Assembly (NCBI GenBank): GCA_041660305.1
Contig: JBAZWO010000001.1
Span: 113,909-177,908 of the forward strand
Source of the DNA: Patescibacteria group bacterium
Lineage (GTDB): Bacteria > Patescibacteriota > Patescibacteriia > UBA9570
Reading direction: 5' to 3'
DNA length: 64,000 nucleotides
Part shown: positions 1-64,000 of the stretch, piece after piece
Position numbering within the stretch: the stretch's first letter is position 1
Layout: each line of letters opens with the position of its first letter
Notes under the pieces: generated by a model
The model's database searches: none
Seen by the model: the letters and a program-made list of their open reading frames with translations, nothing else
Told to the model about the DNA's origin: nothing
Made by a program: the position numbers and the translations under genes

Positions 1-27
1 TTGGGCGGAATGCCCGTGACATCCTTC

Positions 28-732
28 TTACCGGTTGGTTCCCGGAAAAGAAGGAGTTGTCATCATCGCTGCCTGGCCGCCGGTGTTGACATCGCCACCA
101 TTTGCAGTCACTAATGGCTGCTTCATGTGGGTCAGCCCGTACGTGAGCAAACCTGTCGCGATGACCACCCCGGTCGTGATGATTGCGGGCCGGACCCAGG
201 AGCGGTTCCGGCGTGGGGGCTCGTCGGCGGGCAGATCGGCGCCGAGGTCGGGGACGTCGTCGTTCCGGACGGGGGTCTCGGCGAACGTGAATGCCGGCAT
301 GGAGATACCGGTGGAGGATCCGTCAGCACTATGATTATAGTACTTGAACGTTCCACCACTTGCGTTCCCCGATCCGGCCACATCCGCCGCCCTTTGCGCT
401 GCGAGCAGGCTCGCCGTGGCCTCTAGGCACTTTGCCGAGCTGGTCATACCGAGCCCGACGACCTCACCACCTCTCATCAAGGCGGCTTGGAGTGCCTTGT
501 TGGCCTCTTCCTCACTCCGCAAACAGGCGCCCTGCATCTCGAGTACCGTCAAGTCACCCGAGGGAAGGGCTCGTACCCCGCCCGGCATGCTGTAGCCATA
601 GCCAGTGGGGAGGGTCGGGAGAGGCTGAGCGGCCACCGGAGCAGAATTCTGTGCAAAAACAGAGAACTGAACCGCCATCATGATAACGCCCACGATGGCA
701 CAAGCGACGATCAGACTGATCGACTTTTTCAT
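28..732 (-). CDS. hypothetical secreted/membrane-anchored protein (N-terminal signal peptide, C-terminal TM helix), GC-rich
   Basis: 234-aa ORF. N-terminus MKKSISLIVACAIVGVIMMAVQFSVFAQ is signal-peptide-like. There is a C-terminal hydrophobic helix and an AAGGAG ribosome-binding site upstream of the ATG. Local GC is about 62%, against about 35% for the window bulk. Confidence 0.5.
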   Translation of the reverse strand: MKKSISLIVACAIVGVIMMAVQFSVFAQNSAPVAAQPLPTLPTGYGYSMPGGVRALPSGDLTVLEMQGACLRSEEEANKALQAALMRGGEVVGLGMTSSAKCLEATASLLAAQRAADVAGSGNASGGTFKYYNHSADGSSTGISMPAFTFAETPVRNDDVPDLGADLPADEPPRRNRSWVRPAIITTGVVIATGLLTYGLTHMKQPLVTANGGDVNTGGQAAMMTTPSFPGTNR

Positions 733-881
733 AACTCAATCTCCTTGATTTTCTGAAAGCCAGCGACCTCGATGGTCGTGTGATACTTCAGGATGAATAC
801 CTGAGGCCGCTGGCAGATTTTACCGAGAAAAACTGGAATCGGACTGCCCACTTCTACGGTGTGGGCAAAAACCGTGCGGCC

Positions 882-1466
882 TTAGCGCGCCGCAGGTGTC
901 GTCGCCGGAATGCCCGATGCACAGAAACTGTAGTAACCGTTTTGACCGGCCGCTACAAGTCCTGCTGCGAGCTTCTCACACAGAGTGAGCGGCTTGGCTT
1001 TGACCACCACGTGCTTTTTGGGCGGGCGCTTGGTGGTTTCGGCCGGCTTCTCGACTTCTTCGGGGGCGGGGGTAGGCTTGGAACAGTCTGTACCGCAGTT
1101 GACGTTGACCACGGTTGTCCCGGGCGGTACGATGGTCGTCGTTCCAGTAGGAGTCGCAGTGGTGGTCGGAGCGGGCGGCTGGCTGGAGCTGGCTCCCGTC
1201 GCTTCCGGTGCCGGAGTCTCCTCCGGTCCGTAGAGCTTGAGAGCGCTCTCGGCTTCCTGCTTCCAGGAGCTTGCCTTCGCCTCCGCCGCTTTCTTCTCAG
1301 CCAAACGCTCGCGCGCCTGGGCGAGAGGCCCGGTGGGCTCACCGGTTACCTCGGCCGCCGAGGCTGCGCCGTTCTTGTCGAGCCAGCGCCCGGCGTACTT
1401 ACCAAGATTCAACGCACCAAAAACGATGATGATGATGATGAGAATAGCTGTGATTCCGCGAAACAT
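882..1466 (-). CDS. N-terminally anchored Pro/Thr-rich protein (TonB-like topology: TM, Pro/Thr linker, Cys-containing C-terminal domain)
   Basis: The ORF track opens with a TTG; the first ATG gives MFRGITAILIIIIIVFGALNLG (one TM). A PAPEATGASSSQPPAPTTTATPTGTTT linker and a four-Cys C-terminal domain follow. The opposite-strand ORF 780..1550 is Arg-rich nonsense. GC-rich. Confidence 0.45.
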   Translation of the reverse strand: MFRGITAILIIIIIVFGALNLGKYAGRWLDKNGAASAAEVTGEPTGPLAQARERLAEKKAAEAKASSWKQEAESALKLYGPEETPAPEATGASSSQPPAPTTTATPTGTTTIVPPGTTVVNVNCGTDCSKPTPAPEEVEKPAETTKRPPKKHVVVKAKPLTLCEKLAAGLVAAGQNGYYSFCASGIPATTPAAR

Positions 1467-1491
1467 AGTGAACCTCCAAATCTGAACGGTG

Positions 1492-2319
1492 TTAAGCCAG
1501 GAAATACATACCAATTAAGAACGCCGCGATCCCGGCAAGAATCGCAATGATCGCCCACTGCTCGTTGGTCACCGCATCGATTCCGGTTTTAGCCGGAATG
1601 GCGGGCTGAGCGGGCGGGATCTCGATCTTGACGACCGCGGTTGCTGGCTCGGGATCCGGCTTGGCCTTCTTGGCTTCTTCGAGTTGCTTACGCAACTCTG
1701 CCAACTCGGCCTCACGCCGACTTTCCGTTGCCTTACGCGCGATCTCAGCTTCTGTCGCCTTCCGATCCGCTTCCACCTTCTGGAGCCGCTCACGCAGCTC
1801 CTTGGTTTCAGCTTCGGCTTGCTCGCGCGCCGCTTTTTCCTCGGCCAGCTTGCGCTGTGCCTCGGGTTCGGTCTGAACCGGATGCACGGACTCGCGGTCC
1901 TTGCGGAGAACGGAGAACCGGCCGGCAGAGCGGGGAGTCGACTCCTCAGGGGCAGGGGTGGGCTCGGATTTTCCCATCACGCTCTCCCGCACCTTCTTGG
2001 TATCAACGGTCTTGAACAACTCCTCCAGATGGAGGGCGTCACCGTCAATGACCTTGAAGGAAGCGGGAGGTGCGGTAACGGGCGTTTCCGAAGTGAACGT
2101 TGAAATCATTTCGTCCGCCCTTACCTCGGCCTTGCAGCCATAGCTGGTTCGCTTGTTGGCGTGTTCAACCGACAGTTTGCCTTCATCCGTGAAGATGATA
2201 TGGCTTTCCGTACGGTCTGCGTCCAACAGAACGATCAGCAGCACTGCGAACTCGATGGCCGAAGGGGTGTAACCCTCCGGCAGTGCGCGGACGACTTTTC
2301 CGACTGTCAACGAACTCAT
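1492..2319 (-). CDS. tail-anchored coiled-coil protein with N-terminal globular domain
   Basis: ATG at 2317-2319 with GGAGG seven nucleotides upstream (MSSLTVGKVV...). The middle is a charged coiled coil (EAQRKLAEEKAAREQAEAETKELRERLQKVEADRK...). A C-terminal TM helix WAIIAILAGIAAFLIGMYFLA closes the protein. GC-rich. Confidence 0.5.
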   Translation of the reverse strand: MSSLTVGKVVRALPEGYTPSAIEFAVLLIVLLDADRTESHIIFTDEGKLSVEHANKRTSYGCKAEVRADEMISTFTSETPVTAPPASFKVIDGDALHLEELFKTVDTKKVRESVMGKSEPTPAPEESTPRSAGRFSVLRKDRESVHPVQTEPEAQRKLAEEKAAREQAEAETKELRERLQKVEADRKATEAEIARKATESRREAELAELRKQLEEAKKAKPDPEPATAVVKIEIPPAQPAIPAKTGIDAVTNEQWAIIAILAGIAAFLIGMYFLA

Positions 2320-2551
2320 GATAGACCTCCTTTTACTGTAAGAACCTGCCTCCAATCCGCGGATTTGCGGATGGAGGCTACGTTGATTGAACATGTTGCA
2401 CTAAGCTAGTGATATCCTAGAATCTAAGATACCGTTAGCTTAGTACAGACATGCTCTGTAAAAACTTTTTTCATATATTTGCCTATTGTGTGTTGTCAAA
2501 GTACATCCGCCTACGCCCCTTGCGGGACTTCGGCGAGACGCGTCCGATTAT

Positions 2552-2613
2552 CTCCCTCTTCCTCCTCTCCCCCTTCTCCTAAATTAGGAGAAGGGGGTCG
2601 GGGGGTTGAGGTG
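2552..2613. repeat. GC-rich nested-palindromic intergenic repeat (family A copy)
   Basis: cccccttctcct-aaatt-aggagaaggggg hairpin followed by ggggggttgaggtg. Confidence 0.7.
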
Positions 2614-2760
2614 TTTATATCGAACTGTCAGGGATAGATACAAGCATAAGCCTATATCCATCCATCTGACAGCTCAATACAATCCATCCAGCTGCTTGCC
2701 CGCCGTAGTCCTTCGTAGCTTTTAGCGGAGAAGGACGTAGGGGGGACAGCTCGGTACAAG

Positions 2761-2865
2761 CAACCTACCCTACCTCCCGGCCTCCTCCCCTCTAAAGGGA
2801 GGAGGAGAATTTCTCCCCTCCCTCTTTATAGGAGGGAGGGGCCGGGGGTGGAAGGTAGAATGAAA
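2761..2865. repeat. family A repeat copy (two hairpins)
   Basis: cctcctcccctctaaagggaggagg and cccctccctctttataggagggagggg. Confidence 0.7.
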
Positions 2866-2986
2866 AAGGCGCATTCTCGCGATCTACTAGGACGCAATTC
2901 TGACCACCGTTTACATCTATATATATTGTATATAGCTGGGAGCGGCTGCTAAATTGCTAGATCGTATTGAAAATACGCCTTTTTCA

Positions 2987-3032
2987 CTCTTCTCCCTCCC
3001 TTTGCAGGGGAGGGTTGGGGTGGGGTCTGTAA
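2987..3032. repeat. family A repeat fragment
   Basis: ccctccctttgcaggggaggg hairpin plus a G-run. Confidence 0.55.
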
Positions 3033-3228
3033 TTATCGGGTCCTAGACCGATAAAGTTAATTATTGATTTTAAAGAACTAAACACTATAATACTTTTTTA
3101 TGATTCTGTCAATAGCCTGGGAATGGTGGGCTGTGGATATCACAAAAAATACCTAAAAATAGCAATTTTTGACCAACCTAGAAATTTTTGCTATTATCCT
3201 TTTGTCCAACCACAATTAATTATTAATT

Positions 3229-3684
3229 ATGGTTTTTATGCAAGTACAGCCGGTGAATATTAGCCCAACCAATGCCGATTTAATGTTGGCTATCCAACAA
3301 AATAATCGGAAATTAGATCAGCACATTAAAGAATCCGATACTAATCGTATGGAAATTTTATTGGCAATTAACGGTTTTGCTAATTATATGCAAGATAACA
3401 TGGTTACCAAAGAAGAATTTGGCGTAGTAAAACAAGATGTATCAGTGCTCAAACAAGATGTATCGACATTAAAACAAGATGTTAGTGAATTAAAACAGAA
3501 TGTAGCGGTATTAAATAAAAAAGCTAATGATACCGAAATTATTTTAGATGGCATTGCTACCAATGTTCATACCATTCAAACCGATCATTCTTTTGCCATT
3601 GAATGGCTAAAAAGCCATGATAAAAAATTAGACACGCATGAAGCTGACATTAAAAACTTACAGTTTCAATTAGGTTCGATTTGA
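3229..3684 (+). CDS. coiled-coil protein with tandem heptad repeats (KQDVSxL x4)
   Basis: 151 aa with VKQDVSVLKQDVSTLKQDVSELKQNVAVL. Same architecture as the paralogs at 33027 and 35621. Confidence 0.6.
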   Translation: MVFMQVQPVNISPTNADLMLAIQQNNRKLDQHIKESDTNRMEILLAINGFANYMQDNMVTKEEFGVVKQDVSVLKQDVSTLKQDVSELKQNVAVLNKKANDTEIILDGIATNVHTIQTDHSFAIEWLKSHDKKLDTHEADIKNLQFQLGSI

Positions 3685-3936
3685 AATACAGCTAGAATCA
3701 CAGATGGCGCAGATAAAATGCTGATTGCACAGATAAATTCAATTAATTAATTGTATTATCTGTGCTATCAGAAATTAATATCTGTGTAATCTGTGATTCA
3801 AGCATTTTGACCACATTATTCTATATTTGTCAATATATACGAGTGTTAAGACGTAAAAAAACTCGCTAATCACTGGTATAAAGAATCGGAACATAGTTGG
3901 GATGTAGTTTTTTGAAATTATCAATGAGTTTTATTT

Positions 3937-4266
3937 ATGGCTAAAAAAAGAATACTCCCAAAGGCAATAAGCCCATACGTTACAGCGTATTTAACTGTGT
4001 TAAAGGAACAACGTAAATTACCAATTACGGCCGCTTATGTATTTGGTTCGTGGTCAAAAGGCACACAACACGAAGATAGTGATATTGACATGTGTATAAT
4101 TTCACCAAAATTAACCGGCTGGATGAGAAGAGTAGATAAATTATCACCTGTGCCCTACTCTGATTTATTTATTATCGAACCACATGGTTTCACCCCCAAA
4201 GAATTTGACCCAAAAACAGACCCCTTAGCCTACGAGATTGTGAAGTATGGGATTAGGGTGATTTAG
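3937..4266 (+). CDS. minimal nucleotidyltransferase (MNT antitoxin-type), solo
   Basis: GSWSKGTQHEDSDIDMCIIS matches the GS...DxD polymerase-beta nucleotidyltransferase signature. Paralog of 32275..32601. No HEPN partner is adjacent. Confidence 0.75.
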   Translation: MAKKRILPKAISPYVTAYLTVLKEQRKLPITAAYVFGSWSKGTQHEDSDIDMCIISPKLTGWMRRVDKLSPVPYSDLFIIEPHGFTPKEFDPKTDPLAYEIVKYGIRVI

Positions 4267-4280
4267 AATAATAATTCTCA

Positions 4281-4607
4281 GTGATTCAAACATTCAGTAA
4301 AACATGTTACAATATAAGTATGGATAAAGATATGTTAATAAAAACAGTTGTTCAGCTTATTCAGCATGAGCTACCCAATAATTATCGTGTTATATTGTTC
4401 GGTTCCTGGGCAAAAGGTAATGCCCTGCCTGCCTCCGATATGGATTTCGGCATTATTGGTGAACAAGCCTTGCCTTGGGAAAAATATTTATCAATAAAAA
4501 GACAACTAGATAGCATTCCTACGTTGCGCAGTATCGATTTAGTAGATATGAATAGAGTAGATGAACATTTTAAAAAAAATGCCCTGGCATATGCTCAATA
4601 TTTATAA
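4281..4607 (+). CDS. nucleotidyltransferase (MNT, HI0073-like antitoxin)
   Basis: ILFGSWAKGNALPASDMDFGII nucleotidyltransferase motif, directly upstream of a HEPN gene. Confidence 0.75.
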   Translation: MIQTFSKTCYNISMDKDMLIKTVVQLIQHELPNNYRVILFGSWAKGNALPASDMDFGIIGEQALPWEKYLSIKRQLDSIPTLRSIDLVDMNRVDEHFKKNALAYAQYL

Positions 4608-4615
4608 ATAATATT

Positions 4616-4987
4616 ATGCGAGAAATTATTGAATCTTTCGAACAATCCATTAATCGATTAAAAGAAATTTTGCAAGAACAACCAACGATTGCTAATCGTG
4701 ATTCGGCTATTAAGCGTTTTGAATTAACTTGCGAGTTAGCTTGGAAATCATTACAAAAATATTTACGTGAAGAAAAAATTCTTTGTTATTCACCAAAAGA
4801 TTGTTTAAAACAAGCTTTTAAGCTTAATTTAATTCAAGATGATGAACGTTGGTTAAATATGATTGAAGATAGAAATTTATCCGTTCACGTGTATGATGAG
4901 TCTTTTGCCATAGAACTTTATAAGCGTTTACCAAATTACCTGTCTATATTTGAACAGTTATTAAAAACTTTTAAATCGAAATTGTGA
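4616..4987 (+). CDS. HEPN domain protein (HI0074-like nucleotidyltransferase substrate-binding / HEPN toxin)
   Basis: 123 aa, helical, with an R-x4-H-x-Y motif in DRNLSVHVY. Forms an MNT-HEPN pair with 4281..4607. Confidence 0.7.
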   Translation: MREIIESFEQSINRLKEILQEQPTIANRDSAIKRFELTCELAWKSLQKYLREEKILCYSPKDCLKQAFKLNLIQDDERWLNMIEDRNLSVHVYDESFAIELYKRLPNYLSIFEQLLKTFKSKL

Positions 4988-5005
4988 AGTGCGAGATTAA
5001 AGTGT

Positions 5006-5072
5006 TTCAATTATAAAACCCCACTAGACTGTATAGATGCAACTCTGTGCAATCTAGCCTAGTGGGGGTTTA
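5006..5072. terminator. putative bidirectional intrinsic terminator
   Basis: aaaaCCCCACTAG ... CTAGTGGGGgtttattttttt: a 9-bp stem flanked by an A-run and a T-run, just after the HEPN stop. The loop is long at about 31 nt. Confidence 0.45.
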
Positions 5073-5194
5073 TTTTTTTATTATTCCGCTAACCTCATCT
5101 TAAACTTATTGAAAGATAAAGTTACTGGGATATGGCTCAATTCGTCGTGTACAAGTACAGACAAGGCTGAGCCGGAACCTTAGAAAGGAACAAA

Positions 5195-5215
5195 GAGGAT
5201 TTTTTGGAAAAAAGG
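5195..5215. repeat. left terminal inverted repeat of GC-rich island (GAGGATTTTTTGGAAA)
   Basis: Reverse-complement partner at 9029-9048 (TTTCCAAAAAAAATCCTC). GC content jumps between these two sites. Confidence 0.5.
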
Positions 5216-5222
5216 CCGCCGG

Positions 5223-5966
5223 CTACTGGCTGCGGCGCAGACGGATCTCGATCCGTCGCCGCGCCTGGTCATTCCGCTGTTTGGTAGTCCCGGTCGCGAG
5301 AGAACCATCAGGCATCTGGGTCTGACCGGCCGATAGCGGCAACACCTGCAGTTTGCCACCCGTGATACGAGTGTCATTCAGCAGGAACTTGGCCACCGTC
5401 ACGGCTCGGGACAAACCCAGATCAGCGTTCGACCCTAAGGCCACGATCTCGTTGGCTTGTCCACTCAAGAACAGGAGCAAGTCCCGATCGAGAGTGGACA
5501 TCTTTCCGTACATAACCGTTTCGTCGGTATGTCCGACTACTTCGATTATGTCCGTGCCATAGGTCGCGGCCAACGTCAGAATTTGCGGGACGATCTTATC
5601 CCGCAGCTTTGCCTCGAAAGTGGCATCAACGTCCGCAGATCCGGACGTGAACGACCAACCACCCGCTTCGGACAGCGCGATGATGGGAGGCTGATCGTTC
5701 TTGGCCTCGGCCTGAAGCTTCTTCAACTTCTCGGCGTCCATGCCGAGTTTTTTTAGCTCCTCGGCCATGGCGCACACCTGCGCCTCGAGCTTTTTGTTTC
5801 TCTCGACGACCTCCTGTGAGGTCGTTTTTGCCAGGTTCTCCTGCAGCCGGTTGGCGTTGGCTGCAAGGATCATGTTTCCTATCATGGAAAGTGTTAGCAA
5901 AAGCAGAAGCACTTCCCAGCCCATGAGCGACTGGAGAAGTGCAGTGTTTCGTTGGTGTGCTGCCAT
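5223..5966 (-). CDS. MotB/OmpA-like protein (one N-terminal TM, coiled coil, OmpA-type peptidoglycan-binding C-terminal domain)
   Basis: C-terminal domain shows GHTDETVMYG...NADLGLSRAVTVAKFL...RRIEIRLRR, the OmpA_C signature. TM helix WEVLLLLLTLSMIGNMILAA. Its ATG overlaps the upstream stop (TAATG). Confidence 0.75.
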   Translation of the reverse strand: MAAHQRNTALLQSLMGWEVLLLLLTLSMIGNMILAANANRLQENLAKTTSQEVVERNKKLEAQVCAMAEELKKLGMDAEKLKKLQAEAKNDQPPIIALSEAGGWSFTSGSADVDATFEAKLRDKIVPQILTLAATYGTDIIEVVGHTDETVMYGKMSTLDRDLLLFLSGQANEIVALGSNADLGLSRAVTVAKFLLNDTRITGGKLQVLPLSAGQTQMPDGSLATGTTKQRNDQARRRIEIRLRRSQ

Positions 5967-6616
5967 TAATTTTTCCCCCCAGCATTCTGGTCAGGGAAAA
6001 AATCATTCAGATCCACCAACAACTTTCCAATTCCCGCGACCAGTACCCGGAACGCCTCGAGATCACCATTGAGCGCGTCCGAGTTCAGACGAGCTCGAGA
6101 CAACGACGTCCGCAATGCTTCCACCTCGGCCGTCACCGCTCCGATATTGCCGCTCCCGCCACCAACATTGCCCGTGTTACCACCACCACTTGCCGATCCG
6201 CCTCCGGAAAGCCCATCGATATAGTTTAGGGCCACCATACAGGTGAGCCCTATTGCCACCGACATCAGACCCTCCATCAGTGGAGCAACGATCTGACCGA
6301 CGGGCATGTCGGTCAGAGCTTTTGTTTTTACCCCGTCGAACACGATCCCCAAGGAAACTGCAAGAGCAGCAACCAGAGAGATAATGCCAATGGCTTGAAC
6401 CAAGGTAGCCACGGCGGTCAGTTGGACAGGATATTCCGTAGGGTCGTTTCTCAAAAACCACCTAACAGAAGTCACTGTGATAAAGATCATTCCCCCGAAT
6501 GCGGCTATGGGGAAGAGAACCTTCATCACGTTCAGGCTGCCAGAGAACCAGGACACGAGGAGCGCGAGCACAATCGCCACGAGAACTGGCAGCACTCGCC
6601 GAATGAGAAACTTCAT
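5966..6616 (-). CDS. MotA/TolQ/ExbB-like four-TM membrane protein with Gly-rich cytoplasmic tail
   Basis: 216 aa with four predicted TM helices; the last two are spaced like a MotA/ExbB family channel. AGGAGG ribosome-binding site. Tightly coupled to the OmpA-like gene downstream. Confidence 0.5.
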   Translation of the reverse strand: MKFLIRRVLPVLVAIVLALLVSWFSGSLNVMKVLFPIAAFGGMIFITVTSVRWFLRNDPTEYPVQLTAVATLVQAIGIISLVAALAVSLGIVFDGVKTKALTDMPVGQIVAPLMEGLMSVAIGLTCMVALNYIDGLSGGGSASGGGNTGNVGGGSGNIGAVTAEVEALRTSLSRARLNSDALNGDLEAFRVLVAGIGKLLVDLNDFFPDQNAGGKN

Positions 6617-6624
6617 GTCACCTC

Positions 6625-7680
6625 CTACTTTTTGCCATCCGTGAGCAGCTTATTACCGAAATCTTGCGATCCGGAAGACAACTGCCCAGCGTATTTTGCC
6701 ATGTAGTCCTGTACCACCTTTTTTCCGGCCACACCGCCACCCTTGAGGGCGGCCAGAATGGCCATCACGGCCATGTCCCGAACTGCCTCGGACCCGTCCA
6801 AGATTCCGCACTGCCCACCGCCGGCTTTGGCGATGGCCTTGAAGTTCTCGAGCGCGAGAGGGCTACCCTCTTTGCACTCGGAATCCTCGGGATGCGGAAC
6901 GTGGAACGTGTGGATGATGACCTTGCTGTCGCGAAGAGTCTTGGCGACATCGGTCGCGACCCCGTTTGGAACGGGGTATCCTCGCTTCCGATAGTACACC
7001 AGTTCCTCTGCGCTGTGGGCACGGGCATCACCAATTATCAGCACCATGTCCACCACATCCTGCATCTGCACCACTTCGTTCAACCCGTATTCCAGAGCCT
7101 CGGGGTAAGGATATGGATCCTCTCCCCGCTCTCCACCGCCGGCCGCGTAGATACCGCGCAACCACTGCTTGATCTGGCCGGGGTCGTTTCTGAATCCGGA
7201 ACGCTCGATGATCTTGCTGTCACCATAGTCTCGATATGCGATAACCTCGACCTGAAGACGCTCTCCGGCCTGCTCTCTTGCCCGCATGACAATGTCATCC
7301 ATCTGATTCCGGACGCCATTGATGGTGGGTTGTTGAGAACCTGTGGCATCGATGAGGATCACGACCTTGCCCTCTTTCTGGGCCGAGGTCTGCTCTTCCT
7401 TCGCCTGCTGGCCTGCCTGCCGATACCGAGCCATACGATCTTCCTGAGACTCAGACAGCCGACCGACGGCGGTTGACTGAGGCTGCTGCCTGGCCACACC
7501 AGTTACGGTGCTTCCAGGCAGAGCCTTGGGCCCGCTGCCACTGCTGGAGCTCTGCTGGGCACTTCCCGGAGGAAGCGCGCGCTGAGGCTGCTGCTGGCCG
7601 CTGCTGCTTGCTGCTTGCTGCTCGGGGTTCTTTTTTTCTACGTCCTTGTCTCCACCACGAAGCTTGCTAAAAAGTCCCAT
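6625..7680 (-). CDS. von Willebrand factor A (vWA) domain protein with Gln/Ser-rich N-terminal region
   Basis: VVILIDATGSQQ is a MIDAS-like D-x-T-x-S, followed by VEVIAYRDYGDS and MVLIIGDARAH beta-strand motifs typical of the vWA fold. AAGGAG ribosome-binding site. Confidence 0.6.
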   Translation of the reverse strand: MGLFSKLRGGDKDVEKKNPEQQAASSSGQQQPQRALPPGSAQQSSSSGSGPKALPGSTVTGVARQQPQSTAVGRLSESQEDRMARYRQAGQQAKEEQTSAQKEGKVVILIDATGSQQPTINGVRNQMDDIVMRAREQAGERLQVEVIAYRDYGDSKIIERSGFRNDPGQIKQWLRGIYAAGGGERGEDPYPYPEALEYGLNEVVQMQDVVDMVLIIGDARAHSAEELVYYRKRGYPVPNGVATDVAKTLRDSKVIIHTFHVPHPEDSECKEGSPLALENFKAIAKAGGGQCGILDGSEAVRDMAVMAILAALKGGGVAGKKVVQDYMAKYAGQLSSGSQDFGNKLLTDGKK

Positions 7681-7691
7681 CGTTCATCTCC

Positions 7692-8972
7692 TTATTTCTT
7701 CGGTTTTCCCTTATCAAGGGTCGCTCTATGCTTAGCAGCGTCCTTGAACAAACGTTCATGCTCTTCGCGCTCCTTGGGAGGAGCGGAGGTATGTCTGTCC
7801 GGATGGTGCTTGAGAGCCATCTTGCGATACGCCTTTTTGATTGTCTCAGCGCTATGCTCGGTGTCCCGAGCATAGCCGAAGAAATCGCAAGCGTCGCACC
7901 AGGCTTGCCAGTCCTTGTCGAACGTGGAAGCCTGTTTCGGATCTTGCCACTTGCCGCCACCATACTGCGCCTGGATCTGCTTGATAAAGGCGTCAATGTC
8001 GCCCCGTACTTGAGCGAGTGACTCGAGCAGTTCAATTACCTCGTCTAGCGACGAGGCATCGTGCACTGCTTTTTCGAGCCGCTCTTTCTCAACAACGAGA
8101 CCGTCCATCAACGCTTCGTTGGCCTTAACCCAGTCCAAAACCTTCTGCTTGCGCATCAGGTCCGGATTCTGAGCCGGCCAATACTGCAGCATCCAGGCGA
8201 TCTGGCCGCCCAGAACGGAGATGAGAAACTGAAAGTTACCCCATTCCTTCTGGAAATCGACCAGTAGAGACCGTGCTTCATTGGCTTCCTCAAGAGAAAG
8301 CCCTGTGGGGTTCGAACTGAACGGCTTGAGCATCTTGAGAAACTGCTCGAAAGCCGCCAGCTGAATTTTTCCACGGAGCCCCTCCGCCTCGGGCACCACC
8401 GCTAACATGATTCTGGCGGTGTCGAGGAGTGTTTCAGCCTGCTGGTGATTAGCCATGTGCATAGCTGAAATAATTTGGTCACGCGAACCGTCCGACAGCC
8501 TACCCCGAAACTCACCGAGCTCGAGGAGGATGCCGATAACCTGGTTGAGACGTACAAACTCCGCCGGGGACTTGGCGCGTATACGATCCACGTTGATCCC
8601 GTAAGCGGAGCAGAACTCCCGGAATGCCTGAACCGGCCCCGGGTGAGTCGCTAAAAGCTGAAAGTACTCACCCGGTATCCACTCCAGCCCCAGCCGCGCG
8701 AACAGAGCATTTGCAGCTCGTTTTTGCAACCGAGGCAGAGCGGGGTGTGCCGTAGGATCAAAACGAGCGAGTCGCGACCGTTTGGGAACCCCGCCGATGC
8801 CGGATCCCGAAACGCGCTGCACCCGCTGCTTGGCCTGCGGCCCGACAGACTGTGGGGTTGAAGGGTCAGGGACCCCCAACCGCCGTCGAAGCCCAATAGG
8901 CAGACGGTGGCCGAGGGCGAGAAGCACACTCAAGAACCTCTTGAGTAGCTCCTCTAGGGCGGACTTAATCAT
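7692..8972 (-). CDS. large helical protein with C-terminal DnaJ J-domain (HPD motif)
   Basis: C-terminus SAETIKKAYRKMALKHHPDRH is a canonical J-domain. Start chosen at MIKSALEEL, with GGGAGG four nucleotides upstream. The ORF track extends to 9050. Confidence 0.8.
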   Translation of the reverse strand: MIKSALEELLKRFLSVLLALGHRLPIGLRRRLGVPDPSTPQSVGPQAKQRVQRVSGSGIGGVPKRSRLARFDPTAHPALPRLQKRAANALFARLGLEWIPGEYFQLLATHPGPVQAFREFCSAYGINVDRIRAKSPAEFVRLNQVIGILLELGEFRGRLSDGSRDQIISAMHMANHQQAETLLDTARIMLAVVPEAEGLRGKIQLAAFEQFLKMLKPFSSNPTGLSLEEANEARSLLVDFQKEWGNFQFLISVLGGQIAWMLQYWPAQNPDLMRKQKVLDWVKANEALMDGLVVEKERLEKAVHDASSLDEVIELLESLAQVRGDIDAFIKQIQAQYGGGKWQDPKQASTFDKDWQAWCDACDFFGYARDTEHSAETIKKAYRKMALKHHPDRHTSAPPKEREEHERLFKDAAKHRATLDKGKPKK

Positions 8973-9028
8973 CGAACCTCCCTTGTGGCCATTCGTTAGC
9001 CACGTTTTTCGTTTTCTAAAATCAAAAA

Positions 9029-9048
9029 AATTTCCAAAAAAAATCCTC
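9029..9048. repeat. right terminal inverted repeat of GC-rich island
   Basis: TTTCCAAAAAAAATCCTC is the reverse complement of the left repeat at 5195-5212, allowing for T-run length. Confidence 0.5.
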
Positions 9049-9103
9049 AATTTTCAACGATCAAGCCTGTAACAAAGATATTATCCTTGCCAGGCTAATT
9101 TAA

Positions 9104-9204
9104 GCGGAGGATATCTCTTCACCCTAACCCCTGGGTTCCCGCCTGCCTCCTTAGACGGAGTACGGCGGGCAGGTACCCCAGTGGGTTAGAAGAGAGCTCT
9201 GCTT
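9104..9204. repeat. GC-rich nested palindromic repeat (family A variant)
   Basis: ctaacccctgg ... ccagtgggttag outer arms and a cccgcctgcc ... ggcgggcagg inner arm. Confidence 0.55.
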
Positions 9205-9405
9205 AAATCAACCGAGCAAAAAGCACAATACCACCTTATTTTAGGTTATTTATTATAATTTTTGGTAGGTAATGTGGTTCATATAAGAACGAGCCAGAAT
9301 ATCACTTTTTTTTGATTTTGTCAATACCAAATCTGTTTAGCACCATATTATTGTATATTTGTCAATATATACGTGTGTTAGTTAGCTTGTTATAATAACA
9401 ATATT

Positions 9406-9717
9406 ATGAGTACAAAACAGCTGAATGATATTGTAAAAACCATTACTAAAGAAATACAGCCAGAACAAGTGGTGTTGTTTGGTTCACAAGTATGGGGTAC
9501 TCCTCACATAGGTAGCGATATTGATTTATTAGTAGTAGCCAATACTACTGGTAAAATGGAGTATTTACGTAAAATACGCCAAGTTTTATTTGGCCACAAC
9601 TTTCCGCCGATAGATTTAATCACCTATTCAGCCTCGGAAATTAAGCAGCGTATTACTCAAGGCGATAGTTTTTTGGCAGAAATTATGAACAGAGGCAAAA
9701 TAGTTTATGAACGCTAA
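9406..9717 (+). CDS. nucleotidyltransferase (MNT antitoxin)
   Basis: VVLFGSQVWGTPHIGSDIDLLVV. Overlaps the downstream HEPN gene by 11 nt. Confidence 0.75.
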   Translation: MSTKQLNDIVKTITKEIQPEQVVLFGSQVWGTPHIGSDIDLLVVANTTGKMEYLRKIRQVLFGHNFPPIDLITYSASEIKQRITQGDSFLAEIMNRGKIVYER

Positions 9718-10123
9718 TATTTTGCCGATCATTGTTCAAGAATGGCTAGACAAAGCTAATAATGATGAATTAAACGCTCAATCAATTTTAAAACATAAAG
9801 ACGGCACACCAAGTGGTGTTTGTTTTTTGTCGCAACAAATGGCTGAAAAATATTTGAAAGCTTTTTTAATGTTTCATAAAAAACCATTACAAAAAATCCA
9901 TGCGTTAGATCGGTTATTAGAATCTTGCATTGAAATAAATAATGATTTAAGCACACTGAAAGATGATGTAATTTTTTTAACAGATTTCTATATTTCCACA
10001 CGTTACCCAGCTGATATACCGGATTCATCCTGGAATGACGCTGAACATGCTCTAACGGCCGCTAAGCATGTAAAAGATGTAATAATAAAAACATTAGCAT
10101 TATCAGCGTCATCAGAAATTTAA
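9707..10123 (+). CDS. HEPN domain protein (PF05168-like)
   Basis: QQMAEKYLKAFL and a C-terminal ISTRYPAD motif typical of HEPN. Paired with the MNT gene upstream. Confidence 0.7.
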   Translation: MNANILPIIVQEWLDKANNDELNAQSILKHKDGTPSGVCFLSQQMAEKYLKAFLMFHKKPLQKIHALDRLLESCIEINNDLSTLKDDVIFLTDFYISTRYPADIPDSSWNDAEHALTAAKHVKDVIIKTLALSASSEI

Positions 10124-10140
10124 TCTGCGTAATCTGTGAT

Positions 10141-10950
10141 TCAGCGTTTCAAATGATCCTGCATGCTCACTGGCTCATCTGGTTTGCCGTCTACCGCGTT
10201 AAAACGATCTAACACTTTATATTGTGGGGGTTCCACTGGTTCCACGATGGTAGAGACGCCCCGGCGGGGCGTCTCTACCTTGTTGGGCAACGTCTCTACC
10301 TTAGGTGTTTCTACAGGGGATTCCTGTGGGAACGCGATATATCGCGTTCTCTTCGCCTCAAATTTTAACAAATAATACGTATAAGACGCTAACAAGCCTA
10401 GCGCGCCAGCGGCTGCTCCATTGAGTGGTATATTTGGTTTTACTGGTCTATTACTAGTAACCGGCCCTTCAATTTGTTTTATGTATACGCTATCTCCCCC
10501 ACCATAATAATCAGAGGAGTTAGTAGTTAACACCTGCGCAACACCGGTAGCAATGCCTTCCGCGTTAGCAGGATTAGTGCCATAACCAAATATTTTAATA
10601 ATACCGGTTTCTGGCACTACTTCGGCGCTTACCAGTTTTTCCCAAGCACTTTTTTTATCATTCGAATCGATACTAAACTGCTCTGGTTTTACCTGGCCAG
10701 TTTCTAATACTCGATTCAAAAAATCTAGTGAAGTAATTACGTTTACCAAGCTGTTTCCCAAGCTAGCGGCCGCCCGTTGCGCTGTGTAGGAATCTACCGT
10801 AGCGCTTTGCTTTTGCACAATTAGTAAATCTACTTCCGATTTATATAATTGATCGGGAATAAACGATAAACCAACGGCAATAGCCGCGCATACTAACGTG
10901 CTGCATGTTATTACTAGCCAGTGTTCTTTAATCAGAAGTAAATAACGCAT
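10141..10950 (-). CDS. Wzz-like polysaccharide chain-length determinant protein (TM-periplasmic-TM)
   Basis: N-terminal TM plus a C-terminal TM (GAAAGALGLLASYTYYLLK). The C-terminal region carries an in-frame copy of the palindrome GTAGAGACGC...GCGTCTCTAC. Confidence 0.55.
   Translation of the reverse strand: MRYLLLIKEHWLVITCSTLVCAAIAVGLSFIPDQLYKSEVDLLIVQKQSATVDSYTAQRAAASLGNSLVNVITSLDFLNRVLETGQVKPEQFSIDSNDKKSAWEKLVSAEVVPETGIIKIFGYGTNPANAEGIATGVAQVLTTNSSDYYGGGDSVYIKQIEGPVTSNRPVKPNIPLNGAAAGALGLLASYTYYLLKFEAKRTRYIAFPQESPVETPKVETLPNKVETPRRGVSTIVEPVEPPQYKVLDRFNAVDGKPDEPVSMQDHLKR
10250..10323. repeat. family B perfect palindrome (GTAGAGACGC-ccccggcgggg-GCGTCTCTAC) plus two degenerate half-copies, inside CDS
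   Basis: 29-bp perfect palindrome at 10250-10278. Other copies are at 16646-16673 and 29766-29793. Confidence 0.8.
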
Positions 10951-10958
10951 AAATTTAT

Positions 10959-13900
10959 TTAGCCTTGCAATGTAGCATTTAAAATGTCTTTACCATCGAA
11001 TTCAACTTTATGTGGCAACAAACCTCGTTCTAAGGCGTGTTGAATAACACTAAGGGCTTCTTTAGCAGCCGGATCACCAGCCGAAGCATGCTTAGAAATA
11101 TCTTGAGCTACATCTACCCAACGCTGCGCTTGAGCGAGCAAACCTGAATTGCGTTCAAAGCCAAGTGAAAAATGTAAAAGAGGTTCACCATGATGCCCAG
11201 CTATTTCAGCAACCGGATAATGTGGCTTTAACACTCCGGATATTTTATCCATGGCTCTATGCATGCCTTCTGCTACTGCTTCCTTAATCTGGCCAACACT
11301 ATTGGAAGCACTCACATGAATAGGTTCCACCCCAGCTACTTTGGTAGATATATCAATCTGCGCCATTTTTCCTATTACTTCCTCTTTAAAATAAACACCA
11401 TGTTCATAACGTCCTTTACACGTAGAAAAACTATCTTCGACTTGTTTTAATAATTGTTTAGCCTGCCAGATAGTTTCAGCTGGTGCCCGCTGCGCTTTAT
11501 AATCAGCCAACATATCCTGCATTTGTTTTACTTGTTGTTCTTGAGCAATAATATCTTTAATCGCTCCTACTCTCATTTCTGGCGGAACAAACTTGCCTGA
11601 GAGCGGTTCTCCATAATGGCTTAAATCAACATCATTATATTTTAATCCATTATTATATGGCGCAACAATTTTATCCCAATCTGCCGTGCCTGGTTTTACG
11701 GAAATTACTTCTGCTACACCATCATTATTATGCACGTAAAAATATTCTGGCTGGTGGGTAATTGGATTCGTTACTTGGCGTAACGGTTCATCAAATGGTT
11801 CATAATCGGAAGAAACATATAAATCTGTTTCTAAACCTTCCATGCTTGTACCAGGATTAGTACCTACCGCCGGAAAATGATAATCTACACCATGAAAACG
11901 TTCTGGGTGTTGCAACATATCAGTTTGGGTATGTGCCCACTGTTGCTCAGAAGTTAAAGCCTGCTCAATGCCGTGCGGATTCAGATCAGCACGTGCCCCA
12001 GCTGGTTCTACAGAATTACCAGCCCCATGCCCAACCCCGTGTCCGTGCGGCAAATCCACCGCTGGTGCCTGGTCACCGGCCTCAAACGAATAATGCGCCT
12101 GGCCGTCACTGCCTACATTAGCCACCACTTTATCACCTTCATGCGTTAAATTATACCACTGTCCTTTACTTTTTAATTCCTGCATTGCGTTAGCAAATTC
12201 TTTCTTCACCCAAGCCGATTCGCTTATATCGGAACTTTTATCATAACCTAATTCTTTCGCGTTTTGCCGGATTAAATGCAATAATGATCTTGACTCAAAA
12301 TCCTTACCACTTGTGCCGGTAATTTCATCTTCAATTTTTACCATTGGCGCAGTATGATCTGGAGTCAACGTACCAGCTTCTTGCGCTCGAGATAAATCTT
12401 CCCGAACAGCGGCTGCTGCTCGCTGAATTTGCTCGTTAGTAAATGGCCGATCAATAATTTCCTGACGATCCTTAGCCCATTGTTTTTGAAAATTGGATTC
12501 TGTCTGAGCAGTGGCTCGTTGTGCTAACCATTCATTGAGTTCGTGCATGCCAATGGCACCCAAAGCCGCTCCGGCTACACCGCCAGCTACTTTATAGCCT
12601 AATTTAACATGATCAAATTGTTTTTGTTTTTCATAATGCTCTACAATATGATCATTCTGCTGGGTGGCTAACCCTAAGCTCATTCTAGCATCGTTAACTA
12701 ATAATTCTTCTAACCGTTGCGCTTCAGTTTGTAAACGAACATATTCTATTGAACGCTGGCCTTGTTCATTGGTTTGGGCTTTAACATATTTTGGATTATT
12801 TAATTGTTCACGCACTTGCGCTAATTTTAAGCTTAACTCTTTCGGTGAAGTTACCTTATCAATATCATGTAATTCCTTAGCGGTAATAGCGCTGGCATAC
12901 TCTGCGCCCATAACTGCACTAGCCCGTTTTGTACCAACTTTTTCACCTAACATCATGCCCAGCTTACCACCAGCTAGTGCTCCAGTATATACACGTAATC
13001 CAGGTACATAGCGAGTGGCTATACCAACGCCAGCAAATAAAAATGCTTGGATAGATTTTTCTGTAGTTGTATTTTTTCCAACCCCTAACGTAAGTACATT
13101 AGCTACTCGTTTTACCCAGCTATTATCCAGAGCCTTAGCCATTTTACCTGGCTGATTATGTTGCATATCTGCCTCAAATAAATCGTTACCAGCTTCTACT
13201 AAATATAGTTTTTTTACTGCTTCCGCCATTTGTTCAATAGGCTTAATCATTTTTTCCCAGGCATCTTTCTTGTTTTTATCTGTCGGATTGGCATCGTAAT
13301 CATCTCGAATAGCTTCATAATTAGCTATGCCATAACGCTTGGCTAATTGATCCAATGAGCCACGTTCAATTTGGTTGGCTCGTTGTGATATTAAATGATC
13401 TAAACCAGTTTTAAAAGCACCTTTATCTTTATCCTTCGCTGCAACGTATTGTTTAGTAGTATTTTCTATTGAAACTTCTAATGGCACGGTACCGTCACGT
13501 TTGGTTTTAACTTTTTGTTCCACCGCCACGGCAATTCTGGCTAACACATCGTTAACACATTGTTTATATTTATCGCTATCTGTTTTTTCTAATTCAGAAC
13601 GAATACCTTTTTCTTGTTTTACCGCGCCTTTTTTATCACGAAAATGTTCGTGCAAATTAAATACCATTCTGGCAGCCAACGCACCAGCCGCTCCAACTGC
13701 AAACGCTGGCATAGCTACAGCTAAGGTAGTAGCTGCCAAACCAGCCCCAATACCAACACCGGCTATGGTGCCAATTTTTCCGGCCGTCCGCCAAAAGCTT
13801 TTAGGTACCGCTGTCTGCTGATCGGCTCTAGCCTGTTCATACACCTGCTGATCCTGCATTAAAAACATCAGCTGCGCATCTGTTTCTGCCAAGCCAATAT

Positions 13901-15836
13901 GATCGGCTAAATTTTTTAGTTCAGCCGCATCTAATTTTAATACTGTACCTGCTTTACCAGCATCTTTATTAGCTAAAGCACTAATTAATTTTTCTATGTA
14001 TTTTTTTAAATCTCCGCCTTTAGCCAATTCCGCTTCCAAATTTTTCATTACAGCATACTTGTCCTTAGCTTCGTCACGTTTCGCTGTTTCCATGCGCACT
14101 GTATTTAATAATTCTTTAGTATTCGGTTGATCAGTAAATTTTTTGGCGGCACAGCTAGTTTCAATAGCCGCAATAAACCCATCATGAGCCTTTTTAATGT
14201 CGGCCGGATCTTTCACGTCCACTGTAATTTCCGCACCACCTTCCTCTAATTGATAAGTTACTACCGTTTTATCTTTATCAACATGCAATTTAAATACCGC
14301 TGGTTTATCAGCGTATTTTGCTTTCGTAGTTGGATTTACTGTATAATCACGCGTGAGTGTGTAATTTATTTCCGTATCTTTTTTATCTTCTTTTGCTTTA
14401 CCAAGTGCTAAATATTCTGGTATTTCTTTACCAATTACGCCAACGCCTGGCAAATTCCATTCATCAGCAGCTACTGGACTATCTACTAATTTTTTAGCTT
14501 CGGCTTCTAATGCTGCTTTAGCTGCGGCAGTTTCTAATTTGGCTTTTTTTTCAGTACAGAATTTTTCGGTTTCTTTAACAAATTTATCATTAAATATACT
14601 TTGTAATACACCAGCATCATTGGCTTTTAATTTTTGCGCTTTAGCACTATCCGCTACTTTATATTCCACAGCCGCCGGCTTATTTGGTTCAATCACTATT
14701 TTAAAATAAGCGCCCGTAGAACTATAGGCCCTATCTTTGTATGGTTTAGTTAATGTAATGGTTCTAGATTTTCCTGCACTAACACTTTCAGAAATACTAC
14801 CACTATCCAAATAGTCATCTAATGATAACTTTAAACTTTCATTATTAGCTAAATCGATTTGTTCATCATGAGCGTCGGTTAAATATTTTTCTATGGTACT
14901 AGTTAAATCTGCTTCATCTTTTTCTTGTTTAACTTTTTTATCGGCTTCCGTTTTAATAAAGTTAGTTACTTCACTTTGAAAATTTCTATATTCACGTACC
15001 GCGGCTGCTGGATTAGGTGCTGGTTTAGGACCAACGGTTCTGCCACCATATGCTGTATACTCAATAGTTACTCCATGGTCTGTTACTAACATAGTAAATT
15101 CAGCTGGCACAGCACTTAGTGCTGGCGTTCCTTCGTATGGCTGTATATAATTATAAGCTATGCTATCGCCTATAGAAGCCGCTCCACTAAAATCAGAGCG
15201 TGTTAATTCAGCATGACCTAATTCTGGCAAATCCAACGCCGCAAAAGCTTTCCCACCAATTTCCCAATTTACATCTCCGTCTTTAAAATTGGTAACGTAT
15301 CGCTTATCAAGATCTTTTATCTGTTCTGCCGGTATTCCTTTGCGAGCTACTTCTTGAGCATTAACTACACCAACCATTTTAGCTTGATAAATCCGTTCAG
15401 TTTCCTTAGCTAAATCATCCAGCTGTTTTATTAATTGTTCATTATCAATTGTAAAACCTGTTATTAAAGTCATATCAAGAATATCTCTTAAATCAGATTT
15501 GAAACGTTGTTCGGCTCGTTCAATAACCTTTTGTAATTCTACCAAAGCTGCTTTAGCTGTGTCTTTAGCTAATTCTACATTTTCTTTAGCAGTAATTATT
15601 TTGTCTTCCGTGTCAGCGTCTTTCAATTCTTTACTAGCAGCTTTAAATGCATCACGAGCAGCATTTACATCTTTAACCGCTTGTTCCGCGCGCCCAACAA
15701 AACGTTGCCGTTGTTCGGCTGGATTAATAGCATCACCTGCACTCACTGGAGCACTACCAGCAGCTGAATCTGGTTTTGCTTTTTTCTTTTTCTCGTCTTT
15801 TTTATCTTTTTTTAGATCTTTATCGTGTTTGCCCAT
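10959..15836 (-). CDS. giant protein (1625 aa) with internal glycine-zipper TM segments
   Basis: Single uninterrupted ORF. Lys-rich N-terminus and no signal peptide. Three Gly/Ala-rich hydrophobic segments (GTIAGVGIGAGLAATTLAVAMPAFAVGAAGALAA, AFLFAGVGIATRY, VAGGVAGAALGAIGM). A His/Gly-rich region occurs near residue 1190. Confidence 0.6.
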   Translation of the reverse strand: MGKHDKDLKKDKKDEKKKKAKPDSAAGSAPVSAGDAINPAEQRQRFVGRAEQAVKDVNAARDAFKAASKELKDADTEDKIITAKENVELAKDTAKAALVELQKVIERAEQRFKSDLRDILDMTLITGFTIDNEQLIKQLDDLAKETERIYQAKMVGVVNAQEVARKGIPAEQIKDLDKRYVTNFKDGDVNWEIGGKAFAALDLPELGHAELTRSDFSGAASIGDSIAYNYIQPYEGTPALSAVPAEFTMLVTDHGVTIEYTAYGGRTVGPKPAPNPAAAVREYRNFQSEVTNFIKTEADKKVKQEKDEADLTSTIEKYLTDAHDEQIDLANNESLKLSLDDYLDSGSISESVSAGKSRTITLTKPYKDRAYSSTGAYFKIVIEPNKPAAVEYKVADSAKAQKLKANDAGVLQSIFNDKFVKETEKFCTEKKAKLETAAAKAALEAEAKKLVDSPVAADEWNLPGVGVIGKEIPEYLALGKAKEDKKDTEINYTLTRDYTVNPTTKAKYADKPAVFKLHVDKDKTVVTYQLEEGGAEITVDVKDPADIKKAHDGFIAAIETSCAAKKFTDQPNTKELLNTVRMETAKRDEAKDKYAVMKNLEAELAKGGDLKKYIEKLISALANKDAGKAGTVLKLDAAELKNLADHIGLAETDAQLMFLMQDQQVYEQARADQQTAVPKSFWRTAGKIGTIAGVGIGAGLAATTLAVAMPAFAVGAAGALAARMVFNLHEHFRDKKGAVKQEKGIRSELEKTDSDKYKQCVNDVLARIAVAVEQKVKTKRDGTVPLEVSIENTTKQYVAAKDKDKGAFKTGLDHLISQRANQIERGSLDQLAKRYGIANYEAIRDDYDANPTDKNKKDAWEKMIKPIEQMAEAVKKLYLVEAGNDLFEADMQHNQPGKMAKALDNSWVKRVANVLTLGVGKNTTTEKSIQAFLFAGVGIATRYVPGLRVYTGALAGGKLGMMLGEKVGTKRASAVMGAEYASAITAKELHDIDKVTSPKELSLKLAQVREQLNNPKYVKAQTNEQGQRSIEYVRLQTEAQRLEELLVNDARMSLGLATQQNDHIVEHYEKQKQFDHVKLGYKVAGGVAGAALGAIGMHELNEWLAQRATAQTESNFQKQWAKDRQEIIDRPFTNEQIQRAAAAVREDLSRAQEAGTLTPDHTAPMVKIEDEITGTSGKDFESRSLLHLIRQNAKELGYDKSSDISESAWVKKEFANAMQELKSKGQWYNLTHEGDKVVANVGSDGQAHYSFEAGDQAPAVDLPHGHGVGHGAGNSVEPAGARADLNPHGIEQALTSEQQWAHTQTDMLQHPERFHGVDYHFPAVGTNPGTSMEGLETDLYVSSDYEPFDEPLRQVTNPITHQPEYFYVHNNDGVAEVISVKPGTADWDKIVAPYNNGLKYNDVDLSHYGEPLSGKFVPPEMRVGAIKDIIAQEQQVKQMQDMLADYKAQRAPAETIWQAKQLLKQVEDSFSTCKGRYEHGVYFKEEVIGKMAQIDISTKVAGVEPIHVSASNSVGQIKEAVAEGMHRAMDKISGVLKPHYPVAEIAGHHGEPLLHFSLGFERNSGLLAQAQRWVDVAQDISKHASAGDPAAKEALSVIQHALERGLLPHKVEFDGKDILNATLQG

Positions 15837-15841
15837 ACAAG

Positions 15842-16054
15842 TTAGTTGTTATTAATATCTTGTAATATTTGTTGAATTTTTTGGTGATCGATGCGCTGCA
15901 AGGCCTGGTTAATTACGTCTTTTTTTTGCTGTTTAATTACTTTCATTTCTTTAGTAAAATCATGCACAATCTCATTAATACGCTTAATTTTTTCCTCAAT
16001 CTGTGCGGGGGTTAAATCGGTAGCCACTAATTGTTTATTGAAATCATCCCCCAT
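15842..16054 (-). CDS. small helical hypothetical protein
   Basis: 70-aa ORF immediately upstream of the giant gene. Confidence 0.35.
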   Translation of the reverse strand: MGDDFNKQLVATDLTPAQIEEKIKRINEIVHDFTKEMKVIKQQKKDVINQALQRIDHQKIQQILQDINNN

Positions 16055-16090
16055 AAAAAATATAAATGATCAACGATCCTTTTTGTTTAT

Positions 16091-16429
16091 TTATTTTTTA
16101 CCAGTTTCTAAGAAATTTTTAGCTAGTTCATCTAAACCAACTTTTAATTTTTCGGAAAAATTTTCAATATGGCTTTCTAAAAATTGATTAACCGCTGCCT
16201 GATCTGCTTTACTTGGATTTTCTCCTACTAGTTGGTTAAACGCTACTACGTCTTGTTCTGGTAATTCATTTACTACAATCAAGCCAATTCTACGATACAC
16301 TTGGGTTAATAATTGCTCGCGATAAGATAACTGAAAATTCTCTGGTAAATTATTATAGCCGGCTTCTGTTATGAGATAATCCACAAATGATTCTAATGGA
16401 TTAGTTTGTGTAGAAGTAATATTTGACAT
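16091..16429 (-). CDS. hypothetical protein
   Basis: 112-aa ORF with no recognisable motif. Confidence 0.4.
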   Translation of the reverse strand: MSNITSTQTNPLESFVDYLITEAGYNNLPENFQLSYREQLLTQVYRRIGLIVVNELPEQDVVAFNQLVGENPSKADQAAVNQFLESHIENFSEKLKVGLDELAKNFLETGKK

Positions 16430-16470
16430 AAAATATATTTTTTATTTCAATAAATTATTATTATAATACA

Positions 16471-17250
16471 CTATTTTTTACGAAAAGTCAAGTAAAAACC
16501 ACAAAGTACCGAAACAACCCCAATATACTGCGCCGCCGTTAAACCAAACCAGCGGCTATCTAGTATGCGATCAAAATCCAACATTACCCTGACTAATCCA
16601 TCCCAGATTAAAAACAGACCTACGAAAAACGGCGGTTTTGTTTTTGTAGAGACGCATTGCAATGCGTCTCTACAAAAATGTTTAATCAACGTGAACACCC
16701 CAAACAACCCGGCGCCGCTAATGGCCAAATATAATCCATGGTTATGCCGCACTAGCCCATCGCCGTAATACACTTCCCCTAGAAAAAAATTAGTAACACT
16801 GCCAGGATGATCGAATATAAAAAAGCAGCCTAAGCGGCCAATAGCTAAGCCAAGCGGCAATACAAACGCGGCCAAATCGGCATATGGCCAGAATGGTAAC
16901 TTTTTTTTACGTAAATAAATAACCGCGGTAATAATAGCCCCAAGAAATCCCCCACTAATAGACATGCCCCCATCCCAAATTTTAAATATTTCTACAAAGT
17001 TACTAGTAAAATATTGCCATTCAGTAATAACATAAAACAATCTAGAGCCGATAAACGCGGCTAACACTACCCAAAACGTTAAATCGATCATGGTTTCTCC
17101 GGATATTTTCCATTGCGCCGCTGAACGCTTGGCTACTAACGCGGCCGCTAAAATACCCAGTGCCACAAACAAGCCCCATACTTGAATATTGATGAGGCTA
17201 AGTGGAATTGTAGACCAGTGGAGATTGGGTAACATAGGGATAGACCTCAT
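16471..17250 (-). CDS. lgt: prolipoprotein diacylglyceryl transferase
   Basis: Polytopic membrane protein with GRLGCFFIFDHPG, an Lgt-like signature. The annotated ATG lies inside the repeat end, so the true start is probably MLPNLHW at about 17235. An in-frame palindrome insertion lies at 16646-16673. Confidence 0.7.
   Translation of the reverse strand: MRSIPMLPNLHWSTIPLSLINIQVWGLFVALGILAAALVAKRSAAQWKISGETMIDLTFWVVLAAFIGSRLFYVITEWQYFTSNFVEIFKIWDGGMSISGGFLGAIITAVIYLRKKKLPFWPYADLAAFVLPLGLAIGRLGCFFIFDHPGSVTNFFLGEVYYGDGLVRHNHGLYLAISGAGLFGVFTLIKHFCRDALQCVSTKTKPPFFVGLFLIWDGLVRVMLDFDRILDSRWFGLTAAQYIGVVSVLCGFYLTFRKK
16646..16673. repeat. family B perfect palindrome inserted in-frame in lgt
   Basis: GTAGAGACGCattgcaatGCGTCTCTAC encodes ...CRDALQCVS... 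within Lgt. Confidence 0.8.
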
Positions 17251-17350
17251 CCCCCTAACCCCCTTCTCCTGCAGGAGAAGGGGGAAAAATTAATTTAACC
17301 TCCCCCTCTTCCCTTTACAGGGGAAGAGGGGGCCGGGGGGTGATGAGGTC
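17244..17350. repeat. family A MITE-like element with terminal inverted repeats GACCTCATC/GATGAGGTC
   Basis: gacctcatcc...cccccttctcctgcaggagaaggggg...cccctcttccctttacaggggaagaggggg...gatgaggtc. Fills the lgt to dsbA-like intergenic gap exactly. Confidence 0.8.
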
Positions 17351-18124
17351 TTACGGATTAAGGTAAGTTTTTAATTCACTTTCCAAGTACTCATGATTCA
17401 CATAACCATTCACGGATTCCAGTTTGCCATCGTTATGCCAAATAATCAAAGCTGGCTGGCTGTGTAAATCTAGGCTAACGGCTTCAGTAGCATCTTTGCT
17501 AATTTGCTGTTCTGTGGCCGGTAACGCTAAACACTGTTGAAATTGTTCAATATTTAACTCTAACGATTTCGCCACTGTTAATTCCGTTTCCGTAGACAAA
17601 TTAATTTGAAACTCATATAACTGCTCCAGATATTCACGTAGCTTATTTTGTTTAGCCGCACATTCTGCCGCCATAGCCGCTAATTTTGCCTGCGGATGAA
17701 TTTGCTCTAACGGATAGTGTTTGATAATTAAGCGCACATTATTAGGATGATCATTAACAAACTGGTTCACTTCCGGAAAAAACTTTTTACAAAACCGGCA
17801 CTCTACATCTACATATTCTACGAGAGTGACTGTGTAATTTTCTTTGGCACCAAAAATATGTTGTTCGTCTGGCACTATTACACTAGCCTGACTAGCTGTA
17901 ACCGGAGCGGTAGCGTCTTTTAATAAACTCGGGGTAAAATCTAGCGGCATAGTAGTATAGGTACCAATATTACCACCGGATAACGCGTACATAAAAAACC
18001 CGGCGCCAATTAACGTCATAATCAAAATTCCCACAACCGTACCAATAATAAACGTGAGCCTGGCATTGGAATGCGCCGTAAATAAATGTGGATCGGGTAC
18101 TGACGCTGGCGTTGGCGTATTCAT
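17351..18124 (-). CDS. membrane-anchored thioredoxin-fold thiol:disulfide oxidoreductase (DsbA-like)
   Basis: N-terminal TM plus a CRFC active-site motif in YVDVECRFCKKF. Confidence 0.6.
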   Translation of the reverse strand: MNTPTPASVPDPHLFTAHSNARLTFIIGTVVGILIMTLIGAGFFMYALSGGNIGTYTTMPLDFTPSLLKDATAPVTASQASVIVPDEQHIFGAKENYTVTLVEYVDVECRFCKKFFPEVNQFVNDHPNNVRLIIKHYPLEQIHPQAKLAAMAAECAAKQNKLREYLEQLYEFQINLSTETELTVAKSLELNIEQFQQCLALPATEQQISKDATEAVSLDLHSQPALIIWHNDGKLESVNGYVNHEYLESELKTYLNP

Positions 18125-18165
18125 TAAGTTAATATATATGAAATTACGTAATAATTCAAATTCCT

Positions 18166-18310
18166 ACCTCACCTCCAACCTCCTCTCCTCTAAGGAGAGG
18201 AGGAGAAATTTATTAAATTTTATTTTATTCCCCCTCTCTCCTTAGAGGAGAGAGGGGGTAGGGGAAGTGAGGTAGGCTGTTTAGGGGAAGGGGGTTAGGG
18301 TGATGAGGTC
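18166..18310. repeat. family A repeat (long form)
   Basis: cctcctctcctctaaggagaggaggag ... ccccctctctccttagaggagagaggggg ... gatgaggtc. Confidence 0.8.
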
Positions 18311-19531
18311 TTATTTACACAGTTTCGGCCAATCCTGTTGATATTGGGCTAAAGCTTTACCTAAAATAACTACCGCTTCTTTAATAATGGCGCTATCAAT
18401 TACATAGCTTAACCGAATTTGATCTTTGCCTTTACCTGGCGTGCAATAAAAGCCATCAGCTGGCGATACACAAATAGTGGTGTTGTTGTAGCGGAAATCG
18501 GTTAATAACCATTTAGCAAAATGGCTGGAATCTTTAATGGGTAAACCAATAATAATGTAAAACGCGCCTTCTGGCTTACGTACAATTGCGCCAGGAATTT
18601 TTAACAACTCTTTATAAATTACATCGCGGCGTTGTTTGAACAACTTAATAGAAGGCTGATAATACTTTTTAGCATTTTCTAATAATTTCACTACCGCTAC
18701 TTGCTCAATAGTGGGTACCGATTCACGGGCTTGCGCTAGTTTTAATAGCTCCGTCATGAACTCTTGGTTATGGCTGGCAATCGCCCCAACGCGCGCACCA
18801 CATAAGTTAAAGCGCTTGGAAGTAGTGTCCGTAATAATTACTCGATCACGCACCGATTTGATTTTGCCCATGGATATAGCGGCTCGTTCGAAACCATATT
18901 CACGATACACTTCATCAGCGATAATCCATAAATTATTTTTCTTAGCAAATTGGGCTACGGTTTTTACTTCTTGTTCTGTAAACACCACACCGGTAGGATT
19001 AGATGGATTGCAGAACAAAATAGCTTTGGTTTTTTTAGTTACTTGCTTCTGCATCTCTTTAACCGGCGGTAAATGAAAGCCGTTTTTAATATCCAAGCTA
19101 ATCGGCACTAATTTGGCACCTAAAATATCTAACTGGTTAGCGTAATACGGATAATACGGTTCTAATATTAAAATTTCATCACCCGGATCCAGTAAAGCCG
19201 CTTGCGCTAAAAATAACGCCTCTACGCCGCCAAGCGTAACAATAATTTCCGGGGCGGTAAAATCCAAACCAATGCTCTTAAAATACACTGCCCAAGCTTT
19301 TTGCGTTTCCGCTCGGCCTTGCGATGGAGCATAGGCTACTACTTTCTCATTATATTTTCTTACTTCAGTAAAAAAATCAGGTGGCGTTGGAAAATCGGGT
19401 TGACCAATATTAAAATGATGCACTTTCACCCCTTTGGCTTTTTGTTCGTTGGCTAAATTCACTAACTTACGAATCGGCGAAGCTTTGGTTTTAAGCACGC
19501 GGTTAGAGAGTTGGAGTTTTTTTTGAGACAT
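18311..19531 (-). CDS. class I/II pyridoxal-phosphate aminotransferase
   Basis: TTSKRFNLCGARVG PLP-lysine region and overall aminotransferase-like layout. Confidence 0.65.
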   Translation of the reverse strand: MSQKKLQLSNRVLKTKASPIRKLVNLANEQKAKGVKVHHFNIGQPDFPTPPDFFTEVRKYNEKVVAYAPSQGRAETQKAWAVYFKSIGLDFTAPEIIVTLGGVEALFLAQAALLDPGDEILILEPYYPYYANQLDILGAKLVPISLDIKNGFHLPPVKEMQKQVTKKTKAILFCNPSNPTGVVFTEQEVKTVAQFAKKNNLWIIADEVYREYGFERAAISMGKIKSVRDRVIITDTTSKRFNLCGARVGAIASHNQEFMTELLKLAQARESVPTIEQVAVVKLLENAKKYYQPSIKLFKQRRDVIYKELLKIPGAIVRKPEGAFYIIIGLPIKDSSHFAKWLLTDFRYNNTTICVSPADGFYCTPGKGKDQIRLSYVIDSAIIKEAVVILGKALAQYQQDWPKLCK

Positions 19532-19569
19532 AATTTATGTTACTTGATTAATTATTTAAAATTAGAAGC

Positions 19570-19738
19570 CCCCTAAATCACCTTTCCCCAACCTACCTCA
19601 CCTCCCAGCCTCCTCTCCTCTCAGGAGAGGAGGAGAAATTTCTTAAATTGCATTTTATTCCCCCTCTCTCCTCAGAGGAGAGAGGGGGTAGGGGGAGTGA
19701 GGTAGGATGTTTAGAGGGGGTCGGGGGGTGATGAGGTC
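19570..19738. repeat. family A repeat (long form)
   Basis: Same nested palindromes as 18166-18310. Ends in gatgaggtc. Confidence 0.8.
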
Positions 19739-19764
19739 TTTCCCTTTTTATATCAAAAAAACCC

Positions 19765-21060
19765 TTATTTGACCAGGATCATAATCACATCACCAACATT
19801 CGTGCCGGTGGGGCCGGTAATAATATGACAACCTAATTTCTTTAAAACCGCATAAGAATCGTTATTGGTTAAATAATATTGTAGATTAATTTTTTTCGCT
19901 TTACTGCGTAACAATGTTTTATAATCAGCCAGTGCGCCGGCCACTGGTTTGGGAGTAAAACCGTCTACCCCATCGGTAGCCAGCGACATAATAGCAACAT
20001 TTTTAGTTAAGTGAGGCAGTGCCGCCAACACTAGTTCTTGATTGCGGCCGCCGCTTCCTTCTCCAGTAACCGTAACGGTTGTTTCGCCGCCGCTTAATAA
20101 TAATGCCGGTCGACGTACTGGTCGATTATATTTTTTTATTTCTTGCACAATAGCCATTAATACTTGGGTAACTTGGCGAGTTTCACCTTGCAACGTAGAC
20201 GTTAAAATATAAGGATGTAATTTTAATTGTTTAGCAACATTAGCCGCCGCTACTAATGCCTGTTGGTTACTGCCGATTATAATATTATGTACATTATTTA
20301 ATAACTGTTTAGGAGTTTCATGCTGATGTAATAAACGCTGCCAATGAACCGTGCATAGATTATAATGTTTTAACACAGCAATAGCTTCATCAGACGTAGA
20401 CATGTCCACTGCCGTTGGACTTGAGGCAATAACATCTAATTGATCGCCAATAACATCAGAAATTATCAAACTAATAACAGTAGCTGGTTTAGCGGCTAAT
20501 GCTAATTGGCCACCTTTGATGGCTGACAAATGCTTGCGTACCACATTTAATTCAGTGATATTCGCGCCAGCTAACATAAGTTGCTGGGTAAGAATAATTT
20601 TGTCATTTAACGATACTTTCGCAATTGGTAATGGCAATAAACTGGAACAACCGCCACTAATTAAACAAATCACCAGATCATCTTTAGTGGCTTGCTTAAC
20701 TAATTGCATAACCAAACGTGCCCCGCGTTCTCCGGCCGCATTAGGCAAAGGATGCGACGCTTTATTAACAATAATATTACCAATGGTTTTGGTATGAGCC
20801 AACGGCACATTAATATAGCCAGCGGTAATACGCTTGCCTAATAAGTGATTAATTTGCTTGGCCATGCCATAAGTGGCCTTGCCGGCACCGACTACGTAAA
20901 TATTTTTAAACTGCCGTAAATTATAACGCTGTTTGTTAATCACTAAAACACCACCTCGTAATTGTACGGCTTTAGCTAATAATTTTTCCGGCTGTAAAGC
21001 TTGTAAAACTGTTTTGGCGAGAATTTGTAAGATTTTTTTTGATTCCATAATTTTACGCAT
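19765..21060 (-). CDS. glycerate kinase (MOFRL family, GckA/TtuD-like)
   Basis: VVGAGKATYGMA N-terminal motif and LLSGGETTVTVTGEGSGGRNQELVLAAL, the MOFRL signature. Confidence 0.75.
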   Translation of the reverse strand: MRKIMESKKILQILAKTVLQALQPEKLLAKAVQLRGGVLVINKQRYNLRQFKNIYVVGAGKATYGMAKQINHLLGKRITAGYINVPLAHTKTIGNIIVNKASHPLPNAAGERGARLVMQLVKQATKDDLVICLISGGCSSLLPLPIAKVSLNDKIILTQQLMLAGANITELNVVRKHLSAIKGGQLALAAKPATVISLIISDVIGDQLDVIASSPTAVDMSTSDEAIAVLKHYNLCTVHWQRLLHQHETPKQLLNNVHNIIIGSNQQALVAAANVAKQLKLHPYILTSTLQGETRQVTQVLMAIVQEIKKYNRPVRRPALLLSGGETTVTVTGEGSGGRNQELVLAALPHLTKNVAIMSLATDGVDGFTPKPVAGALADYKTLLRSKAKKINLQYYLTNNDSYAVLKKLGCHIITGPTGTNVGDVIMILVK

Positions 21061-21228
21061 AGACCTCTATCCCCAACCCTTTCCCAACCTACCTCACCTC
21101 CCGGCCTCCTCTCCTCTAAGGAGAGGAGGAGAAATTTATTAAATTTTATTTTATTCCCCCTCTCTCCTCTGAGGAGAGAGGGGGTAGGGGGAGTGAGGTA
21201 GGCTGTTTAGGGGGCTGGGGGGCTTAGA
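21061..21228. repeat. family A repeat (long form)
   Basis: agacctctatcccc ... same palindromes as other long copies. Confidence 0.8.
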
Positions 21229-22201
21229 TTTTATTCACCGGGCTAATTAACGGCTTGCCTTGAATAAACGCCACGATATTTTTAGCGGCTAACATGGCCA
21301 TAGCCGTGCGCGTAGTATAAGTAGCCGAACCAATGTGCGGTAACAACACGGTATTCTGCAAAGTTTTTAAACCGGCCGCCATTAACGGTTCTTTTTCATA
21401 AACATCCAAACCTGCTCCGGCAATGGTTTTATTTTTTAAAGCTGATACTAAAGCCTGCTCATCAATCACCGGTCCGCGTGAAGTATTCACCAAACAAGCG
21501 GTTGGCTTCATTATAGCTAATTCTTTTTTGCCGATTAAATGGTGAGTTTGCGGCGTTAACGGCACGTGCAGACTAACAAAATCGGCTTGCTTGAATAATT
21601 GTTTTAAGGTAACTGATTTGGCTTGTAAAGATTTATCCACCTCGGTAACCGCTCGATCATTATAATAAATAATATTCATGTTAAAACCATATTTGGCAAT
21701 TTCAGCTACCCGTTTACCGATTCTGCCCATGCCTACAATGCCTAGTGTTTTGCCGTTAATATCATAACCCATATACAGCATTGGCCCCCAACCTGGGTAC
21801 TTACCGGTACGCATAATAGCATCGGTTTCTACAATTCTTCTGGCCACTGCTAAAATTAAGGTAAAGGTTAATTCCGCTGTGGCAGTGGTAAGTACACCGG
21901 GCGTGTTGGTAACCGGCACCCGCTGAGCCGTACAAGCACCAATATCAATATTGTTAAAACCGGCACCGTAATTGGCAATTAATTTTAATTGTGGGTTCGC
22001 TTGTAAAAAGGCTTCGTCAATTTTATCAGTCAGAATTGGTAATAAAATATCGGCCTTTTTAGCACCGGCCAATAATTCTTTACGAGAAATAGCGCTGTTG
22101 GTTTTACGTAAAATAACCGTGGCATAACGTTTAATTAAATCGATGCCAGGCTGTGGAATGGGCCGCGTAATAAATACTACCGGTTTTTTTAATTGGTTCA
22201 T
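21224..22201 (-). CDS. D-isomer-specific 2-hydroxyacid dehydrogenase (glyoxylate/hydroxypyruvate reductase-like)
   Basis: GIVGMGRIGKRVAE NAD-binding fold and a catalytic His region (LLPHIGSAT). Confidence 0.75.
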   Translation of the reverse strand: MNQLKKPVVFITRPIPQPGIDLIKRYATVILRKTNSAISRKELLAGAKKADILLPILTDKIDEAFLQANPQLKLIANYGAGFNNIDIGACTAQRVPVTNTPGVLTTATAELTFTLILAVARRIVETDAIMRTGKYPGWGPMLYMGYDINGKTLGIVGMGRIGKRVAEIAKYGFNMNIIYYNDRAVTEVDKSLQAKSVTLKQLFKQADFVSLHVPLTPQTHHLIGKKELAIMKPTACLVNTSRGPVIDEQALVSALKNKTIAGAGLDVYEKEPLMAAGLKTLQNTVLLPHIGSATYTTRTAMAMLAAKNIVAFIQGKPLISPVNKI

Positions 22202-22983
22202 AAATGATTAATTAACTTAATTATTGAATGATGTAATTTGGGATTAGCTACCACAATTTGCTGATTATTGGTTGGCCAATGCCAAGGTTGATTAGTTAAT
22301 GTTGTAATTTTTCCACCCGCTTCCGTTACTAACAACGCGCCGGCCGCGATATCCCACGGATACGCTCCACCTAATATCCAAGCATCAATTCTGCCACAAG
22401 CTACGGCTGATAACACCTGTGCCGCTGAACCATAGGCTTTGTAATAAGTAGTATGCAAAGCCACTTTTTTACGTAACTCGGCAAAATACGCCTGATCGCT
22501 ACGTTGAGGAATATTGCTAATCGACACAATCATGTTATCTAGATTATGTTGCTTACTAACCTGAATGCGTTTTTTATTACAATAACTGCCCTGTTTGTAT
22601 TTGGCGTAAAAAAATTCATCGTGAATAGGGTCATAAATAGCGCCATGCAACACCTGGTTACCTTTAGCTAACGTTATAATAATACCAAATAACGGGATAT
22701 GCTTGGCAAAATTATTGGTACCATCAATGGGATCAACAATCCAAGTATAATCACTTTTTTTATCAAGTAGCCCGGCTTCTTCGCTTAAAATATTGTGTTG
22801 GGGATACTTTTGTTGAATGGCTTTTAATATAATCCGCTCACATTCGTAATCGGCTTCCGTAACAATATCGTGAATGCCGGTTTTAATTTTACCAGTAGTA
22901 ACCACGCCAAAATTACACTTAGCACTTTTGCCAGCGGCACGAATAGTAGTTTCGATAAATCGATCAATGGCTGTTATGCGCAT
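22198..22983 (-). CDS. inositol monophosphatase / FBPase family protein
   Basis: WIVDPIDGT metal-binding motif and ILSEE. Confidence 0.75.
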   Translation of the reverse strand: MRITAIDRFIETTIRAAGKSAKCNFGVVTTGKIKTGIHDIVTEADYECERIILKAIQQKYPQHNILSEEAGLLDKKSDYTWIVDPIDGTNNFAKHIPLFGIIITLAKGNQVLHGAIYDPIHDEFFYAKYKQGSYCNKKRIQVSKQHNLDNMIVSISNIPQRSDQAYFAELRKKVALHTTYYKAYGSAAQVLSAVACGRIDAWILGGAYPWDIAAGALLVTEAGGKITTLTNQPWHWPTNNQQIVVANPKLHHSIIKLINHL

Positions 22984-22984
22984 G

Positions 22985-23977
22985 TTAAGCTAGTTTACGT
23001 TGCTGAACTTTTTTAATGGCGGCAATAATATCAGTAGCCGTTAAATGAAACTTGGCAAATAATTCTGGAGCACTGCCAGATTCACCGTAATGATCTTGTA
23101 TACCAATAAACTCTATTGGCGCCGGATAATGTTTGGCTAGAGTTTCTGCCACGGCTCCACCTAAACCGCCAATTACCGTAGCTTCTTCAGCCGTTACTAC
23201 CGCGCCGGTTTTCTTTACGGAATTTACGATAGTTTCCACGTCTAACGGTTTAATAGTGGTAGAATCGATCACTTCCACGCTAATTTGTCCTTCTAATTGT
23301 TTGGCCGCTAACAAAGCTTCATAAACCATTGGCCCACACGCTACTACCGTTACATCACTGCCTTCATAAAACACTTCCGCTTTGCCAATTTGGAACGGCG
23401 TTTCTTCGGTGGTAAAAACCGGATAATTATCTCTACCAAACCGAATATACGCTAAGCTTGGCACGTTGTGCGCCGCCATAGTGGCTTGCTTGGCTCGAAT
23501 TGCATCACACGGCGCTAATACTACTCCACCGGCAATCGTGCGCATAGTGGCAATATCTTCTACGGCTTGATGAGTGGCACCATCAGGCCCCACTGATACA
23601 CCGGCATGAGCGCCACCAACAATACCGTGCAGAGCACTGTAGCCAAAATTGGTACGAATTTGTTCCCAACAGCGGCCTGGCGAAAACGCCGCATACGAAA
23701 CCATATAAGGTATTTTTCCAGCGGCGGCTAAACCAGCCCCGACCGTAATTAAATTTTGTTCCGCTACGCCAACTTGAATGTAACGCTTAGGAAATTCTTT
23801 TTGAAACCAATGACATCGCGTAGATTCGCTTAAATCGGCACACAATACTACCACGCGTTCATCTTTTTTTCCTAATTCTACCAACGCTTTGCCCCAACCA
23901 TCACGGGTGCCGGCCATGGTTAAATTTTTGGTATCAAATAAATTGTTAACTAATTTTGCAGATTGTGATAATGGCAT
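22985..23977 (-). CDS. transketolase, C-terminal (pyrimidine-binding) subunit
   Basis: Split transketolase. Pyr-binding and C-terminal domains with a high Gly/Ala beta-alpha pattern. Follows the N-terminal subunit gene. Confidence 0.75.
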   Translation of the reverse strand: MPLSQSAKLVNNLFDTKNLTMAGTRDGWGKALVELGKKDERVVVLCADLSESTRCHWFQKEFPKRYIQVGVAEQNLITVGAGLAAAGKIPYMVSYAAFSPGRCWEQIRTNFGYSALHGIVGGAHAGVSVGPDGATHQAVEDIATMRTIAGGVVLAPCDAIRAKQATMAAHNVPSLAYIRFGRDNYPVFTTEETPFQIGKAEVFYEGSDVTVVACGPMVYEALLAAKQLEGQISVEVIDSTTIKPLDVETIVNSVKKTGAVVTAEEATVIGGLGGAVAETLAKHYPAPIEFIGIQDHYGESGSAPELFAKFHLTATDIIAAIKKVQQRKLA

Positions 23978-24000
23978 TGCAATATATATTAATGTTTAAG

Positions 24001-24156
24001 CCCCCTTTCCCAACCTACCTCACCTCCCGGCCTCCTCTCCTCTAAGGAGAGGAGGAGAAATTTATTAAATTGCATTTTATTCCCCCTCTCTCCTCAGAGG
24101 AGAGAGGGGGTAGGGGGAGTGAGGTAGGATGTTTAGTGAGTCGGGGGTGATGAGGT
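24001..24156. repeat. family A repeat (long form)
   Basis: Same nested palindromes. Ends in gatgaggtc. Confidence 0.8.
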
Positions 24157-24160
24157 CGAT

Positions 24161-25009
24161 CTATTCTCGTTCAATTTGTTTTTTTAATGTTTCTATTTCC
24201 TCAACCGCCTTGGCTAATTGCTCCTGCGTAGGCGGCTTGCCATGCCAAGTATAATCATCAGCCATAAAACTAACGCCATAGCCTGGAATAACATTGGCAA
24301 TAATTAGTGTTGGCCGATTATGAATGTGTTTGGCTTCCGTCATGGCCCAGACAATTTGTTCCATATTATGGCCATCTATTTCCATTACATTCCAATTAAA
24401 CGAACGATATTTATCACCTAACGGATCCAGCGGCATTACATCTTCCGTAGAGCCTTCAATTTGAATATAATTGCGATCAATAATTACGGTTAAATTATCT
24501 AGCTTTTTGGCGGCCGCAAACATTACCCCTTCCCAAATATTACCTTCTTGTTGTTCACCATCACTACCTACACACCACACGTGTTGCTTGGTGCCGTCCA
24601 TTTTAAACGCATAGGCCATACCGGCCGCTTGCGATAATCCAGAACCTAGTGGACCACTGGTGGTTTCTAAGCCAGGCAGTTCAGTGCGATGTGGATGACC
24701 TTGTAAACGAGTACCTAATTTACGCAAAGTAAGTAGTTCTTCCCGTGGAAAAAAACCCGCTTGCGCCATAGCCGCATATAATACCGGGCAAACGTGGCCA
24801 TGTGATAACACAATCCGATCCCGTTCCGGCCAGTCTGGCCGCTGTGGATCGATATTAGCTACATTTAAATATAAAGCCGCAAACACATCGGCAATCCCTA
24901 ATGGGCCAGCCGAATGGCCAGATTTAGCCGCCGTTAACGCCTGCAACACATCGATACGAATATCCATGGCCTGTAGACGCAATTGTTTGATACTGGTTGT
25001 TTTCGTCAT
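24161..25009 (-). CDS. transketolase, N-terminal (TPP-binding) subunit
   Basis: GHSAGPLGIADV and GSDGEQQEGNIWE TPP-binding motifs. Confidence 0.75.
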   Translation of the reverse strand: MTKTTSIKQLRLQAMDIRIDVLQALTAAKSGHSAGPLGIADVFAALYLNVANIDPQRPDWPERDRIVLSHGHVCPVLYAAMAQAGFFPREELLTLRKLGTRLQGHPHRTELPGLETTSGPLGSGLSQAAGMAYAFKMDGTKQHVWCVGSDGEQQEGNIWEGVMFAAAKKLDNLTVIIDRNYIQIEGSTEDVMPLDPLGDKYRSFNWNVMEIDGHNMEQIVWAMTEAKHIHNRPTLIIANVIPGYGVSFMADDYTWHGKPPTQEQLAKAVEEIETLKKQIERE

Positions 25010-25653
25010 GAGGAAATTGTTCTTAAATTATTAATACTGTCTTCAATGTTAGAAGATTTAAAAATGAAACTATTGGCGCACAATACATCCGCTCCCGCTT
25101 TAATAATACTATCTTTCGTGGCGCTATTTACTCCACCATCCACCATAATTAATAAATCAGAACGTAATGAGCGCAGATAACTAATTTTTTGTAACACATC
25201 CGCATTAAACGCCTGGGTAGAATAACCCGGCTCCACTCCCATTACTAATACCGCGTCTAAATCGTTAATAACATCAGCTAGCGTATATGTAGCTGTGTGC
25301 GGATTAATCGCTATACCAGCTTTTTTGCCTAACTGCTTAATAAGCCGAATTTCTTCTACCAAATTACTACTCGCTTCCGCGTGAATAATCATTAACTCCA
25401 CGGCTGGTAGAGCCCATTTTTTTAAATACAAAACAGGGTTTTTTATCATTAAATGTAATGATATTTTTACAGCACCCCAATTAATGGTTGCTAACAAATC
25501 TGGATCGTTCACTGTTGTATTAGAGACAAATTCACCATCCATAATATCTAAATGCACCATAGAGCAAAATGGTTTTACTAAAGCTAGCTTGCGCTGGATT
25601 TCACTGGCTTCTTGCTCCAAAATAGCCGGATAAACTTGAATAGTGTTAGACAT
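25006..25653 (-). CDS. rpe: ribulose-phosphate 3-epimerase
   Basis: HLDIMDG motif. TIM-barrel length. Confidence 0.75.
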   Translation of the reverse strand: MSNTIQVYPAILEQEASEIQRKLALVKPFCSMVHLDIMDGEFVSNTTVNDPDLLATINWGAVKISLHLMIKNPVLYLKKWALPAVELMIIHAEASSNLVEEIRLIKQLGKKAGIAINPHTATYTLADVINDLDAVLVMGVEPGYSTQAFNADVLQKISYLRSLRSDLLIMVDGGVNSATKDSIIKAGADVLCANSFIFKSSNIEDSINNLRTISS

Positions 25654-25656
25654 AAT

Positions 25657-26103
25657 TTAAACTTGCTCTTTTAATGAAATTTTATCTAATCGACGCTGAT
25701 GCCGAACCTCACCAGAAAATGCTGTAGTTAACCATTGTTGAATCATGGTTTTGGCGGTAGCTTCATCTAACCAATCGCCCGATAAGCCTAATACATTAGC
25801 ATTATTATGTAAGCGTGAATGAACGGCGGCTTCTACATTAGCCGGTGCCACGGCGCGCACTCCTGTTATTTTATTCGCCGCAATAATTACGCCCGCGGCG
25901 GATCGACACGCTAAAATACCCTTGTGTTCAGTAGGATTATTAGCCACTGCTTCGGCTACCGCAAACGCAAAATCCGGATAATCATCCTCTGGATTAAGCT
26001 GAAATGCCCCCTTGTCTGCATAGGCTATGCCGGCATCCTTTAGCCATTGTTTAATTTTCTCTTTTAAGTGAAAACCACCGTGATCGGCTCCTAAATACAC
26101 CAT
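25657..26103 (-). CDS. rpiB: ribose-5-phosphate isomerase B
   Basis: MVYLGADHGG ... ILACRSAAGV RpiB/LacAB signature. Confidence 0.75.
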   Translation of the reverse strand: MVYLGADHGGFHLKEKIKQWLKDAGIAYADKGAFQLNPEDDYPDFAFAVAEAVANNPTEHKGILACRSAAGVIIAANKITGVRAVAPANVEAAVHSRLHNNANVLGLSGDWLDEATAKTMIQQWLTTAFSGEVRHQRRLDKISLKEQV

Positions 26104-26142
26104 AGTTAAATTATTATAGCACGTTTTAAAGCATGAGCAATA

Positions 26143-26215
26143 CAGACCTCATCCCCCTAGCCCCCTTCTCCTAACAACCTACCTCATCCCCAGCCCTTCT
26201 CCTCTCAGGAGAAGG
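26143..26215. repeat. family A repeat (short form)
   Basis: gacctcatccccctagcccccttctcct ... ctcaggagaaggg. Confidence 0.7.
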
Positions 26216-26279
26216 GAGTTATACTACTATTATTGAGCGCTCACATTTTTTTAATTGAGCGTTTTTATATTTATTTTTT

Positions 26280-26606
26280 ATGTTTATTCGTCCACAACAA
26301 TCTAACACCATTGAATTACAACATCGTTTACAATATATCGCTAAAAAATTTCGTAAAAAACCAACCGTAACTGAACAAAAATTATGGCAATATTTACGAA
26401 ATCGTAAATTAAATGGTTTAAAATTTAATCGACAACATCCAATCTATCAATACATTGCTGATTTTTATTGCCATGAGTATAAGTTGATTAGGGATTTAAT
26501 GTTAAAAAAATATGACTATACCGTATTACGTTTTAATAATGAACAAGTGATGAATAATATTAGTTATGTGTTAAAACAAATTAAATCTACTCCCCCTTCT
26601 CCTTAG
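26280..26606 (+). CDS. DUF559-type endonuclease-like protein, apparently with an internal deletion (possible pseudogene)
   Basis: PTVTEQKLWQYLRNRKLNGLKFNRQHPIYQYIADFYCHEYKLI matches DUF559. The expected catalytic core (...IEVDG...) is missing. The C-terminal residues and stop come from the family A repeat. Confidence 0.5.
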   Translation: MFIRPQQSNTIELQHRLQYIAKKFRKKPTVTEQKLWQYLRNRKLNGLKFNRQHPIYQYIADFYCHEYKLIRDLMLKKYDYTVLRFNNEQVMNNISYVLKQIKSTPPSP

Positions 26607-26674
26607 AGGAGAAGGGGGTTGGGGGGATGAGGTAGGATGTTTAAATTAGGGAGAGGGGGCTAGGGGGATGAGGT
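26590..26674. repeat. family A repeat
   Basis: cccccttctccttagaggagaaggggg ... ctagggggatgaggtc. Confidence 0.75.
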
Positions 26675-26677
26675 CTA

Positions 26678-27331
26678 TTATTGCAAAGTCTGTAAAGCCT
26701 CTTCCCATTCTTCTAACGTATACACTCCGGTTAGTTTCACGCCGTTTACAAAATAAGTTGGGGTACGATCTACTCCCGCTAACACGCCGGCATCAAAATC
26801 TTGTTGCACCTCTTCCTGATATTTTTGACTGCTTAAACAGCTGGCAAATTGGGTACCGTTTAATTTTAACTTATCCGCCCAGGTTTGAAAAATATTAGCT
26901 TGAGTAATATTTTTTTGTTCAGCAAACATTAAATCATGATACGCCCAAAACTTGTTCTGCTCATTAGCACAATTTGCCGCTAACGCTGCCGGCCAGGCTT
27001 GCGCGTGTAATGTAGTAAGTGGAAAATCTCGATACACAAATAAAATATCATTAGGATATTTTTGCACTAATTGTCGCTCAATAGCATAAGCCTGTTCACA
27101 ATACGGACACTGAAAATCCTCGAACGCAATAATTTGCATAGGCGCTTTAGCATTGCCCATCGCCGGATCGTTATCGATAGTTGGTAATATAACACCTAGG
27201 TTATTAACTGGGTTTGCATTTGATAAAACAGTTTTGTTACTACTCCACCAAACATAACCAAACGCTACTGCACCAATAGCCCCACAAATAATTAATAAAC
27301 TAACAACAAGTTTTCCACCAGTATTTTCCAT
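26678..27331 (-). CDS. DsbA-family thiol:disulfide oxidoreductase (membrane-anchored)
   Basis: N-terminal TM plus FEDFQCPYCEQAY, a CPYC active site. Confidence 0.7.
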   Translation of the reverse strand: MENTGGKLVVSLLIICGAIGAVAFGYVWWSSNKTVLSNANPVNNLGVILPTIDNDPAMGNAKAPMQIIAFEDFQCPYCEQAYAIERQLVQKYPNDILFVYRDFPLTTLHAQAWPAALAANCANEQNKFWAYHDLMFAEQKNITQANIFQTWADKLKLNGTQFASCLSSQKYQEEVQQDFDAGVLAGVDRTPTYFVNGVKLTGVYTLEEWEEALQTLQ

Positions 27332-27368
27332 ATTATTTTAATATCTGTTCTTTAAGTATACAAAAAAG

Positions 27369-27396
27369 CGTGGTTTTACGCCACGCTAATTTGTGC
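27369..27396 (-). terminator. rho-independent terminator downstream of murB
   Basis: On the minus strand: AGCGTGGcgtaaaaCCACGCTTTTTTG. Confidence 0.6.
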
Positions 27397-27489
27397 TGAA
27401 CTAGCAATTACAATTGCCACCACAGCAGTCTCCACCTTGTTTCATAAAATTTAGTAATAAATAATTAAACTAGCACAATTAGTGTACCA

Positions 27490-28383
27490 TCAAAACCCTA
27501 CATAGTCAACTTCTTCCATTAATTGGACGCCGGTTTTATCACGCACTTGCTGTTTTACATAAGAAATTAATTGCACAAGATCATTCACGGTAGCTGTACC
27601 GGTATTTAATATAAAATTGCCGTGTTTTTCAGAAATCTTCGCTCCGCCTATTTGATAACCTTTTAAGCCTAACTCATCAATTAGCTGTCCAGCGGATTTA
27701 GTAGTTTGCGTAAGTGGATTTCGAAAAGCACAACCAGCACAAGCTACACCAATATCTTGTTGTTCGGATTTTAATTTAGTTAACGTTAACACAGTTTGTT
27801 TTAGTTCAGCCACGGGTTTGGTTTGTAAATTAAACGTAGCCGCTAAAATAACCCAGCGTTCGTGTTTAAAACGGCTAGCACGATAACTAAATTGGCAAGC
27901 TTGGTTAGAAAATGTTTTCTTATTGCCGGCTAAATCACACACTTCTACACTGTGCAATACTTGGCTAATATCTGAACCACGACAACCTAAATTCGCCCAA
28001 ATAGCGCCCCCAATCGAAGCCGGCACACCACTGGCATATTCCAAACCACTGAACCCCTGTTGCATGCAAAAACGAATTGCTCCATTTATTGGTACCCCCG
28101 CTTCAGCATATAGCTGTTGCTCATTAATAATCCGTTGTTGATTAAGCTCCATTTTAATTACTAAACCAGGAAAACCACGTTCACTTACTAAAATATCGCT
28201 ACCACCGCCTAAAATAAATACCGGAATTTTTTCTGCTTGAGCCATTTGCAAAGCCGTGATGACCTGGGCTTTGTTTTTGGCGCGCAAAAACAAGCGCGCC
28301 ACGCCGCCTAACTTAAATGTGGTAAAGGGAGCTAGCGCCACGTTTTGCTCTATTTGCTCTATTGTTGATAATTGGTTAAACAT
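27490..28383 (-). CDS. murB: UDP-N-acetylenolpyruvoylglucosamine reductase
   Basis: FAD-binding N-terminus (FTTFKLGGVARLFL...IPVFILGGGSD). Confidence 0.8.
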   Translation of the reverse strand: MFNQLSTIEQIEQNVALAPFTTFKLGGVARLFLRAKNKAQVITALQMAQAEKIPVFILGGGSDILVSERGFPGLVIKMELNQQRIINEQQLYAEAGVPINGAIRFCMQQGFSGLEYASGVPASIGGAIWANLGCRGSDISQVLHSVEVCDLAGNKKTFSNQACQFSYRASRFKHERWVILAATFNLQTKPVAELKQTVLTLTKLKSEQQDIGVACAGCAFRNPLTQTTKSAGQLIDELGLKGYQIGGAKISEKHGNFILNTGTATVNDLVQLISYVKQQVRDKTGVQLMEEVDYVGF

Positions 28384-29762
28384 AATTCTTCCGCTATAGT
28401 ATAAATATCGCCCGCGCCAACAATTAATACTATATCATTGGCTCGAACTTGTTCAGCCAATAACTGCTTAGTATTAATATGCTTGGCTGAATAAAAAACT
28501 TGCTGTTCGCTAGAAGGTATCGCTTGCACTAAATCATTGGATGAAATCGCTTGATCGGATTGTTCTTCTCGACCTACTACATCAAATATTTCTTGAATAA
28601 TTAGTATATCAACATTATGAAACGCATCAATAAATTGATCGAATAATTTTAACGTCCGATTATGTTGGTGTGGCTGAAACACCATTACAATTCTTTGTTG
28701 TGGATAGCGCTCTTTAGTGGCTTTTAATAAATTACGAATCGCTGTGGGATGATGGGCATAATCAGAAATCACCAACGCATCATGATACGTGCCTACTACT
28801 TCAAACCGGCGAGCGGTACCGGTAAAGCGTTTTAACCCTTCATAAATTTTATCCGGCGTAACACCAATCGCCGTGGCATAGCTAATTACCGCTAAGGCAT
28901 TGTACACATTAAAATCACCCGGCACGTTTAATTCGTAAGTAGTACCATTTACGGTAAAATGCTGCACGTTTTTATATTTTAAAATAGTGTGCGCTCGAAT
29001 ATGCGCCCGCCGATTTAAACCATAGGTAATTGTTTTGCCGGAGTAATGAATCATGGCACTGCCTGGATCATCAATGTTTTGTACAAACACGCCATTAGTT
29101 GGCAGCTTATTAACATAGGTTTGAAAAGTGTCTTGAATATGTGCCAGATTACGATAATAATCTAAATGATCCGCTTCAATATTAGTTAATACAATAGCGT
29201 TTGGACATAGCTCTAACATATGCGCATTATGTTCACAGGCCTCAATCACACAATACTCGTTATTGGCACTGGTACGAATATTACTATTTAACACCGGTAC
29301 GGTACTACCAATTAAAGCCGTGGGGTCTAAGCCAGCCGCTTCTAACACTAAGGTTAACATGGCCGTAGTAGTGGTTTTACCGTGGGTACCAGATACGGCA
29401 ATGCGTTGGTGAAATAGGCTCATGAATTCACCTAACGCGTGAAAATAAGTACATTTTTTTTGATTCAACCTTAATGAACGAATAGCCTGTCGCTCAATAT
29501 TATCAGCCGGCACTGCATCAGAATATACAAATAAATCGGCTTTAGCCGGCACATTACTAGCCGCCTGTGGCACGGCTACAACAATTCCTTCCGCTCGTAA
29601 CGCTTTAGTAATAGCCGTTTCAGCTACATCCGAACCGCTCACCTGTTTGCCTTGCGCCTTTAGCAAACGTGCCAAGCCACTTACCCCAGCTCCGCCGATA
29701 CCCAAACAATACACTTGTTTTATTTCAGAAAAGTTCATAGCAATATTATAGCATAATATCAA
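28359..29762 (-). CDS. murC: UDP-N-acetylmuramate--L-alanine ligase
   Basis: CLGIGGAGVSGLARLLKAQGKQVSGSD and Mur ligase central GTHGKTTTT. The true start is probably MNFSEIK. Confidence 0.8.
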   Translation of the reverse strand: MILCYNIAMNFSEIKQVYCLGIGGAGVSGLARLLKAQGKQVSGSDVAETAITKALRAEGIVVAVPQAASNVPAKADLFVYSDAVPADNIERQAIRSLRLNQKKCTYFHALGEFMSLFHQRIAVSGTHGKTTTTAMLTLVLEAAGLDPTALIGSTVPVLNSNIRTSANNEYCVIEACEHNAHMLELCPNAIVLTNIEADHLDYYRNLAHIQDTFQTYVNKLPTNGVFVQNIDDPGSAMIHYSGKTITYGLNRRAHIRAHTILKYKNVQHFTVNGTTYELNVPGDFNVYNALAVISYATAIGVTPDKIYEGLKRFTGTARRFEVVGTYHDALVISDYAHHPTAIRNLLKATKERYPQQRIVMVFQPHQHNRTLKLFDQFIDAFHNVDILIIQEIFDVVGREEQSDQAISSNDLVQAIPSSEQQVFYSAKHINTKQLLAEQVRANDIVLIVGAGDIYTIAEELCLTNYQQ

Positions 29763-29765
29763 AGT

Positions 29766-29793
29766 GTAGAGACGCCCGGCCGGGCGTCTCTAC
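29766..29793. repeat. family B perfect palindrome in murC 5' region
   Basis: GTAGAGACGCccggccggGCGTCTCTAC. Confidence 0.8.
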
Positions 29794-29802
29794 TTTAATG
29801 AT

Positions 29803-30114
29803 TTATAAAGGTTCAGCTTTTGGAGAAGGGATAGATTGTATAATACGAAATATACCTTCAGTATTAGCACAATTTACTTTTTGTTTACCACCAGCCGTTT
29901 CAATTAAAAGGGGATGTTCAATTTGAACCCACCCTTTTTCGAGTTCTTTGTCTCGATTTAACATGTTTTTTAAATACTGTTTGGAATTCACCGAATCTGT
30001 TAAAACTTCAATAACGTCTGTAATTACAAACCACCACTCATTACGATAAATGGTTTTTCTAATAGTTTTGCCTCTAAATAAGGCAATTTGCGTAGTTGAG
30101 CTGGCATTGATCAT
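29803..30114 (-). CDS. Bro-N/KilA-N-like domain protein (DinD-like)
   Basis: IALFRGKTIRKTIYRNEWWFVITDVIEVL pattern. Confidence 0.45.
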   Translation of the reverse strand: MINASSTTQIALFRGKTIRKTIYRNEWWFVITDVIEVLTDSVNSKQYLKNMLNRDKELEKGWVQIEHPLLIETAGGKQKVNCANTEGIFRIIQSIPSPKAEPL

Positions 30115-30219
30115 AGTTTTTGATAGTTACCTAACCATGATTTTATGTACCTCCAAAATGAGATTAATAAAAGCATAGTCGCGTTAATTAGTGCGTATAC
30201 TTTATCATTTATACCACAG

Positions 30220-31482
30220 CTATACAAGCTTTTTCTTCATCAATTTCCCGATCATATATAATGACCCGGTAACTAACCCCAAATCTTTAGGTTGCAACAT
30301 TGTTTGTAATTTTTGATAAGCTAAAATAGGATCTTTTTGCAAAATAATTTTAAGACGCGGATTTAATTGTCGGGCAACTTGCCGCAAAGTTAGCAAAGAC
30401 ATGCCTTGATCAAACGAAGTTAAAATTAATACATCGGTAAATTTTAATAACGATCGCAAAGTGGCAGTGGCATCTTTTGAATATTTTAAGGCCAACAACA
30501 CTATCACTTGATTATAATCTTTAACTTTAACTACTTGGCGCAAAGAATCGGTAAAAGCGCGCATTTTTTGCGGATTATGCGCGCCGTCTATAATTATTAA
30601 TGGCTGTTTACTTACTACTTGAAAACGCGCTTTAGATTTAACCTGTTTTAAGCCTTGATAAATAGCCGTTTTATTTACATGCAACGCTTTAGCTACTGTA
30701 ATTGCCAAAATAGCATTGCGCACCTGATATTTACCTACTAAATTTAACTGCACATTTTTAAAAGTTTTATAATTAAATACCGTGCCGGTTAAATTTTGTT
30801 TTAAAATATCAGCCTCATTTAAATTAAGCTGGCGGCCGCATTTTACATAAGTTGAGCCGGTTAAACCGATACAGCCCGGCTTAATAATAACTTCTTTTTC
30901 TTTGGCAATCGCCCGCTTGGTTTTGCCCAATAAATCAGTGTGGTCTAGGCCAACATCTGTTACCACCGCTACTTTAGGAGTAACAACATTAGTGGCGTCT
31001 AACCGTCCGCCTACTCCCACTTCGATCACGGCATAATCAACTTGACTTTGGGCAAAATAATACAAAGCCAGCACGGTAAATAATTCAAAATAAGTGAGCT
31101 GTAAATCTTTGATTTTTTCCCAAACAGAATTCAATAATTTCACAAAAGCAGTTTCACCAATACTGCGGCCGTTAATTACCAATCGTTCCAACGGCCCGGT
31201 TAGATGCGGTGAAGTATAAATGCCGGTTTTGTAACCAGCTGAACGCAGAATAGAGTAAATCATCTGGCAAGTAGACCCTTTGCCAGAAGTGCCACCCACA
31301 TGAATCACTTTATATTTTAACTGCGGATTGTCTAATCTAACCACCGCTTGCTGTACGCGTTCCAATGTATAACAACCAGTGCCGCGCTTAGCATCTTGCT
31401 TATGTAAATAATGCTCGATATCGGCTAAAGAGGTAAAAAATGGCATAAGCACATTATAGCTAGCTTGCCTCTTTTTCGACAC
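30220..31482 (-). CDS. folC: folylpolyglutamate synthase / dihydrofolate synthase (Mur ligase family)
   Basis: VGGTSGKGST P-loop and Mur-ligase central and C-terminal domains. Confidence 0.65.
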   Translation of the reverse strand: MSKKRQASYNVLMPFFTSLADIEHYLHKQDAKRGTGCYTLERVQQAVVRLDNPQLKYKVIHVGGTSGKGSTCQMIYSILRSAGYKTGIYTSPHLTGPLERLVINGRSIGETAFVKLLNSVWEKIKDLQLTYFELFTVLALYYFAQSQVDYAVIEVGVGGRLDATNVVTPKVAVVTDVGLDHTDLLGKTKRAIAKEKEVIIKPGCIGLTGSTYVKCGRQLNLNEADILKQNLTGTVFNYKTFKNVQLNLVGKYQVRNAILAITVAKALHVNKTAIYQGLKQVKSKARFQVVSKQPLIIIDGAHNPQKMRAFTDSLRQVVKVKDYNQVIVLLALKYSKDATATLRSLLKFTDVLILTSFDQGMSLLTLRQVARQLNPRLKIILQKDPILAYQKLQTMLQPKDLGLVTGSLYMIGKLMKKKLV

Positions 31483-31523
31483 TGGACAAAATCGAAAAAA
31501 TGTGATAAAATATTATCATAATT

Positions 31524-32231
31524 ATGAGAACTGGAGTAGAAAAATTACATAGACCAGTAGACAAAAAACAAAATCCTTGGTTGGCACGTGGAGTGGCAGC
31601 CGCGGCTTTATTAGGTATTGGCGGAACTGCTTATGAAAGATGTGCTGCACCATCAGAACCAGATCCAACTGCTGATACAAACCCAGATACAACGAATGAT
31701 AGCAACGATAAAAAACCTATTCCGAGAACAACGAGAGACGTTGCAACACAAGCCTTGCCGCTTAATCTAGAACCTGCAAAACCATCAATGATAAATGATT
31801 TAAAAAAATGGCAAGAAATAGAATCAGAAGGAACTTATACTTTGCCTAGCCGTGTTGATTTAATTAATGATTTATTTTCCGCTTTGTCTCAAGACATAAA
31901 AGATAACCTCGTTGTTCGCGCTGACAAAAATACTGAATTAGCCATTACATTATATAATGTAAATCAAGATTCTTTGCTTTTATCAGTAAATGAATCAGGT
32001 AAATATATATTATCAACTACTAGTTATAATGAAAACAGAAGAGTTGATGTTTCTCATGATGTAGAAATGTTTGATAATGTAGATGAAGTAGTTAAATTTT
32101 TACATAAACTGAAAACAAAGCTCGACCAAAATCAACCCTCAACTGGTCCTAACCGTGCCACAGAAGCAAGTAGAGCCGGAGGAATTATGGCTGAATTTAT
32201 TAAAAATTATAGTACTAGTGAAGAAGAATAA
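31524..32231 (+). CDS. hypothetical secreted protein
   Basis: N-terminal hydrophobic segment AAAALLGIGGTAY and an acidic/Thr-rich region. Confidence 0.4.
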   Translation: MRTGVEKLHRPVDKKQNPWLARGVAAAALLGIGGTAYERCAAPSEPDPTADTNPDTTNDSNDKKPIPRTTRDVATQALPLNLEPAKPSMINDLKKWQEIESEGTYTLPSRVDLINDLFSALSQDIKDNLVVRADKNTELAITLYNVNQDSLLLSVNESGKYILSTTSYNENRRVDVSHDVEMFDNVDEVVKFLHKLKTKLDQNQPSTGPNRATEASRAGGIMAEFIKNYSTSEEE

Positions 32232-32274
32232 TAGGTATATAATTCTTTAAAATAAACTCCATCCAGCGCTACGC

Positions 32275-32601
32275 TTAAACAATCCGTACACCATTTTGTT
32301 TTATTTCCGCCACCAAAGAAGATGTAATGACGCTGAAATCTTTTGGACAAAAACCAACCGGTTCAATCATGGGGTCAAGATTTTTTGGCCGCTTCTGCCA
32401 CAAATATTGCAAAGCCTGCCAGGGCTGTTTAAATTTTGCAGAAATAATACAAACATCAACATCGCTCCAGCGGTGCTGTGTTCCTTTGGCATACGATCCG
32501 AATAGATATACTTGTTTTACCGGTATATTATCTGTTTCGATGTCCTTGACAAATGCGTTAATAGAATTAATTATTTTTTTGGATATTCGTTTTTTAACCA
32601 T
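32275..32601 (-). CDS. minimal nucleotidyltransferase (MNT), paralog of 3937..4266
   Basis: LFGSYAKGTQHRWSDVDVCIIS. Confidence 0.75.
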   Translation of the reverse strand: MVKKRISKKIINSINAFVKDIETDNIPVKQVYLFGSYAKGTQHRWSDVDVCIISAKFKQPWQALQYLWQKRPKNLDPMIEPVGFCPKDFSVITSSLVAEIKQNGVRIV

Positions 32602-32623
32602 AAAAACATCTCTTTAGCTTTCT

Positions 32624-32761
32624 TTAAATTATCTTTTCAATCGCTAAATGTGCATAAAACAACGACGCATCATAATGTTTAGTTTTAAATAAATCCAAAG
32701 ACGTTTTCCAATTACGCTCAGCTGATTGCCTCCAATAGTTAATTTGTTCTTCAAGTATCAT
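32624..32761 (-). pseudogene. truncated HEPN N-terminal fragment (45 codons) upstream of MNT
   Basis: MILEEQINYWRQSAERNWKTSLDLFKTKHYDASLFYAHLAIEKII* looks like the first HEPN helices. It ends before any R-x4-6-H motif. Confidence 0.45.
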
Positions 32762-33026
32762 AACTGCTAAATTTTATCATTTTTTTTAAATAAAATCAAT
32801 CATGGCATTTACAAATCCCTAAATTAGGCGTAAAATAGGGAATGTAATCCTTAAATTAGACATAATATATATTCACTAAGCTACTTTTGTTGTTCATGAT
32901 TGTTTAATAAATTTTGACGTGCTGAGCAGAAAAAACATAAAAATAAACTCATTAGACGTGAAGTGAGGTAGAACGATAAGACACCTAGCGACGTCTCTGT
33001 TTAGCGCCGTCTGGGGAAAACTTGGC

Positions 33027-33440
33027 TTGAAACAAGTGTGTTTTCGTGATAACATGCTCGTACTTATGGAACAAGATACAACTAAATTAGAAATTTTACA
33101 GGCCATCAATAAATTTGCTACTCGTGTTGAAGAAAATTTTACTGAAGTTAAACAAGACATTAAAGATATTAAGAAACGGGTCACAAATCTGGAAACTAAA
33201 GTATCTTCAATTGAGACTAGAGTTGGATCACTTGAAACAGATACTAAATCAATAAGGTCTCAAATGGTAACAAAAAGTTATCTGGATGATAAGCTGTCCG
33301 ACTTGCACGGTGAAACTATTAAATTAACAAAACAAACCAATAATAAAGTCGTTAGTTTGGCTAATCATCTCCATAATGAAGAGAGTTTATCCACCAACAG
33401 TCTAAAACAAGTAATTGCTTTACCGCCATTTGCGGTTTAA
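33027..33440 (+). CDS. coiled-coil heptad-repeat protein, copy 1 (true start probably MLVLMEQ/MEQDTTK)
   Basis: VTNLETKVSSIETRVGSLETDTKSI heptads. About 90% identical to 35621..36097 apart from repeat number. Confidence 0.6.
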   Translation: MKQVCFRDNMLVLMEQDTTKLEILQAINKFATRVEENFTEVKQDIKDIKKRVTNLETKVSSIETRVGSLETDTKSIRSQMVTKSYLDDKLSDLHGETIKLTKQTNNKVVSLANHLHNEESLSTNSLKQVIALPPFAV

Positions 33441-33456
33441 GAAGCTTCACCTTTGA

Positions 33457-34566
33457 TTATTTTGTAAAATAATTTCTAAAATCTAATTGGGTAATTTTAG
33501 AAAAATCAGTTTTGCTATTTTTTGCAATATAAGTAATGGCAAAAACTGGATTTACATTATAGTCGAGTTTTTCAAAATGTAAAATTTCCCCCAAATCTTG
33601 TTTTAACTTATCGTAATCTGGTCGATACTCATTCAGGTTAAGGCCGATAGGATTGTAACACAACACCCAGCCGTAATATTTATGCCGGTGACTTTGAAAA
33701 ATGGTTTGCCAATCAGGCGCCGTACTGTCAAAAAAATGTTGATATGGATTTACGCCAAAACCATAATATGGTAAATCCGCTAAACCAAAGCCACCAAAGC
33801 GCGGCACGTTCAATTCAATCGGCATAAGCCTACCATTCTTTTCCTTAAATTCAGCGTGAATTGGTAAATTTTTTATATGCAATTTTTTATTTAATGCAGT
33901 AAATAAATCAACCACTTGCTTAGCGTAAGTATGATAAATTTCTTCATTCGTATAATACAGCAGGTGAAAATAATCCTGAATAGCAGACAGAGGATGATGA
34001 CAAAAATTCGTTATCACCGGATTACCGGTAGCATTGTAAAATAGATCAAAGGTATACTCATCACCGGTGATATACTCCTCTATCAAAAAATCATTACTAG
34101 TAAATACTTGGGATGAAAAAAATGAACCGCTCTTTTGAATTTCAACTTTAAGTTCTTGCGCTAACCGAGCTAAATTAGTTGTACTATCCATTGCTCTAAC
34201 GCCGATACCAAAGAAGCCCTGCTGTGGCTTAATGATATACTTCTTGCCCGAAGCAATTTTTACGGTCGGTAATTTATCAAGCGTGATCGCTGCAAAATAA
34301 AAATCACTGTGGCTATCCTGCAGCAGCTCACGGCATTGCTTTTTATTTTTTATCTGCTTAATTTTCTGCGGTGTAGTATTACTGGAATATTTTTCCAAAA
34401 CACTTGGTACTGATGTTTCGTCTGGTACGTAGATATAATCATCTGTCGTAAATTCCACTTTTGCGACATTGAGTTCTGCTTCAGATAACACGCTGTAGTC
34501 TTTATGATATCTCAAGGCAGTTAAAAGTGGCGACGTATAATTATGACCCGTGATGATATATTTCAT
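33457..34566 (-). CDS. ATP-grasp domain protein
   Basis: KKYIIKPQQGFFGIGV, LIEEYITGDEYTFDLF and MPIELNVPRFGG motifs. Confidence 0.6.
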   Translation of the reverse strand: MKYIITGHNYTSPLLTALRYHKDYSVLSEAELNVAKVEFTTDDYIYVPDETSVPSVLEKYSSNTTPQKIKQIKNKKQCRELLQDSHSDFYFAAITLDKLPTVKIASGKKYIIKPQQGFFGIGVRAMDSTTNLARLAQELKVEIQKSGSFFSSQVFTSNDFLIEEYITGDEYTFDLFYNATGNPVITNFCHHPLSAIQDYFHLLYYTNEEIYHTYAKQVVDLFTALNKKLHIKNLPIHAEFKEKNGRLMPIELNVPRFGGFGLADLPYYGFGVNPYQHFFDSTAPDWQTIFQSHRHKYYGWVLCYNPIGLNLNEYRPDYDKLKQDLGEILHFEKLDYNVNPVFAITYIAKNSKTDFSKITQLDFRNYFTK

Positions 34567-34688
34567 AAAATTAAAAATAGAGTTATTGGCAATAGTTTAG
34601 AAGTAAACTACATTCTGACAAATACATCCATGCATATTTATCATTTTTATTACCTAATGTTAGATATTTATATAAGAGATAATCTTTT

Positions 34689-35522
34689 TTGTCGGAATCA
34701 TTTGACACTATTGAGAACACTTGCTACCTTACACCAATGGATGCGCTGCTACTCCAAAAACTCACTCAACTTGGCCTACAAAAAAATGAAGCTAAAATCT
34801 ATTTAACAACTCTAGAATTGGGTCAAGGAACAGTGACGACTATTAGTAAAGCTGCCTATATGAACCGAACAACTGGCTATGATATTCTGGAACGTTTATG
34901 TGTGTTTGGAATTGTGAATCGCAGTCTGTTGAAGAAAAAACGTATTTATATTTCTGAGCCACCCATTCGCCTAAAATATTATCTTGAAAATAAAAAAAGA
35001 CAGGCGGAGCGGCGGATGGAAGAACTAGAAACTATGTTGCCAGATTTAAAGTCGCTCCACAATAATACCAACCTAAAACCAATCATTAAGTTTGCTGAAG
35101 GTAAAAAAGCCATGGAACAAATGTATTATCACAAGTTGGATTCTAAAAGCACCATCTACTCTATCCTGAATCAAAAAAATGTGAACCTGTTTGATGAAAT
35201 GGGATCCTTTCAATCGCTTGAACGCTTCAAACGAGGCATTAAAGAAAAAGTTTTGGCCATAGAAAATGACGAAGGTGTTGAGTGGTATAAAAAAATATAT
35301 GGAAAAAATAAAAAAAGACAGGCCAATACGGAATATCGCTGGATCAAAAATGAACAGCGCGGTCAAACCGGCGGTGAAATAAGTATCTTTGATGATAAAG
35401 TCAATGTGCTGCTCTCGAGCTCGACGGAAAATATGGCCTTTGAGATACAAAGTCAAACCTTTGCCGATTTTCTAAAAGTCACGTTTGAACTGGCCTGGAC
35501 TAAAGCGCAAAATAAATTTTGA
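34689..35522 (+). CDS. TrmB-family transcriptional regulator (start probably at 34737 MDALLLQ)
   Basis: N-terminal winged helix LGLQKNEAKIYLTTLELGQGTVTTISKAA...GYDILERL. Confidence 0.6.
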   Translation: MSESFDTIENTCYLTPMDALLLQKLTQLGLQKNEAKIYLTTLELGQGTVTTISKAAYMNRTTGYDILERLCVFGIVNRSLLKKKRIYISEPPIRLKYYLENKKRQAERRMEELETMLPDLKSLHNNTNLKPIIKFAEGKKAMEQMYYHKLDSKSTIYSILNQKNVNLFDEMGSFQSLERFKRGIKEKVLAIENDEGVEWYKKIYGKNKKRQANTEYRWIKNEQRGQTGGEISIFDDKVNVLLSSSTENMAFEIQSQTFADFLKVTFELAWTKAQNKF

Positions 35523-35620
35523 ACCAAACGCCCCTGAACAGCGTTGGATTTGAATAATAATCCATGAATCCTGTTTAGCGACGGTTCTAACAAAATAGCG
35601 CCGTCTGGGGAAAACTTGGC

Positions 35621-36097
35621 TTGAAACAAGTGTGTTTTTGTGATAACATGCTCGTACTTATGGAACAAGATACCACTAAATCAGAAATTTTACAGGCCAT
35701 CAATAAATTTGCTACTAACGTTGAAGAAAATTTTACTGAAGTTAAACAAGACATTAAAGATATTAAGAAACGTGTTACAAAGCTTGAAACCAAAGTAGAA
35801 TCTATTGAAACCAAAGTAAAATCTATTGAAAACAAGGTAGGGTCTCTTGAAATTAATGTGGGATCACTAGAAACCAAAGTCGGATCACTTGATACAACTA
35901 CTACATCAATACGGGCTCAAATGGTAACAAAAAGCTATTTAGACGACAAATTGGCTGACATGTACGGAAAAAATATTACTCATACTAAACAAATCAACAC
36001 TAAAGTTGTTTCTTTAGCTAATCATCTTCGTGATGAAGGAAATTTATCCACCAACAGTCTAAAACAAGTAATTGCTTTACCGCCATTTGCGGTTTAA
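35621..36097 (+). CDS. coiled-coil heptad-repeat protein, copy 2 (three extra heptads)
   Basis: ETKVESIETKVKSIENKVGSLEINVGSLETKVGSL. The 5' and 3' 50 codons are nearly identical to copy 1. Confidence 0.6.
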   Translation: MKQVCFCDNMLVLMEQDTTKSEILQAINKFATNVEENFTEVKQDIKDIKKRVTKLETKVESIETKVKSIENKVGSLEINVGSLETKVGSLDTTTTSIRAQMVTKSYLDDKLADMYGKNITHTKQINTKVVSLANHLRDEGNLSTNSLKQVIALPPFAV

Positions 36098-36157
36098 GTA
36101 TAAATAATTTTGATTTTATCTGCCAAATTTTGAGCGGCGTTGGGCTTATTTAAAGTT

Positions 36158-37357
36158 TTATTGTTTTACCAAACGTAAAGCAATCATATCCATCGCAAAC
36201 AAAGGAGCGTCGTATTGAGCAATGCCATTGTTACTAATCCTGGCACTGGTGCGATTGGCCAAAAAAATATAAAACAATTCTTTATTGTGATTAGCTTTTA
36301 CTAAAAATCCTTGTTTTTGAGCAATCAAACAAATTAATTCTCGTGCTTCGGCCATATCACTTATATATTTAACCCGATCATTTATCGTCATAGGGTCTTC
36401 CTTATAACCATGTTCAATTAAGCAAAAACTACCGCCTGGCCTTAAAACCCGACTAACTTCTGTAAAAATGGCTGTAATTTGTTCTGGAGTAGCCAATCTG
36501 GTGTTCCTTTTGGATTTAGCATGTAAATTATCTAATAAATGGTCCTCGTAAACCTGATCCATACTATCAGCTCGATAAGGCAACGCTAAAGCATTACCTT
36601 GTACTAAACATAAATTATTTTCTCCTTGATATGGCTGAATTAGTTTTACCTGTTTGTCTTTTATTTCAACTACATGATTATGTGAACGCCGATCAAGCTT
36701 TTTACCAAATTTAGCAAACTCACGAGCTGAGTATTTCCCTAAAGAGCCAAGTAATAATAAACTTGGGGCATTGGTTTGCATGCGTAATTTTAAAATTTCT
36801 TCCGGACTAAGTAACTCTAAATAAGTAGGCTCGTTAATTCCAAAAGTAGAATTAAATGCTACTAAATGATTTTCTAAAGTTTCCTCTAAATGTGGGTATT
36901 TTTCGATCGTTTCCAATGAATCTTTTTGTATCTTTAAAATAAGCTCTTGTAATGAATAATCCCTTGACACAACTCCGGCGGATTTAGCTTCTTCTAAAAT
37001 TTCTACTAATACTGAATCGTCATGTAACACTAATTTTTTATAATCCAGTATTGCTTTGAATCGATCCGGCATTAATTCTTGTTCAACATCTTCATATGAC
37101 TCGTTACCATTAGTAATGGTACTAGCAATCTCTGCTATTGTTCCACCCGCCTTTCGTAATTCTGCAATAGCGTTTTTGCCGGCTTCACCCTGTTGTAATA
37201 ATAATCTAAAACCAAGATAAATTAATTCTGGATCTCGTCTATTTCTTAATAATTCCTCCTTAACTAGCGCAACATCACCGGTTTGAGCAACTTTAAAAAT
37301 TTCCGGCACTGGATAATTTTGTCTACTTTCAACGCGAATATCTCGTTCTGGTAACAT
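36158..37357 (-). CDS. class I SAM-dependent methyltransferase with N-terminal helical domain
   Basis: VLRPGGSFCLIEHG, the Methyltransf_11-type motif. Confidence 0.5.
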   Translation of the reverse strand: MLPERDIRVESRQNYPVPEIFKVAQTGDVALVKEELLRNRRDPELIYLGFRLLLQQGEAGKNAIAELRKAGGTIAEIASTITNGNESYEDVEQELMPDRFKAILDYKKLVLHDDSVLVEILEEAKSAGVVSRDYSLQELILKIQKDSLETIEKYPHLEETLENHLVAFNSTFGINEPTYLELLSPEEILKLRMQTNAPSLLLLGSLGKYSAREFAKFGKKLDRRSHNHVVEIKDKQVKLIQPYQGENNLCLVQGNALALPYRADSMDQVYEDHLLDNLHAKSKRNTRLATPEQITAIFTEVSRVLRPGGSFCLIEHGYKEDPMTINDRVKYISDMAEARELICLIAQKQGFLVKANHNKELFYIFLANRTSARISNNGIAQYDAPLFAMDMIALRLVKQ

Positions 37358-37390
37358 ATTCTTTTAAGGATTTTAGCAAAATGTAAAGCA

Positions 37391-38503
37391 TTATTCAAGA
37401 GCAAAAATAATTTCAGCCAAAAGCCGGGCGGCATTGGGTTTAACCAATGATTTTATGTTCTGGCTCAGTTGTTGTTGTAAAACTGTATTATTTAGTAAAT
37501 TTTGAATAGTTTTTGTTAATAATTGCGCTGTTAATCCTGCTTGAGACAGAATAATTGCCACTTGGCGTTTCTTTAAATACTCCGCATTATATTCCTGATG
37601 CGAATGGGGAATGGGGATAATAATAGCCGGCTTGCCTAAAAGCGCTAATTCGGAAATAGTGCCTAAGCCGGCTCGGGCTACTACTATATCGGCTTTATGT
37701 AAAGCCTCGGCATATTCACTGGTTAATAATTCAAACGCATGATAACGAGTGTGTTGAATATTCGGATGTGTTTTATTTTTGCCAGTAACGTGAATGACGT
37801 TCGCTATATCACACAAGTCTGCACTGACTAAATCGTTAATGGCTTGCGCGCCGGTACCGCCGCCGACGATAAATACTGTTGGATAATTTTGATCTAATTT
37901 AAAATAATTAGTAGTAGGAGTTAAATCGCGCACCGGATTGCCAATCCACTCGGCGCCGCGCAATGAAATATCATTAAAAGCTTTGGTAAGCGCCATAGCA
38001 AATGGAGCGGTTAAACGAGTAGTTAAGCTAACCTGTAAATCTTGCTGGTGCACTACTATTTTTACCCCGCAACACCAGCCGGCCCACACCACTGGTGGAG
38101 CAATAAAACTACCAGCTGATATAATTACTTGCGGCTTATATTTTAAAATTAAATATAACGCTTTAAAAAAAGCTAATTTAATAAAGATAATATCAATAAA
38201 ATTGCGCCAAGAAAAATAGCGCCTAAATTTGCCAGCCGGAACGGTTAAATAAGTAAAACGCTCCCCTACCAACATGCGCTCTACACCGGTTTTAGTGCCG
38301 ACAAAATAAATTTTAGCATCAACTAAATGCTCGGCCACGGCCAACAACGGCATTACTGATCCGGCGGTACCACCGCCTACTAAAAAAATACCTACCTCAT
38401 CCCCAACCCTTCTCCTCAAAGGAGAAGGGAGAATTAGCTTTTCATTATTCCCCCTCTCCTCAGAGGAGAGGGGGCTAGGGGGTGAGGTAGGACAAGTTTT
38501 CAT
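37391..38503 (-). CDS. murG: undecaprenyldiphospho-muramoylpentapeptide beta-N-acetylglucosaminyltransferase
   Basis: IFLVGGGTAGSVMPLLAVAEHL, GT28 fold. The N-terminal 40 codons derive from the family A repeat at 38393-38498. Confidence 0.75.
   Translation of the reverse strand: MKTCPTSPPSPLSSEERGNNEKLILPSPLRRRVGDEVGIFLVGGGTAGSVMPLLAVAEHLVDAKIYFVGTKTGVERMLVGERFTYLTVPAGKFRRYFSWRNFIDIIFIKLAFFKALYLILKYKPQVIISAGSFIAPPVVWAGWCCGVKIVVHQQDLQVSLTTRLTAPFAMALTKAFNDISLRGAEWIGNPVRDLTPTTNYFKLDQNYPTVFIVGGGTGAQAINDLVSADLCDIANVIHVTGKNKTHPNIQHTRYHAFELLTSEYAEALHKADIVVARAGLGTISELALLGKPAIIIPIPHSHQEYNAEYLKKRQVAIILSQAGLTAQLLTKTIQNLLNNTVLQQQLSQNIKSLVKPNAARLLAEIIFALE
38393..38498. repeat. family A repeat overlapping murG 5' end
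   Basis: cccttctcctcaaaggagaaggg ... ccccctctcctcagaggagaggggg. Confidence 0.75.
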
Positions 38504-39654
38504 TCCGTTTGCCGTGAAATATTAATTAAAATACCAATAGCCCCTAACAAAGTAATTAACGAGGTGCTACCATAACTGATTAATGGTAAAGGAATGCCAG
38601 TTAATGGCAATAAACCAATCATGGCCATAATATTTACAAACGCCTGAAACGTAATCCAAGTAGTAATTCCACCAGCTAACACTTTACCAAAAATATCCGG
38701 TATTGTTCGCGTAATTTTAAAACCTTGCCACATAATTGCACTGTATAACACCACTAAACCAGCCGTTACAATAAAACCCATTTCTTCAGCAATAACAGCA
38801 AAAATAGAATCAGCCGCTGATTCTGGTAATAAATTCCATTTTTGGCGCGATTGACTATAACCTAACCCTAATAACCCACCAGAACCAACTGCTAATAATG
38901 ATTGGCTGACCTGGTACCCAGCCCCTTGTTTATCAGATTCAAGATTTAAAAAAATAGTAATGCGATCACGTCGATAAGCAAATTGATTTGGCATAACTAC
39001 CGGCAATACCCCAACCATTAGTGTAAATATTATTAAACCTAAGCCACTAATGATTAACATGTGTTTCCATGGTACTTTAGCAATAAAATACCCAGTTAAC
39101 GCAATTATACTAATTACTACCATAGTACCTAAGTCACTTTGAATTATAGCCACTAATATCGCTACTACAGTTAACATAATTAAAAACGGCAATAACCCAG
39201 TTAATGTATGTAATTCATCTTTTTTAGATTCTAACCACGCACCTAAATAGATTAAAAAAGTTAGTTTTATCAATTCGGATGGTTGTAAAATAATACCGCC
39301 AATATTTAACCAACGACGCGCTCCTAGCCACTCCTGCCCAATATGTGATTCTAATACCAATAACGCTAAAATAAGGGAAATCACTAATAACAGTACAGCG
39401 TATTTTTTCCAAATATGATAATCTACCATTGATAATAACCAACAAACCGGCAAACCAATGAGTACGCCATACAACAACTGGTGTGATAAATAATAATATG
39501 GTGTACCTTTATTTTGTAAACTTTCTACAATACTGGCTGATGATAACATTACTAAACCAAACACCAATAATACTATAATTAAACCAACTAAGTTAATATT
39601 TGGTTCATGCCAACTAGATTGTTTACCAGATCTTTTTCGTAACGTTCGCCGCAT
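38500..39654 (-). CDS. ftsW: SEDS-family peptidoglycan glycosyltransferase (FtsW/RodA)
   Basis: Ten-TM protein with a conserved C-terminal LPLTGIPLPLISYGSTSL region. Confidence 0.75.
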   Translation of the reverse strand: MRRTLRKRSGKQSSWHEPNINLVGLIIVLLVFGLVMLSSASIVESLQNKGTPYYYLSHQLLYGVLIGLPVCWLLSMVDYHIWKKYAVLLLVISLILALLVLESHIGQEWLGARRWLNIGGIILQPSELIKLTFLIYLGAWLESKKDELHTLTGLLPFLIMLTVVAILVAIIQSDLGTMVVISIIALTGYFIAKVPWKHMLIISGLGLIIFTLMVGVLPVVMPNQFAYRRDRITIFLNLESDKQGAGYQVSQSLLAVGSGGLLGLGYSQSRQKWNLLPESAADSIFAVIAEEMGFIVTAGLVVLYSAIMWQGFKITRTIPDIFGKVLAGGITTWITFQAFVNIMAMIGLLPLTGIPLPLISYGSTSLITLLGAIGILINISRQTE

Positions 39655-39660
39655 AGTATA

Positions 39661-41454
39661 TTATCGTTTTAATATAGCCATATAAGCTTCCCGTGGAATA
39701 TCTACTTTGCCAATGGATTTCATTTTGGCTTTGCCTTTTTTCTGTTTTTCAAGCACTTTGCGTTTGCGTGATAAATCGCCACCATACAAGCCGGCGGTAA
39801 CATCTTTACGCATGGCAGCTATTCGTTCCGAGGCAATAATTTTTCCACCAATGGCGGCTTGAATTTTTACTTCAAACATCTGGCGCGGTAAAATTGGTTT
39901 TAAATCACTCACAATGGTACGGCCTAACCGCTGGGCTTCAGCTTCATACACAATCGAGGCTAAGGCTTCTACTGGATCACTGGCTACTAAGATATCTAAC
40001 CGCCGCACTTCACACTGTTGATATCCTTTAAATTCATAATTTAACGAAGCGTAGCCGGATGACACATTTTTTAATTTATCATAAAAATCCACTACAATAC
40101 CGGCTAGCGGCACGCGGTAATGAATCATCACGCGCTCGGTTTCCAAATATTCCAGCGAATTCGTAAGTGCCTCTCCATGTCGATCTTGTAATAATTTAAT
40201 AATGTCTCCAATATATTTAGTTGGGGTAATAATATCCACTTGCATCACCGGTTCTTCAATCAAACTAATCATGGTAGGATCCGGCAACTCTAATGGTGAA
40301 GAAATTATTTTTACGTTACCGTTATTTAACGTTACTCGATAAGCTACCGATGGCGCGGTAACAATTAATGCTAAACGATATTCACGGGTTAGGCGTTCCT
40401 GTACCACATCTAAATGTAGTAACCCTAAAAAGCCACAGCGAAACCCAAAGCCTAAAGCACCAGAACGTTCTGGCTCGTACGTTAATGCAGCATCATTTAA
40501 TTTTAATTTACCAAGCGCCTCTCGTAAATTTGGATAATCATCACCTTCTCTACAAAACAACCCAGCAAATACCATTGGTTTCACTTCGGTGTAACCGGCT
40601 AAGGCTGTAGCCGCCGGTTGATGTGTTAAGGTAACCGTATCGCCCACTTTACAATCGCTTACCTCTTTAAAACCGGTAACAATATAACCAATGTCTCCAG
40701 CCATTAATTGTGTCTGGGCTTTTAATGGTGGTGTAAAATAGCCAACTTCTAACGCTTCAGTAGCTTTATGCGTAGCCATAAAAGTAAGCTTATCACCCCG
40801 CTTAATTTCTCCCTGTAATACTCGCACATAAGCAATTACCCCTCTATAATCATCAAACTTGGAATCAAAAATTAACGCCTGTAATTGTTCTGGCTTAGCC
40901 GTAGGCGGTTGAATTCTTTCTACAATGGCTTCTAATAACGCCGACACATTGGCTCCGGTTTTAGCGGATACCGCGATAATTTCTTCTTCTTTACTACCTA
41001 AAATGTTTTTTATTTCTTGAGTAACCAGCGGCACATTAGCGGCCGGTAGATCAATCTTATTAATCACCGGAATAATTTCCAAATTTTGTTCAATTGCTAA
41101 ATAAAGATTAGCTAATGTTTGAGCCTCCACGCCTTGCGTAGCATCCACCACTAAAATAGCTCCTTCACAGCAAGCTAACGACCGTGATACCTCATATGTA
41201 AAATCCACATGCCCAGGCGTATCAATTAAATTTAGGACATATTCTTCACCCTGATACGTATAATTCATGCGCACCGGCTGTAACTTAATCGTAATGCCGC
41301 GTTCGCGTTCCAAATCCATGGAATCCAATAACTGGGCTTTCATATCGCGTTTACTAACGGTATTAGTAATTTCTAATAACCGATCAGCCAAGGTACTTTT
41401 ACCATGGTCGATATGCGCAATGATACAAAAATTCCGGATCTTAGCCAGTTCCAT
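39661..41454 (-). CDS. lepA: elongation factor 4
   Basis: MELAKIRNFCIIAHIDHGKSTLADRLLE. The ORF track's 38-aa N-terminal extension is probably not translated. Confidence 0.85.
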   Translation of the reverse strand: MELAKIRNFCIIAHIDHGKSTLADRLLEITNTVSKRDMKAQLLDSMDLERERGITIKLQPVRMNYTYQGEEYVLNLIDTPGHVDFTYEVSRSLACCEGAILVVDATQGVEAQTLANLYLAIEQNLEIIPVINKIDLPAANVPLVTQEIKNILGSKEEEIIAVSAKTGANVSALLEAIVERIQPPTAKPEQLQALIFDSKFDDYRGVIAYVRVLQGEIKRGDKLTFMATHKATEALEVGYFTPPLKAQTQLMAGDIGYIVTGFKEVSDCKVGDTVTLTHQPAATALAGYTEVKPMVFAGLFCREGDDYPNLREALGKLKLNDAALTYEPERSGALGFGFRCGFLGLLHLDVVQERLTREYRLALIVTAPSVAYRVTLNNGNVKIISSPLELPDPTMISLIEEPVMQVDIITPTKYIGDIIKLLQDRHGEALTNSLEYLETERVMIHYRVPLAGIVVDFYDKLKNVSSGYASLNYEFKGYQQCEVRRLDILVASDPVEALASIVYEAEAQRLGRTIVSDLKPILPRQMFEVKIQAAIGGKIIASERIAAMRKDVTAGLYGGDLSRKRKVLEKQKKGKAKMKSIGKVDIPREAYMAILKR

Positions 41455-41494
41455 AATGCTGTGTACTATACTAAAAAAAGGCCAAGAAGTACAG

Positions 41495-43093
41495 CTATCG
41501 TTGTATTGTATGACCCAAAAACGTAAACGGATAATCCATGATGCCGATATAATAAGCTTGATTATCACTTAAAGCACGCTGTTCTAATAGTAAACGAGTT
41601 GGTTTTACTGTATTTGGTAATTGATCGAACACTAAAATAACATATTTAATAGATTTGGCTACAGCAACTGTATTAGTATTAGCCCTGATTAATTGATTAT
41701 GCTGGGCTGATAAATAATCTAAGTAATTAGGTGAAAATTGCATTATTTGATAATCAGGCAACACCGCGCTTAATTCGCGAAACGGTTCATCATTTCTAAT
41801 ATTATTACCATAAAGCACATCGCGCCCAGTAATTACTAGGGTAGCTTCGGCTGGATATTGTTCAATTAATATTTTTAAATTTTGCATCCGTTGCTCACTC
41901 GCCTTAATGTTAGAAATATTAGCTTCAGCTAAAGCTGGGGCAAATTTCACTAAACGCTGTAATATTAAATCGATGCGCCGTTGTGGACGGTAATTAGGAT
42001 GCGCATAACTAGGCGTAAAAATTAAAAACACGCTAGCGTGGGCTACTAACCAAACTACTAATAACAAAATACTAAATACTTTCTTATTTAATGAACCACT
42101 ACGATACCAAACGTAATAACACCATTCTATCCCCCGCCCAGCCAATACATAGCCAATTGGCATTAACAATAACGCGTAACCAGTCTGACCAAAATGTATC
42201 AAGCTATAAACCAACGTAGCTAAGCCACCCCAAGCTAACCCCCACCACCAATAAAACCTTTCTCCTACGTAACGATGTTTCCAAACAGTGATGCCTATTG
42301 GTATTAATAACCAGTTCCAACTAACTAAAGTAGTAACTAAAAAATGTTTAAATAAATTTACTGTAAACCAACTAGAGGTACCGGCGTAACCGTATTGCGA
42401 CCAAGATATTTTAAAATATTCTAGCCAACCACTTACGCCTAATAACGGAATAAACCAAATTAGCACACTGCCTATTAATAAACCTGCGCTGATTAAAATA
42501 ATGCGCCATTGTTTTAAATAAATCCATTGTAATACCAATAACGGTAGCAATAACACCAAAGTCGACGGCCGAAAACCACTGCCTAGCCCTAATGTAATAG
42601 CGCTAATATATAACCAACGATTACGTTCTGTTACTACTTTACTGTGCGCAAATAAGTAGGTAAATAATGCTAAGCCAATACCTAAAGCTAAATCTATCGG
42701 ATACGTAGAACCATCCGCTCGATAAAACCAAGTTAATGGATTAACTAACAACGCTATAGTTAAAACAGTAGCTAACCACCGCTGCCGCCAAATTAACCAA
42801 ACTAGTATATAAAATGCTAGGCTGGCTACCAACACAAAAATATTCGTAATTAATAACAAACTAGTGTGCCCTGAAAAAATATTGGCTAATAATTTTCCAG
42901 TTAATTCATATAACGGATAGCCTGGTGGATGTGGCTGATGCATAGCTACTGAAAAATGCTCCACTCCTAAAGTATACTGAGCCGCATCCCAACTAATAGG
43001 ATAACGCGTTATTACCGGTACTGTGGTTAATAACCACAAACCAATAATTAATAGCATATAACGATAATGTGTTTTTAATTTAGTACTCGCCAT
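41495..43093 (-). CDS. GT-C fold membrane glycosyltransferase-like protein (PMT/ArnT/DUF2723-like)
   Basis: Polytopic with many Trp/Tyr-rich TM helices, an N-terminal periplasmic loop containing HPPGYP, and a large C-terminal soluble domain. Confidence 0.45.
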   Translation of the reverse strand: MASTKLKTHYRYMLLIIGLWLLTTVPVITRYPISWDAAQYTLGVEHFSVAMHQPHPPGYPLYELTGKLLANIFSGHTSLLLITNIFVLVASLAFYILVWLIWRQRWLATVLTIALLVNPLTWFYRADGSTYPIDLALGIGLALFTYLFAHSKVVTERNRWLYISAITLGLGSGFRPSTLVLLLPLLVLQWIYLKQWRIILISAGLLIGSVLIWFIPLLGVSGWLEYFKISWSQYGYAGTSSWFTVNLFKHFLVTTLVSWNWLLIPIGITVWKHRYVGERFYWWWGLAWGGLATLVYSLIHFGQTGYALLLMPIGYVLAGRGIEWCYYVWYRSGSLNKKVFSILLLVVWLVAHASVFLIFTPSYAHPNYRPQRRIDLILQRLVKFAPALAEANISNIKASEQRMQNLKILIEQYPAEATLVITGRDVLYGNNIRNDEPFRELSAVLPDYQIMQFSPNYLDYLSAQHNQLIRANTNTVAVAKSIKYVILVFDQLPNTVKPTRLLLEQRALSDNQAYYIGIMDYPFTFLGHTIQR

Positions 43094-44661
43094 ATTTTTT
43101 TAACATACACCTTTATTAAATCTGCCTCCTCAAATTTATAATACATCGCCAAGGTCACATAAATAAAGCCCCCAGCCGCCAAACTAGTTGTAGTTTGTAT
43201 GAACAGACCTAATGTAGTATGCATGTCCACATAAGGCGCTACCAAATAACGAATGCCATGGATCACTAAACCCATGGCGCTACTGGCCGCTACAATTTTT
43301 GCAATTGAACTAATAATCCGTTTATCATCTAAATCTCCATATTTTACCCGTAAAATACATAATAATATTAGCATCGCGATAATATTAGAAATACTGTAAG
43401 CCAAGGCAATCCCATATAAGCCTAATGTAGTACCTGATAATATCCAAGCTAAGCTCACATTAAGCACTAACTGTGCCATACTAACATACACCGGAGTTTT
43501 GGTATTATGGTGAGCAAAAAACACCCGCGTCATTAATGGTATGGTAGCTTGTGCAAATAACGACAAAGAAAATACCCCTAAAATTTGAGCCGTAATAATA
43601 GTGTCTTGCCAACTAAATAACGTTTTGCCTAATGAAGCAAATAATAATCGCACTAATTGCGCGCGCAATAATAACATTACGATACTTAATGGAATAATTA
43701 CAAATAATATTCTGCGAATATTATTTGAAAACAACTCTTTAAATTTAGCAAAATCATTATCGGCCAAGGCCTGAGAAAATACCGGAAAAGATGATAAAGC
43801 CAAAGACACACCAATTACGTTAATTGGCACGTTGAATAAATTATCAGCATACGTCCAGTTAGTAAGATAGTTAGTATTAAAACCAAGCACAAATATAGAT
43901 AAGACAAAACTAGTTAACTGCATAATGCCTAACGATAACGCTCGCGGCGGCATTAACTGAAATATTTTTTTTACCCCAGTCACATTTAAACAAAAAATCC
44001 ATTGATAACGATAACCGCTATGCCACGCGGCTACCCATTGCGCCACACAATGAAAAAACGCGCCCAATACTACTCCATAAGCTAGACCCATTAAACCAAA
44101 GCGTGGATAGAAACCAATGGCTCCTATAATAATGCCAATGTTATATAAAATTGGTGCTAAAGAATAAGCTAAAAACCGGCGCATGGCATTTAACATACCG
44201 GCCATCACATTACTAACCGTAAAAAACCATACACAAACCAACATAACCCGTAACATTTGTGCGGTAAGTATTTGCTGCTCCGGATGAGTCCGCATTAATA
44301 ATTTAGAAATTTGTGGCGCTAATAACAAACCGAAACCAATACCAATAGTTACTACTACTAACAAAATATTTAAGACACTATTAGCTAACGTAAACGCGGT
44401 AGTAGTATCGTGTTTCTTTTTCACTGCAATAAACACCGGAATAAACGAAGCTGATAACGCTCCCAACACTACGATATTAAAAATTAAATCCGGAATTTTA
44501 AAGGCTGCCAAATACACCCCTAGCTCACTAGACGGAACATATTTAACCATTAAATTATCCCGCAATAAACCCAATGCCCGTGAAACAATGGAAGCGGCAC
44601 CAATAATTACAGCCGCCCCTGTAACACTCCCTGATAATCGTTGCCACCAGGAATAAAGCAT
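43075..44661 (-). CDS. murJ: lipid II flippase
   Basis: GLLRDNLMVKYVPSSELGVYLAAFKIPDLIFNIVV N-terminal signature. Fourteen TM helices. Confidence 0.8.
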   Translation of the reverse strand: MLYSWWQRLSGSVTGAAVIIGAASIVSRALGLLRDNLMVKYVPSSELGVYLAAFKIPDLIFNIVVLGALSASFIPVFIAVKKKHDTTTAFTLANSVLNILLVVVTIGIGFGLLLAPQISKLLMRTHPEQQILTAQMLRVMLVCVWFFTVSNVMAGMLNAMRRFLAYSLAPILYNIGIIIGAIGFYPRFGLMGLAYGVVLGAFFHCVAQWVAAWHSGYRYQWIFCLNVTGVKKIFQLMPPRALSLGIMQLTSFVLSIFVLGFNTNYLTNWTYADNLFNVPINVIGVSLALSSFPVFSQALADNDFAKFKELFSNNIRRILFVIIPLSIVMLLLRAQLVRLLFASLGKTLFSWQDTIITAQILGVFSLSLFAQATIPLMTRVFFAHHNTKTPVYVSMAQLVLNVSLAWILSGTTLGLYGIALAYSISNIIAMLILLCILRVKYGDLDDKRIISSIAKIVAASSAMGLVIHGIRYLVAPYVDMHTTLGLFIQTTTSLAAGGFIYVTLAMYYKFEEADLIKVYVKKIWRVLN

Positions 44662-44666
44662 GTAAT

Positions 44667-46994
44667 TTACTTGGCTAACACTAAACCAGCTAACAAATCC
44701 GCATTTAGCGCGCCTGAAAATAACTCATGATGATTCACCTGTTCGGTAATAACGGTATTAGGATAAGACCACATTACCGTTAAATCCTGCGGATACGTTA
44801 CTTCGGAAATAATCGTATCAGCGGCTGCACCTGGTTGTTTCTGAAATAAAATACTATAGCGATCAGATTGTTTTAATAAACCAGCTAAATTTAATTTAAA
44901 TGGCAAGCGATACTGCAATACTACTCGCGCCGTTTCTCCTGGCCTAACTTCCACCCAATTACCAAATACCGTTTTATTAAATTCATCATTAGTACGTACC
45001 CCAGTAGTTTCATCAATTGAAACCGTACCAGACACAGCTTGCAGATCTCTATCTACCTCCGCTCCAAGCGGTGGATCTAATTCCAATTTTGGATCTGGTC
45101 GACTAAAACCGCTAGTGGCTAATAATTTACTACCTTGTGGTGTATAAACTCGTAAATAACTTAGATTATTTTGATTCACTAACGGCTCATCGGATTTTCC
45201 ATAATGTGTGCGCGTGATAGTTACTGTATCGATTATACTGCCATCTTCAGCAATGTTAGCTTGGTGTTGAATAGTTTGCTGCACAGCCTGATTAGTTTTT
45301 CCACCGGCAATATTAGTATCCACTACTTGCAAATAATCTTGCTCGGTATTTTGGATGGCTCCAGCCCAACCACGAGCGACAATATCTTGCTGAATAAAAT
45401 TGTTATTAAAATACAGTAAAATATTTTTTTCATTCAAGGAATTATATAATAACTGTAATACCGGTACATAATCTTTAGTATCTAAGCTAAATAGTTTATC
45501 TAATAATTTTGGCGTTAAATCACCAATTATTTTTTTTGATTCTCTAGTAACTTCATATTTTTGTTCAGCTAATTCCTGTGTTACTTGATAAAAATTATTT
45601 TGATCAATCACTACACCGTAAGGATCGGTCATATCAATCGGACCAGTTACTGCTAACATTTGTTCTACTACATCTGGCGTTAAACCAATTACTCCATCTA
45701 CTGTGGTGCCACCACTGTTACTATAAAACCATTCCACTTTTTTAAACGACGTGGGACAATCTGCCCACCAGTTAGCATCTTGCATTTGCCATAATGGATT
45801 CACTCGATGTAACGGCTGGGGTGAAATTAAAGCCTGATTAAAATTACCTAATAAATCATAGGTACCGCCGCCAGGAATATCCATTTTGGTAACCCGCCCT
45901 TTATTAATATCCACTTGAGCAAAACTACCAATAAACCCACCACAAGCTCGCAATTCACGATTATTCAAAAATAACACCAAATAGCGTTTATTTTCCTGAG
46001 CGCCTAGCAATGTGATGAGTGTATCGCTTAATGACAATAATTGTTTAACATTGCTAGTAACACTAGGTAAACTAGTTTGTGCTGTAGTGACTGTGGCTTG
46101 ATATTCACTAGGTAATTCATTTACCTGTACCTTTTGTAATTCAGTATTAGCTTGTTCTAATTCTGGCACCGTAGATCGTAAACTAGTATGTACCGCTACT
46201 AACAAATCGGTTAAAGCTGGCTGATTAATTTGTGCCGTGGTTGATGTAGTGTTTTGTTTAAAATCAGCTAACAACTTAAAAGCTTGTGTAACCGCTCCAC
46301 CGGCCACTGATAAATGTTCACCAGCACTAAGCAAAGCTGTAGCATTAGTTACCTGAGATTTTGTTCCTGGTAAATTTTGAGCAATAGTTAACACGCCCGG
46401 AGCGATGGTAGTTAATTCTGTTTGAGCAGTTTTAAAATCACCTGATGCAGCCGAAAAAGATTGTTCAGCGGTGCTAAAATCTTGCTGAGTAACAGATTCT
46501 TTACCTTGTTTTAATTTATCTAATGCTTGCCCCACCAACGTTAGTACGCTATTACGCACCGTATTAATCCGCTGATACATGGCTATAGCACTAAAAGGCA
46601 ATATTAAAATAAGCACAACCACAGCAAAGGTAAATAATGGCCGCAACCTGATATGACTAGTACGCCGAGGCTTTACTTTAATTTTAGCCTGTTCAGGTAC
46701 AGGCTGAGCTGGCAAGGCTGGTGCTAATTTAATAGTTTTAACTGATTTAGTTGTTTTACTTTTATACCAAGTTAACCAGGGTCGTTTTTTATTTACGGAT
46801 TTATTAATTTTATTATTAATTTTAGTTTTATTACTATTAACCTGGCCGTTAACATGATTATGAATATTGTTAGACACGGTTTTTTTTGCACCACGCAAAT
46901 CCACTACGTTAGTTTTAGGCACTCCTAACGTGCGCGCTTTATCGATATGAGTGTGTAAGGCTTTGGGTTTAAGATTGGGTGAAAATTGACTCAT
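44667..46994 (-). CDS. large membrane-anchored extracytoplasmic protein (possibly DUF4012-like)
   Basis: Lys-rich cytoplasmic N-terminus, single TM (FAVVVLILILPFSAIAMY) and a 600-aa extracellular region. Confidence 0.4.
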   Translation of the reverse strand: MSQFSPNLKPKALHTHIDKARTLGVPKTNVVDLRGAKKTVSNNIHNHVNGQVNSNKTKINNKINKSVNKKRPWLTWYKSKTTKSVKTIKLAPALPAQPVPEQAKIKVKPRRTSHIRLRPLFTFAVVVLILILPFSAIAMYQRINTVRNSVLTLVGQALDKLKQGKESVTQQDFSTAEQSFSAASGDFKTAQTELTTIAPGVLTIAQNLPGTKSQVTNATALLSAGEHLSVAGGAVTQAFKLLADFKQNTTSTTAQINQPALTDLLVAVHTSLRSTVPELEQANTELQKVQVNELPSEYQATVTTAQTSLPSVTSNVKQLLSLSDTLITLLGAQENKRYLVLFLNNRELRACGGFIGSFAQVDINKGRVTKMDIPGGGTYDLLGNFNQALISPQPLHRVNPLWQMQDANWWADCPTSFKKVEWFYSNSGGTTVDGVIGLTPDVVEQMLAVTGPIDMTDPYGVVIDQNNFYQVTQELAEQKYEVTRESKKIIGDLTPKLLDKLFSLDTKDYVPVLQLLYNSLNEKNILLYFNNNFIQQDIVARGWAGAIQNTEQDYLQVVDTNIAGGKTNQAVQQTIQHQANIAEDGSIIDTVTITRTHYGKSDEPLVNQNNLSYLRVYTPQGSKLLATSGFSRPDPKLELDPPLGAEVDRDLQAVSGTVSIDETTGVRTNDEFNKTVFGNWVEVRPGETARVVLQYRLPFKLNLAGLLKQSDRYSILFQKQPGAAADTIISEVTYPQDLTVMWSYPNTVITEQVNHHELFSGALNADLLAGLVLAK

Positions 46995-48120
46995 AAATCT
47001 GTAAGGTTTTTTTGGCTAGCGCCGGCCAACTATAACGCTCTACTTGTTTAATTCCTGCGGCGATTAACCGCTGACGCAAATCAGTTTTGGTAATATTAGA
47101 TTGCAGTGAAAAAATATGTTTTATTATAACATTAATGTCTTTAAAGTTAAAGTATAACGCCGCATCACCTAAAATTTCTGGCAAACAAGATGCCTGTGAT
47201 GATAATACCGGGGTACCATAATACATGGCCTCTAGGGGTGGCAAACCAAACCCTTCGTACTTTGAAGGAAAAATATAAGCCAACGCTGAACGATACAAAC
47301 TGGGCAATTCGGCATCCGGTATAAAACCAGTAAACACGGTGTGTTTATCTAAATTCATGGCCCACACTTGCTGTTTTAAGCGTTGATAAAAGTAATCTTC
47401 TTTACCAACAAATACCATTTTAAAAAACAACCGGTTTTGCTGTTTCAGCTCTTTCATCATGTTTAAAATAATTTCTAAATTTTTATGCGGATAAGCGTTG
47501 CCGATATATAATAAATACGGTTGGGTAATTTGATATTGCTTTAAAATATCACGCGCGGTTAATTTGGTAGTTTCTACAAACGCGTCTACGGCTTCGTAGG
47601 TTACCATAATGCGCTCGGCGGGCAGTTTAAAATAATCCATCATGTCCTGTTTGGAATATTCCGATACCGTAATGATTTTTTTGGCGCGCCGCGCCGCATG
47701 GGCAATCACCCGATGATAAGCGAATTGTTTCAAACGATACGTTACCGGCGCCAAAGTAGTAGCTCGTTCGGTTGGAAACCGGCTGATAATCAAATCGTGA
47801 ATGGTAACTACGAAAGGCCGCCAATAAATTAACGGCACGTTAAAATGCGGAAAATGCATTAAATCCACTTTAGCGCGGTAAATCAGCCACGGAAAAAATA
47901 TTTGTTCCGCCAATGAATACCAGTGATATGGTGCCAGTACTACTGCTACTTTAGTTGATAACGCTTTAATTTTTTTTTGAGCGGCAACGTCCCGCACAAA
48001 CACTACATACTGGTGTTCATTATCTAAACACAGCAAATACTCCAGCAGTTTCTGCGTATACCGCCCCAGCCCCTTAGATTGTTCCCCGCCATAAAATCGG
48101 GCATCGATACCAATGCGCAT
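46969..48120 (-). CDS. glycosyltransferase family 4
   Basis: EGFGLPPLEAMYYGTPVLSS E-x7-E motif. Confidence 0.75.
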   Translation of the reverse strand: MRIGIDARFYGGEQSKGLGRYTQKLLEYLLCLDNEHQYVVFVRDVAAQKKIKALSTKVAVVLAPYHWYSLAEQIFFPWLIYRAKVDLMHFPHFNVPLIYWRPFVVTIHDLIISRFPTERATTLAPVTYRLKQFAYHRVIAHAARRAKKIITVSEYSKQDMMDYFKLPAERIMVTYEAVDAFVETTKLTARDILKQYQITQPYLLYIGNAYPHKNLEIILNMMKELKQQNRLFFKMVFVGKEDYFYQRLKQQVWAMNLDKHTVFTGFIPDAELPSLYRSALAYIFPSKYEGFGLPPLEAMYYGTPVLSSQASCLPEILGDAALYFNFKDINVIIKHIFSLQSNITKTDLRQRLIAAGIKQVERYSWPALAKKTLQIYESIFTQS

Positions 48121-48207
48121 AGCACATTTCAGTATACATCATTCGTAAAAAAAATCACCCCGCTTCAATGAAGTAACGAGGTGATTTTGTTTTTTTAGAT
48201 GATATGA

Positions 48208-50628
48208 TTAATTTGTTTTAGTAGAATATGTCAGTTCTATTTTATATGTCATTGTTGTAGCGTCATTGGCTAATTGGCCAAAATAAACGTAGCCGTCTAC
48301 AGCATTATCACTGCTCATTGTTAGCTGGCTTTGCTGGCTATAACTATTGGTGCCGGCATCATATTTGGAAACTTTTGCCGTAACCACCTGTTTAACGCCG
48401 TTATTGTTTACTAGCTTCATTTTGAACATATCAGCATCATAAGCCGCTAAATAACCATCAATACCTTGCGTACAGTTATAATAAACTTCCGTAGCGTGAG
48501 CATTGTCATCGCCAAAGTCACTAGCAGATTCATTAATTATTGATGCACAGTTATGATTATTATCTTCTACAGCGACTGTAAAATCCTTAGCAGTATCACC
48601 AGCATAAGAATGTAATTTTAACGTATATGTCTGTGTACAAGTTGTTGCACTATTAGAACAGCCCTCTGCTGTGATACCACTAATAACATAGGAAGCTTGA
48701 CTTTGATTGCTTGTATACACATAACCTGATTTTACAACTTTTCCAGTAGTTTTGTTAGTCAGTGTGTAATCAAATTTCTCGAAAGAATTATATACTGAAT
48801 AATTAATATTAAAGGTATTGCCAACTATTACTGTACTGGGGTCAGCACTAGCCGAATTAATAACTGTTTTGCCAATGTTTATCGTTTGAGAGCCAATACC
48901 ATATTTAGTGTCGGAAACAATATTAAATACACGCGCTTCAATGGTATATTTACCTTCCTTTGCCGACGCTACCGCTTTTGCTTGAGCAGATACAGTTTCT
49001 CCTGTACCGTCTGCTTCAGGCGTTAACTTATAAATACTAAACTCGGATAGATTGTCTTCGCTGTTAATTGTTGTTACGCTGTCTGGCGAGCCAGTGCTGT
49101 TATTATATTTATAATAAATCGTTTGTATTTCCACTTTAGCGATCTTTGATTCTGCATCTGTTGCTGACACTTCGAACGTTATTGGCTTGCCGATATTGTT
49201 TCCGCTTATTACATCAACCGCTAAATAAGTGCTGTTTATCACCGGAGCAGTACCATCACCCGCAACGGAAAAATCTAGCCTTTTTACTGCGCTGTTCATA
49301 TCCGCTAAATTGTTACCAACCATTTCCACATAATAATCGCCGCCTTCGCTTAAAGTTATCGAATCAGACGTAAACGTATCTTCATTTTTATATGTTTCTG
49401 TATCACTCTCATTAACTTTATTCCAAGTAGCTAACCATTTAGATGAAGATCCGTTATCATCTAACAATTTATACAATTTCATGGTACAACCGGCCGCTTT
49501 GGCTTCATTATCTTTAACTATACATTTAAATTTAACTCCCGTACCACTGGCAATCTTTTCAGCCGTATTAATAGTATTATTATTATCTGCCCGAATAACC
49601 GAGCCGCTACTGATAGTTGGTACAGTATCATCGATTACTAAAACGTAATCATTTTCTGTAGACTTATCTAACCAATCAGTTGTTGTAACAGTTATGCTAT
49701 ACATATCTTTTAAAACTAACTGCTTTTCGGTATTTGGACCATAAGAAAACGTAACATTATTATATTCTTGCGAATATATATTTGGATAGGCAGACACTGT
49801 AAATGACTTTTCATCGTTTAAGCTTAACGTATTGCCAGCATAACCAGTAAATTCTAACTGTACTTTTTTAACGGCTATATCATCGTATAAATTTAATACA
49901 AAATCTAATTGCGAACGACTGGCATCATAAGCTAAATAATAAATCCCCGATGTAGTAGCAGCTGATTCCCCACCAATTTTTAAAGATGCCTGAGCCGGAT
50001 TACTTTTGTCTACATATGGCTTATATGCAACCTCCTGACTGCTTTTGGCAGTAACGTACTGATCAGAATAAGCGACTGGATTAAAAACGGTTCTTGCTTT
50101 GAACTCTGTACTAGTAGAACGAACACTGTAAGTTTGTGAGGATACTAATAAACGAATAAGACATTGGCCGGTTCGTTGAGTGGCATCAAAATAACAAGCA
50201 ATCGGCTTACTAACACTGGTATTTAAACTGGTTTCTGGCATTAAATAATCAGCTAATTTTATCACCACGCCCCCGTCGGATGGTATAGCTGTCCCATTGG
50301 CTAATTGTCCGTGATTAGTACCTGTATAAAAAGTTAATGCACTCTTTGACATGTCTACACTAGAAGAAATTTTAGCAATACTGGTGCTAAATTCAATATA
50401 TTCCGCGCCGGCTACAGTAGTATCATTACCGATAAATTTTACAGATGGATCATATACTGCAGCGGCGCTAATCACGTTATAAGTCCCTGGGGTACCGCTT
50501 TGTTTATCAGCATATCTGCCGGTTAATTCAGCGGCCGATGCGCTTTGTGCGCTAAATAATACAATAGCTAATACAGTAGAACTGTAAAGCATTATTTTTT
50601 TTAAATTATTCATAATCATAATTATCAA
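48208..50628 (-). CDS. large secreted Ser/Thr-rich surface protein (putative adhesin / S-layer-like)
   Basis: Signal peptide MNNLKKIMLYSSTVLAIVLFSAQSASA. 806 aa, beta-rich with low-complexity T/S/N composition. Confidence 0.5.
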   Translation of the reverse strand: MIIMIMNNLKKIMLYSSTVLAIVLFSAQSASAAELTGRYADKQSGTPGTYNVISAAAVYDPSVKFIGNDTTVAGAEYIEFSTSIAKISSSVDMSKSALTFYTGTNHGQLANGTAIPSDGGVVIKLADYLMPETSLNTSVSKPIACYFDATQRTGQCLIRLLVSSQTYSVRSTSTEFKARTVFNPVAYSDQYVTAKSSQEVAYKPYVDKSNPAQASLKIGGESAATTSGIYYLAYDASRSQLDFVLNLYDDIAVKKVQLEFTGYAGNTLSLNDEKSFTVSAYPNIYSQEYNNVTFSYGPNTEKQLVLKDMYSITVTTTDWLDKSTENDYVLVIDDTVPTISSGSVIRADNNNTINTAEKIASGTGVKFKCIVKDNEAKAAGCTMKLYKLLDDNGSSSKWLATWNKVNESDTETYKNEDTFTSDSITLSEGGDYYVEMVGNNLADMNSAVKRLDFSVAGDGTAPVINSTYLAVDVISGNNIGKPITFEVSATDAESKIAKVEIQTIYYKYNNSTGSPDSVTTINSEDNLSEFSIYKLTPEADGTGETVSAQAKAVASAKEGKYTIEARVFNIVSDTKYGIGSQTINIGKTVINSASADPSTVIVGNTFNINYSVYNSFEKFDYTLTNKTTGKVVKSGYVYTSNQSQASYVISGITAEGCSNSATTCTQTYTLKLHSYAGDTAKDFTVAVEDNNHNCASIINESASDFGDDNAHATEVYYNCTQGIDGYLAAYDADMFKMKLVNNNGVKQVVTAKVSKYDAGTNSYSQQSQLTMSSDNAVDGYVYFGQLANDATTMTYKIELTYSTKTN

Positions 50629-50768
50629 AATTAATATTAAAAAATTTCGTTCAAGGGCACCATTATATCGAAAAAATCAATTCTGTCAAGGGTAGTTATC
50701 AACAACCAGTTATCAACAATTATTAATGTAACTACTAAAACAACCAATAATGTTGTAATATTAGTCTT

Positions 50769-51476
50769 ATGAATATTTTATCTACCTTAAAAGGAATAAT
50801 TCTAATATTTCTCATGGGCGGAATCGCCTTGTTGCTGGCGGGCGGCACCTGGAGTGGCATAGCTTGGCTGATTGATTATCAAACAGACATAACCACTGGC
50901 ACCGTTACTGAATTCCAAACAGACGCCAAACATAACACTAACACTGCCAATCGACCGGTTGTAACGTTTACCACTTCAACCGGACAAACCTTAACCACAA
51001 CTGGAAAACCAGATTTGTATTACCTTAATCAGCTGGGTGATCAAGTTAAAGTACAGTACCAGCGGACTAATCCAGCCCAAGCTAAAATACTAGAGACCGG
51101 TGATAATAAAGCTATTAGATTCATACTAACTCTTATCGGCGGAATACTTACTGGCATATTTGGCAGTGCGCTGTACTATTTACATTGGCAAATAAAACAC
51201 TATGTTTGGTTAAAACAACACGGCCAAACTATTGCCACCACCTTTCACAGTGCGCCACAATTTTGGTTGAGCTGGTCGGCTATTAATACTCCTTTTCAAA
51301 TTTTCAGCGAATGGGTAGATCCGCAAACTAAGCAAAAACGCTGTTTTGTTAGCAACATTATCCAAAATGGCGCCTTAAAAAACTACACCACCAAAGAACC
51401 GGTGCTGGTATATTTAAACCCAAACAATCCTAGTGATTATTACGTTGATGCCGAACCGTTTGAAAATCTAAAATAA
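50769..51476 (+). CDS. DUF3592-like membrane protein
   Basis: TM, then a beta domain (...VKVQYQRTNPAQAKI), then a second TM. Confidence 0.4.
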   Translation: MNILSTLKGIILIFLMGGIALLLAGGTWSGIAWLIDYQTDITTGTVTEFQTDAKHNTNTANRPVVTFTTSTGQTLTTTGKPDLYYLNQLGDQVKVQYQRTNPAQAKILETGDNKAIRFILTLIGGILTGIFGSALYYLHWQIKHYVWLKQHGQTIATTFHSAPQFWLSWSAINTPFQIFSEWVDPQTKQKRCFVSNIIQNGALKNYTTKEPVLVYLNPNNPSDYYVDAEPFENLK

Positions 51477-51490
51477 TTATCTGCTTAAAT

Positions 51491-52366
51491 TTACTCTTTT
51501 ATCTTATCAGCCGCATAAGGCTGCCAACCATCGCGCGAATTCCACCATTCACCAACCACACGATCCGGTCCAACTACTTCGGCAGATACAATCACCGCGT
51601 CTGGATCGCCGTGGTTAACTTCATAAGTTAAAAAGTTGCCTTCAGGATTAACGCTAAAACCACCAATAACGGTTTCTCCAGAACCGGTGGCGTTATCAGA
51701 TAACACGGCCTCGCCTTGTAATTTTTCACCTCTAAATTCAACGTAAGAATCATTCGCTTCTGCGCCACCCCAATATTGGTGCCAGCGTCCGCGGACATCA
51801 TAATCTTCAATCGTTATATCATCAGATGTATCAATATCTGAATCAGTGTTAGTGTTGGTGTCTGAATCGTTAGTTATATCAGTATCGTCTGTTGCATCAC
51901 TATCAGCGCTAGTGGCTTCAGCCGAGCCCTGTTGCATATCATCGCCGTCGGTACTGGTTATGGTGCCGTTTAGATTGCCATCGCTGGATAGCTCTCCAGT
52001 AAAAACTGTGTCATCAAAAGCAAAAGTTACTGTGCCATCTTCCAAAGCACAGGTACCAATTTCTTCTCCGTCTTCATATAAAATACCGTCGTTTGAATCG
52101 GTGGTAGTTTCGTTTGGTTGACACTCTACTGTTTCCGCATCTGTAGTACCGTCTTCCCATTGCACGGCTATGGTCCACTGCGCATAAATTGTATATGTAC
52201 CGTCGTTGGCGTTGGTATTGGCATTAGTAACCGCTTGATTAGTTTGATTAGTATTGCTGTTAGAAACCGGAACAGGAGCAGTGCAACCAGCGCCAATAAC
52301 CGTTAAAGCGGCTATAAACACAGCTGTTACAGCCGCTGTTAATTTGATATTTGATTGTTTAAACAT
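51491..52366 (-). CDS. acidic Asp/Thr-rich putative lipoprotein
   Basis: Signal peptide with VIGAGC lipobox-like Cys. An lgt gene is present in the window. Confidence 0.45.
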   Translation of the reverse strand: MFKQSNIKLTAAVTAVFIAALTVIGAGCTAPVPVSNSNTNQTNQAVTNANTNANDGTYTIYAQWTIAVQWEDGTTDAETVECQPNETTTDSNDGILYEDGEEIGTCALEDGTVTFAFDDTVFTGELSSDGNLNGTITSTDGDDMQQGSAEATSADSDATDDTDITNDSDTNTNTDSDIDTSDDITIEDYDVRGRWHQYWGGAEANDSYVEFRGEKLQGEAVLSDNATGSGETVIGGFSVNPEGNFLTYEVNHGDPDAVIVSAEVVGPDRVVGEWWNSRDGWQPYAADKIKE

Positions 52367-52447
52367 ATATTTGTTGTGCTTTTAAACTAAATTAACTAAT
52401 TAGTCCTCCGTAACGCAATCATTATATTATAGAATGGTGTAAAAAGT

Positions 52448-53611
52448 CTATTTTTCTTTAATCCAAGCAAACACTTCTGACCAAGGCAACACAGTAACAT
52501 CACCAACTTGGCGGCGTTGTGGTGTTAAACATACGCAGGCTAGTTTAGCTTTAGAAACAATTTCTTTAAACGAATGTAAGCCATGCAAATGCACCGATTG
52601 TATGCGGTCGGTCGATTTAATCTCAATGGCTTTTATAGCGCCGCGCGGCGTTTCTAAAATAAGATCAACTTCGGCACCATGTTCAGTTCGGTAATACGAC
52701 ATGGTGTAATCCAACCGCTGATATTGAATCGTGCGCATAATTTCAAGAATGATAAAATGTTCAAAGGCTCTACCGAAATCATCGGTCTGGCGCTCTAACG
52801 ACACGGTTAGAGTTTTTGTTAAGGCTCGAACAATGCCACGGTCAAAAAAATAAAATTTTGGATGCTGGCTTAAACGTTTGCGCACAGATTTTTTATAAGC
52901 CAATAGAAAAAAACCAATTAATGTATCTTCTAAAATTTGATAATACGCTTTAACAGTTTGATAAGATACGCCGGTTTCACGAGCGATATTGGTAAAATGA
53001 ATGCTATTGCCATTGTCGTGCGCCGCTAATGTTAAAAATTGGATAAATGGATTTAAATTGCGCACCTGGGCTTCTAGTTGGATCTCCTCTTTTAAATACG
53101 TTTCCACATATGATCGTAATAAAGCATTAGCTATCTCACGATCTGGTTCCGTATATATTTTGGGAAGAGTGCCAATTTCCAGCGCTTTTTGCAAAGAAAA
53201 CTGTTCACCTAATTCCATACCGAGCAAAGGAAATAGTTGCAACGTTAACGCTCGACCGCCTAATAAATTGGCCTGACCACGTTTTAATTTTCTTGCGCTA
53301 GAACCAGTTAAAATAATTACCGGAGCCTTCGGTTGTTCCAAAATAAAATGCGCTTCATTTAATAAAGCCGGGATGCGCTGCACTTCGTCGATAACCACAT
53401 GTGTTATAGAAGAATGACGCGTTAATACTTCTTCACGAAATAATTCTGGATGAGTAGACAAACGCAAATACTCTTCTGTTTTAAGCAAATCATAATATAA
53501 AGTATGTTGCCGCGACAATACTTTTTTTAATAAAGTACTTTTCCCCGTTTGACGTGGGCCAAACAAAAAAAAGCTGTTCTTCAAAGGTAATTGTATTACT
53601 CTTGTAATCAT
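52448..53611 (-). CDS. AAA+ ATPase with DUF4143 (COG1373-type)
   Basis: FLFGPRQTGKSTLLKK Walker A and typical length. Confidence 0.65.
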   Translation of the reverse strand: MITRVIQLPLKNSFFLFGPRQTGKSTLLKKVLSRQHTLYYDLLKTEEYLRLSTHPELFREEVLTRHSSITHVVIDEVQRIPALLNEAHFILEQPKAPVIILTGSSARKLKRGQANLLGGRALTLQLFPLLGMELGEQFSLQKALEIGTLPKIYTEPDREIANALLRSYVETYLKEEIQLEAQVRNLNPFIQFLTLAAHDNGNSIHFTNIARETGVSYQTVKAYYQILEDTLIGFFLLAYKKSVRKRLSQHPKFYFFDRGIVRALTKTLTVSLERQTDDFGRAFEHFIILEIMRTIQYQRLDYTMSYYRTEHGAEVDLILETPRGAIKAIEIKSTDRIQSVHLHGLHSFKEIVSKAKLACVCLTPQRRQVGDVTVLPWSEVFAWIKEK

Positions 53612-53723
53612 ACTTCTATATTACAGCGTAATTTAGAAGTTGTCAATCCGTCCCATAGATCTCTTTTTTAATATCATCTAGCTGTTGCACAGCCGCCTAA
53701 TTCAATAAACCCGCAGTCTAGAC

Positions 53724-54842
53724 TTAGTAATGATCGTATTTATAATAATAATAACTAATGGCCTCAAGCTCGCATGCAGAAACTGTATAAAAATACGATC
53801 GCCTACTAAAAGTTTTATTGCTCTGATTTAGTTGCATTGTTTTTTTACGATAGCGCGGATAAATAATATTGACGTAAATATCATACAACGATGTTTTTCC
53901 AGTACAGAATTTAATAAAACGTTCATAAAGTCTGAATAGCTTATTTAATAAATAAAGCAATATAATTGGACTAGGTAGCGCACAAATTAATATAGGGATG
54001 CTGATAATAAGTGTTATTGTTGATTCATTTATTTTTAAAATAACAGCAAAAATATATAATGCTACAATCATTGATATTAAAAGTATAAAAGATGTTATTA
54101 TTAAAATAACAGATAAGATAATTGTTGAAATTATTGACATCGTCCAACCAGCCGCTGGCGTTGCAGAAAAAATTTTTCCAACTGCATCAAGTCGCACTAC
54201 CTTTTTATTATCTAGCTCATTTAAATACTGAATAATTTTTATCACGTCTTTATAGTATTCTCTATCGCAAATAATCAGTCTAGCTGGTTTTTTTTCATCT
54301 TGAGTAAAATCAAGATATAATGATATTTCATAAAAAAGTTTTGTAAAACGACCAAGTGTATTTGGCAACCTATTGAAAGGCCCTATATCAATATATTCCT
54401 CGGTGATTATATTAATTTGGTTAAAAGGGATGACTTTATCTTGTTGACTATTAACATAATAACAAAATAATTTTTTTTGTTCAAAATCAAATATCATTTT
54501 TTTAACACCTCTGTTTTTTAAAACAGCGGAAACAATAGTAACAATACCAATTATCAAGAAAGTTATTATAATATAAACCGATTTACTATCCGGCTTATCT
54601 AAAAAAAATAAATCAAATAAAACTTTTCCTGCCATAACTAAAGCTACCGTAGTAAAAACAATTCCAAAAATGATTCTGACAAAAGAAAATGGTTTTTTAG
54701 TAATTTCTGTTTTATTATTAATTTTTTTGATATTATACATGCTTTTTTGCCAATTATGAAAATATACAATAATTATACAATAATTACCTTTTTTAATCTT
54801 TAAAATATTCTTTTTTAATATACTCAATATCTCCCATGTCAC
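53724..54842 (-). CDS. hypothetical polytopic membrane protein
   Basis: Ile/Leu-rich TM segments. The start is uncertain because it overlaps the zinc-ribbon gene. Confidence 0.35.
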   Translation of the reverse strand: MTWEILSILKKNILKIKKGNYCIIIVYFHNWQKSMYNIKKINNKTEITKKPFSFVRIIFGIVFTTVALVMAGKVLFDLFFLDKPDSKSVYIIITFLIIGIVTIVSAVLKNRGVKKMIFDFEQKKLFCYYVNSQQDKVIPFNQINIITEEYIDIGPFNRLPNTLGRFTKLFYEISLYLDFTQDEKKPARLIICDREYYKDVIKIIQYLNELDNKKVVRLDAVGKIFSATPAAGWTMSIISTIILSVILIITSFILLISMIVALYIFAVILKINESTITLIISIPILICALPSPIILLYLLNKLFRLYERFIKFCTGKTSLYDIYVNIIYPRYRKKTMQLNQSNKTFSRRSYFYTVSACELEAISYYYYKYDHY

Positions 54843-55080
54843 CGCCTAATTCAATAAAACCACAGTCCAAACACATGGAACTATTATGAACTGGTAATAA
54901 ATTTGGCGTTTTATATACTTTAACTTTACCATTTTTTTCAGTACGTTTATCAATATAAAAATTAACACCATGTTCATAAGAATCCAATTCACCAGTAACT
55001 AATTTTCCACTACCACATTTCATACATTTAGTTTGTGGTTTTAATTTTGGAGTATATGTAGCTACATGAAAAAAAGACAT
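54793..55080 (-). CDS. zinc-ribbon protein (two CxxC pairs)
   Basis: CMKCGSG ... CLDCGFIELGG. A 20-codon copy of the C-terminus recurs at 53680-53740. Confidence 0.5.
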   Translation of the reverse strand: MSFFHVATYTPKLKPQTKCMKCGSGKLVTGELDSYEHGVNFYIDKRTEKNGKVKVYKTPNLLPVHNSSMCLDCGFIELGGDMGDIEYIKKEYFKD

Positions 55081-55111
55081 ATAGATAAATTTTATTTAAT
55101 TAATTGAATAA

Positions 55112-55615
55112 TTAATACAGCACTTTATCACTTTTATTATACCATAATTTAAAAACAGCCAAACCGTCTGCTCTGGCTAGTGGCACTAATTTTAAAGGTA
55201 ACTGCTTTTTATTTTTTGTTTTATTAGTTGCACTAGCTATTTGCTGGTAAATTGTTTGATCTTTAAAACCAAGGCCGGCGGCGTCTTGCTTGGTACAGCT
55301 GTAATACACGGTTTTAATGCCGGCCCAATAAATGGCCGCCAAGCACATAGGGCAAGGTTCGCAGGAAGAATAAAGCGCGCAATCGGATAAATCAAACCGG
55401 CGCAAGCGTTTGGCGGCGGCGCGAATGGCTAACATTTCGGCGTGCGCGGTTGGATCGTTGGTTTTAATCACCTGGTTATGATTTTGCGCTATGGCAATTT
55501 GCTGGCGCGCTTGTTTCCGCACAATCACCGCGCCAAATGGTCCGCCGTGATTAGCCAGCACTCCCCGCTTGGCTTCAGTGATCGCTAGATTCATGAACTT
55601 TTGTTGCTTAGTCAT
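55112..55615 (-). CDS. CDA-fold nucleoside/tRNA adenosine deaminase (TadA-like)
   Basis: HAEMLAI ... CEPCPMC zinc-binding motifs. Confidence 0.7.
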   Translation of the reverse strand: MTKQQKFMNLAITEAKRGVLANHGGPFGAVIVRKQARQQIAIAQNHNQVIKTNDPTAHAEMLAIRAAAKRLRRFDLSDCALYSSCEPCPMCLAAIYWAGIKTVYYSCTKQDAAGLGFKDQTIYQQIASATNKTKNKKQLPLKLVPLARADGLAVFKLWYNKSDKVLY

Positions 55616-55621
55616 ATTTTT

Positions 55622-56752
55622 TTAAATTTGTGAAAAAATTTCCAATATTTGCCGCGCGGATTTTTGCCAAGCGTAATTTTTAATTACCGCCTGGCCAGCT
55701 TGGGTTAACTGCGCACGCAATGCTGTGTTGACGTCAAATTCGTGCAGAGCGGCTGATATTTCCGCTACGGAATACGGATTAATATAATAAACTGCATTTT
55801 GTAATACTTCCGGCAACGCACCAACGTGGCTGGCAATCACCGGTACGCCATATTGCAAAGCTTCCAGTGGCGGAAAACCGAAGCCTTCGTAAATGCTGGG
55901 ATACAGCAAGCCGATAGCCTGCTGTAAAATAGCGGCTTTTTGCGCCGCGGTAACATAGCCTAAATAATGCGCGCGTGGTGTAGTTTGAATAGCTTGCAGA
56001 ATTTTTTTAGATTTCCAGCCAGCTGAACCAACTACCACTAAATGCAAATCGCTCGCTTTATGTAATGCACAAAAATGCTGAAACGCTACTAAGCTGGCTA
56101 ACACGTTTTTGCGCGGCTCCAAGGTAGCCAACAATAAAATATAGCGTTTAGGTAAATCGAGTAAATTAATATTAGTTTCGGTTGGGCTTGCTGTAACTGC
56201 TTCCGGTACGCCCGGATAAATCACTGTAATTTTGTCTGGTGATATTTTATACACCTGTTCTAAATCATGCTTAGTGGTTTGCGAAACCGCAATTAAATGC
56301 TTAGCCCGTTGAAATAGTTTACGGCTACATACGGCCCGATGCCACATGCGTCGGCGCCAAGATAAAAATTCCGGAAACAGCGCGAAACTTAAATCATGCA
56401 CCGTTAATATTAATGGTATATTTTTCGATAACGGCAAAAAATGCAAATTCGGCGCAAACCACCCGTCTACTCCGCCCACAATTTTATCCAGCCGCGGCGC
56501 TAAGCCAAGCCAGGCTAAGCCGTGATAAAACTTGTTCGGCCAGCGCCAGTGCACTAATTTAACGTTTTTATATCTAGCCAATGCCTGTAATCGGCTATTA
56601 TCAGCCAAGTTAACCGACCAGCCGCTGAAAAACAATTTAAACTCGTGATCCGGCACCAGCTCCACCAAATTTTTCACGATATGCCAAACATAAGTCCCCA
56701 CCCCCGATGGCTCCCTGTCCGTTAAAGATCTAACATCAATGCCAATGCGCAT
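55622..56752 (-). CDS. glycosyltransferase family 4
   Basis: EGFGFPPLEALQYGVPVIAS. Confidence 0.75.
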   Translation of the reverse strand: MRIGIDVRSLTDREPSGVGTYVWHIVKNLVELVPDHEFKLFFSGWSVNLADNSRLQALARYKNVKLVHWRWPNKFYHGLAWLGLAPRLDKIVGGVDGWFAPNLHFLPLSKNIPLILTVHDLSFALFPEFLSWRRRMWHRAVCSRKLFQRAKHLIAVSQTTKHDLEQVYKISPDKITVIYPGVPEAVTASPTETNINLLDLPKRYILLLATLEPRKNVLASLVAFQHFCALHKASDLHLVVVGSAGWKSKKILQAIQTTPRAHYLGYVTAAQKAAILQQAIGLLYPSIYEGFGFPPLEALQYGVPVIASHVGALPEVLQNAVYYINPYSVAEISAALHEFDVNTALRAQLTQAGQAVIKNYAWQKSARQILEIFSQI

Positions 56753-56961
56753 AGGGAAAGCATAGAATAAAGCATTAATTAAAACAACCCTTCGACTAAG
56801 CTCAGGGTTATTTTAGTTCTTCTGGGTATAAATATTTATTAATATTGCTACGCAAGAGAACTGGAACGAGAATATAGAGACGAAATGACCTCCTTAAGGA
56901 TGTCTCTCCCCCCGTTCCACGTCTCCGACCAATTTCGGAGCAACACCCTCTTGTAAGGATG

Positions 56962-56990
56962 AGCGGCACGCCTGTTTGCCGCTTTTTTTT
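56962..56990 (+). terminator. orphan plus-strand intrinsic terminator (possible 3' end of a small RNA or small-ORF transcript)
   Basis: AGCGGCAcgcctgttTGCCGCTTTTTTTT. No plus-strand CDS lies within 1.3 kb upstream. Confidence 0.55.
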
Positions 56991-57047
56991 CGTCGTCGTC
57001 GTTTTCAGTCGTCGTCCCCGGGCTTCAGGTCACCCGGGTAGTTCGTG

Positions 57048-57959
57048 CTAGACCTCTTCGTAGGATCTGAGTACGTTTTTTATCTCGACCCTCGTCACGA
57101 AAAAGTCGTGTCCGGAAGATTCGCAGATCGCGTTAAAATTTTCCCTGTCCAGAAAATCCCGAGCCCTTTCGAGAAGAGTGGGAGGCATCACTCCCACCAA
57201 CTTGACGAGCATCGGCATATTGAACAACGGAGAAAATCTACGTACGACCCCCTTGTTGTTTACGAGATACGCCACATTTGTTCCCGTTGAATCCAGCGGA
57301 ACTGGAGACGCTCCTTTGGCTATCATAATCAGCTCCTCAAAACCGCCTCCATAATGTCCAGAGGCCAGCCACAATTCGAGCACCTTGGAATCAGAAGAAA
57401 CTACGTTGATCTCGAATACCGACCCCCACAAAACACGAAACTCTCCAGTTCTATCCGGAGGAGCTATAGTATCTGGATCAATTTTTACCACGATCGGCTC
57501 TCCTCCGGGTGCCAGCTCCACAGACGCCTCGATCTTGGTCAGCTCTCCGCCGCAGAGACTGGCGGTCTCGGCGTCGAACGCGACGTCAGTCAACAAAAAA
57601 AACTTTCCGGTTTCTGACTCGAACTTGACTTTGTCTCCATCGCGCCAGACAGGAGCGAGCTTCACCAGCACTGCAGAGACTTTTTCCCCCTCAACAATAA
57701 ATGTGACGGGGAGGACAAGCTCAAGTGCTTGATTGATGCGATCGCTGGTTGGACTGAATTCCGGCGGCCAGTTCGCCGGAGTTTTGAGCGTTCTAGCAGC
57801 CTCTATGGCATCCTGGCAGACAATTTCCAGTTTCTCCAGCGAAAAACTGTAGCCGTCCGCTGGAACGGAAAGACACAACCCCTTCCGAACCACCTTGAGC
57901 TCGACCAGGTCGAGACTCTCGGCTGTAAGAAGGGTTTTCGGGTTTCGAACCTTTGCCAT
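57048..57959 (-). CDS. hypothetical protein, GC-rich orphan
   Basis: 303 aa with ATG at 57957-57959 and AGGAGAAGG upstream. About 52% GC, against about 33% in the flanks. Confidence 0.5.
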   Translation of the reverse strand: MAKVRNPKTLLTAESLDLVELKVVRKGLCLSVPADGYSFSLEKLEIVCQDAIEAARTLKTPANWPPEFSPTSDRINQALELVLPVTFIVEGEKVSAVLVKLAPVWRDGDKVKFESETGKFFLLTDVAFDAETASLCGGELTKIEASVELAPGGEPIVVKIDPDTIAPPDRTGEFRVLWGSVFEINVVSSDSKVLELWLASGHYGGGFEELIMIAKGASPVPLDSTGTNVAYLVNNKGVVRRFSPLFNMPMLVKLVGVMPPTLLERARDFLDRENFNAICESSGHDFFVTRVEIKNVLRSYEEV

Positions 57960-58198
57960 CACCTTCTCCTATTTCGTGCCATTCTGTAACAAAAAAGCAT
58001 CGAGCGCGGCACGGACGCTGCGACGCTTTACGAACAACGAAAAATTTTGTTCAAAACAAATGAATAAGGTTTATAAATATATAACAAAAAAATGACTATA
58101 AACATCATTCCTCTATCTTCAAATTATATGTAAAAGAGCAATTGTTACATATAAATTGTAACGCATCACCTTAACTAATTTTTTGGTTTTTGTCAATA

Positions 58199-59692
58199 CT
58201 ACTTGTAAACACCCGTGCTCTCTTCTACATCCTCATCATTGACTGGCCGTTTTCTGAATAAGATAAAATTATCTGTCGCTTTAGCATACGTGTTGGCTGT
58301 TTTTTGTACTGCTTCTAAATAGGCAATTTTTTCTAGTAGTGCAGTATGGTTTGCTCCAGCTGGCATTGTTTTTTCTTGATCTTTTAAGGCTTGGGTTCGG
58401 CTAATTAATTTTTTATTTTCGGCAATGTCTTTAAAATAAGCGCGCAATGATTCTACGCCAGCCACCATGGCGGCTTCTTGTTCTCCTAAAAGCGCATAAG
58501 CTAAGCCGTAGCTTTTGGCAAATCCAAAGGCTAAAGACACCGGCAAGGGGGTATTGTAAGCAATGGCCACATCTAAGTTTACATTTTGGTCGCACATGGC
58601 TCGCTTAGTAAATGGAGCAGACCAACAAGACATTATTATTGCTGCCCTTAAGTTAGGGTTAACTTCAGTAGCTCGTTTTAAGTAATTTGTTACTTGTTGA
58701 TCAGATAACACAATTCTGCCAGTTTTTGCAGGAGCGTAACCAACCTCTATGCCACGCACTTCTTCCGTGTCGGCATAATCAATTTTTTGTGCCGTAACTA
58801 CAAAAGAACCGGTTACTACTCTATCGCCAGAGTTTACGGTTTGCATAATTGTTTTAGTTTTTAAATCAAGCGTATCTCCTAACGTGCCGTGAGCACAAAG
58901 AAAAATCGTTTCTGCGCCTGGATTTTCTTTAATTGCTGAAGTCATTTCTCCAATTTGTACTCGCTCATGAATAGATACAACCGGAGGGTGAGATAATCGT
59001 TGCAAGCCTTCTTGTAAAACATGCGCTATGCCCGTACCTTCTTCGGCCATAACTAAAGCAACAATTGGCTTGAGTTCACTTGTTGTTGCAGTTGTTAAAT
59101 CAGATTTTTCTGTAAAACCTAATTCAGCTGAAGCTACTGCAACCTGTTGATCTGCTTGCTGAGTAAAATCGGTAGCTGTTTTAGCGGCAGCTACAATGCG
59201 TTGTTCTTTTTGTAGATCATTTGATTGATCATTTGATGCTTCCCCTCTATAAACATCTTCTTCCGCTTGATTTTGATCATCAATCGACAAAATTGCTAGA
59301 TCAGCTTCCGTAGCTTTTGTTTTAGCTAAAAAATATTGTTCACGTTCATTATCGGACAATTCATTAACAATCACTGAAGTGCGCATATCAAATAAGCGCA
59401 ATAATTTTTTCAGATGGGTTCGTGCCCATTCGGCTATTTCTTGTTTTTTTAGCTTATCATTCCGATCGTTATTAAATGTTCTTAAATCAACCTTAAGGTC
59501 GGTAGCGTTTGCTGAGGCTTGGGTAAAAACATCTGTTATTTCCGCATCGATAGCAATAATTTTTTCTTGCGGAGTTTTCGCCTTTTCAAGAGCATATTCT
59601 AAAAGGATTCTTCCTCTTACTCCATCCCTACTATTATTATTTGGTTCTTTATTGTCATGAGACATAGATATAATTTTGCTTAAAAATAGCAC
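58199..59692 (-). CDS. hypothetical protein with possible caspase/CHAT-like His-Cys dyad
   Basis: ETIFLCAHGTLGD (His) and RAAIIMSCWSAP (Cys) in a beta/alpha context, with a long acidic N-terminal region. Confidence 0.3.
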   Translation of the reverse strand: MLFLSKIISMSHDNKEPNNNSRDGVRGRILLEYALEKAKTPQEKIIAIDAEITDVFTQASANATDLKVDLRTFNNDRNDKLKKQEIAEWARTHLKKLLRLFDMRTSVIVNELSDNEREQYFLAKTKATEADLAILSIDDQNQAEEDVYRGEASNDQSNDLQKEQRIVAAAKTATDFTQQADQQVAVASAELGFTEKSDLTTATTSELKPIVALVMAEEGTGIAHVLQEGLQRLSHPPVVSIHERVQIGEMTSAIKENPGAETIFLCAHGTLGDTLDLKTKTIMQTVNSGDRVVTGSFVVTAQKIDYADTEEVRGIEVGYAPAKTGRIVLSDQQVTNYLKRATEVNPNLRAAIIMSCWSAPFTKRAMCDQNVNLDVAIAYNTPLPVSLAFGFAKSYGLAYALLGEQEAAMVAGVESLRAYFKDIAENKKLISRTQALKDQEKTMPAGANHTALLEKIAYLEAVQKTANTYAKATDNFILFRKRPVNDEDVEESTGVYK

Positions 59693-59735
59693 AGATTACC
59701 GAAAAAATCAAGTACCTGATATAATCTGTGATTCT

Positions 59736-60419
59736 TTATTCCGGAATAATATTTATTATAAAAATAACTTTTTCTATAATATATAAACCAATTAAGCCAA
59801 ACATTAACAACCGGTATTTTAACCGCTGAAGCGGCACGGTAGTTTGTTTTATCCGTACGTGGCACCAGCGCGTGCCGGCAATGAGTATAAATAAATACGG
59901 AATAATAAGCAGGGCTAAAATTCTAGACATGACCAAAGAGCCGGCTTGAAAAACCAATGACGGCGTAAGAATAATAAATGGCCAAAACCACCGGTTATCC
60001 GCCGGATCCCACCACGCCAAAATGATATAAAGCCCGCCGATAACTAAACTAATTATTAATGAACTAGTAATAATGGGGTTAGTTTTTTTATTGATTATTT
60101 TTACCGGTTGATGCACTGTAGCTAATGCGTTATAACGCAGACTAAACAAGCTACCAAGGCTAGCTAAAATTAGATTAGGTATAATTATTAAACTCAAAAT
60201 CGGCCAGAGATTAAGCACATAGGCTAAAACGCATTGCGTGGCACCATAAATAATTAAAGAAATAATCAATTGCCAGAATCTATGGCTCTTAATCTTTCGC
60301 AACATAAAAAACCCAACGCCAGCTGGCACTAACAACATTGCAATTATCATCGCTCCATAAGTCAGTACTGTCGATTCTGCTTTAGCTAAAATACCGGCGA
60401 TTAAACCGTAAAAAAGCAT
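59736..60419 (-). CDS. hypothetical polytopic membrane protein
   Basis: Six or seven hydrophobic helices. Confidence 0.4.
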   Translation of the reverse strand: MLFYGLIAGILAKAESTVLTYGAMIIAMLLVPAGVGFFMLRKIKSHRFWQLIISLIIYGATQCVLAYVLNLWPILSLIIIPNLILASLGSLFSLRYNALATVHQPVKIINKKTNPIITSSLIISLVIGGLYIILAWWDPADNRWFWPFIILTPSLVFQAGSLVMSRILALLIIPYLFILIAGTRWCHVRIKQTTVPLQRLKYRLLMFGLIGLYIIEKVIFIINIIPE

Positions 60420-60534
60420 GTAACTTAAATCAGTAATAATTGCTCCGCCGCCGCCAATTATCCAGGCTTTGCGCCAATTTATATTAATTATATTAATAAA
60501 AAATTTGTTAATATTTTTTTAGTTTATGTGTTAT

Positions 60535-60993
60535 TTATCTTGGTCTTCTGCGGCGTGGTTTTGTTGCTTCATTATAAGCTGCTGTTAATGGCTGGCCAAC
60601 TTTACGTTCTAATTCGCTAGCTAATTTTTTATCCGGTTCAGCTAAAAATTTTTCAGGCTTTAATGGTTCATGTGTTCTTACAATACGCTTTTTTGATTCA
60701 CTAGGAGATGTTTTATCTATTGCTGGCCCCTGTTCTTCTTTTAAATAAATTCTTACTATATCAGTAAGCTGGTGTAAATTTGGGCCAACAGAATGGTAAC
60801 CCTTTTCAGCCAACTCAAAAATGTGTTTAACATGTTCATCTGATATATCTTCTAACGTTACTTTTGGTATTGGTTGATTACAATTACTACAGTCTACTTT
60901 ACCTAAATAAGCCGCTACAGCTGCTTCTGTCTTATCTGCATAATTATCAATATTATCTTGGTTACAACCCGGACAAACGCAAATTTCTATCAT
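60535..60993 (-). CDS. zinc-ribbon hypothetical protein
   Basis: CVCPGCNQ ... CSNCNQ and a basic C-terminus RRRRPR. Confidence 0.4.
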   Translation of the reverse strand: MIEICVCPGCNQDNIDNYADKTEAAVAAYLGKVDCSNCNQPIPKVTLEDISDEHVKHIFELAEKGYHSVGPNLHQLTDIVRIYLKEEQGPAIDKTSPSESKKRIVRTHEPLKPEKFLAEPDKKLASELERKVGQPLTAAYNEATKPRRRRPR

Positions 60994-61002
60994 ATTTTTT
61001 AA

Positions 61003-61058
61003 ATCATTCCCCCTCTCTCCTTAGAGGAGAGAGGGGGTAAGGGGGAGTGAGGTAGTTT
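61003..61058. repeat. family A repeat (short)
   Basis: ccccctctctccttagaggagagaggggg. Confidence 0.75.
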
Positions 61059-61665
61059 AACTCTGCAAATATCTTTTCAAATAAACTAATACTCCAGCTA
61101 ATAACCAACCGGCTACTAACCCGGCTCCGGCTACTAACCAAGGATTAAGTGGTTCATACACAATCACCGGCGTACTAGCTGTTAATGAAAATAAATTTTT
61201 ACCAGCTTCATTTTGTTGTGCGGCTACAGCATGTTCAGTTAATACTGTAGTCATGGCTTTTGCTAAAGTATCCGCTTCAGCTTGTTGATAACGACTAAAT
61301 TTAACGGTAAATTGTTGTGCAGAACCTTGATCGGCTCTAAATTGACTAGTAAACTTGGCTAAATTAGTAATATCATAGCCAACGTTAGCTTGCTGATAAA
61401 TTTGCTCAATCACACCAGCGCTATTTAACAAACTCATTAAATATTGAGTAAATAATTCCGCTCCTTTTAAATCATAGTAAGAACCATATTGATAATCGGC
61501 TGAAACCGGCCGATTCACTAAGCTTACTTCATAATCTACCACGGTCGTATAAATTGGCTGGCGTTGCTTTACTATCACAAAAGCCGCCACAGCCGTAATG
61601 ATACCGAAGCCGATAATAAACCAAGTAAATTTCTTTAAATATTGTAACTCTTGTTTTAATTCCAT
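61057..61665 (-). CDS. Wzz-like chain-length determinant protein
   Basis: N-terminal and C-terminal TM helices flank a periplasmic domain. Paralogous layout to 10141..10950. Confidence 0.5.
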   Translation of the reverse strand: MELKQELQYLKKFTWFIIGFGIITAVAAFVIVKQRQPIYTTVVDYEVSLVNRPVSADYQYGSYYDLKGAELFTQYLMSLLNSAGVIEQIYQQANVGYDITNLAKFTSQFRADQGSAQQFTVKFSRYQQAEADTLAKAMTTVLTEHAVAAQQNEAGKNLFSLTASTPVIVYEPLNPWLVAGAGLVAGWLLAGVLVYLKRYLQS

Positions 61666-61685
61666 AAAATTGATGAGCTTGAAAA

Positions 61686-62816
61686 TTAATTAATCAATAT
61701 ATTTTTTTTATACTCTTGATACGAGGTTGTAACATAAGCTTGTATACTGGCTTTGAATTTGGTTAATGAAAACTCTTCGGCGCGCGCTCCAATAGTTTGT
61801 GCATTGTATTGTTCTGGTTTAAAATGCATAATAGCATCGGCCAAATCTTCCCAAGTTTGTTCCGCAAAAAACTCTCCAGTAATGCCGGGCTGCACAATTT
61901 CCGTAGCACCACCGCGTTGATACGCTAACACCGGCCTACCACAAGCCATGGCCTCAATCATGGTGATACCAAAATCTTCCACCTGCGGATTAATAAACGC
62001 CAACGCTCCGCCGTATAATTTATTTAATTGCTCGCCAGACACTCGCCCAACAAATTCAATATTTGATTTAGCTAATCTTTTCAACGAATTTAATTCTGGG
62101 CCATCACCAAAAATTTTAATTGGCCGACCAATTCTGTTAAATGCCGCCACAATTAAATCAAATCGTTTGTACGCCACCATGCGCCCACCCGCTAAATAAT
62201 AATCTTGCGGCTGACCAATATTAAACTGCGCTGTATTTACTGGCGGATAAATAATGGTGCTGGATTTTTTATAATATTTTTGAATCCGGGTTTGCACTAA
62301 TTTTGAATTAGCAATATATTCATCCACCCGATCGGCGGCCATTTTATCCCAAATTCTGATGTTCGATAAAAAAAACGGTAATAACTTTTTTACTAGTCGA
62401 TTCACTCCCAACTCCTGCACATAACTATGCGTATCACTCCACAAATAACGCGTCGGCGTGTGACAATAACAAATATGTAACGTGTCCGGCCGAGTAATAA
62501 CGCCCTTAGCAAACGAGGCCGTGCTAGATAATACCACATCATAATCCATCAAATCGTAACTCTCTACGGCCGTTGGCATTAATGGAAAAAACCATTGATA
62601 ATGTGATACACCAAATGGCAGGTGTTGTAAAAAAGAAGTTTGTATATGGCGTTGCCTAAAAATAGGATTAGCTGACCGCACATCATGAACTAATACAAAC
62701 GTGGGCGCAGTTGGCCATATTTCCTGGAACGCCTGCAATACTTTTTCGGCGCCGCCATCCTGGGCTAAATGATCGTGTACTAAAGCAATTTTCATATAGT
62801 TAATATCATAACACAT
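61686..62816 (-). CDS. glycosyltransferase family 4
   Basis: MKIALVHDHLAQDGGAEKV N-terminus and GT4 C-terminal domain. Confidence 0.7.
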   Translation of the reverse strand: MCYDINYMKIALVHDHLAQDGGAEKVLQAFQEIWPTAPTFVLVHDVRSANPIFRQRHIQTSFLQHLPFGVSHYQWFFPLMPTAVESYDLMDYDVVLSSTASFAKGVITRPDTLHICYCHTPTRYLWSDTHSYVQELGVNRLVKKLLPFFLSNIRIWDKMAADRVDEYIANSKLVQTRIQKYYKKSSTIIYPPVNTAQFNIGQPQDYYLAGGRMVAYKRFDLIVAAFNRIGRPIKIFGDGPELNSLKRLAKSNIEFVGRVSGEQLNKLYGGALAFINPQVEDFGITMIEAMACGRPVLAYQRGGATEIVQPGITGEFFAEQTWEDLADAIMHFKPEQYNAQTIGARAEEFSLTKFKASIQAYVTTSYQEYKKNILIN

Positions 62817-64000
62817 TATAACGCTTCCCGTTCTTTAAACATCGCTAACGGCGTTTTAAACGAAATATACAAATCCAGCCAAATACTCCAATTTTCCATA
62901 TAATAGATATCCAAATTCACCTCTTCTTCAAAGTCTAAATCCGAGCGCCCAAAAATTTGCGCCAAGCCAGTAATACCCGGTTTCATATTTAAAACGATTT
63001 TATGCTGATCGGTATACTTAGCTACTTCCCGTGGTTGATGCGGCCGTGGCCCTATTATGCTCATTTGCCCTAATAATACATTGGCAAATTGTGGCAACTC
63101 ATCTAGTGAAGTACGCCGGATAAAGCGCCCTACTTTTGTTACGCGCGGATCATTTTTTATTTTGTATAATGGCCCCACTTTAATACTTTTTTCTGTAATT
63201 AATTGTTGTTCTAATTTTAAAGCTTCATTGGAACTATCAAACTGTTCGCCAATACAATATTGAGCAAACATGGAACGAAATTTATATGTGTCAAATGGCT
63301 TACCGTTTTCACCAATTCGGCGATTACGATAAATCACTGGGCCAGTAGATTCTATTTTTATAGCCAAAGCAATACCGGCTAATAACGGGCTAATTAATAT
63401 TAGAACAAAAGCTGAAAACACCAGGTCTAGGGAGCGTTTTACGATTCTGCCCCAGCCACGTAACGCAGTATTATGCACTTCTACAATCGGAATACCGGCT
63501 AGTGGCCGAATGGTCATGTTTGTAATTTGGGCATCAAACAAATCAGCGGCGTATTTAAATTGCAAATGATGCACTTTGCAAAACTGAATTAACTGATTGG
63601 CTTGGGCGCGCGTAAAATCCGGATCCGTGACAATTACTTCGTCTACTTGTTTTAGCTTGATAATTTTTTCTAATTTAGTGAACAAATCCATAGTAATTTT
63701 ATTGGCTCGCTCTACAACCCGTAAGCCTAATTGCGGATAACGGGTAATTGTATCATTTAACACCCGGGCGGTACGATTATCGCCAATTAATAATACTTGA
63801 TGGGCACCTAAACCACGTTTTAACAAAAACCGTTCAATTTGAATAACCGTAAAGCGCATCAGCGCTACTAACACAATGCTAATGGCCCAAGTAGTAAGAA
63901 TAATAAAACGTGAAGAAAATAATTCACGATTAAAAAATAAAAAAATAATTACAAACGTTATTCCCGTAGAACACGCTACAAATATTTTACGAAATTCATC
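62816..64000 (-). CDS. polyprenyl glycosylphosphotransferase (WbaP/bacterial sugar transferase family), 5'-partial at window edge
   Basis: C-terminal PF02397-type motifs (GPRPHQPREV ... GITGLAQI). The reading frame stays open through 64000 and encodes TM helices. Confidence 0.75.
   Translation of the reverse strand, partial: DEFRKIFVACSTGITFVIIFLFFNRELFSSRFIILTTWAISIVLVALMRFTVIQIERFLLKRGLGAHQVLLIGDNRTARVLNDTITRYPQLGLRVVERANKITMDLFTKLEKIIKLKQVDEVIVTDPDFTRAQANQLIQFCKVHHLQFKYAADLFDAQITNMTIRPLAGIPIVEVHNTALRGWGRIVKRSLDLVFSAFVLILISPLLAGIALAIKIESTGPVIYRNRRIGENGKPFDTYKFRSMFAQYCIGEQFDSSNEALKLEQQLITEKSIKVGPLYKIKNDPRVTKVGRFIRRTSLDELPQFANVLLGQMSIIGPRPHQPREVAKYTDQHKIVLNMKPGITGLAQIFGRSDLDFEEEVNLDIYYMENWSIWLDLYISFKTPLAMFKEREAL

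Follow-up and report, generated by a model that had tools for sequence, protein, structure and literature searches.

Three perfect palindromes of 28–29 nt in a Patescibacteria (CPR) MAG are best explained as double-foot REPs, the repeat of RAYT/TnpA-REP subclass 2.4 (Bertels' Group 4), a reading to which a probability of roughly 0.8 is assigned, and their hairpin would be the structure processed by a RAYT. Subclass 2.4, as described by Quentin et al. (2018; PMC6006769), is characterized by a double foot, where a 5' GT[AG]G is paired at the 3' end with its complement C[TC]AC, by in-frame REPs inside tnpAREP, and by the protein motifs NH[IFV]H, WQ, and YIxNNP. The entries in Table S1 of that study have a stem of 12 and a loop of 4, and GTAGAGACGCACGGCCGTGCGTCTCTAC is given there for Chloroflexus aggregans. 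In the window (the whole 64-kb stretch of DNA analyzed here), all three palindromes begin with GTAG and finish with CTAC, their lengths are 28, 28, and 29 nt with a 12-bp stem and a 3–4-nt loop, their arms GTAGAGACGC/GCGTCTCTAC are identical to those of the C. aggregans REP, and the copies are dispersed. The first-pass annotation had proposed a distinct miniature element; it is indeed a miniature repeated palindrome but not a distinct one and, judged from its sequence, the element itself is not new, being the published double-foot REP (PMC6006769).

Copies of the palindrome in the window

The three palindromes with identical 10-bp arms and different cores that had been reported earlier were all recovered at their positions and lie far above chance. 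Together with the partial copies around copy 1, the elements are as follows:

10250–10278, no strand: REP copy 1, GTAGAGACGC-CCCGGCGGG-GCGTCTCTAC, 29 nt; perfect palindrome over 31 nt (10249–10279)
16646–16673, no strand: REP copy 2, GTAGAGACGC-ATTGCAAT-GCGTCTCTAC, 28-nt double-foot palindrome
29766–29793, no strand: REP copy 3, GTAGAGACGC-CCGGCCGG-GCGTCTCTAC, 28 nt, intergenic
10290–10299, minus strand: solo left arm GTAGAGACGT, 9/10 match, 21 nt from the arm of copy 1
10326–10353, no strand: candidate decayed fourth copy, GTGGGAACGC-GATATATC-GCGTTCTCTT, 28 nt, 47 nt from copy 1

The arm 10-mer occurs seven times in the 64-kb window with up to one mismatch against 1.38 expected, a count reached by none of 100 shuffles, and a perfect 28-nt palindrome is expected by chance (by arithmetic) ∼2e-4 times per 64 kb. 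When folded as single-stranded DNA, the copies reach −14 to −18 kcal/mol (z = −5.7 to −9.4; copy 1, −17.7 kcal/mol, z −6.5), with a 12–14-bp stem on the element itself and a loop of 3–4 nt. Copy 2 and its TTTTT/AAAAA flanks form a 38-nt perfect palindrome (16641–16678), and its stem is 17 bp long when these flanks are counted.

Two degenerate half-sites had also been noted beside copy 1, up to position 10323. One of them, the solo arm at 10290–10299, is convincing and probably represents a local partial duplication; the other, GTAGAAACAC, matches the arm at only 7 of 10 positions. The 28 nt at 10326–10353 are, on sequence grounds, a probable fourth REP copy in a decayed state, which contains a perfect 20-nt palindrome (10330–10349) and whose inner 16 nt (ACGCGATATATCGCGT) equal the inner part of a variant with the GATATATC core found elsewhere (the core is also present in L029 and L105); an exact copy of its 20-mer was absent from all loci retrieved. 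The window thus holds three intact copies, one probable decayed copy, and one solo arm. Tandem Repeats Finder detected no array around copy 1; the most that the 'VET' repeats near it represent is a partial duplication of the arm. No Rfam family matched anywhere in the window at the gathering threshold, and in full-text literature the arm 10-mer turned up solely in unrelated PCR primers. A second, more abundant repeat is also present in the window, and a metagenome scan with that repeat returned two foreign contigs only.

Insertions in lgt and in the Wzz-like gene

Copies 1 and 2 are located in the following genes:

10141–10950, minus strand: gene of a Wzz-like protein, host of copy 1; 269 aa; Pfam Wzz, N-terminal domain; 100% identical to P0241 (Patescibacteria MAG)
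16471–17250, minus strand: lgt, prolipoprotein diacylglyceryl transferase, host of copy 2; PF01790, 1.6e-45; 100% identical to P0001; E. coli Lgt, 5AZB

In-frame insertion into both genes had been claimed, and it holds for lgt by orthologue alignment and for the Wzz-like gene by the continuation of its frame into conserved motifs. Copy 2 is translated as CRDALQCVST with a net gain of nine residues (27 nt, or nine codons), which keeps the frame, and that the extra residues are insertions, as had been suggested, is borne out by their absence from 14 of 15 aligned Lgt orthologues. The expectation that the inserted peptide would lie in a loop also proved right on an Lgt model, where it maps between predicted helices 5 and 6 (model helices 171–192 and 208–227). 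The same residues encoded by non-palindromic DNA in relatives, which had been named as the observation that would speak for coincidence, were not found among the Lgt orthologues, since those with extra residues at this loop also carry a palindromic 28-mer in their DNA.

The Lgt TM5–TM6 loop holds 28-mer REPs of differing sequence in four lineages. In the orthologous lgt copy of L122, the core is the same and arm position 10 is changed on both sides (C>G, G>C), which is a compensatory change; this copy is identical to that of the window at 26 of 28 positions, against 70% identity over the whole gene (P ∼0.0014). The three closest Lgt sequences share 70.0, 72.2, and 74.7% identity, values too flat to separate one gain and one loss from two gains, and the empty lgt site of L121 is too diverged to define the insertion junction.

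In the Wzz-like protein, copy 1 contributes the in-frame peptide VETPRRGVST to a variable C-terminal tail, and downstream of it the frame runs on into the conserved PxYKVLD and VSMQDH motifs. The solo arm encodes the second 'VET' of VETPK-VETLPNK-VETPRRGVST and the candidate decayed copy encodes an extra 'RTRYIAFP', with 11 extra residues at this place missing from both close Wzz orthologues. A REP is present in the Wzz-like tail of two lineages.

The intergenic copy

Copy 3 had been assigned to the murC 5' region; it lies instead between genes, after the stop of a Bro-N-domain ORF and before the start of murC:

28359–29762, minus strand: murC; likely start ATG at ∼29738, 28 nt downstream of copy 3
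29803–30114, minus strand: Bro-N-domain ORF; PF02498, 2.7e-11; stop codon at 29803–29805

It lies 10 nt past the Bro-N ORF stop and 4 nt upstream of the TTG start of the longest murC ORF. On the minus strand, copy 3 was matched by a lax terminator scan with a tail, ACTTTGATAT, which is a poor U-tract. The flanks of copy 2, with T upstream and A downstream, have the wrong polarity for an intrinsic terminator.

Occurrence in other genomes

The 28-nt architecture with identical arms was found in at least 120 genome stretches from many phyla, with hosts among the Bacteroidota, Cyanobacteria, Chloroflexota, Patescibacteria, Gracilibacteria, Acidobacteriota, Planctomycetota, and Proteobacteria. These stretches range from 31 to 74% GC and carry more than 25 different self-complementary cores in flanks that are not conserved, the commonest core in the genome scan, among the matches listed, being ACGGCCGT, which the C. 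aggregans REP shares. Across 225 8-nt cores, mispairs fell mostly at pair 3 (85) and pair 4 (29), with 11 at pairs 1–2, and this near confinement to the central 4 nt is the hallmark of a hairpin with a 12-bp stem and a 4-nt loop. Around 133 copies, neither a target-site duplication nor a conserved insertion target was seen, the sole bias being a weak preference for Y at −1 and R at +1. The same DNA is translated in different frames in different genes.

Essentially one core is found in 9 of 10 multi-copy genome stretches among the matches listed, and among pairs of copies at the same locus, viral contigs included, 27 share a core and 20 differ. Unlike most multi-copy stretches, the window has three different cores in its three copies, and nothing in it therefore points to the recent multiplication of a single master copy.

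Association with a RAYT-like gene

An unbiased all-against-all clustering of the ORFs in the 120 stretches gave one protein family as the most recurrent neighbor of the palindrome among the matches listed. The gene of this RAYT-like HUH/Y1 family occurs in 9 of the 120 stretches (861 kb, HMM; among the matches listed), and in those nine it either carries the palindrome or has the palindrome flanking. The family contains the motifs MPNH[LFVI]H, WQ, and YIxNNP; in NCBIfam it is closest to REP-associated tyrosine transposase (1e-18, below the curated cutoff), and in Pfam it matches Y1_Tnp weakly. The palindrome-encoded peptide was present in 108 of the 120 best database homologues of the family, an overestimate, given that this peptide was part of the query profile.

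No RAYT-like ORF was detected in the 64-kb window by tblastn or in a search of all stop-free frames with a profile HMM of 129 RAYT sequences (best E = 0.33). Similarly, none was found in short contigs of CPR relatives or on 93 viral stretches that carry the palindrome, and two small 100%-identical contigs reached through the leftmost ORF of the window (L123 and L124, which add 5.6 kb) contain neither a palindrome nor a RAYT. A literature search for RAYT in Patescibacteria gave false matches only.

Proposed mechanism and alternative explanations

[quoted passage not shown] The hairpin would form on DNA that is transiently single-stranded at replication, and the RAYT would recognize the stem together with the GTAG foot, cut, and rejoin, which could seed copies at new sites. 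Only harmless copies would survive, and in a compact CPR genome these would include copies in protein segments that tolerate insertions, namely loops and tails; the element can be read through without a stop in two of its three frames (VET...SL or RD...VST). After fixation, the complementarity of the stem would be maintained. To our knowledge, RAYT-mediated REP transposition in vivo has never been demonstrated for any family, and we know of no biochemistry at all on a RAYT of subclass 2.4. Quentin et al. make no claim to the contrary and cite in-vitro nuclease activity only for an E. coli enzyme of subclass 2.2 (PMC6006769).

The palindromes may instead be relics in a reduced genome that has lost its RAYT, kept for a use of the hairpin itself at the DNA or RNA level. 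Copy 3 could act as a terminator or mRNA 3'-end stabilizer, and other conceivable roles are pausing of replication or translation and the binding of a host protein. Such a reading would agree with the heterogeneous cores, which suggest old copies, and with the lgt copy, whose conservation greatly exceeds that of the gene and which was changed by a compensatory pair; such a change could, however, also arise by mismatch correction in an extruded hairpin with no selected function. The lack of a RAYT in the window points the same way, although it covers 64 kb of the genome only. Other REP families have been reported as terminators, mRNA stabilizers, and protein-binding sites (PMC3733652), and copy 3, 10 nt past a stop codon, passes the lax terminator scan, but its tail is poor as a U-tract, and copies 1 and 2 lie within ORFs, where a terminator would be harmful. 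A retained role of this kind is considered unlikely.

The first-pass annotation had also offered a strong binding site for a dimeric DNA-binding protein. This idea survives only in the form of a hairpin for a likely RAYT nuclease partner, and nothing indicates an operator-type site: the perfect two-fold symmetry, the invariant 10-bp arms, and the variable center do resemble the half-sites of a dimeric regulator of double-stranded DNA, but two of the three copies are in coding sequence and not in promoters, the same 28-mer occurs in many phyla at 31–74% GC beside unrelated neighbors with no recurrent regulator, and the sole recurrent neighbor among the matches listed is an HUH single-strand nuclease. 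In addition, core positions 1–2 co-vary so as to remain complementary and only the central 4 nt vary freely, a pattern in keeping with a stem-loop and not with a spacer. Operator sites are highly improbable. Palindromy by coincidence, from selection on the encoded peptides, has next to no probability and is refuted by the orthologue alignments; nothing favors it beyond the translation of two copies, whereas one copy is non-coding, the peptides are missing from most orthologues, different reading frames are used in different genes, the arm 10-mer is significantly over-represented, and the palindrome itself is so rarely expected by chance.

Significance of the findings

With the copies read as double-foot REPs, what is modestly new is their occurrence in CPR, the presence of differing REPs in one Lgt loop of four lineages, and the compensatory arm change in one relative. 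A further, doubtful proposal is that in Kerfeldbacteria-related CPR, double-foot REPs have repeatedly colonized the same few permissive protein segments and persisted in near-perfect form via compensatory changes over long divergence, possibly without a resident RAYT. If true, this would imply either that insertion or replacement is directed to sites already occupied by REPs or that hairpins in essential genes of a streamlined genome have a selected nucleic-acid role. The re-occupation of the Lgt loop and the compensatory change bear on how REPs choose their sites and survive and on stem complementarity. The known range of the subclass 2.4 double-foot REP is extended to the Candidate Phyla Radiation, where the shortness of intergenic spacers may drive those copies that survive into loops and tails of proteins. 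Peptides such as VET....SLQ, RD....VST, and GRD....RLY are translations of a mobile 28-nt hairpin and not conserved protein motifs, and for that reason they are unfit as homology signals. The findings leave the general picture of REPs unchanged and are solid but ordinary.

Comparison with known systems

Classical REP/BIME/REPIN elements of Enterobacteria and Pseudomonas (RAYT 2.2 and 2.5; PMC3733652) are likewise GC-rich hairpins with GTAG at the foot, have dispersed copies tied to a single-copy HUH/Y1 gene, and occasionally have in-frame intragenic copies, which are already documented (Di Nocera et al., 2013, PMC3733652; also PMC6006769). They differ in one unpaired GTAG foot, often bulged stems, and hundreds of copies that are usually in inverted pairs, whereas here the foot pairs with its complement, one perfect palindrome makes up the element, and copies seem to be few. 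Hairpins at the subterminal positions of IS200/IS605 (TnpA-IS200, e.g., IS608) resemble the element in the single-stranded DNA hairpin, an HUH/Y1 enzyme of the same superfamily, and a guide or foot beside the stem; they are parts of a 0.7–2-kb IS with its own transposase, whereas the present element consists of nothing beyond the 28-mer. Rho-independent terminators share with copy 3 alone a GC-rich stem-loop shortly past a stop codon; here, a proper U-tract is absent, copies 1 and 2 are within ORFs, and the stem is identical across phyla, unlike the stems of terminators.

Rickettsia RPEs, to which the palindromes had been compared, are also palindromic repeats in frame in protein genes that are not destroyed by them. 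They are roughly 100–150 bp long and restricted to Rickettsia, and they have no sequence relationship to the 28–29-nt elements with GTAG/CTAC ends in a Patescibacteria host. Their end tag is CGTC and not GTAG, and CGTC repeats are without an associated transposase (PMC3733652). With no agreement in size, sequence, or end tag, the comparison holds as an analogy only, and with tag, length, and host range different the palindromes do not belong to the RPEs. They are not MITEs either, which are 70–300 bp long with terminal inverted repeats of a parent IS and target-site duplications (PMC3733652), as the whole element is 28 nt and the flanks of 133 copies have no duplication.

The closest known system is the double-foot REP of subclass 2.4/Group 4 (PMC6006769; Bertels et al., 2017, PMC5581495). 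The present case differs from it in its host, a Patescibacteria (CPR) MAG, a group unnamed in the host-taxa summaries of both studies, in three cores within 64 kb with no cognate RAYT seen in that window, and in two of three copies being intragenic in housekeeping genes and not in a RAYT gene. Both have a length of 28 nt from GTAG to CTAC, a 12-bp stem with a 4-nt loop, in-frame insertion into genes, a patchy distribution across many phyla, a low to moderate copy number (∼14 copies of the flanking 16-mer), and the arms of the C. aggregans REP.

Palindromes in the window and their host genes

The palindromes in the window are double-foot REPs (small hairpin repeats with a GT[AG]G foot and a complementary C[TC]AC end) of the type belonging to subclass 2.4 of RAYT, the HUH/Y1 transposase TnpA-REP, a system that has already been published. 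The source MAG (Patescibacteria, CPR) is close to Kerfeldbacteria, and database entries 100% identical to its Lgt and Wzz-like proteins lie on a contig of 491,640 bp. The three perfect palindromes described in the first-pass annotation are present and share the same 10-nt arms; of the two degenerate half-sites reported beside copy 1, one stands as a solo arm, while the second is a match of 7/10 only.

Palindromic elements in the window
10250-10278, copy 1: perfect palindrome GTAGAGACGC-CCCGGCGGG-GCGTCTCTAC
10290-10299, minus strand, after copy 1: solo arm GTAGAGACGT
10326-10353, probable fourth, decayed 28-nt copy: GTGGGAACGC-GATATATC-GCGTTCTCTT, holding a perfect 20-nt palindrome
16646-16673, copy 2: perfect palindrome, core ATTGCAAT, 10-nt arms as in copy 1
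29766-29793, copy 3: perfect palindrome, core CCGGCCGG, 10-nt arms as in copy 1

With at most one mismatch, the arm 10-mer occurs seven times in the window against 1.38 expected, a number reached in 0 of 100 shuffles. The GC-rich hairpins of copies 1-3 are conspicuous because the window has a GC content of 40%, and folded as single-stranded DNA they reach -14 to -18 kcal/mol (z -5.7 to -9.4).

In-frame insertion into coding genes was confirmed for two copies. Copy 2 lies inside lgt (16471-17250, minus strand; PF01790, 1.6e-45) and is translated as CRDALQCVST, residues that are missing in 14 of 15 aligned Lgt orthologues, with a net gain of 9 residues (27 nt). The AlphaFold model of Lgt (pLDDT 83) places the insertion (F192-T202, pLDDT 62-74) between helices 171-192 and 208-227, and the helix that follows aligns with the E. 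coli Lgt (5AZB) helix around residues 222-267; model and alignment thus identify a short, basic, length-variable inter-helix loop, in agreement with the earlier suggestion of a loop. Copy 1 lies in the C-terminal tail of the Wzz-like gene (10141-10950, minus strand) and is translated as VETPRRGVST, and the reading frame continues through it to PxYKVLD and VSMQDH motifs conserved in 29 homologues. Eleven more residues in this tail (TRYIAFPQESP), absent from both close orthologues, are probably accounted for by the decayed copy at 10326-10353. Copy 3 had been assigned to murC and is instead intergenic: the stop codon of a Bro-N-domain ORF lies 10 nt before it and the likely murC ATG 28 nt after it. 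On each strand, one frame of the element contains TAG and the other two are open (VET...SL, RD...VST), which explains the recurrent peptides.

A nucleotidyltransferase/HEPN gene pair in a toxin-antitoxin type arrangement lies directly downstream of the Wzz-like gene (9406-10123), with a separate NTase-substrate-binding (HEPN-like) ORF at 4616-4987. Two relatives, L121 and L122, carry lgt, the Wzz-like gene, DUF5663, a small ORF, and the giant-protein gene in that order. In the window the Wzz-like gene has shifted to the far side of the gene for a 1,625-aa giant protein (10959-15836), which shows that the surroundings of the REP-bearing genes were rearranged locally.

Distribution and architecture

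One genome per species was searched for GTAGAGACGC-N5-12-GCGTCTCTAC, and at least 120 stretches contained it. Among the matches listed, the phyla include Bacteroidota, Cyanobacteria, Chloroflexota, Patescibacteria, Gracilibacteria, Acidobacteriota, Planctomycetota, Proteobacteria, and others (31-74% GC), the modal palindrome length is 28 nt, and more than 25 kinds of core occur, mostly perfect 8-nt palindromes. The flanks of these listed matches are unconserved except for a slight preference for Y at -1 and R at +1, and in some cases the palindrome forms the tip of a longer hairpin. In 225 eight-nt cores from genome and viral stretches, mispairs numbered 85 at pair 3, 29 at pair 4, and 11 at pairs 1-2; this concentration in the central four bases indicates that the conserved object is a 12-bp stem with a 4-nt loop. 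Nine of the 10 multi-copy genome stretches among the matches listed contain essentially one core; when copies at the same locus are compared in pairs, viral contigs among them, the core is shared in 27 pairs and differs in 20. The window, by contrast, has three different cores within 64 kb; it gives no indication that a single master copy was recently amplified, and the copies in it may be old.

The palindrome is also present on 93 stretches of IMG/VR viral contigs. Several related contigs (among L127, L128, L129, L141, and L145) carry two copies exactly 1,857 nt apart, which in L127 flank two ORFs, one of 434 aa interpreted as a phage major-capsid protein and a small one of 108 aa, with an adjoining 337-aa ORF resembling a prohead protease, according to the translated sequences. 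No RAYT was found on any of the viral stretches carrying the palindrome, whose copies could represent a route of spread between hosts or simply REPs serving as intergenic hairpins.

The partner gene

A partner was sought without prior assumption by all-against-all clustering of ORFs from the 120 stretches listed, and the most recurrent family among them was an HUH/Y1 protein with the motifs MPNH[LFVI]H, WQ, and YIxNNP. A profile HMM placed this family in 9 of these stretches (861 kb), where a single-copy gene is estimated to be expected well under once. Its best NCBIfam match is 'REP-associated tyrosine transposase' (1e-18, below the curated cutoff), and its Pfam Y1_Tnp match is weak. The palindrome-encoded peptide occurs in 108 of the best 120 database homologues, a count inflated by the peptide's inclusion in the query profile itself. 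In two RAYT genes (L038:863-1600 and L078:4587-5768), long tandem repeats of short peptides, kept in frame, lie on either side of an internal REP: (SHD)n and (SNEQ)n in the former, (DDGRGLHG)n and (PHET)n in the latter. This arrangement suggests that the REP hairpin promotes local slippage, and VETPK-VETLPNK-VET next to copy 1 may reflect the same process on a small scale.

Recurrent occupation in CPR relatives

L122 (70% Lgt identity) has an orthologous copy with the same core as copy 2 and a substitution at position 10 of each arm (GTAGAGACGG...CCGTCTCTAC), the two copies being 26/28 identical against 70% for the whole gene (P about 0.0014). The L121 lgt has an empty site, and pairwise Lgt identities among the three sequences (70.0, 72.2, and 74.7%) are compatible with one gain and one loss or with two gains. 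Two CPR lineages further removed, L220 and L221, also carry elements in this Lgt loop.

Double-foot REPs in more distant CPR lineages
L220:1457-1486, in the Lgt loop: GCAGAGACGC-GATTAATC-GCGTCTCTAC
L221:5566-5593, in the Lgt loop: GTAGGGACAT-ACCATGGC-ATGTCCCTAC (= GTAGGGACATACCATGGCATGTCCCTAC)
L221:8690-8717, further copy inside a PDZ-domain gene: GTAGGGACAAGTCGCGACTTGTCCTTAC

The Lgt-loop elements are all 28 nt long, are translated as RD....V[SP]T, and start 6-9 residues past the same helix anchor. In P0265, a Wzz-like orthologue (46% identity), the REP-like peptide GRDVPPARLY occupies the same C-terminal tail in another frame; its sequence suggests a third-frame reading of a 29-nt-type REP and hence an independent insertion in the tail region of copy 1. 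The simplest reading of this recurrence is a tolerance filter in compact genomes, and targeted insertion, or replacement at resident REPs, may instead lie behind it. Modestly new are the CPR host, the compensatory arm change in L122, and the occupation of the same Lgt loop in L220 and L221. CPR is not named in the host-taxa summaries of PMC6006769 or PMC5581495, and three other CPR genomes among the matches listed carry the palindrome (L039, L056, and L077).

Other repeats and foreign-looking segments

A composite element of ~115 nt, which looks like a MITE or REPIN-like element, is more abundant in the window than the palindrome and occupies nearly all intergenic spacers between metabolic genes at 17-26 kb.

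Approximate positions of the ~115-nt composite repeat
2555-2850
17240-17380
18150-18290
19580-19720
21076-21216
24002-24142
26165-26660
38380-38510
60970-61070

It has terminal inverted repeats (CCTACCTCACCTCCC / GGGGGAGTGAGGTAGG) and two internal polypurine/polypyrimidine hairpins (CCTCCTCTCCTC-NNN-GAGGAGAGGAGG and CCCCCTCTCTCCT-NNN-AGGAGAGAGGGGG), with about 90% identical copies on two JGI contigs from another sample (L218 and L219). Window segments 1-2000 and 6000-8000 have 57-61% GC against about 38% for the genome and may be foreign or mobile DNA. Among the ORFs there, 28-732, 1492-2394, and 5966-6616 have no Pfam match; ORF 6625-7680 (VWA_4) and the nearby ORF 5223-5966 (OmpA) have weak matches below cutoff, and ORF 7692-9050, which adjoins the later of these segments, carries a DnaJ domain at its C terminus. 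Positions 1-2809 are 100% identical to short contigs of two other assemblies (L123 and L124).

Mechanism and alternative explanations

The hairpin architecture with its pattern of stem covariation, the physical association of the palindrome with subclass-2.4 RAYT genes in other genomes, and the in-frame survival of copies in permissive protein segments are observed. By analogy with TnpA-IS200 and the nuclease activity of E. coli TnpA-REP (cited in PMC6006769), RAYT would most probably act at the replication fork, where it would recognize the hairpin and its GTAG foot in single-stranded form and then cut and rejoin the hairpin, seeding new copies.

The copies might instead be orphan relics with an exapted hairpin function, which is unlikely but deserves some weight, given that no RAYT was found within the 64-kb window, the lgt copy is conserved, and copy 3 follows a stop codon. 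Against it, the terminator scan that copy 3 passes is a lax one and its U-tract is poor, and the analysis covered 64 kb of the genome. An operator for a dimeric regulator, as raised in the first-pass annotation, is highly improbable: copies lie inside genes, the element is spread across phyla next to unrelated genes, and its covariation is that of a stem. Coding coincidence was rejected with practically no probability left to it, being refuted by the orthologue alignments.

Comparison with known REP systems

TnpA-Y1 subclass 2.4 is defined by NH[IFV]H / WQ / YIxNNP, its REPs are termed 'double foot' (5' GT[AG]G, 3' C[TC]AC), and it is distributed in Cyanobacteria, Bacteroidetes, and scattered phyla (Quentin et al., 2018; PMC6006769). 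The same proteins are the Group 4 RAYTs, found in 61 species of 17 classes with flanking 16-mers in ~14 copies (Bertels et al., 2017; PMC5581495), and GTAG-tagged REPs within genes, with the frame undisrupted, were reported earlier (Di Nocera et al., 2013; PMC3733652). The window element is unrelated to Rickettsia RPEs, which carry a CGTC tag (PMC3733652). Nor is it a new miniature element: the Chloroflexus aggregans REPtron entry in Table S1 of PMC6006769 (GTAGAGACGCACGGCCGTGCGTCTCTAC, 28 nt, stem 12, loop 4, double foot) has arms identical to those of the window copies and the core that is commonest among the scan matches listed, and the match to the published subclass-2.4 system makes the window element a member of a known family.

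Follow-up and report, generated by a model that had tools for sequence, protein, structure and literature searches.

A GC-rich palindromic repeat family of the BoxC/PIT/TM lineage in a CPR genome flanks DUF559 genes here and in other phyla

Introduction

BoxC, PIT and TM repeats were described in E. coli decades ago; where they come from, how they spread and what they do have long been enigmatic. Early work on the BoxC / PIT elements of E. coli is reportedly that of Bergler 1992. Hoyne/Maher 2000 is a further source on these elements, beside Holder et al. 2015 (PMC4666352), the most detailed study of BoxC/PIT/TM repeats, in which a mobility-related gene was never found beside them. According to that study, the TM loci of E. 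coli are rearrangement hot spots, CD/NMR triplex data are published for the TM_ECO motif only, and the triplex was not detected in double-stranded DNA or in vivo (PMC4666352).

We analyzed a 64-kb window, the whole stretch of DNA under study, of a tiny CPR genome in which an initial annotation had described a MITE-like repeat family. The window family shares with BoxC / PIT / TM_ECO a C-rich stem, a loop, a complementary G-rich stem, a loop of ~3 nt and a G-rich third strand that mirrors the stem, and it is likewise multi-copy, intergenic, often arranged in inverted pairs and very widely distributed. It differs from TM_ECO in its stems, which are 10-13 nt of alternating C/T (CCCCCTCTCTCCT) instead of the 9-nt CCCTCNCCC, and in the tails of its doublets, which point outward and so look like terminal inverted repeats (TIRs), whereas they point inward in the one E. 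coli pair inspected. It also includes nested composites and one copy that carries a gene, in a CPR host of 38% GC, in contrast to the earlier work, which found no mobility gene associated with the repeats. What is new is that the element at 26144-26676 encloses a DUF559 gene and that the arms of the repeat flank DUF559 here and in many phyla. This link to a single family of small nucleases, which extends from a CPR bacterium to ycjD of E. coli K-12, changes the picture of repeats without a mobility gene and makes the DUF559 gene a candidate, open to test in E. coli, for the enzyme behind their maintenance or spread.

Yeast mitochondrial GC clusters (PMC4478555) resemble the window family in being mobile, palindromic and GC-rich within a compact, AT-rich genome. 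They differ in belonging to a eukaryotic organelle and in sequence, and they are not known to have a nuclease partner of the DUF559 kind.

Results

A dispersed family of GC-rich repeats

A covariance model (CM) built from 18 arm modules and run with filters off, counting full-length arms as hits, found 20 arm modules (E 7e-20 to 2e-5). They fall at 11 loci, and the rest of the 64 kb has none. The identical 20 sites, and nothing further in the window, were returned by a sequence-agnostic triplex-motif finder, and a direct-repeat census gave families of 4-9 copies at the places named in the initial annotation. An nhmmer sequence-only arm profile was dropped for its far lower sensitivity (32 hits versus 193 with the CM). 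Rfam returned no family at gathering score on the window, and its E-value thresholds gave only spurious sub-threshold microRNA-hairpin matches. The arms have a GC content of 0.56-0.69, compared with ~0.38 for the genome around them, and GACCTCATC occurs 7 times against 0.08 expected, a count of at least 7 being reached in 0/100 shuffles. The GC-rich palindromic repeat family of this tiny CPR genome is real and is, as had been claimed, dispersed, nested-palindromic and nearly all intergenic: ten of the 11 loci lie between genes and one in the 5' end of murG, and eight are doublets or composites. The family also looks mobile, in line with the initial annotation. The loci are listed below, with strand where one is assigned, CM scores in bits, and triads counted as purine-motif triads (G.G:C, A.A:T, T.A:T).

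2551..2615, single hairpin with a tail on each side (single-unit form); CM 36.3 bits (minus strand) and 49.9 bits (plus strand)
2764..2859, diverged doublet next to a GC-rich island; CM 55.3 and 51.6 bits, fold
2994..3029, plus strand, weak solo right arm; CM 23.4 bits, triads 7/7
17241..17350, flagged doublet of two triplex-hairpin arms, left arm 17241-17284 (CM 47.2 bits) and right arm 17304-17349 (CM 51.2 bits); triads 12/12 and 11/12; tails GACCTCATC and GATGAGGTC, both pointing outward; as ssDNA it folds into a Y-shaped three-way junction (-39 kcal/mol, z -8.0); the stop codon of a DsbA-like gene (17351) lies on one side and the lgt start on the other
18163..18310, composite of an inner doublet 18163-18276 (CM 58.1 and 67.9 bits) and an outer right arm with a GATGAGGTC end; adjoins the stop codon of an aminotransferase gene at 18311
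19570..19738, composite of a decayed outer left tail, an inner doublet 19592-19706 that folds as a three-way junction, the linker ATGTTTAG and an outer right arm
21061..21223, composite with inner doublet 21088-21202; its outer ends touch a start codon (21060) and a stop codon (21224)
23998..24157, composite with inner doublet 24014-24128 (CM, fold)
26144..26676, plus strand, gene-carrying copy: outer left tail 26144-26172, left arm 26178-26216, AT-rich leader, DUF559 ORF, right arm 26592-26636, linker ATGTTTA and outer right arm to 26676; arms by CM, flanks as at the intact paralogue locus (L002 6060-6640)
38391..38491, doublet inside murG (CM, fold, direct-repeat family D6)
61010..61056, plus strand, solo right arm; CM 63.6 bits, triads 13/13

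Twelve of the 13 coordinates given in the initial annotation belong to the family. The remaining one, at 9104, is a separate palindrome of ~80 nt with no CM arm, and 26143 and 26590, counted there as two copies, are both ends of a single 533-bp element around the DUF559 gene. An assembly artefact was considered and ruled out: copies are also present on another contig of this genome, one recovered by two independent assemblies (L002/L003). The window also contains a second, separate family of GTAG-tagged palindromes.

Arms with the architecture of intrastrand-triplex repeats

Each arm consists of a pyrimidine (C/T) stem, a loop of 3-6 nt, a complementary purine stem, a second, short loop and, as third strand, a G-rich mirror image of the purine stem, and the published TM class shows the same pattern (PMC4666352). 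Arms occur singly, as inverted doublets or within nested composites, and the single strands of doublets fold as a Y-shaped three-way junction in computed ssDNA folds, which comprise Watson-Crick pairs only. Triads are perfect over the full 10-13-nt stem in 14 of the 20 window arms, with 1-3 triads missed in the others. Over 113 arms, 92% of positions are triad-compatible, compared with 81.9% when tails are exchanged between arms and 66.5% when they are shuffled, and none of 200 replicates was as high as the observed value. The hairpins themselves are paired at 99.3% of positions across 93 distinct arms, with compensatory C-G/T-A changes in 10 of 12 pairs. We conclude that the repeats belong to the lineage of the BoxC / PIT / TM intrastrand-triplex repeat family. 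The strict TM_ECO consensus CCCTCNCCC-N3-6-GGGNGAGGG-N3-GGGNGAGGG has 0 matches in the window, so the window copies are a sequence variant of the TM structural class; strict matches occur next to ycjD in E. coli and, in other phyla, at 8 DUF559 loci.

One copy encloses a DUF559 gene

The sole gene-carrying copy in the window encodes a DUF559 protein, and the element at 26144-26676 is likely the gene-carrying form of the repeat, with the gene set between a left and a right arm.

26280..26606, plus strand, DUF559 (Vsr-like PD-(D/E)XK) ORF P0001, 108 aa; Pfam PF04480, E=1e-25, in two stretches

P0001 is a degraded copy: aligned with its intact paralogue P0002 (125 aa), it has lost 17 aa in frame, a deletion that takes out the ExDGxxH catalytic core. 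This core is intact in P0002 (invariant columns D61, E72, G75, H78 and D85). Read from the sequence, the TAG stop codon of P0001 forms the loop of the right-arm hairpin. The repeat does supply the last codons and the stop of this gene, as had been noted, but the initial annotation had the relationship reversed: the gene is no mere recipient of repeat sequence and sits between arms. Both DUF559 paralogues of the genome, in the window and at L002, are bordered by the same arms on each side. The genome contains one intact and one core-deleted DUF559 copy together with gene-less doublets, and these doublets have arms in common with the DUF559 cassette (direct-repeat family D6).

The DUF559 protein has a nuclease fold. 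Its HMM matches PDB 3hrl (4e-33) and the homing endonuclease I-Bth0305I (7e-6), and an AlphaFold model (pLDDT 85) matches the same two structures, I-Bth0305I by Foldseek with E=2e-4 and TM 0.75. In Caulobacter, a DUF559 protein damages DNA in vivo (PMC12907096). The match places the protein with a family that contains proven homing endonucleases, and the window element resembles the Vsr-like members (I-Bth0305I, PDB 3r3p) not only in fold but also in having its gene in the middle of a sequence that occurs gene-less as well, with intact, degraded and empty forms together. Unlike these enzymes, it lies in no intron or intein, its putative homing site is a dispersed repeat and not a unique gene, and its cleavage and homing are putative. 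Viral contigs hold only 16 DUF559 loci in 2.9 million; therefore, phage carriage is no main route.

Arms are linked to DUF559 genes in other phyla

A CM made from window arms only detected 145 arms, spread over 47 of the 80 DUF559 loci from other phyla. 78% of these arms lie within 400 nt of the gene, a zone that makes up 6.9% of the sequence (p=1.5e-100). The sequence-agnostic triplex finder gave 1.44 motifs per kb near the DUF559 gene and 0.036 per kb elsewhere, which is a ~40-fold enrichment within 400 nt of the gene across the 80 loci (p=1e-105); the motif was found in 57 of them, and in the other 23 the strict triplex motif is absent near the gene. The start of the downstream motif falls between -71 and +38 nt relative to the end of the ORF in 26 of 27 cases. 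Arms distal to the gene are more similar to the gene-flanking arms of their own locus than to those of other loci (identity 0.80 versus 0.70; p=1e-5), and a motif of ~40 nt is near-constant in sequence from CPR to Proteobacteria and an archaeon, at any genome GC. Arms are thus associated with DUF559 across phyla, and their similarity is genome-specific. In the open-access papers that mention DUF559 or ycjD, neither is tied to BoxC or triplex repeats; an earlier description in subscription journals may exist.

ycjD and BoxC in E. coli

In E. coli K-12 the layout at ycjD is the same: the stop codon of the gene falls within a BoxC hairpin loop, and the interval from ycjD to fabI contains a canonical TM_ECO motif. 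Among 60 evenly spaced E. coli genomes, those with ycjD have 14-27 BoxC-like places (median 18) and those without it have 1-16 (median 2). BoxC copy number tracks the presence of ycjD, a relationship confounded by phylogeny and comprising few independent phylogenetic contrasts. The gene occurs in phylogroups A, B1 and C plus ST69 and ST182 (PMC12817139), and the O157/O55 lineage has ~12 BoxC-like copies without ycjD. In E. coli, ycjD is a single-copy gene at one fixed locus with no sign of movement. The difference at sapF-ycjD-fabI is a replacement of the whole segment by the eef efflux operon, and at gcvP-ygfF homology stops ~30 nt before the BoxC pair in ~2,400 genomes; neither place has precise indel boundaries.

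We also compared the place of the 19570..19738 element with an orthologous region (L084, 69% identical), which has only a 23-nt spacer there. L084 is the one locus that a search of metagenomes for near relatives of the flanking aminotransferase gave, and it represents a distant 'empty' spacer. A clean pair of filled and empty alleles with exact boundaries was not found among the metagenome aminotransferase relatives or at the two E. coli BoxC loci.

Discussion

A candidate partnership between repeats and nuclease

The association of the arms with DUF559 is established, and from it we infer that the nuclease may bind or cut the arms and so drive their spread or persistence. We give a probability of about 0.6 to the reading that the window repeats are of the BoxC/PIT/TM lineage with arms that are the cognate DNA of a DUF559 nuclease, spreading in a REPIN-RAYT-like or homing-like manner. 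The arms would be cognate to a small DUF559 (YcjD-type, Vsr-like PD-(D/E)XK) nuclease, and the short copies would be gene-less derivatives or partners of the DUF559 cassette. The nuclease would recognize and nick the structured arms, probably while they are transiently single-stranded, and recombinational repair after nicking would then copy, convert or delete elements. A 125-aa PD-(D/E)XK nuclease is unable to rejoin DNA, and any transposition would therefore depend on host repair. Possible analogues are the REPIN-RAYT partnership or a free-standing homing endonuclease with the repeats as its homing sites.

The window family resembles REPIN-RAYT systems in its short hairpins, which are dispersed in intergenic DNA, often as inverted doublets, with sequences that are genome-specific and cognate to the gene's own flanks. 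In both systems, one small nuclease gene is bordered by its own repeats, and repeats are more numerous where the gene is present. They differ in the enzyme, which here is a Vsr-like PD-(D/E)XK protein with putative activity instead of an HUH/Y1 transposase, and in the repeats, which in the window have no 5' GTAG/CGTC tag and carry a predicted triplex-forming third strand. More tentatively, YcjD-type DUF559 could be the long-missing partner enzyme of BoxC/PIT/TM repeats in Bacteria and some Archaea, a second, independent symbiosis of the REPIN-RAYT kind in which a triplex or three-way junction is the structure recognized and the repeats are multiplied or maintained via host repair. If true, this would account for a pan-bacterial repeat family and for the rearrangement hot spots and genomic instability at these repeats, and it would define a new type of structure-specific nuclease.

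Alternative explanations

We think it unlikely that these are structural repeats that arise independently of any protein, by replication slippage and repair as in the view of Holder et al., with DUF559 either collecting at unstable sites or serving as the host repair enzyme for them. The rearrangement hot spots at E. coli TM loci, the variable replacement sites at ycjD and gcvP-ygfF and the existence of Vsr relatives that are repair nucleases are all consistent with this explanation. However, it leaves unexplained the sequence constancy over ~40 nt from CPR to Proteobacteria and an archaeon, the enrichment at a single gene family whose ORF end lies within the motif, and the match of distal arms to the local gene-flanking arms.

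The initial annotation suggested classical MITEs, that is, non-autonomous transposons with TIRs GACCTCATC / GATGAGGTC moved in trans by a DDE transposase encoded elsewhere, which we now consider highly improbable. The window elements are of a size similar to known MITEs (Correia elements, Nezha) and are likewise spread between genes, with inverted ends and long hairpin folds, and the inverted-repeat look of the ends of multi-copy, intergenic elements of 100-170 bp speaks for this model. However, the 'terminal inverted repeats' GACCTCATC and CCTACCTCACC turned out to be third-strand mirror segments that vary in step with the hairpin stem of their own arm, as expected of a triplex third strand. 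GACCTCATC ends are present on both sides, as had been described, at 17243-17350 and 26145-26675 only, which makes 2 of the 11 loci, and on the right side only in the others. The best flanking direct repeat measures 0-2 nt in eight elements and 4 nt in one (with +/-3 nt slack), which does not go beyond chance, as random position pairs usually give direct repeats of 2-4 nt; the window repeats thus differ from MITEs in lacking a target-site duplication. Within the 64-kb window they also have no cognate IS, and no transposase, RAYT or integrase is encoded there; the same arms border DUF559 across phyla.

A role as host regulatory elements, such as terminators or attenuators, mRNA stabilizers or donors of ribosome-binding sites between operon genes, is similarly hard to credit. 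The hairpins are strong, the right end lies 0-3 nt past a stop codon in 5 of 6 cases, and the tails contain GGAGGTGA / GAGGT, in one case at Shine-Dalgarno (SD) distance from the likely lgt start. Against such a role, a T-tract terminator is absent from the gene-sense strand, PIT/BoxC elements are reported to show no promoter or terminator activity in E. coli (PMC4666352), one copy lies within the murG coding sequence, and both the third-strand covariation and the linkage to DUF559 would be left unexplained.

Least probable of all are REP/REPIN elements moved by a RAYT (HUH tyrosine transposase) encoded elsewhere, with DUF559 as an unrelated passenger or frequent neighbor: the intergenic inverted hairpin doublets, the GTAG in the inner tails (GGTGAGGTAGG) and the separate GTAG-tagged family in the window would fit, but the window has no RAYT (Y1 transposase) gene and the gene that the arms flank is DUF559 (PF04480), their partner across phyla, the GTAG lies 3' of the hairpin on its strand instead of 5' as in GTAG-tagged REPs, the outer arms lack GTAG and terminate in GAGGTC, so that a GTAG/CGTC tag 5' of the palindrome is not found, and Holder et al. 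report no transposase near the E. coli copies (PMC4666352).

Repeats at the ends of neighboring genes

The doublet at 38391..38491 is an in-frame insertion after codon 4 of murG that adds about 34 codons; the left arm of this doublet and the left flank of the DUF559 cassette share 93% identity. murG is called at 370 aa, with the Pfam MurG domain starting at ORF residue 39, which bears out the earlier claim that the repeat contributes murG codons. Rickettsia palindromic elements are likewise palindromic repeats found in frame within housekeeping genes; they are unrelated in sequence, and in the window only 1 of 11 loci has such a coding placement. The repeats explain three oddities that recur in annotation, namely GC-rich islands in AT-rich streamlined genomes, the proline/serine/glycine-rich tails of DUF559 proteins and in-frame extensions such as that of murG. 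The lgt start codon inside the repeat, to which the initial annotation had pointed, is probably unused: gene callers pass over it, and the next ATG, 15 nt downstream, fits the start of the LGT domain better and has a GAGG at SD distance.

Arms of the repeat family and their predicted fold

The initial annotation proposed at least 13 copies of a repeat family in the window and listed 13 positions, and our repeat census finds families of 4-9 copies at these places. Twelve of the 13 are members, and the one at 9104 is a different palindrome. The 9-mer GACCTCATC occurs 7 times on both strands of the window, against 0.08 expected. Using a covariance model (CM) trained on 18 aligned arm modules, with right arms as read and left arms reverse-complemented, and with search filters off, we found 20 full-length arms at 11 loci in 64 kb. 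A hairpin census and a sequence-agnostic triplex-motif finder returned identical sites and no extras. The repeats come from a metagenome-assembled genome (MAG) of Patescibacteria (CPR). Two independent assemblies recover the same repeats on a second contig of this genome, so an assembly artefact is rejected.

Flagged element and representative arms (stem, then tail)
17243-17350: flagged element, GACCTCATCCCCCTAACCCCCTTCTCCT-GC-AGGAGAAGGGGG ... CCCCCTCTTCCC-TTTACAG-GGGAAGAGGGGG-CC-GGGGGGTGATGAGGTC
Arm: stem AGGAGAGAGGGGG, tail GGGGGAGTGAGGT
Arm: stem AGGAGAAGGG, tail GGGATGAGGT
Arm: stem AGGAGAGGAGG, tail GGAGGTGAGGT

Every arm has a hairpin of 10-13 bp with an all-pyrimidine 5' strand and an all-purine 3' strand, followed after 2-3 nt by a G-rich tail that terminates in (A/G)TGAGGT(AGG or C). 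Far from being an arbitrary end, the tail mirrors the purine strand of the hairpin it follows: each G is faced by G, and each A by either A or T. This mirror is perfect along the entire stem in 14 of the 20 window arms. Judged on sequence, such an architecture is by definition that of a class II purine-motif intrastrand triplex. Left and right arms are reverse complements of each other, which makes the two tails of a doublet (a left and a right arm, inverted) resemble the terminal inverted repeats for which they had been taken. Folded by Watson-Crick pairing, one strand of a doublet yields a Y-shaped three-way junction: two hairpins and a basal stem to which both tails contribute (-34 to -39 kcal/mol; z-scores -7.5 to -8). 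Composite structure is seen at four loci (18163, 19570, 21061 and 23998) and in the gene-carrying copy: an inner doublet is enclosed by an outer unit split in two, and conserved linkers (..CAA and A/CTGTTTAG) connect them.

On the second contig (L002 11990-12115), three left-type modules (AGACCTCTATCCCC..., CCTACCTCACCCCC... and a CCTACCTCTCTCCCCC... hairpin) stand in tandem directly upstream of pth without matching right halves, which suggests repeated nesting followed by loss of one side by deletion. Left arms (18163-18177, 19592-19607 and others) also contain TCACCTCC, which we take to match exactly the 16S rRNA anti-Shine-Dalgarno end; the complementary strand, GGAGGTGA, is a perfect extended Shine-Dalgarno sequence. 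Transcripts would contain these motifs, since the neighbouring genes are minus-strand.

A DUF559 cassette and repeat-derived coding sequence

One element carries a DUF559 ORF (PF04480, E=1e-25) between a left arm (26178-26216) and a right arm (26592-26636); 26143 and 26590, previously counted as separate copies, are both ends of one element. The TAG stop of the ORF is the loop of the right-arm hairpin. As had been proposed, the C-terminus comes from the repeat, which supplies the final five codons and the stop, a feature conserved in the family. The window copy has a deletion of 17 residues, the ExDGxxH core among them. An intact paralogue on the other contig, P0002 (125 aa, 80% identity), has matching flanks: left arm, leader, right arm, linker and outer arm. 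The left arm of the murG doublet is 93% identical to the cassette left arm (census family D6). Thus, one genome combines an intact and a degraded cassette with doublets that lack a gene, and the ends of these forms are shared.

The suggestion that a repeat contributes murG codons is borne out: the ORF reads MKTC, then 34 repeat-encoded residues, then IFLVGGGTAGS. The ftsW stop and the murG ATG overlap (ATGA), and no canonical start codon lies from the repeat element to the essential G-loop. Gene callers give 370 aa, and the Pfam domain begins at residue 39. The murG copy is an in-frame insertion, in this respect like Rickettsia palindromic elements. The lgt start placed at an ATG inside GACCTCATC is probably unused; the next ATG is preceded by GAGG at 9 nt, and lgt is called from this ATG (254 aa).

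Right ends of elements fall 0-3 nt past a stop codon in 5 of 6 cases, probably reflecting insertion tolerance in very short spacers. All five oriented window copies and the L002 cassette are opposite in orientation to their flanking genes, a pattern that with six cases is only suggestive. No transposase, RAYT or integrase is encoded within the 64-kb window.

Linkage of arms to DUF559 genes in other phyla

We compared 80 DUF559 loci from named genomes of Cyanobacteria, Chloroflexota, Bacteroidota, Verrucomicrobiota, Nitrospirota, Acidobacteriota, Planctomycetota, Peribacteria and one Methanophagales archaeon. Trained on CPR arms only, the CM found 145 full arms in 47 of the 80 loci, 78% of them within 400 nt of the DUF559 gene, a zone that makes up 6.9% of the sequence (p=1.5e-100). 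With a generic triplex finder, motifs adjoin 57 of the 80 genes, at a density of 1.44 per kb near the gene vs 0.036 per kb elsewhere; the arms are tightly linked to one nuclease family across phyla. The strict motif is absent nearby in the other 23 loci, which counts against a nuclease-arm model. The downstream motif overlaps the ORF end or comes right after it in 26 of 27 cases. DUF559 homologues of other phyla frequently finish in a peptide tail that is a translated hairpin (e.g. ...PLSQWERGAGG).

Both stem strands and the tail covary. Among 93 distinct arms, hairpin pairing is 99.3%, with compensatory changes in 10 of 12 pairs and 5'-strand pyrimidines retained in all of them, and the tail GGGGG-TGAG-G is conserved at 89-99%. 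Arms are also genome-specific and cognate to their gene, gene-distal arms being closer to the gene-flanking arms of their own locus than to those of other loci (p=1e-5). Left-right doublets without a gene are found in other phyla as well (L033, L078 and L006). In eight loci (L060, L013, L015, L022, L063, L067, L079 and L082), the DUF559 match lies within a long ORF of 590-1240 aa, UvrA-like at its N-terminus in L060; these could be fused or inserted domains or an artefact of ORF extension.

The E. coli ycjD locus and BoxC repeats

In E. coli K-12, the stop codon of ycjD, the textbook DUF559 gene, lies in a hairpin loop (CCCTCTCCC-TGAAA-GAGCGAGGGGG), a hairpin upstream bears ACCTCAT/ATGAGGT, and the ycjD-fabI spacer holds a canonical CCCCTCTGGGGAGAGGGTTAGGGTGAGGGG motif. 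The locus is built on the same design as the window cassette. We take the CCCCTCTGGGGAGAGGGTTAGGGTGAGGGG motif to be the 'BoxC' repeat, which was originally recognised in the vicinity of envM (fabI). Between ycjD and fabI (L085 4240-4420), a partial second ycjD 3' end (METVLENIRQGLNR...) precedes a decayed arm; together they resemble what is left of a second or nested cassette. In the BoxC pair of the gcvP-ygfF spacer (L108 1204-1310), the right arm precedes the left and G/C tails point inward, whereas tails of window doublets point outward.

Published work bears out the family: BoxC, also called PIT or TM_ECO, follows the pattern CCCTCNCCC-N3-6-GGGNGAGGG-N3-GGGNGAGGG (Holder et al. 2015, PMC4666352). 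MG1655 has 23 intergenic copies, five as inverted pairs; 262 proteobacterial genomes hold copies in the thousands, and cyanobacteria have many G/C-rich motifs (PMC4666352). The single-strand triplex is stable in vitro and was undetected in duplex DNA or in vivo; the repeats showed neither promoter nor terminator activity, and rearrangement is elevated at their loci (PMC4666352). Its authors state that mobility functions were never found nearby, and mention neither ycjD nor endonucleases (PMC4666352). In literature mentioning either side, we found no tie of DUF559 or ycjD to BoxC or triplex repeats.

Of 5,426 complete E. coli genomes, 3,378 carry ycjD, single-copy and at one locus; the others have the eef efflux operon at this site (also PMC12817139). 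In 60 genomes taken at even intervals along the ranking, BoxC-like matches number 14-27 (median 18) with ycjD and 1-16 (median 2) without it. UTI89, Nissle and ST131 have 1-2 and O157/O55 have 12. These counts agree with those of Holder et al. for strains 55989 (29 copies) and IHE3034 (1 copy) (PMC4666352). The copy-number pattern is as expected for a gene that would sustain the repeats, but it comes from few independent lineages and is confounded by phylogeny. Counting against the nuclease-arm model, ycjD is static in E. coli and some lineages retain BoxC repeats without it.

The DUF559 nuclease and a proposed mechanism

The DUF559 profile matches a Neisseria DUF559 protein (PDB 3hrl; 4e-33) and the homing endonuclease I-Bth0305I (7e-6). 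The AlphaFold model of P0002 (pLDDT 85) matches the same two, followed by PvuRts1I/AbaSI nuclease domains and Vsr. A fold search also returned several apicomplexan and ciliate mitoribosome subunits (query-normalised TM-scores 0.5-0.58). Such matches would fit a kinship between DUF559 and eukaryotic RAP-like domains. Caulobacter VsrA, a DUF559 protein, causes SOS-inducing damage in vivo (PMC12907096), which supports DUF559 members as active nucleases.

We propose that the nuclease recognises and may nick the arms, most plausibly when these are single strands with a triplex or Y-junction fold. Recombinational repair between copies would then lead to conversion, duplication or deletion of elements, and would also account for the reported instability at triplex-repeat loci. 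The nuclease might maintain or mobilise the repeats in trans, a role likened to that of RAYT for REPINs; or the gene might home into gene-less doublets, which its insertion would split.

Other features of the window

A second, REP-like palindromic family (GTAGAGACGC-N8-GCGTCTCTAC, GTAG-tagged; census family D18) has two of its three copies in frame within ORFs (lgt, ...CRDALQCVST...; a Wzz-like gene, ...VETPRRGVST...).

GTAG-tagged palindromes
10250-10278
16646-16673
29766-29793

Two islands (1-2400 and 5000-9050) have 51-62% GC vs ~38% for the genome, and none of their ORFs has a Pfam match over the curated cut-off. They are bordered by triplex arms (2551-3029) and by the palindrome at 9104-9200, which is imperfect, spans ~80 nt (CTCTTCACCCTAACCCCTGGG...CCCAGTGGGTTAGAAGAGAG) and falls outside the triplex-arm family. 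An independent ENA assembly contains the 5000-9050 island too, so it is not one assembler's chimera. The islands look like foreign DNA adjoining repeats. At 33002-33458 and 35596-36115, ~2.6 kb apart, two segments (236-271 nt) recur with 78-90% identity (families D3/D4); they overlap small, coiled-coil-like ORFs flanking TrmB-like and ATP-grasp genes. HEPN/minimal-nucleotidyltransferase pairs, toxin-antitoxin-like, are scattered at 3937-4987, 9406-10123 and 32275-32601.

Follow-up and report, generated by a model that had tools for sequence, protein, structure and literature searches.

The window analyzed here (a 64,000-nt stretch of a Patescibacteria contig) carries two directly repeated genes, cc1 and cc2, that belong to a large, unannotated small-protein family specific to the Patescibacteria (CPR bacteria). 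The observations are jointly best explained if cc1 and cc2 are paralogues from an old duplication within a family with a variable number of heptads, if their ends have recombined and if they lie within a lineage-specific island; we assign this reading a probability of roughly 70%. The presence of the pair in the island is a case of fairly ordinary gene duplication and recombination.

The repeated genes and their protein family

The repeat units (bp 33002-33440 and 35596-36097) are in direct orientation and correspond to genes for paralogous heptad-repeat proteins, both as proposed in a sequence-only reading of the window. cc1 (33066..33440, + strand; P0002) encodes a protein of 124 aa with approximately 3 heptads and is present in NCBI as a 128-aa call (MFA5994956.1). 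cc2 (35660..36097, + strand; P0001) encodes 145 aa with approximately 6 heptads and is present as a 149-aa call (MFA5994959.1). The predicted presence of three additional 21-bp units in the second copy was confirmed: relative to cc1, cc2 contains 63 extra nt, exactly 3 x 21-nt units.

We label the family MVTK-YLD (a name defined in the present analysis). Its confirmed loci number 190 in species-representative genomes and 165 in metagenomes. A profile search with the C-terminal module matched 509 clusters, and the family comprises 1,698 representatives at 50% identity, the best 150 of which are all 96-202 aa in length. An N-terminal head, heptads in variable number and a C-terminal module make up its members (total size ~95-200 aa). 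The head has the sequence EILxAINxFAxxVxxxF (in general form, [EDN]-[IV]-L-x-A-[IV]-x-x-F-[AS]); in cc1 and cc2 it is EILQAINKFAT, followed by the heptads. The C-terminal module (~58 residues) begins with M-V-T-K-x-Y-L-D and continues through ~50 helical residues to a PF motif near the C-terminus. M-V-T-K-x-Y-x-D is invariant in both of our alignments (A4 and A5), while the L is invariant in A4 and nearly so in A5. Both proteins carry the module as MVTKSYLDDKL ... ALPPFAV, encoded at 33264..33437 (+) in cc1 and at 35921..36094 (+) in cc2. RGD and RKED residues that are near-invariant elsewhere in the family have been lost in the branch to which the window belongs.

The AlphaFold2 model of cc2 (pLDDT 89.6) has helices at residues 7-87, 91-125 and 131-138, the helix being interrupted precisely at MVT. 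Inspection of the two sequences shows neither a signal peptide nor a membrane segment, in keeping with the earlier view that these proteins are not obviously secreted. On the basis of sequence, the cc protein would be a cytoplasmic, self-associating coiled-coil rod in which the two conserved ends may be the working parts and the number of heptads sets the spacing between them. With each heptad adding ~1 nm, the cc2 rod would exceed that of cc1 by ~3 nm.

The lack of a known family for these proteins, also anticipated from the sequence, was borne out. Pfam, NCBIfam, PHROG and PADLOC contain no meaningful family match for the cc proteins, PDB searches by sequence and by fold retrieved no relative, and no paper containing the family motif was found in the literature. 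Against the known families, the conserved C-terminal module matched nothing and canonical family members matched nothing relevant, and neither domain fusions nor a structural analogue of the family were found. The heptad region shows weak profile likeness to Pfam DUF7310, XhlA, NPV_P10, DUF2730, DUF1664 and comparable coiled-coil families. The strongest of these is DUF7310, at 29-35 bits (cut-off 40) and with its highest value, 34.9 bits, for cc2. XhlA (PF10779), suggested as a candidate, must be discarded at 18-19 bits against a gathering threshold of 34.7, and XhlA-type proteins have a membrane segment that the cc proteins lack. DUF1640, likewise suggested, was not among the best 25 of the 77, 121 and 28 Pfam families matched by the copies. 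Only CCDC53 (26-28 bits, cut-off 24.6) and CLZ (27.2 bits, cut-off 26.7) exceeded the Pfam threshold, and these matches, confined to the heptad region, represent a generic coiled-coil signal.

A third small coiled-coil gene, cc3 (3229..3684, + strand), adjoins nucleotidyltransferase and HEPN genes and had been named as another family member. This assignment holds for the head and for the KQDVSxL heptads (BLASTP E-value: 4e-10 over 84 residues) but not for the C-terminal module, which cc3 lacks.

Variation in heptad number

Repeat-number variation was predicted from the 21-bp repeats, with slippage or recombination as its source. Across the family this variation is real: of 107 pairs of near-identical alleles, 103 show a length difference of exactly 7, 14 or 21 residues. 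The distance from the start to MVTK forms a ladder of 38, 45, 52, 59, 66 and 73 residues, and at least two near-identical 21-nt units are present in 44 of 145 family genes. Such units would grow or shrink by replication slippage or unequal recombination. The prediction is less successful for the window itself. The 21-nt tandem array of cc2 (35783..35892, + strand), which encodes ETKVxSI/L heptads and includes the 63 nt absent from cc1, contains 5.2 copies with 77% matches according to Tandem Repeats Finder; only 2.3 of its units are near-identical (96% identity), and cc1 has none. The cc1 and cc2 arrays are degenerate and are poor substrates for slippage today, which makes ongoing slippage at this locus doubtful.

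Promoters and start codons

The region upstream of cc1 (33002..33065, + strand) is identical to that of the second copy at 63 of 64 nt, contains the conserved element GCCGTCTGGGGAAAAC and was matched in a promoter scan. The scan identified a -35 sequence TTGAAA (33027-33032, +) and an extended -10 sequence TGaTAACAT (33047-33055, +; hexamer at 33050-33055) that ends 10 nt before the ATG. The duplicate region of cc2 (35596..35659, + strand) has its -35 at 35621-35626 and its -10 at 35644-35649, so that both genes have the same promoter, TG included. In 21% of family genes, compared to 5% of background genes, an extended -10 ends 5-11 nt upstream of the ATG; for a plain -10, the Fisher p-value is 2e-7.

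A leaderless start at MLVLMEQ had been suggested. The proximity of promoter and start codon stands, but this start is ruled out: the cc1 -10 hexamer overlaps the ATG of MLVLMEQ, and this ATG is absent from the orthologue L001. Translation therefore begins at the conserved ATG of MEQ (33066 in cc1 and 35660 in cc2). From the promoter geometry, we infer that the cc1 and cc2 mRNAs are near-leaderless, with an extended -10 promoter and a start at MEQ.

A lineage-specific island between a Mur ligase gene and murG

cc1 and cc2 lie in an accessory region of ~5.9 kb (31447..37390) between a Mur ligase gene and murG in the dcw cluster of cell-wall and division genes. In three sister genomes (L163, L164 and L165), murG and the Mur ligase gene are separated by only 1-47 nt and homologues of the island genes are lacking, which identifies 31447-37390 as a lineage-specific island. 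Its GC content is 33-37%, compared to 38-46% in the flanks.

At the distal edge of the island is a gene for a 235-aa hypothetical protein (31524..32231, + strand) with no Pfam match and no homologue at the sister loci. It is followed by genes for an MNT-type nucleotidyltransferase (32275-32601, - strand; Pfam NTP_transf_2, E-value: 5.7e-12) and a truncated 45-aa HEPN remnant (32624-32761, - strand; weak HEPN match), which together are a decayed toxin-antitoxin pair; PADLOC reports PDC-S09 at 32275..32761.

Pfam matches upheld the identification of ATP-grasp and TrmB-family genes between the two copies. The ATP-grasp gene (33457..34566, - strand; 369 aa) is convergent with cc1 and matches ATP-grasp_4 (PF13535; 123 bits, E-value: 9.5e-36). 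No specific NCBIfam match was found for its product, and among its annotated relatives the best are genes on Clostridium megaplasmids, 32% identical and labelled "ATP-grasp domain-containing protein". The winged-helix regulator gene (34737..35522, + strand) encodes 261 aa from an ATG or 277 aa from a TTG at 34689. Its product matches Pfam TrmB (42 bits, cut-off 25.6), but the NCBIfam TrmB/TrmBL1 equivalogs score only 22-28 bits against cut-offs of 600-650, indicating that it is TrmB-like in its DNA-binding domain only; bona fide TrmB proteins also have a sugar-binding C-terminal domain. Between cc2 and murG is a gene for a class I methyltransferase-domain protein (36158..37357, - strand; 399 aa; Pfam Methyltransf_11, 26.5 bits, cut-off 21.2). 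This gene is absent in L001, where a single cc gene directly abuts murG.

The ATP-grasp, TrmB and methyltransferase genes and the nucleotidyltransferase/HEPN remnant are island cargo and not recurrent partners of the family. No conserved partner of MVTK-YLD genes was found on either side, their neighbours being heterogeneous housekeeping genes. A suggested check for association with prophage or defence loci was negative: the family motif was not found in IMG/VR contigs or GenBank phages, and PADLOC produced only coiled-coil noise for the cc proteins.

Mosaic similarity and the origin of the arrangement

The two repeats had been described as about 90-95% identical at the 5' UTR, the N-terminal codons and the last 50 codons. 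The identity is not uniform: the pair is a mosaic with a diverged centre. Codons 1-36 share 95% nt identity (1 synonymous and 2 non-synonymous changes), codons 37-128 share only 71-80% (22 synonymous and 22 non-synonymous changes), and the last 18 codons, stop included, are 100% identical (54 nt). Similarity ends sharply at the stop codon, and ~20 nt of weaker similarity are found upstream of 33002/35596. Perfectly identical tracts of 56, 53, 43, 34 and 34 nt are present. The centres of cc1 and cc2 are about as diverged from each other as from the orthologue of a sister species. The L001 orthologue matches cc1 and cc2 at 82% (5') and 67% (3') nt identity in the ends and at 68-74% in the centre. 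Throughout the family, alleles and paralogues retain near-identical ends around a central block that diverges or is replaced. Alike ends with a diverged centre are also found in L035, L089, L098 and L115, and alleles of related strains (for example, L084 and L007) have near-identical ends and different centres.

The sharp mosaic indicates gene conversion or allele recombination. With L001 as the single outgroup sequence, we infer that gene conversion has probably acted. An old duplication would have been followed by homogenization of the ends of cc1 and cc2, or one centre would have been exchanged with that of another allele.

A possible but unlikely alternative is Campbell-type integration, in which a circular DNA carrying the ATP-grasp gene, the TrmB gene and its own cc allele recombined into a resident cc gene. 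Such an event leaves two direct cc copies around the cargo automatically, and alleles with alike ends and different centres would give the mosaic without later conversion. L001 would represent the single-copy state beside murG, L035 a second instance, and the GC content of the cassette is slightly lower. However, neither a donor element nor a plasmid carrying a cc gene was found, the methyltransferase gene between cc2 and murG requires a separate event, and the present data fit duplication with gene conversion equally well.

It is improbable that the cc repeats delimit an excisable or mobile cassette, with recombination between them looping out the ATP-grasp and TrmB genes as a circle or with the cassette having entered in this way. 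The copies are in direct orientation, and their perfect tracts of 34-56 nt exceed the minimum of roughly 25 bp needed for RecA-dependent exchange, so that recombination between them could remove the intervening 2.6 kb, with a single hybrid gene remaining. The mosaic is a sign of past recombination between the copies or their alleles, and at an unrelated Uhrbacteria locus (L035) two cc copies surround 4.4 kb that contain a weak IS110-like ORF (21 bits, below the cut-off). Cassette excision, as raised in the sequence-only reading, was nevertheless not supported: no recombinase is encoded in the cassette, and variant arrangements were not encountered. Genes for an integrase, transposase or relaxase are absent between and beside the copies, and 31447-37390 contains no recombinase gene. 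The centres are 20-29% diverged, which indicates long coexistence of both copies. All three public contigs with cc2 share the same neighbourhood (the one compared is identical to the window), and no hybrid cc protein was found among close homologues. Furthermore, the sister genomes lack the entire 5.9-kb island and not just the 2.6-kb cassette, and multi-copy cc loci are mostly plain tandem arrays.

Purifying selection on nucleotides (in the promoter, the leaderless initiation region and a 3' structure) might produce identical ends with no recombination, an account we consider distinctly improbable. The promoter and initiation region both lie inside the 5' block, the first codons of leaderless mRNAs are presumably constrained, and the conserved regions of the protein are its head and tail. 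Strong constraint at the nucleotide level, acting on the promoter and 5' end, could contribute to the high 5' identity. It explains less well the 54 identical coding nt at the 3' end, where 18 of 18 codons are identical. L001 encodes the same amino acids in these blocks with the lower nt identities of 82% (5') and 67% (3'); synonymous sites therefore change between species while being identical between the paralogues.

It is highly improbable that cc1 and cc2 are substrates of the ATP-grasp enzyme (for example, graspetide-like RiPP precursors) in a three- or four-gene module regulated by the TrmB-like protein. Graspetide precursors can have repeated core motifs, and here repeat units rich in T, S, K, E and D adjoin an ATP-grasp ligase gene. 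However, no ATP-grasp homologue was found near any of ~150 other family members, ATP-grasp is absent among the top neighbour families, and the orthologue L001 has no ATP-grasp gene. The ATP-grasp protein matches no microviridin- or graspetide-type NCBIfam model, and the confident structure prediction has long helices with conserved ends instead of a leader and core.

Finally, although the source is a metagenome-assembled genome and blocks of anomalously high GC occur elsewhere in the window, an assembly error that mis-joined or duplicated part of the contig can be practically dismissed, since the copies are diverged and not collapsed duplicates, the same proteins occur in JGI, ENA and NCBI records, and an independent ENA assembly (L002) is 100% identical over 20,438 nt across the cc locus, so the duplication is no artefact of the assembly of the window.

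Comparison with other systems and significance

Streptococcal M and M-like proteins are heptad rods encoded by tandem DNA repeats that change in length in frame by slippage or unequal recombination. The cc family resembles them in having heptad rods built from tandem repeats and a variable repeat block between conserved ends. M proteins have a signal peptide and an LPXTG motif and are exported and anchored to the wall, whereas cc proteins are 100-160 aa in length with no visible export signal. The two have no sequence or profile similarity. DUF16 (PF01519) of Mycoplasma is a multi-copy family of small coiled-coil proteins in reduced genomes, and the cc family is similarly a set of paralogous small helical proteins amplified in small-genome bacteria; however, PF01519 does not match the proteins of the window, and architecture and lineage differ.

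The behaviour of the ends can be compared with tufA/tufB, a case of concerted evolution of duplicated bacterial genes by gene conversion. In both cases, paralogues within a genome are in parts more alike than either is to an orthologue. Conversion of the cc genes would be partial, however, affecting the ends only while the centre escapes, and the copies are direct repeats 2.6 kb apart. As in simple-sequence contingency loci, tandem repeats in the coding sequence of family genes differ in copy number from strain to strain. Unlike phase-variation loci, the 21-nt unit never shifts the frame, so it modulates length and does not switch expression on and off.

We regard as quite unlikely the broader proposal that the MVTK-YLD family is a length-tunable molecular spacer across the Patescibacteria, in which heptads would be rapidly gained, lost and swapped to adaptive effect. 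Such turnover would be sustained by recombination between alleles and paralogues whose ends are homogenized. If this were true, heptad changes could, for example, tune a scaffold inside the cell or allow escape from a phage or host factor recognizing the rod, and the family would form a hitherto unrecognized type of contingency gene, free of frameshifts, in ultra-small symbiotic bacteria.

The proposed cassette is, on our preferred reading of duplication and end recombination, ordinary cargo of an island within a cell-wall gene cluster and not a new mobile element. Approximately half of Patescibacteria genes lack annotation, and here one large family, with more than 1,000 clusters at 50% identity, is delimited by a clear signature, a confident all-helical model and a promoter geometry that points to a leaderless transcript, which offers curators a definable new family. 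A rod whose length is quantized in heptads and whose ends are probably kept alike by recombination is an unusual and measurable behaviour. For population genomicists, it provides a naturally occurring marker of micro-diversity among strains and of recombination in organisms that resist cultivation.

Direct repeats and the genes between them

Sequence reading of positions 32700-36400 and alignment of the two relevant segments identified direct repeats at 33002-33440 and 35596-36097, which were also recovered by an independent repeat finder (entries D3 and D4). Each repeat carries a single ORF, and the two ORFs, cc1 (33066-33440) and cc2 (35660-36097), encode paralogous heptad-repeat coiled-coil proteins of 124 aa (P0002) and 145 aa (P0001), respectively, when started at MEQ. 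Copy 2 is longer by exactly 63 nt, and Tandem Repeats Finder detects a 21-nt unit repeated 5.2 times at 35783-35892. Between the copies are an ATP-grasp_4 gene on the minus strand (33457-34566; Pfam E-value: 9.5e-36) and a gene whose product has a winged helix of the TrmB type (34737-35522). An ENA contig from an independent assembly, L002, matches the window across 20,438 nt at 100% identity, so this repeat structure is not an artefact of the window's assembly. The two repeats described in the sequence-only reading are thus confirmed by alignment, repeat finder and second assembly, and the interpretation placed on them is partly supported.

A variable island in the dcw cluster

Sister genomes were located by MurG search (61-66% identity). 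In three of these loci (L163, L164 and L165), ftsW, murG and the Mur ligase gene are contiguous, with gaps of 1-47 nt, and none of the three contains a homologue of any island gene. In the window, murG and the Mur ligase gene are 5.9 kb apart (31447-37390). From the murG side, the intervening genes encode a 399-aa methyltransferase, cc2, TrmB, ATP-grasp, cc1, a 45-aa HEPN remnant with a nucleotidyltransferase, and a 235-aa orphan. Locus L001 has a smaller and different insertion at the same site, made up of one cc gene (approximately two heptads, convergent on murG) and an unrelated 251-aa gene. Absence from the sister loci, together with the different insertion in L001, shows that the site is a variable island within this cell-wall and division cluster, with the ATP-grasp and TrmB genes as its cargo. 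The HEPN partner (32624-32761) of the nucleotidyltransferase (32275-32601) is just 45 aa in length, so this toxin-antitoxin pair has decayed; the nucleotidyltransferase shares 39% identity with its counterpart at 3937-4266. The latter adjoins cc3 (3229-3684), a related gene that shares the N-terminal head and heptads of the family and does not have its C-terminal module. The dcw cluster is interrupted a second time by a small insertion, a Bro-N domain gene at approximately 29803-30114 (L002 4144-4455), between the Mur ligase gene and murC, which are adjacent in the L165 locus.

When the immediate neighbours of family members (111 upstream and 113 downstream) were compared with Pfam, they proved to be heterogeneous housekeeping genes. 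The largest neighbour families were RecA (5/111), DinB/IMS (4), PSP1 (4) and EF-P (4/113), and as none exceeded five members, a conserved operon was rejected. With no recurrent neighbour family, neither TrmB nor ATP-grasp qualifies as a partner of these coiled-coil genes. A RiPP or graspetide system was also discounted, since there was no microviridin- or graspetide-type NCBIfam match and no ATP-grasp homologue was found close to the approximately 150 other family members compared. Association with prophage or defence loci, raised in the sequence-only reading, was not found with PADLOC, IMG/VR or GenBank phages, and the latter two collections gave no match that would indicate a phage or plasmid link.

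Other features of the window

Blocks of 52-62% GC are present at 1-2900 and 5100-9100 in a Patescibacteria contig of approximately 37% GC. Their ORFs mostly have no Pfam match, the exceptions being one DnaJ domain and weak similarity to OmpA-like and VWA families, and the low-GC segment between them carries cc3 and nucleotidyltransferase/HEPN genes. The blocks could have a foreign origin or result from chimeric joining, but REP-like palindromes that belong to the genome itself occur at the border (2761-3026). These dispersed GC-rich elements (CCCCCTCTCTCCT...AGGAGAGAGGGGG) also occur at 18146-18301, 19576-19731, 21072-21227, 23998-24153, 26140-26676, 38390-38482 and 60997-61043, and the longest murG ORF (37391-38503) reads through one copy, which gives it a false addition at the N terminus. 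A 39-nt direct repeat (92% identical; 3810-3848 and 9342-9380) flanks the nucleotidyltransferase/HEPN genes and the second high-GC block; it may derive from duplication of a promoter or mark a past insertion.

Mosaic structure of cc1 and cc2

Codon-by-codon comparison showed that the similarity of cc1 and cc2 is unevenly distributed. The 64 nt upstream of the ATG are identical at 63 positions; codons 1-36 include 33 identical codons, one synonymous change and two replacements; codons 37-128 carry 22 synonymous and 22 non-synonymous changes (71-80% nucleotide identity); and the last 18 codons are all identical, with similarity ending at the stop codon. The single L001 orthologue was used as an outgroup (its murG is approximately 68% identical at the nucleotide level). 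In the central block (codons 99-128), nucleotide identity is 0.71 for cc1-cc2, 0.74 for cc1-L001 and 0.68 for cc2-L001. In the 5' block, the paralogues are 0.95 identical to each other and 0.82-0.83 identical to L001, and in the 3' block the values are 1.00 and 0.67. As L001 keeps the same amino acids while its synonymous sites change freely, selection at the nucleotide level is an improbable cause of the identical ends. We infer that gene conversion made the ends uniform and keeps them alike, or that one of the centres was imported via recombination.

The same mosaic design was found in several tandem arrays (L089, L098 and L115), and tandem arrays of two to three paralogues are the commonest multi-copy state in the family. 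L035, a Uhrbacteria locus of higher GC that is unrelated to this one, has two copies separated by 4.4 kb; their promoter-proximal and 5' sequence is identical and their centres differ. The stretch between these copies (L035 6221-8206) codes for a protein of 661 aa that resembles IS110-type transposases weakly, at 21 bits where the cut-off is 29.

The two-copy state could have arisen in either of two ways, and the data fit both: duplication followed by conversion, or a Campbell-type event in which the integrating DNA already contained a cc allele of its own. The perfect tracts shared by cc1 and cc2 (56, 53, 43, 34 and 34 nt) make a 2.6-kb deletion between the copies mechanistically possible, as the sequence-only reading had proposed for the intervening genes; no deletion variant, hybrid gene or recombinase was found among close homologues, in public contigs or at the locus. 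Coiled-coil genes with variable repeats are already known, as is the concerted evolution of paralogues, and the local arrangement is an ordinary one, of island paralogues recombining with each other.

Expression signals

A promoter scan identified TTGAAA-17-TAACAT with an upstream TG in front of both copies. Gene calls in JGI and ENA begin both proteins at MEQ, and those in NCBI add four codons upstream (MLVLMEQ). The ATG of MLVLMEQ shares bases with the -10 hexamer (33050-33055) and is missing from L001, so translation probably starts at MEQ (33066 and 35660), 10 nt past the -10, implying a leader of just a few nucleotides. The sequence-only reading had suggested a leaderless transcript beginning at MLVLMEQ; that start is not upheld, but the promoter geometry predicts transcripts that would be near-leaderless. 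A -10 close to the ATG is a trait of the family: 21% of family genes, compared with 5% of the 1,416 background genes at these loci, have an extended -10 (TGnTAnnnT) that stops 5-11 nt short of the ATG, and 1.5% of family genes have one at 12-18 nt (Fisher p=2e-7 for enrichment of the plain -10). Absence of a Shine-Dalgarno sequence was rejected as a special feature because only 4 of 44 genes of the genome have such a motif, and the cc 5' region has no Rfam match to a riboswitch or known RNA. Just 5' of the cc promoters is a conserved element, GCCGTCTGGGGAAAAC (33005-33020, 35599-35614 and L001 ~825-850), with an imperfect upstream hairpin. It occurs in 3 of 135 family upstream regions, all from this sub-lineage, and could be an operator or a terminator remnant.

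A Patescibacteria coiled-coil family

Profile searches, suggested in the sequence-only reading, assigned the cc proteins to no meaningful Pfam, NCBIfam, PHROG or PADLOC family. With the window copies, canonical members and the isolated C-terminal module as queries, only sub-threshold or heptad-only coiled-coil noise was obtained; CCDC53 and CLZ, the sole Pfam families over threshold, cover nothing but the heptads, and the module has zero profile matches. There was no sequence match in the PDB and no fold match among solved structures. Literature searches by topic and by signature motif returned nothing relevant, the motif appearing in no paper.

With cc2 as query, a word-indexed search recovered nothing beyond the window's own pair, coiled-coil look-alikes and a single orthologue (P0003, 56% identity). 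Scanning DNA collections for sequence patterns confirmed 190 family loci in species-representative genomes; metagenomes supplied a further 165. A profile built from the C-terminal module, which is non-repetitive, matched 509 clusters, and an exhaustive HMMER search gave 1,698 representatives at 50% identity, 1,066 of them with E≤1e-10. The best 150 of these 1,698 are 96-202 aa in length, with the module always at the C-terminal end and no fusion to another domain.

The records are labelled Patescibacteria, Falkowbacteria, Uhrbacteria, Magasanikbacteria, Kuenenbacteria, Kaiserbacteria and Parcubacteria, and many are labelled "uncultured Gammaproteobacteria". Among the GTDB matches (which include L011, L013, L014, L016 and L078), approximately 26 genomes with the latter label and one labelled Methylomirabilis carry the family. 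A gammaproteobacterial origin was rejected because, in the Gammaproteobacteria-labelled loci checked, neighbour proteins match their counterparts beside Patescibacteria-labelled family genes at 60-92% identity across hundreds of residues; these public labels are almost certainly placeholders or mislabels.

Members have three parts: an N-terminal head, typically MExxxxxxEILEAINxFAxxVDxRF; a heptad run (for example, SDVSSLK, DKVDERF, GEISGMK or TEIGGIK); and the C-terminal module MVTKDYLDDKLADLRGDLVVLxRKEDxK...LVEIL...MEPFP, whose M-V-T-K-x-Y-L-D positions show little or no variation. cc1 and cc2 form a divergent branch, 35-45% identical to canonical members, that has lost the RGD and RKED residues. 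A confident AlphaFold2 model of cc2 (114-sequence alignment; pLDDT 89.6) has helices at 7-87 and 91-125 and a short one at 131-138, with a break exactly at MVT (88-90), and modelling of the module in isolation gave the same arrangement.

Variation in heptad number

The distance from start codon to MVTK clusters at 38, 45, 52, 59, 66 and 73 residues. Among near-identical pairs (module at least 93% and first 20 residues at least 85% identical) of unequal length, 103 of 107 differ by exactly 7, 14 or 21 residues. For example, L088, P0077 and P0067 have identical modules and four, three and one SDVSSLK units, respectively. Otherwise identical alleles from replicate samples of Hainich groundwater well H41 (L095 and L100) have five and four SEMTDMK units, a difference of one 21-nt unit, and are direct evidence for heptad-number polymorphism inside one site.

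At the DNA level, arrays of 88-100% identity, which are fresh and slippage-prone, comprise at least two units in 44 of 145 genes and at least three in 27. The slipped-strand or recombinational variation proposed in the sequence-only reading thus holds for the family, but the window's own arrays are old: that of cc2 has just 2.3 units at 96% identity, the remainder being degenerate, and cc1 has none. Public data contained no repeat-number or hybrid variants of cc1 or cc2, the additional cluster members being alternative start calls. Heptad arrays would change through slippage or unequal exchange. Slippage alone is insufficient, however, as the near-identical alleles L084 and L007 differ in repeat type (GSIKSEI and DKVDERF), which requires replacement of the central block by recombination.

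Delimiting a large, unannotated, Patescibacteria-specific family with quantised length variation is a more useful result than the local arrangement. Its members may be cytoplasmic coiled-coil rods in which a conserved head and tail would be spaced variably, by approximately 1 nm per heptad.
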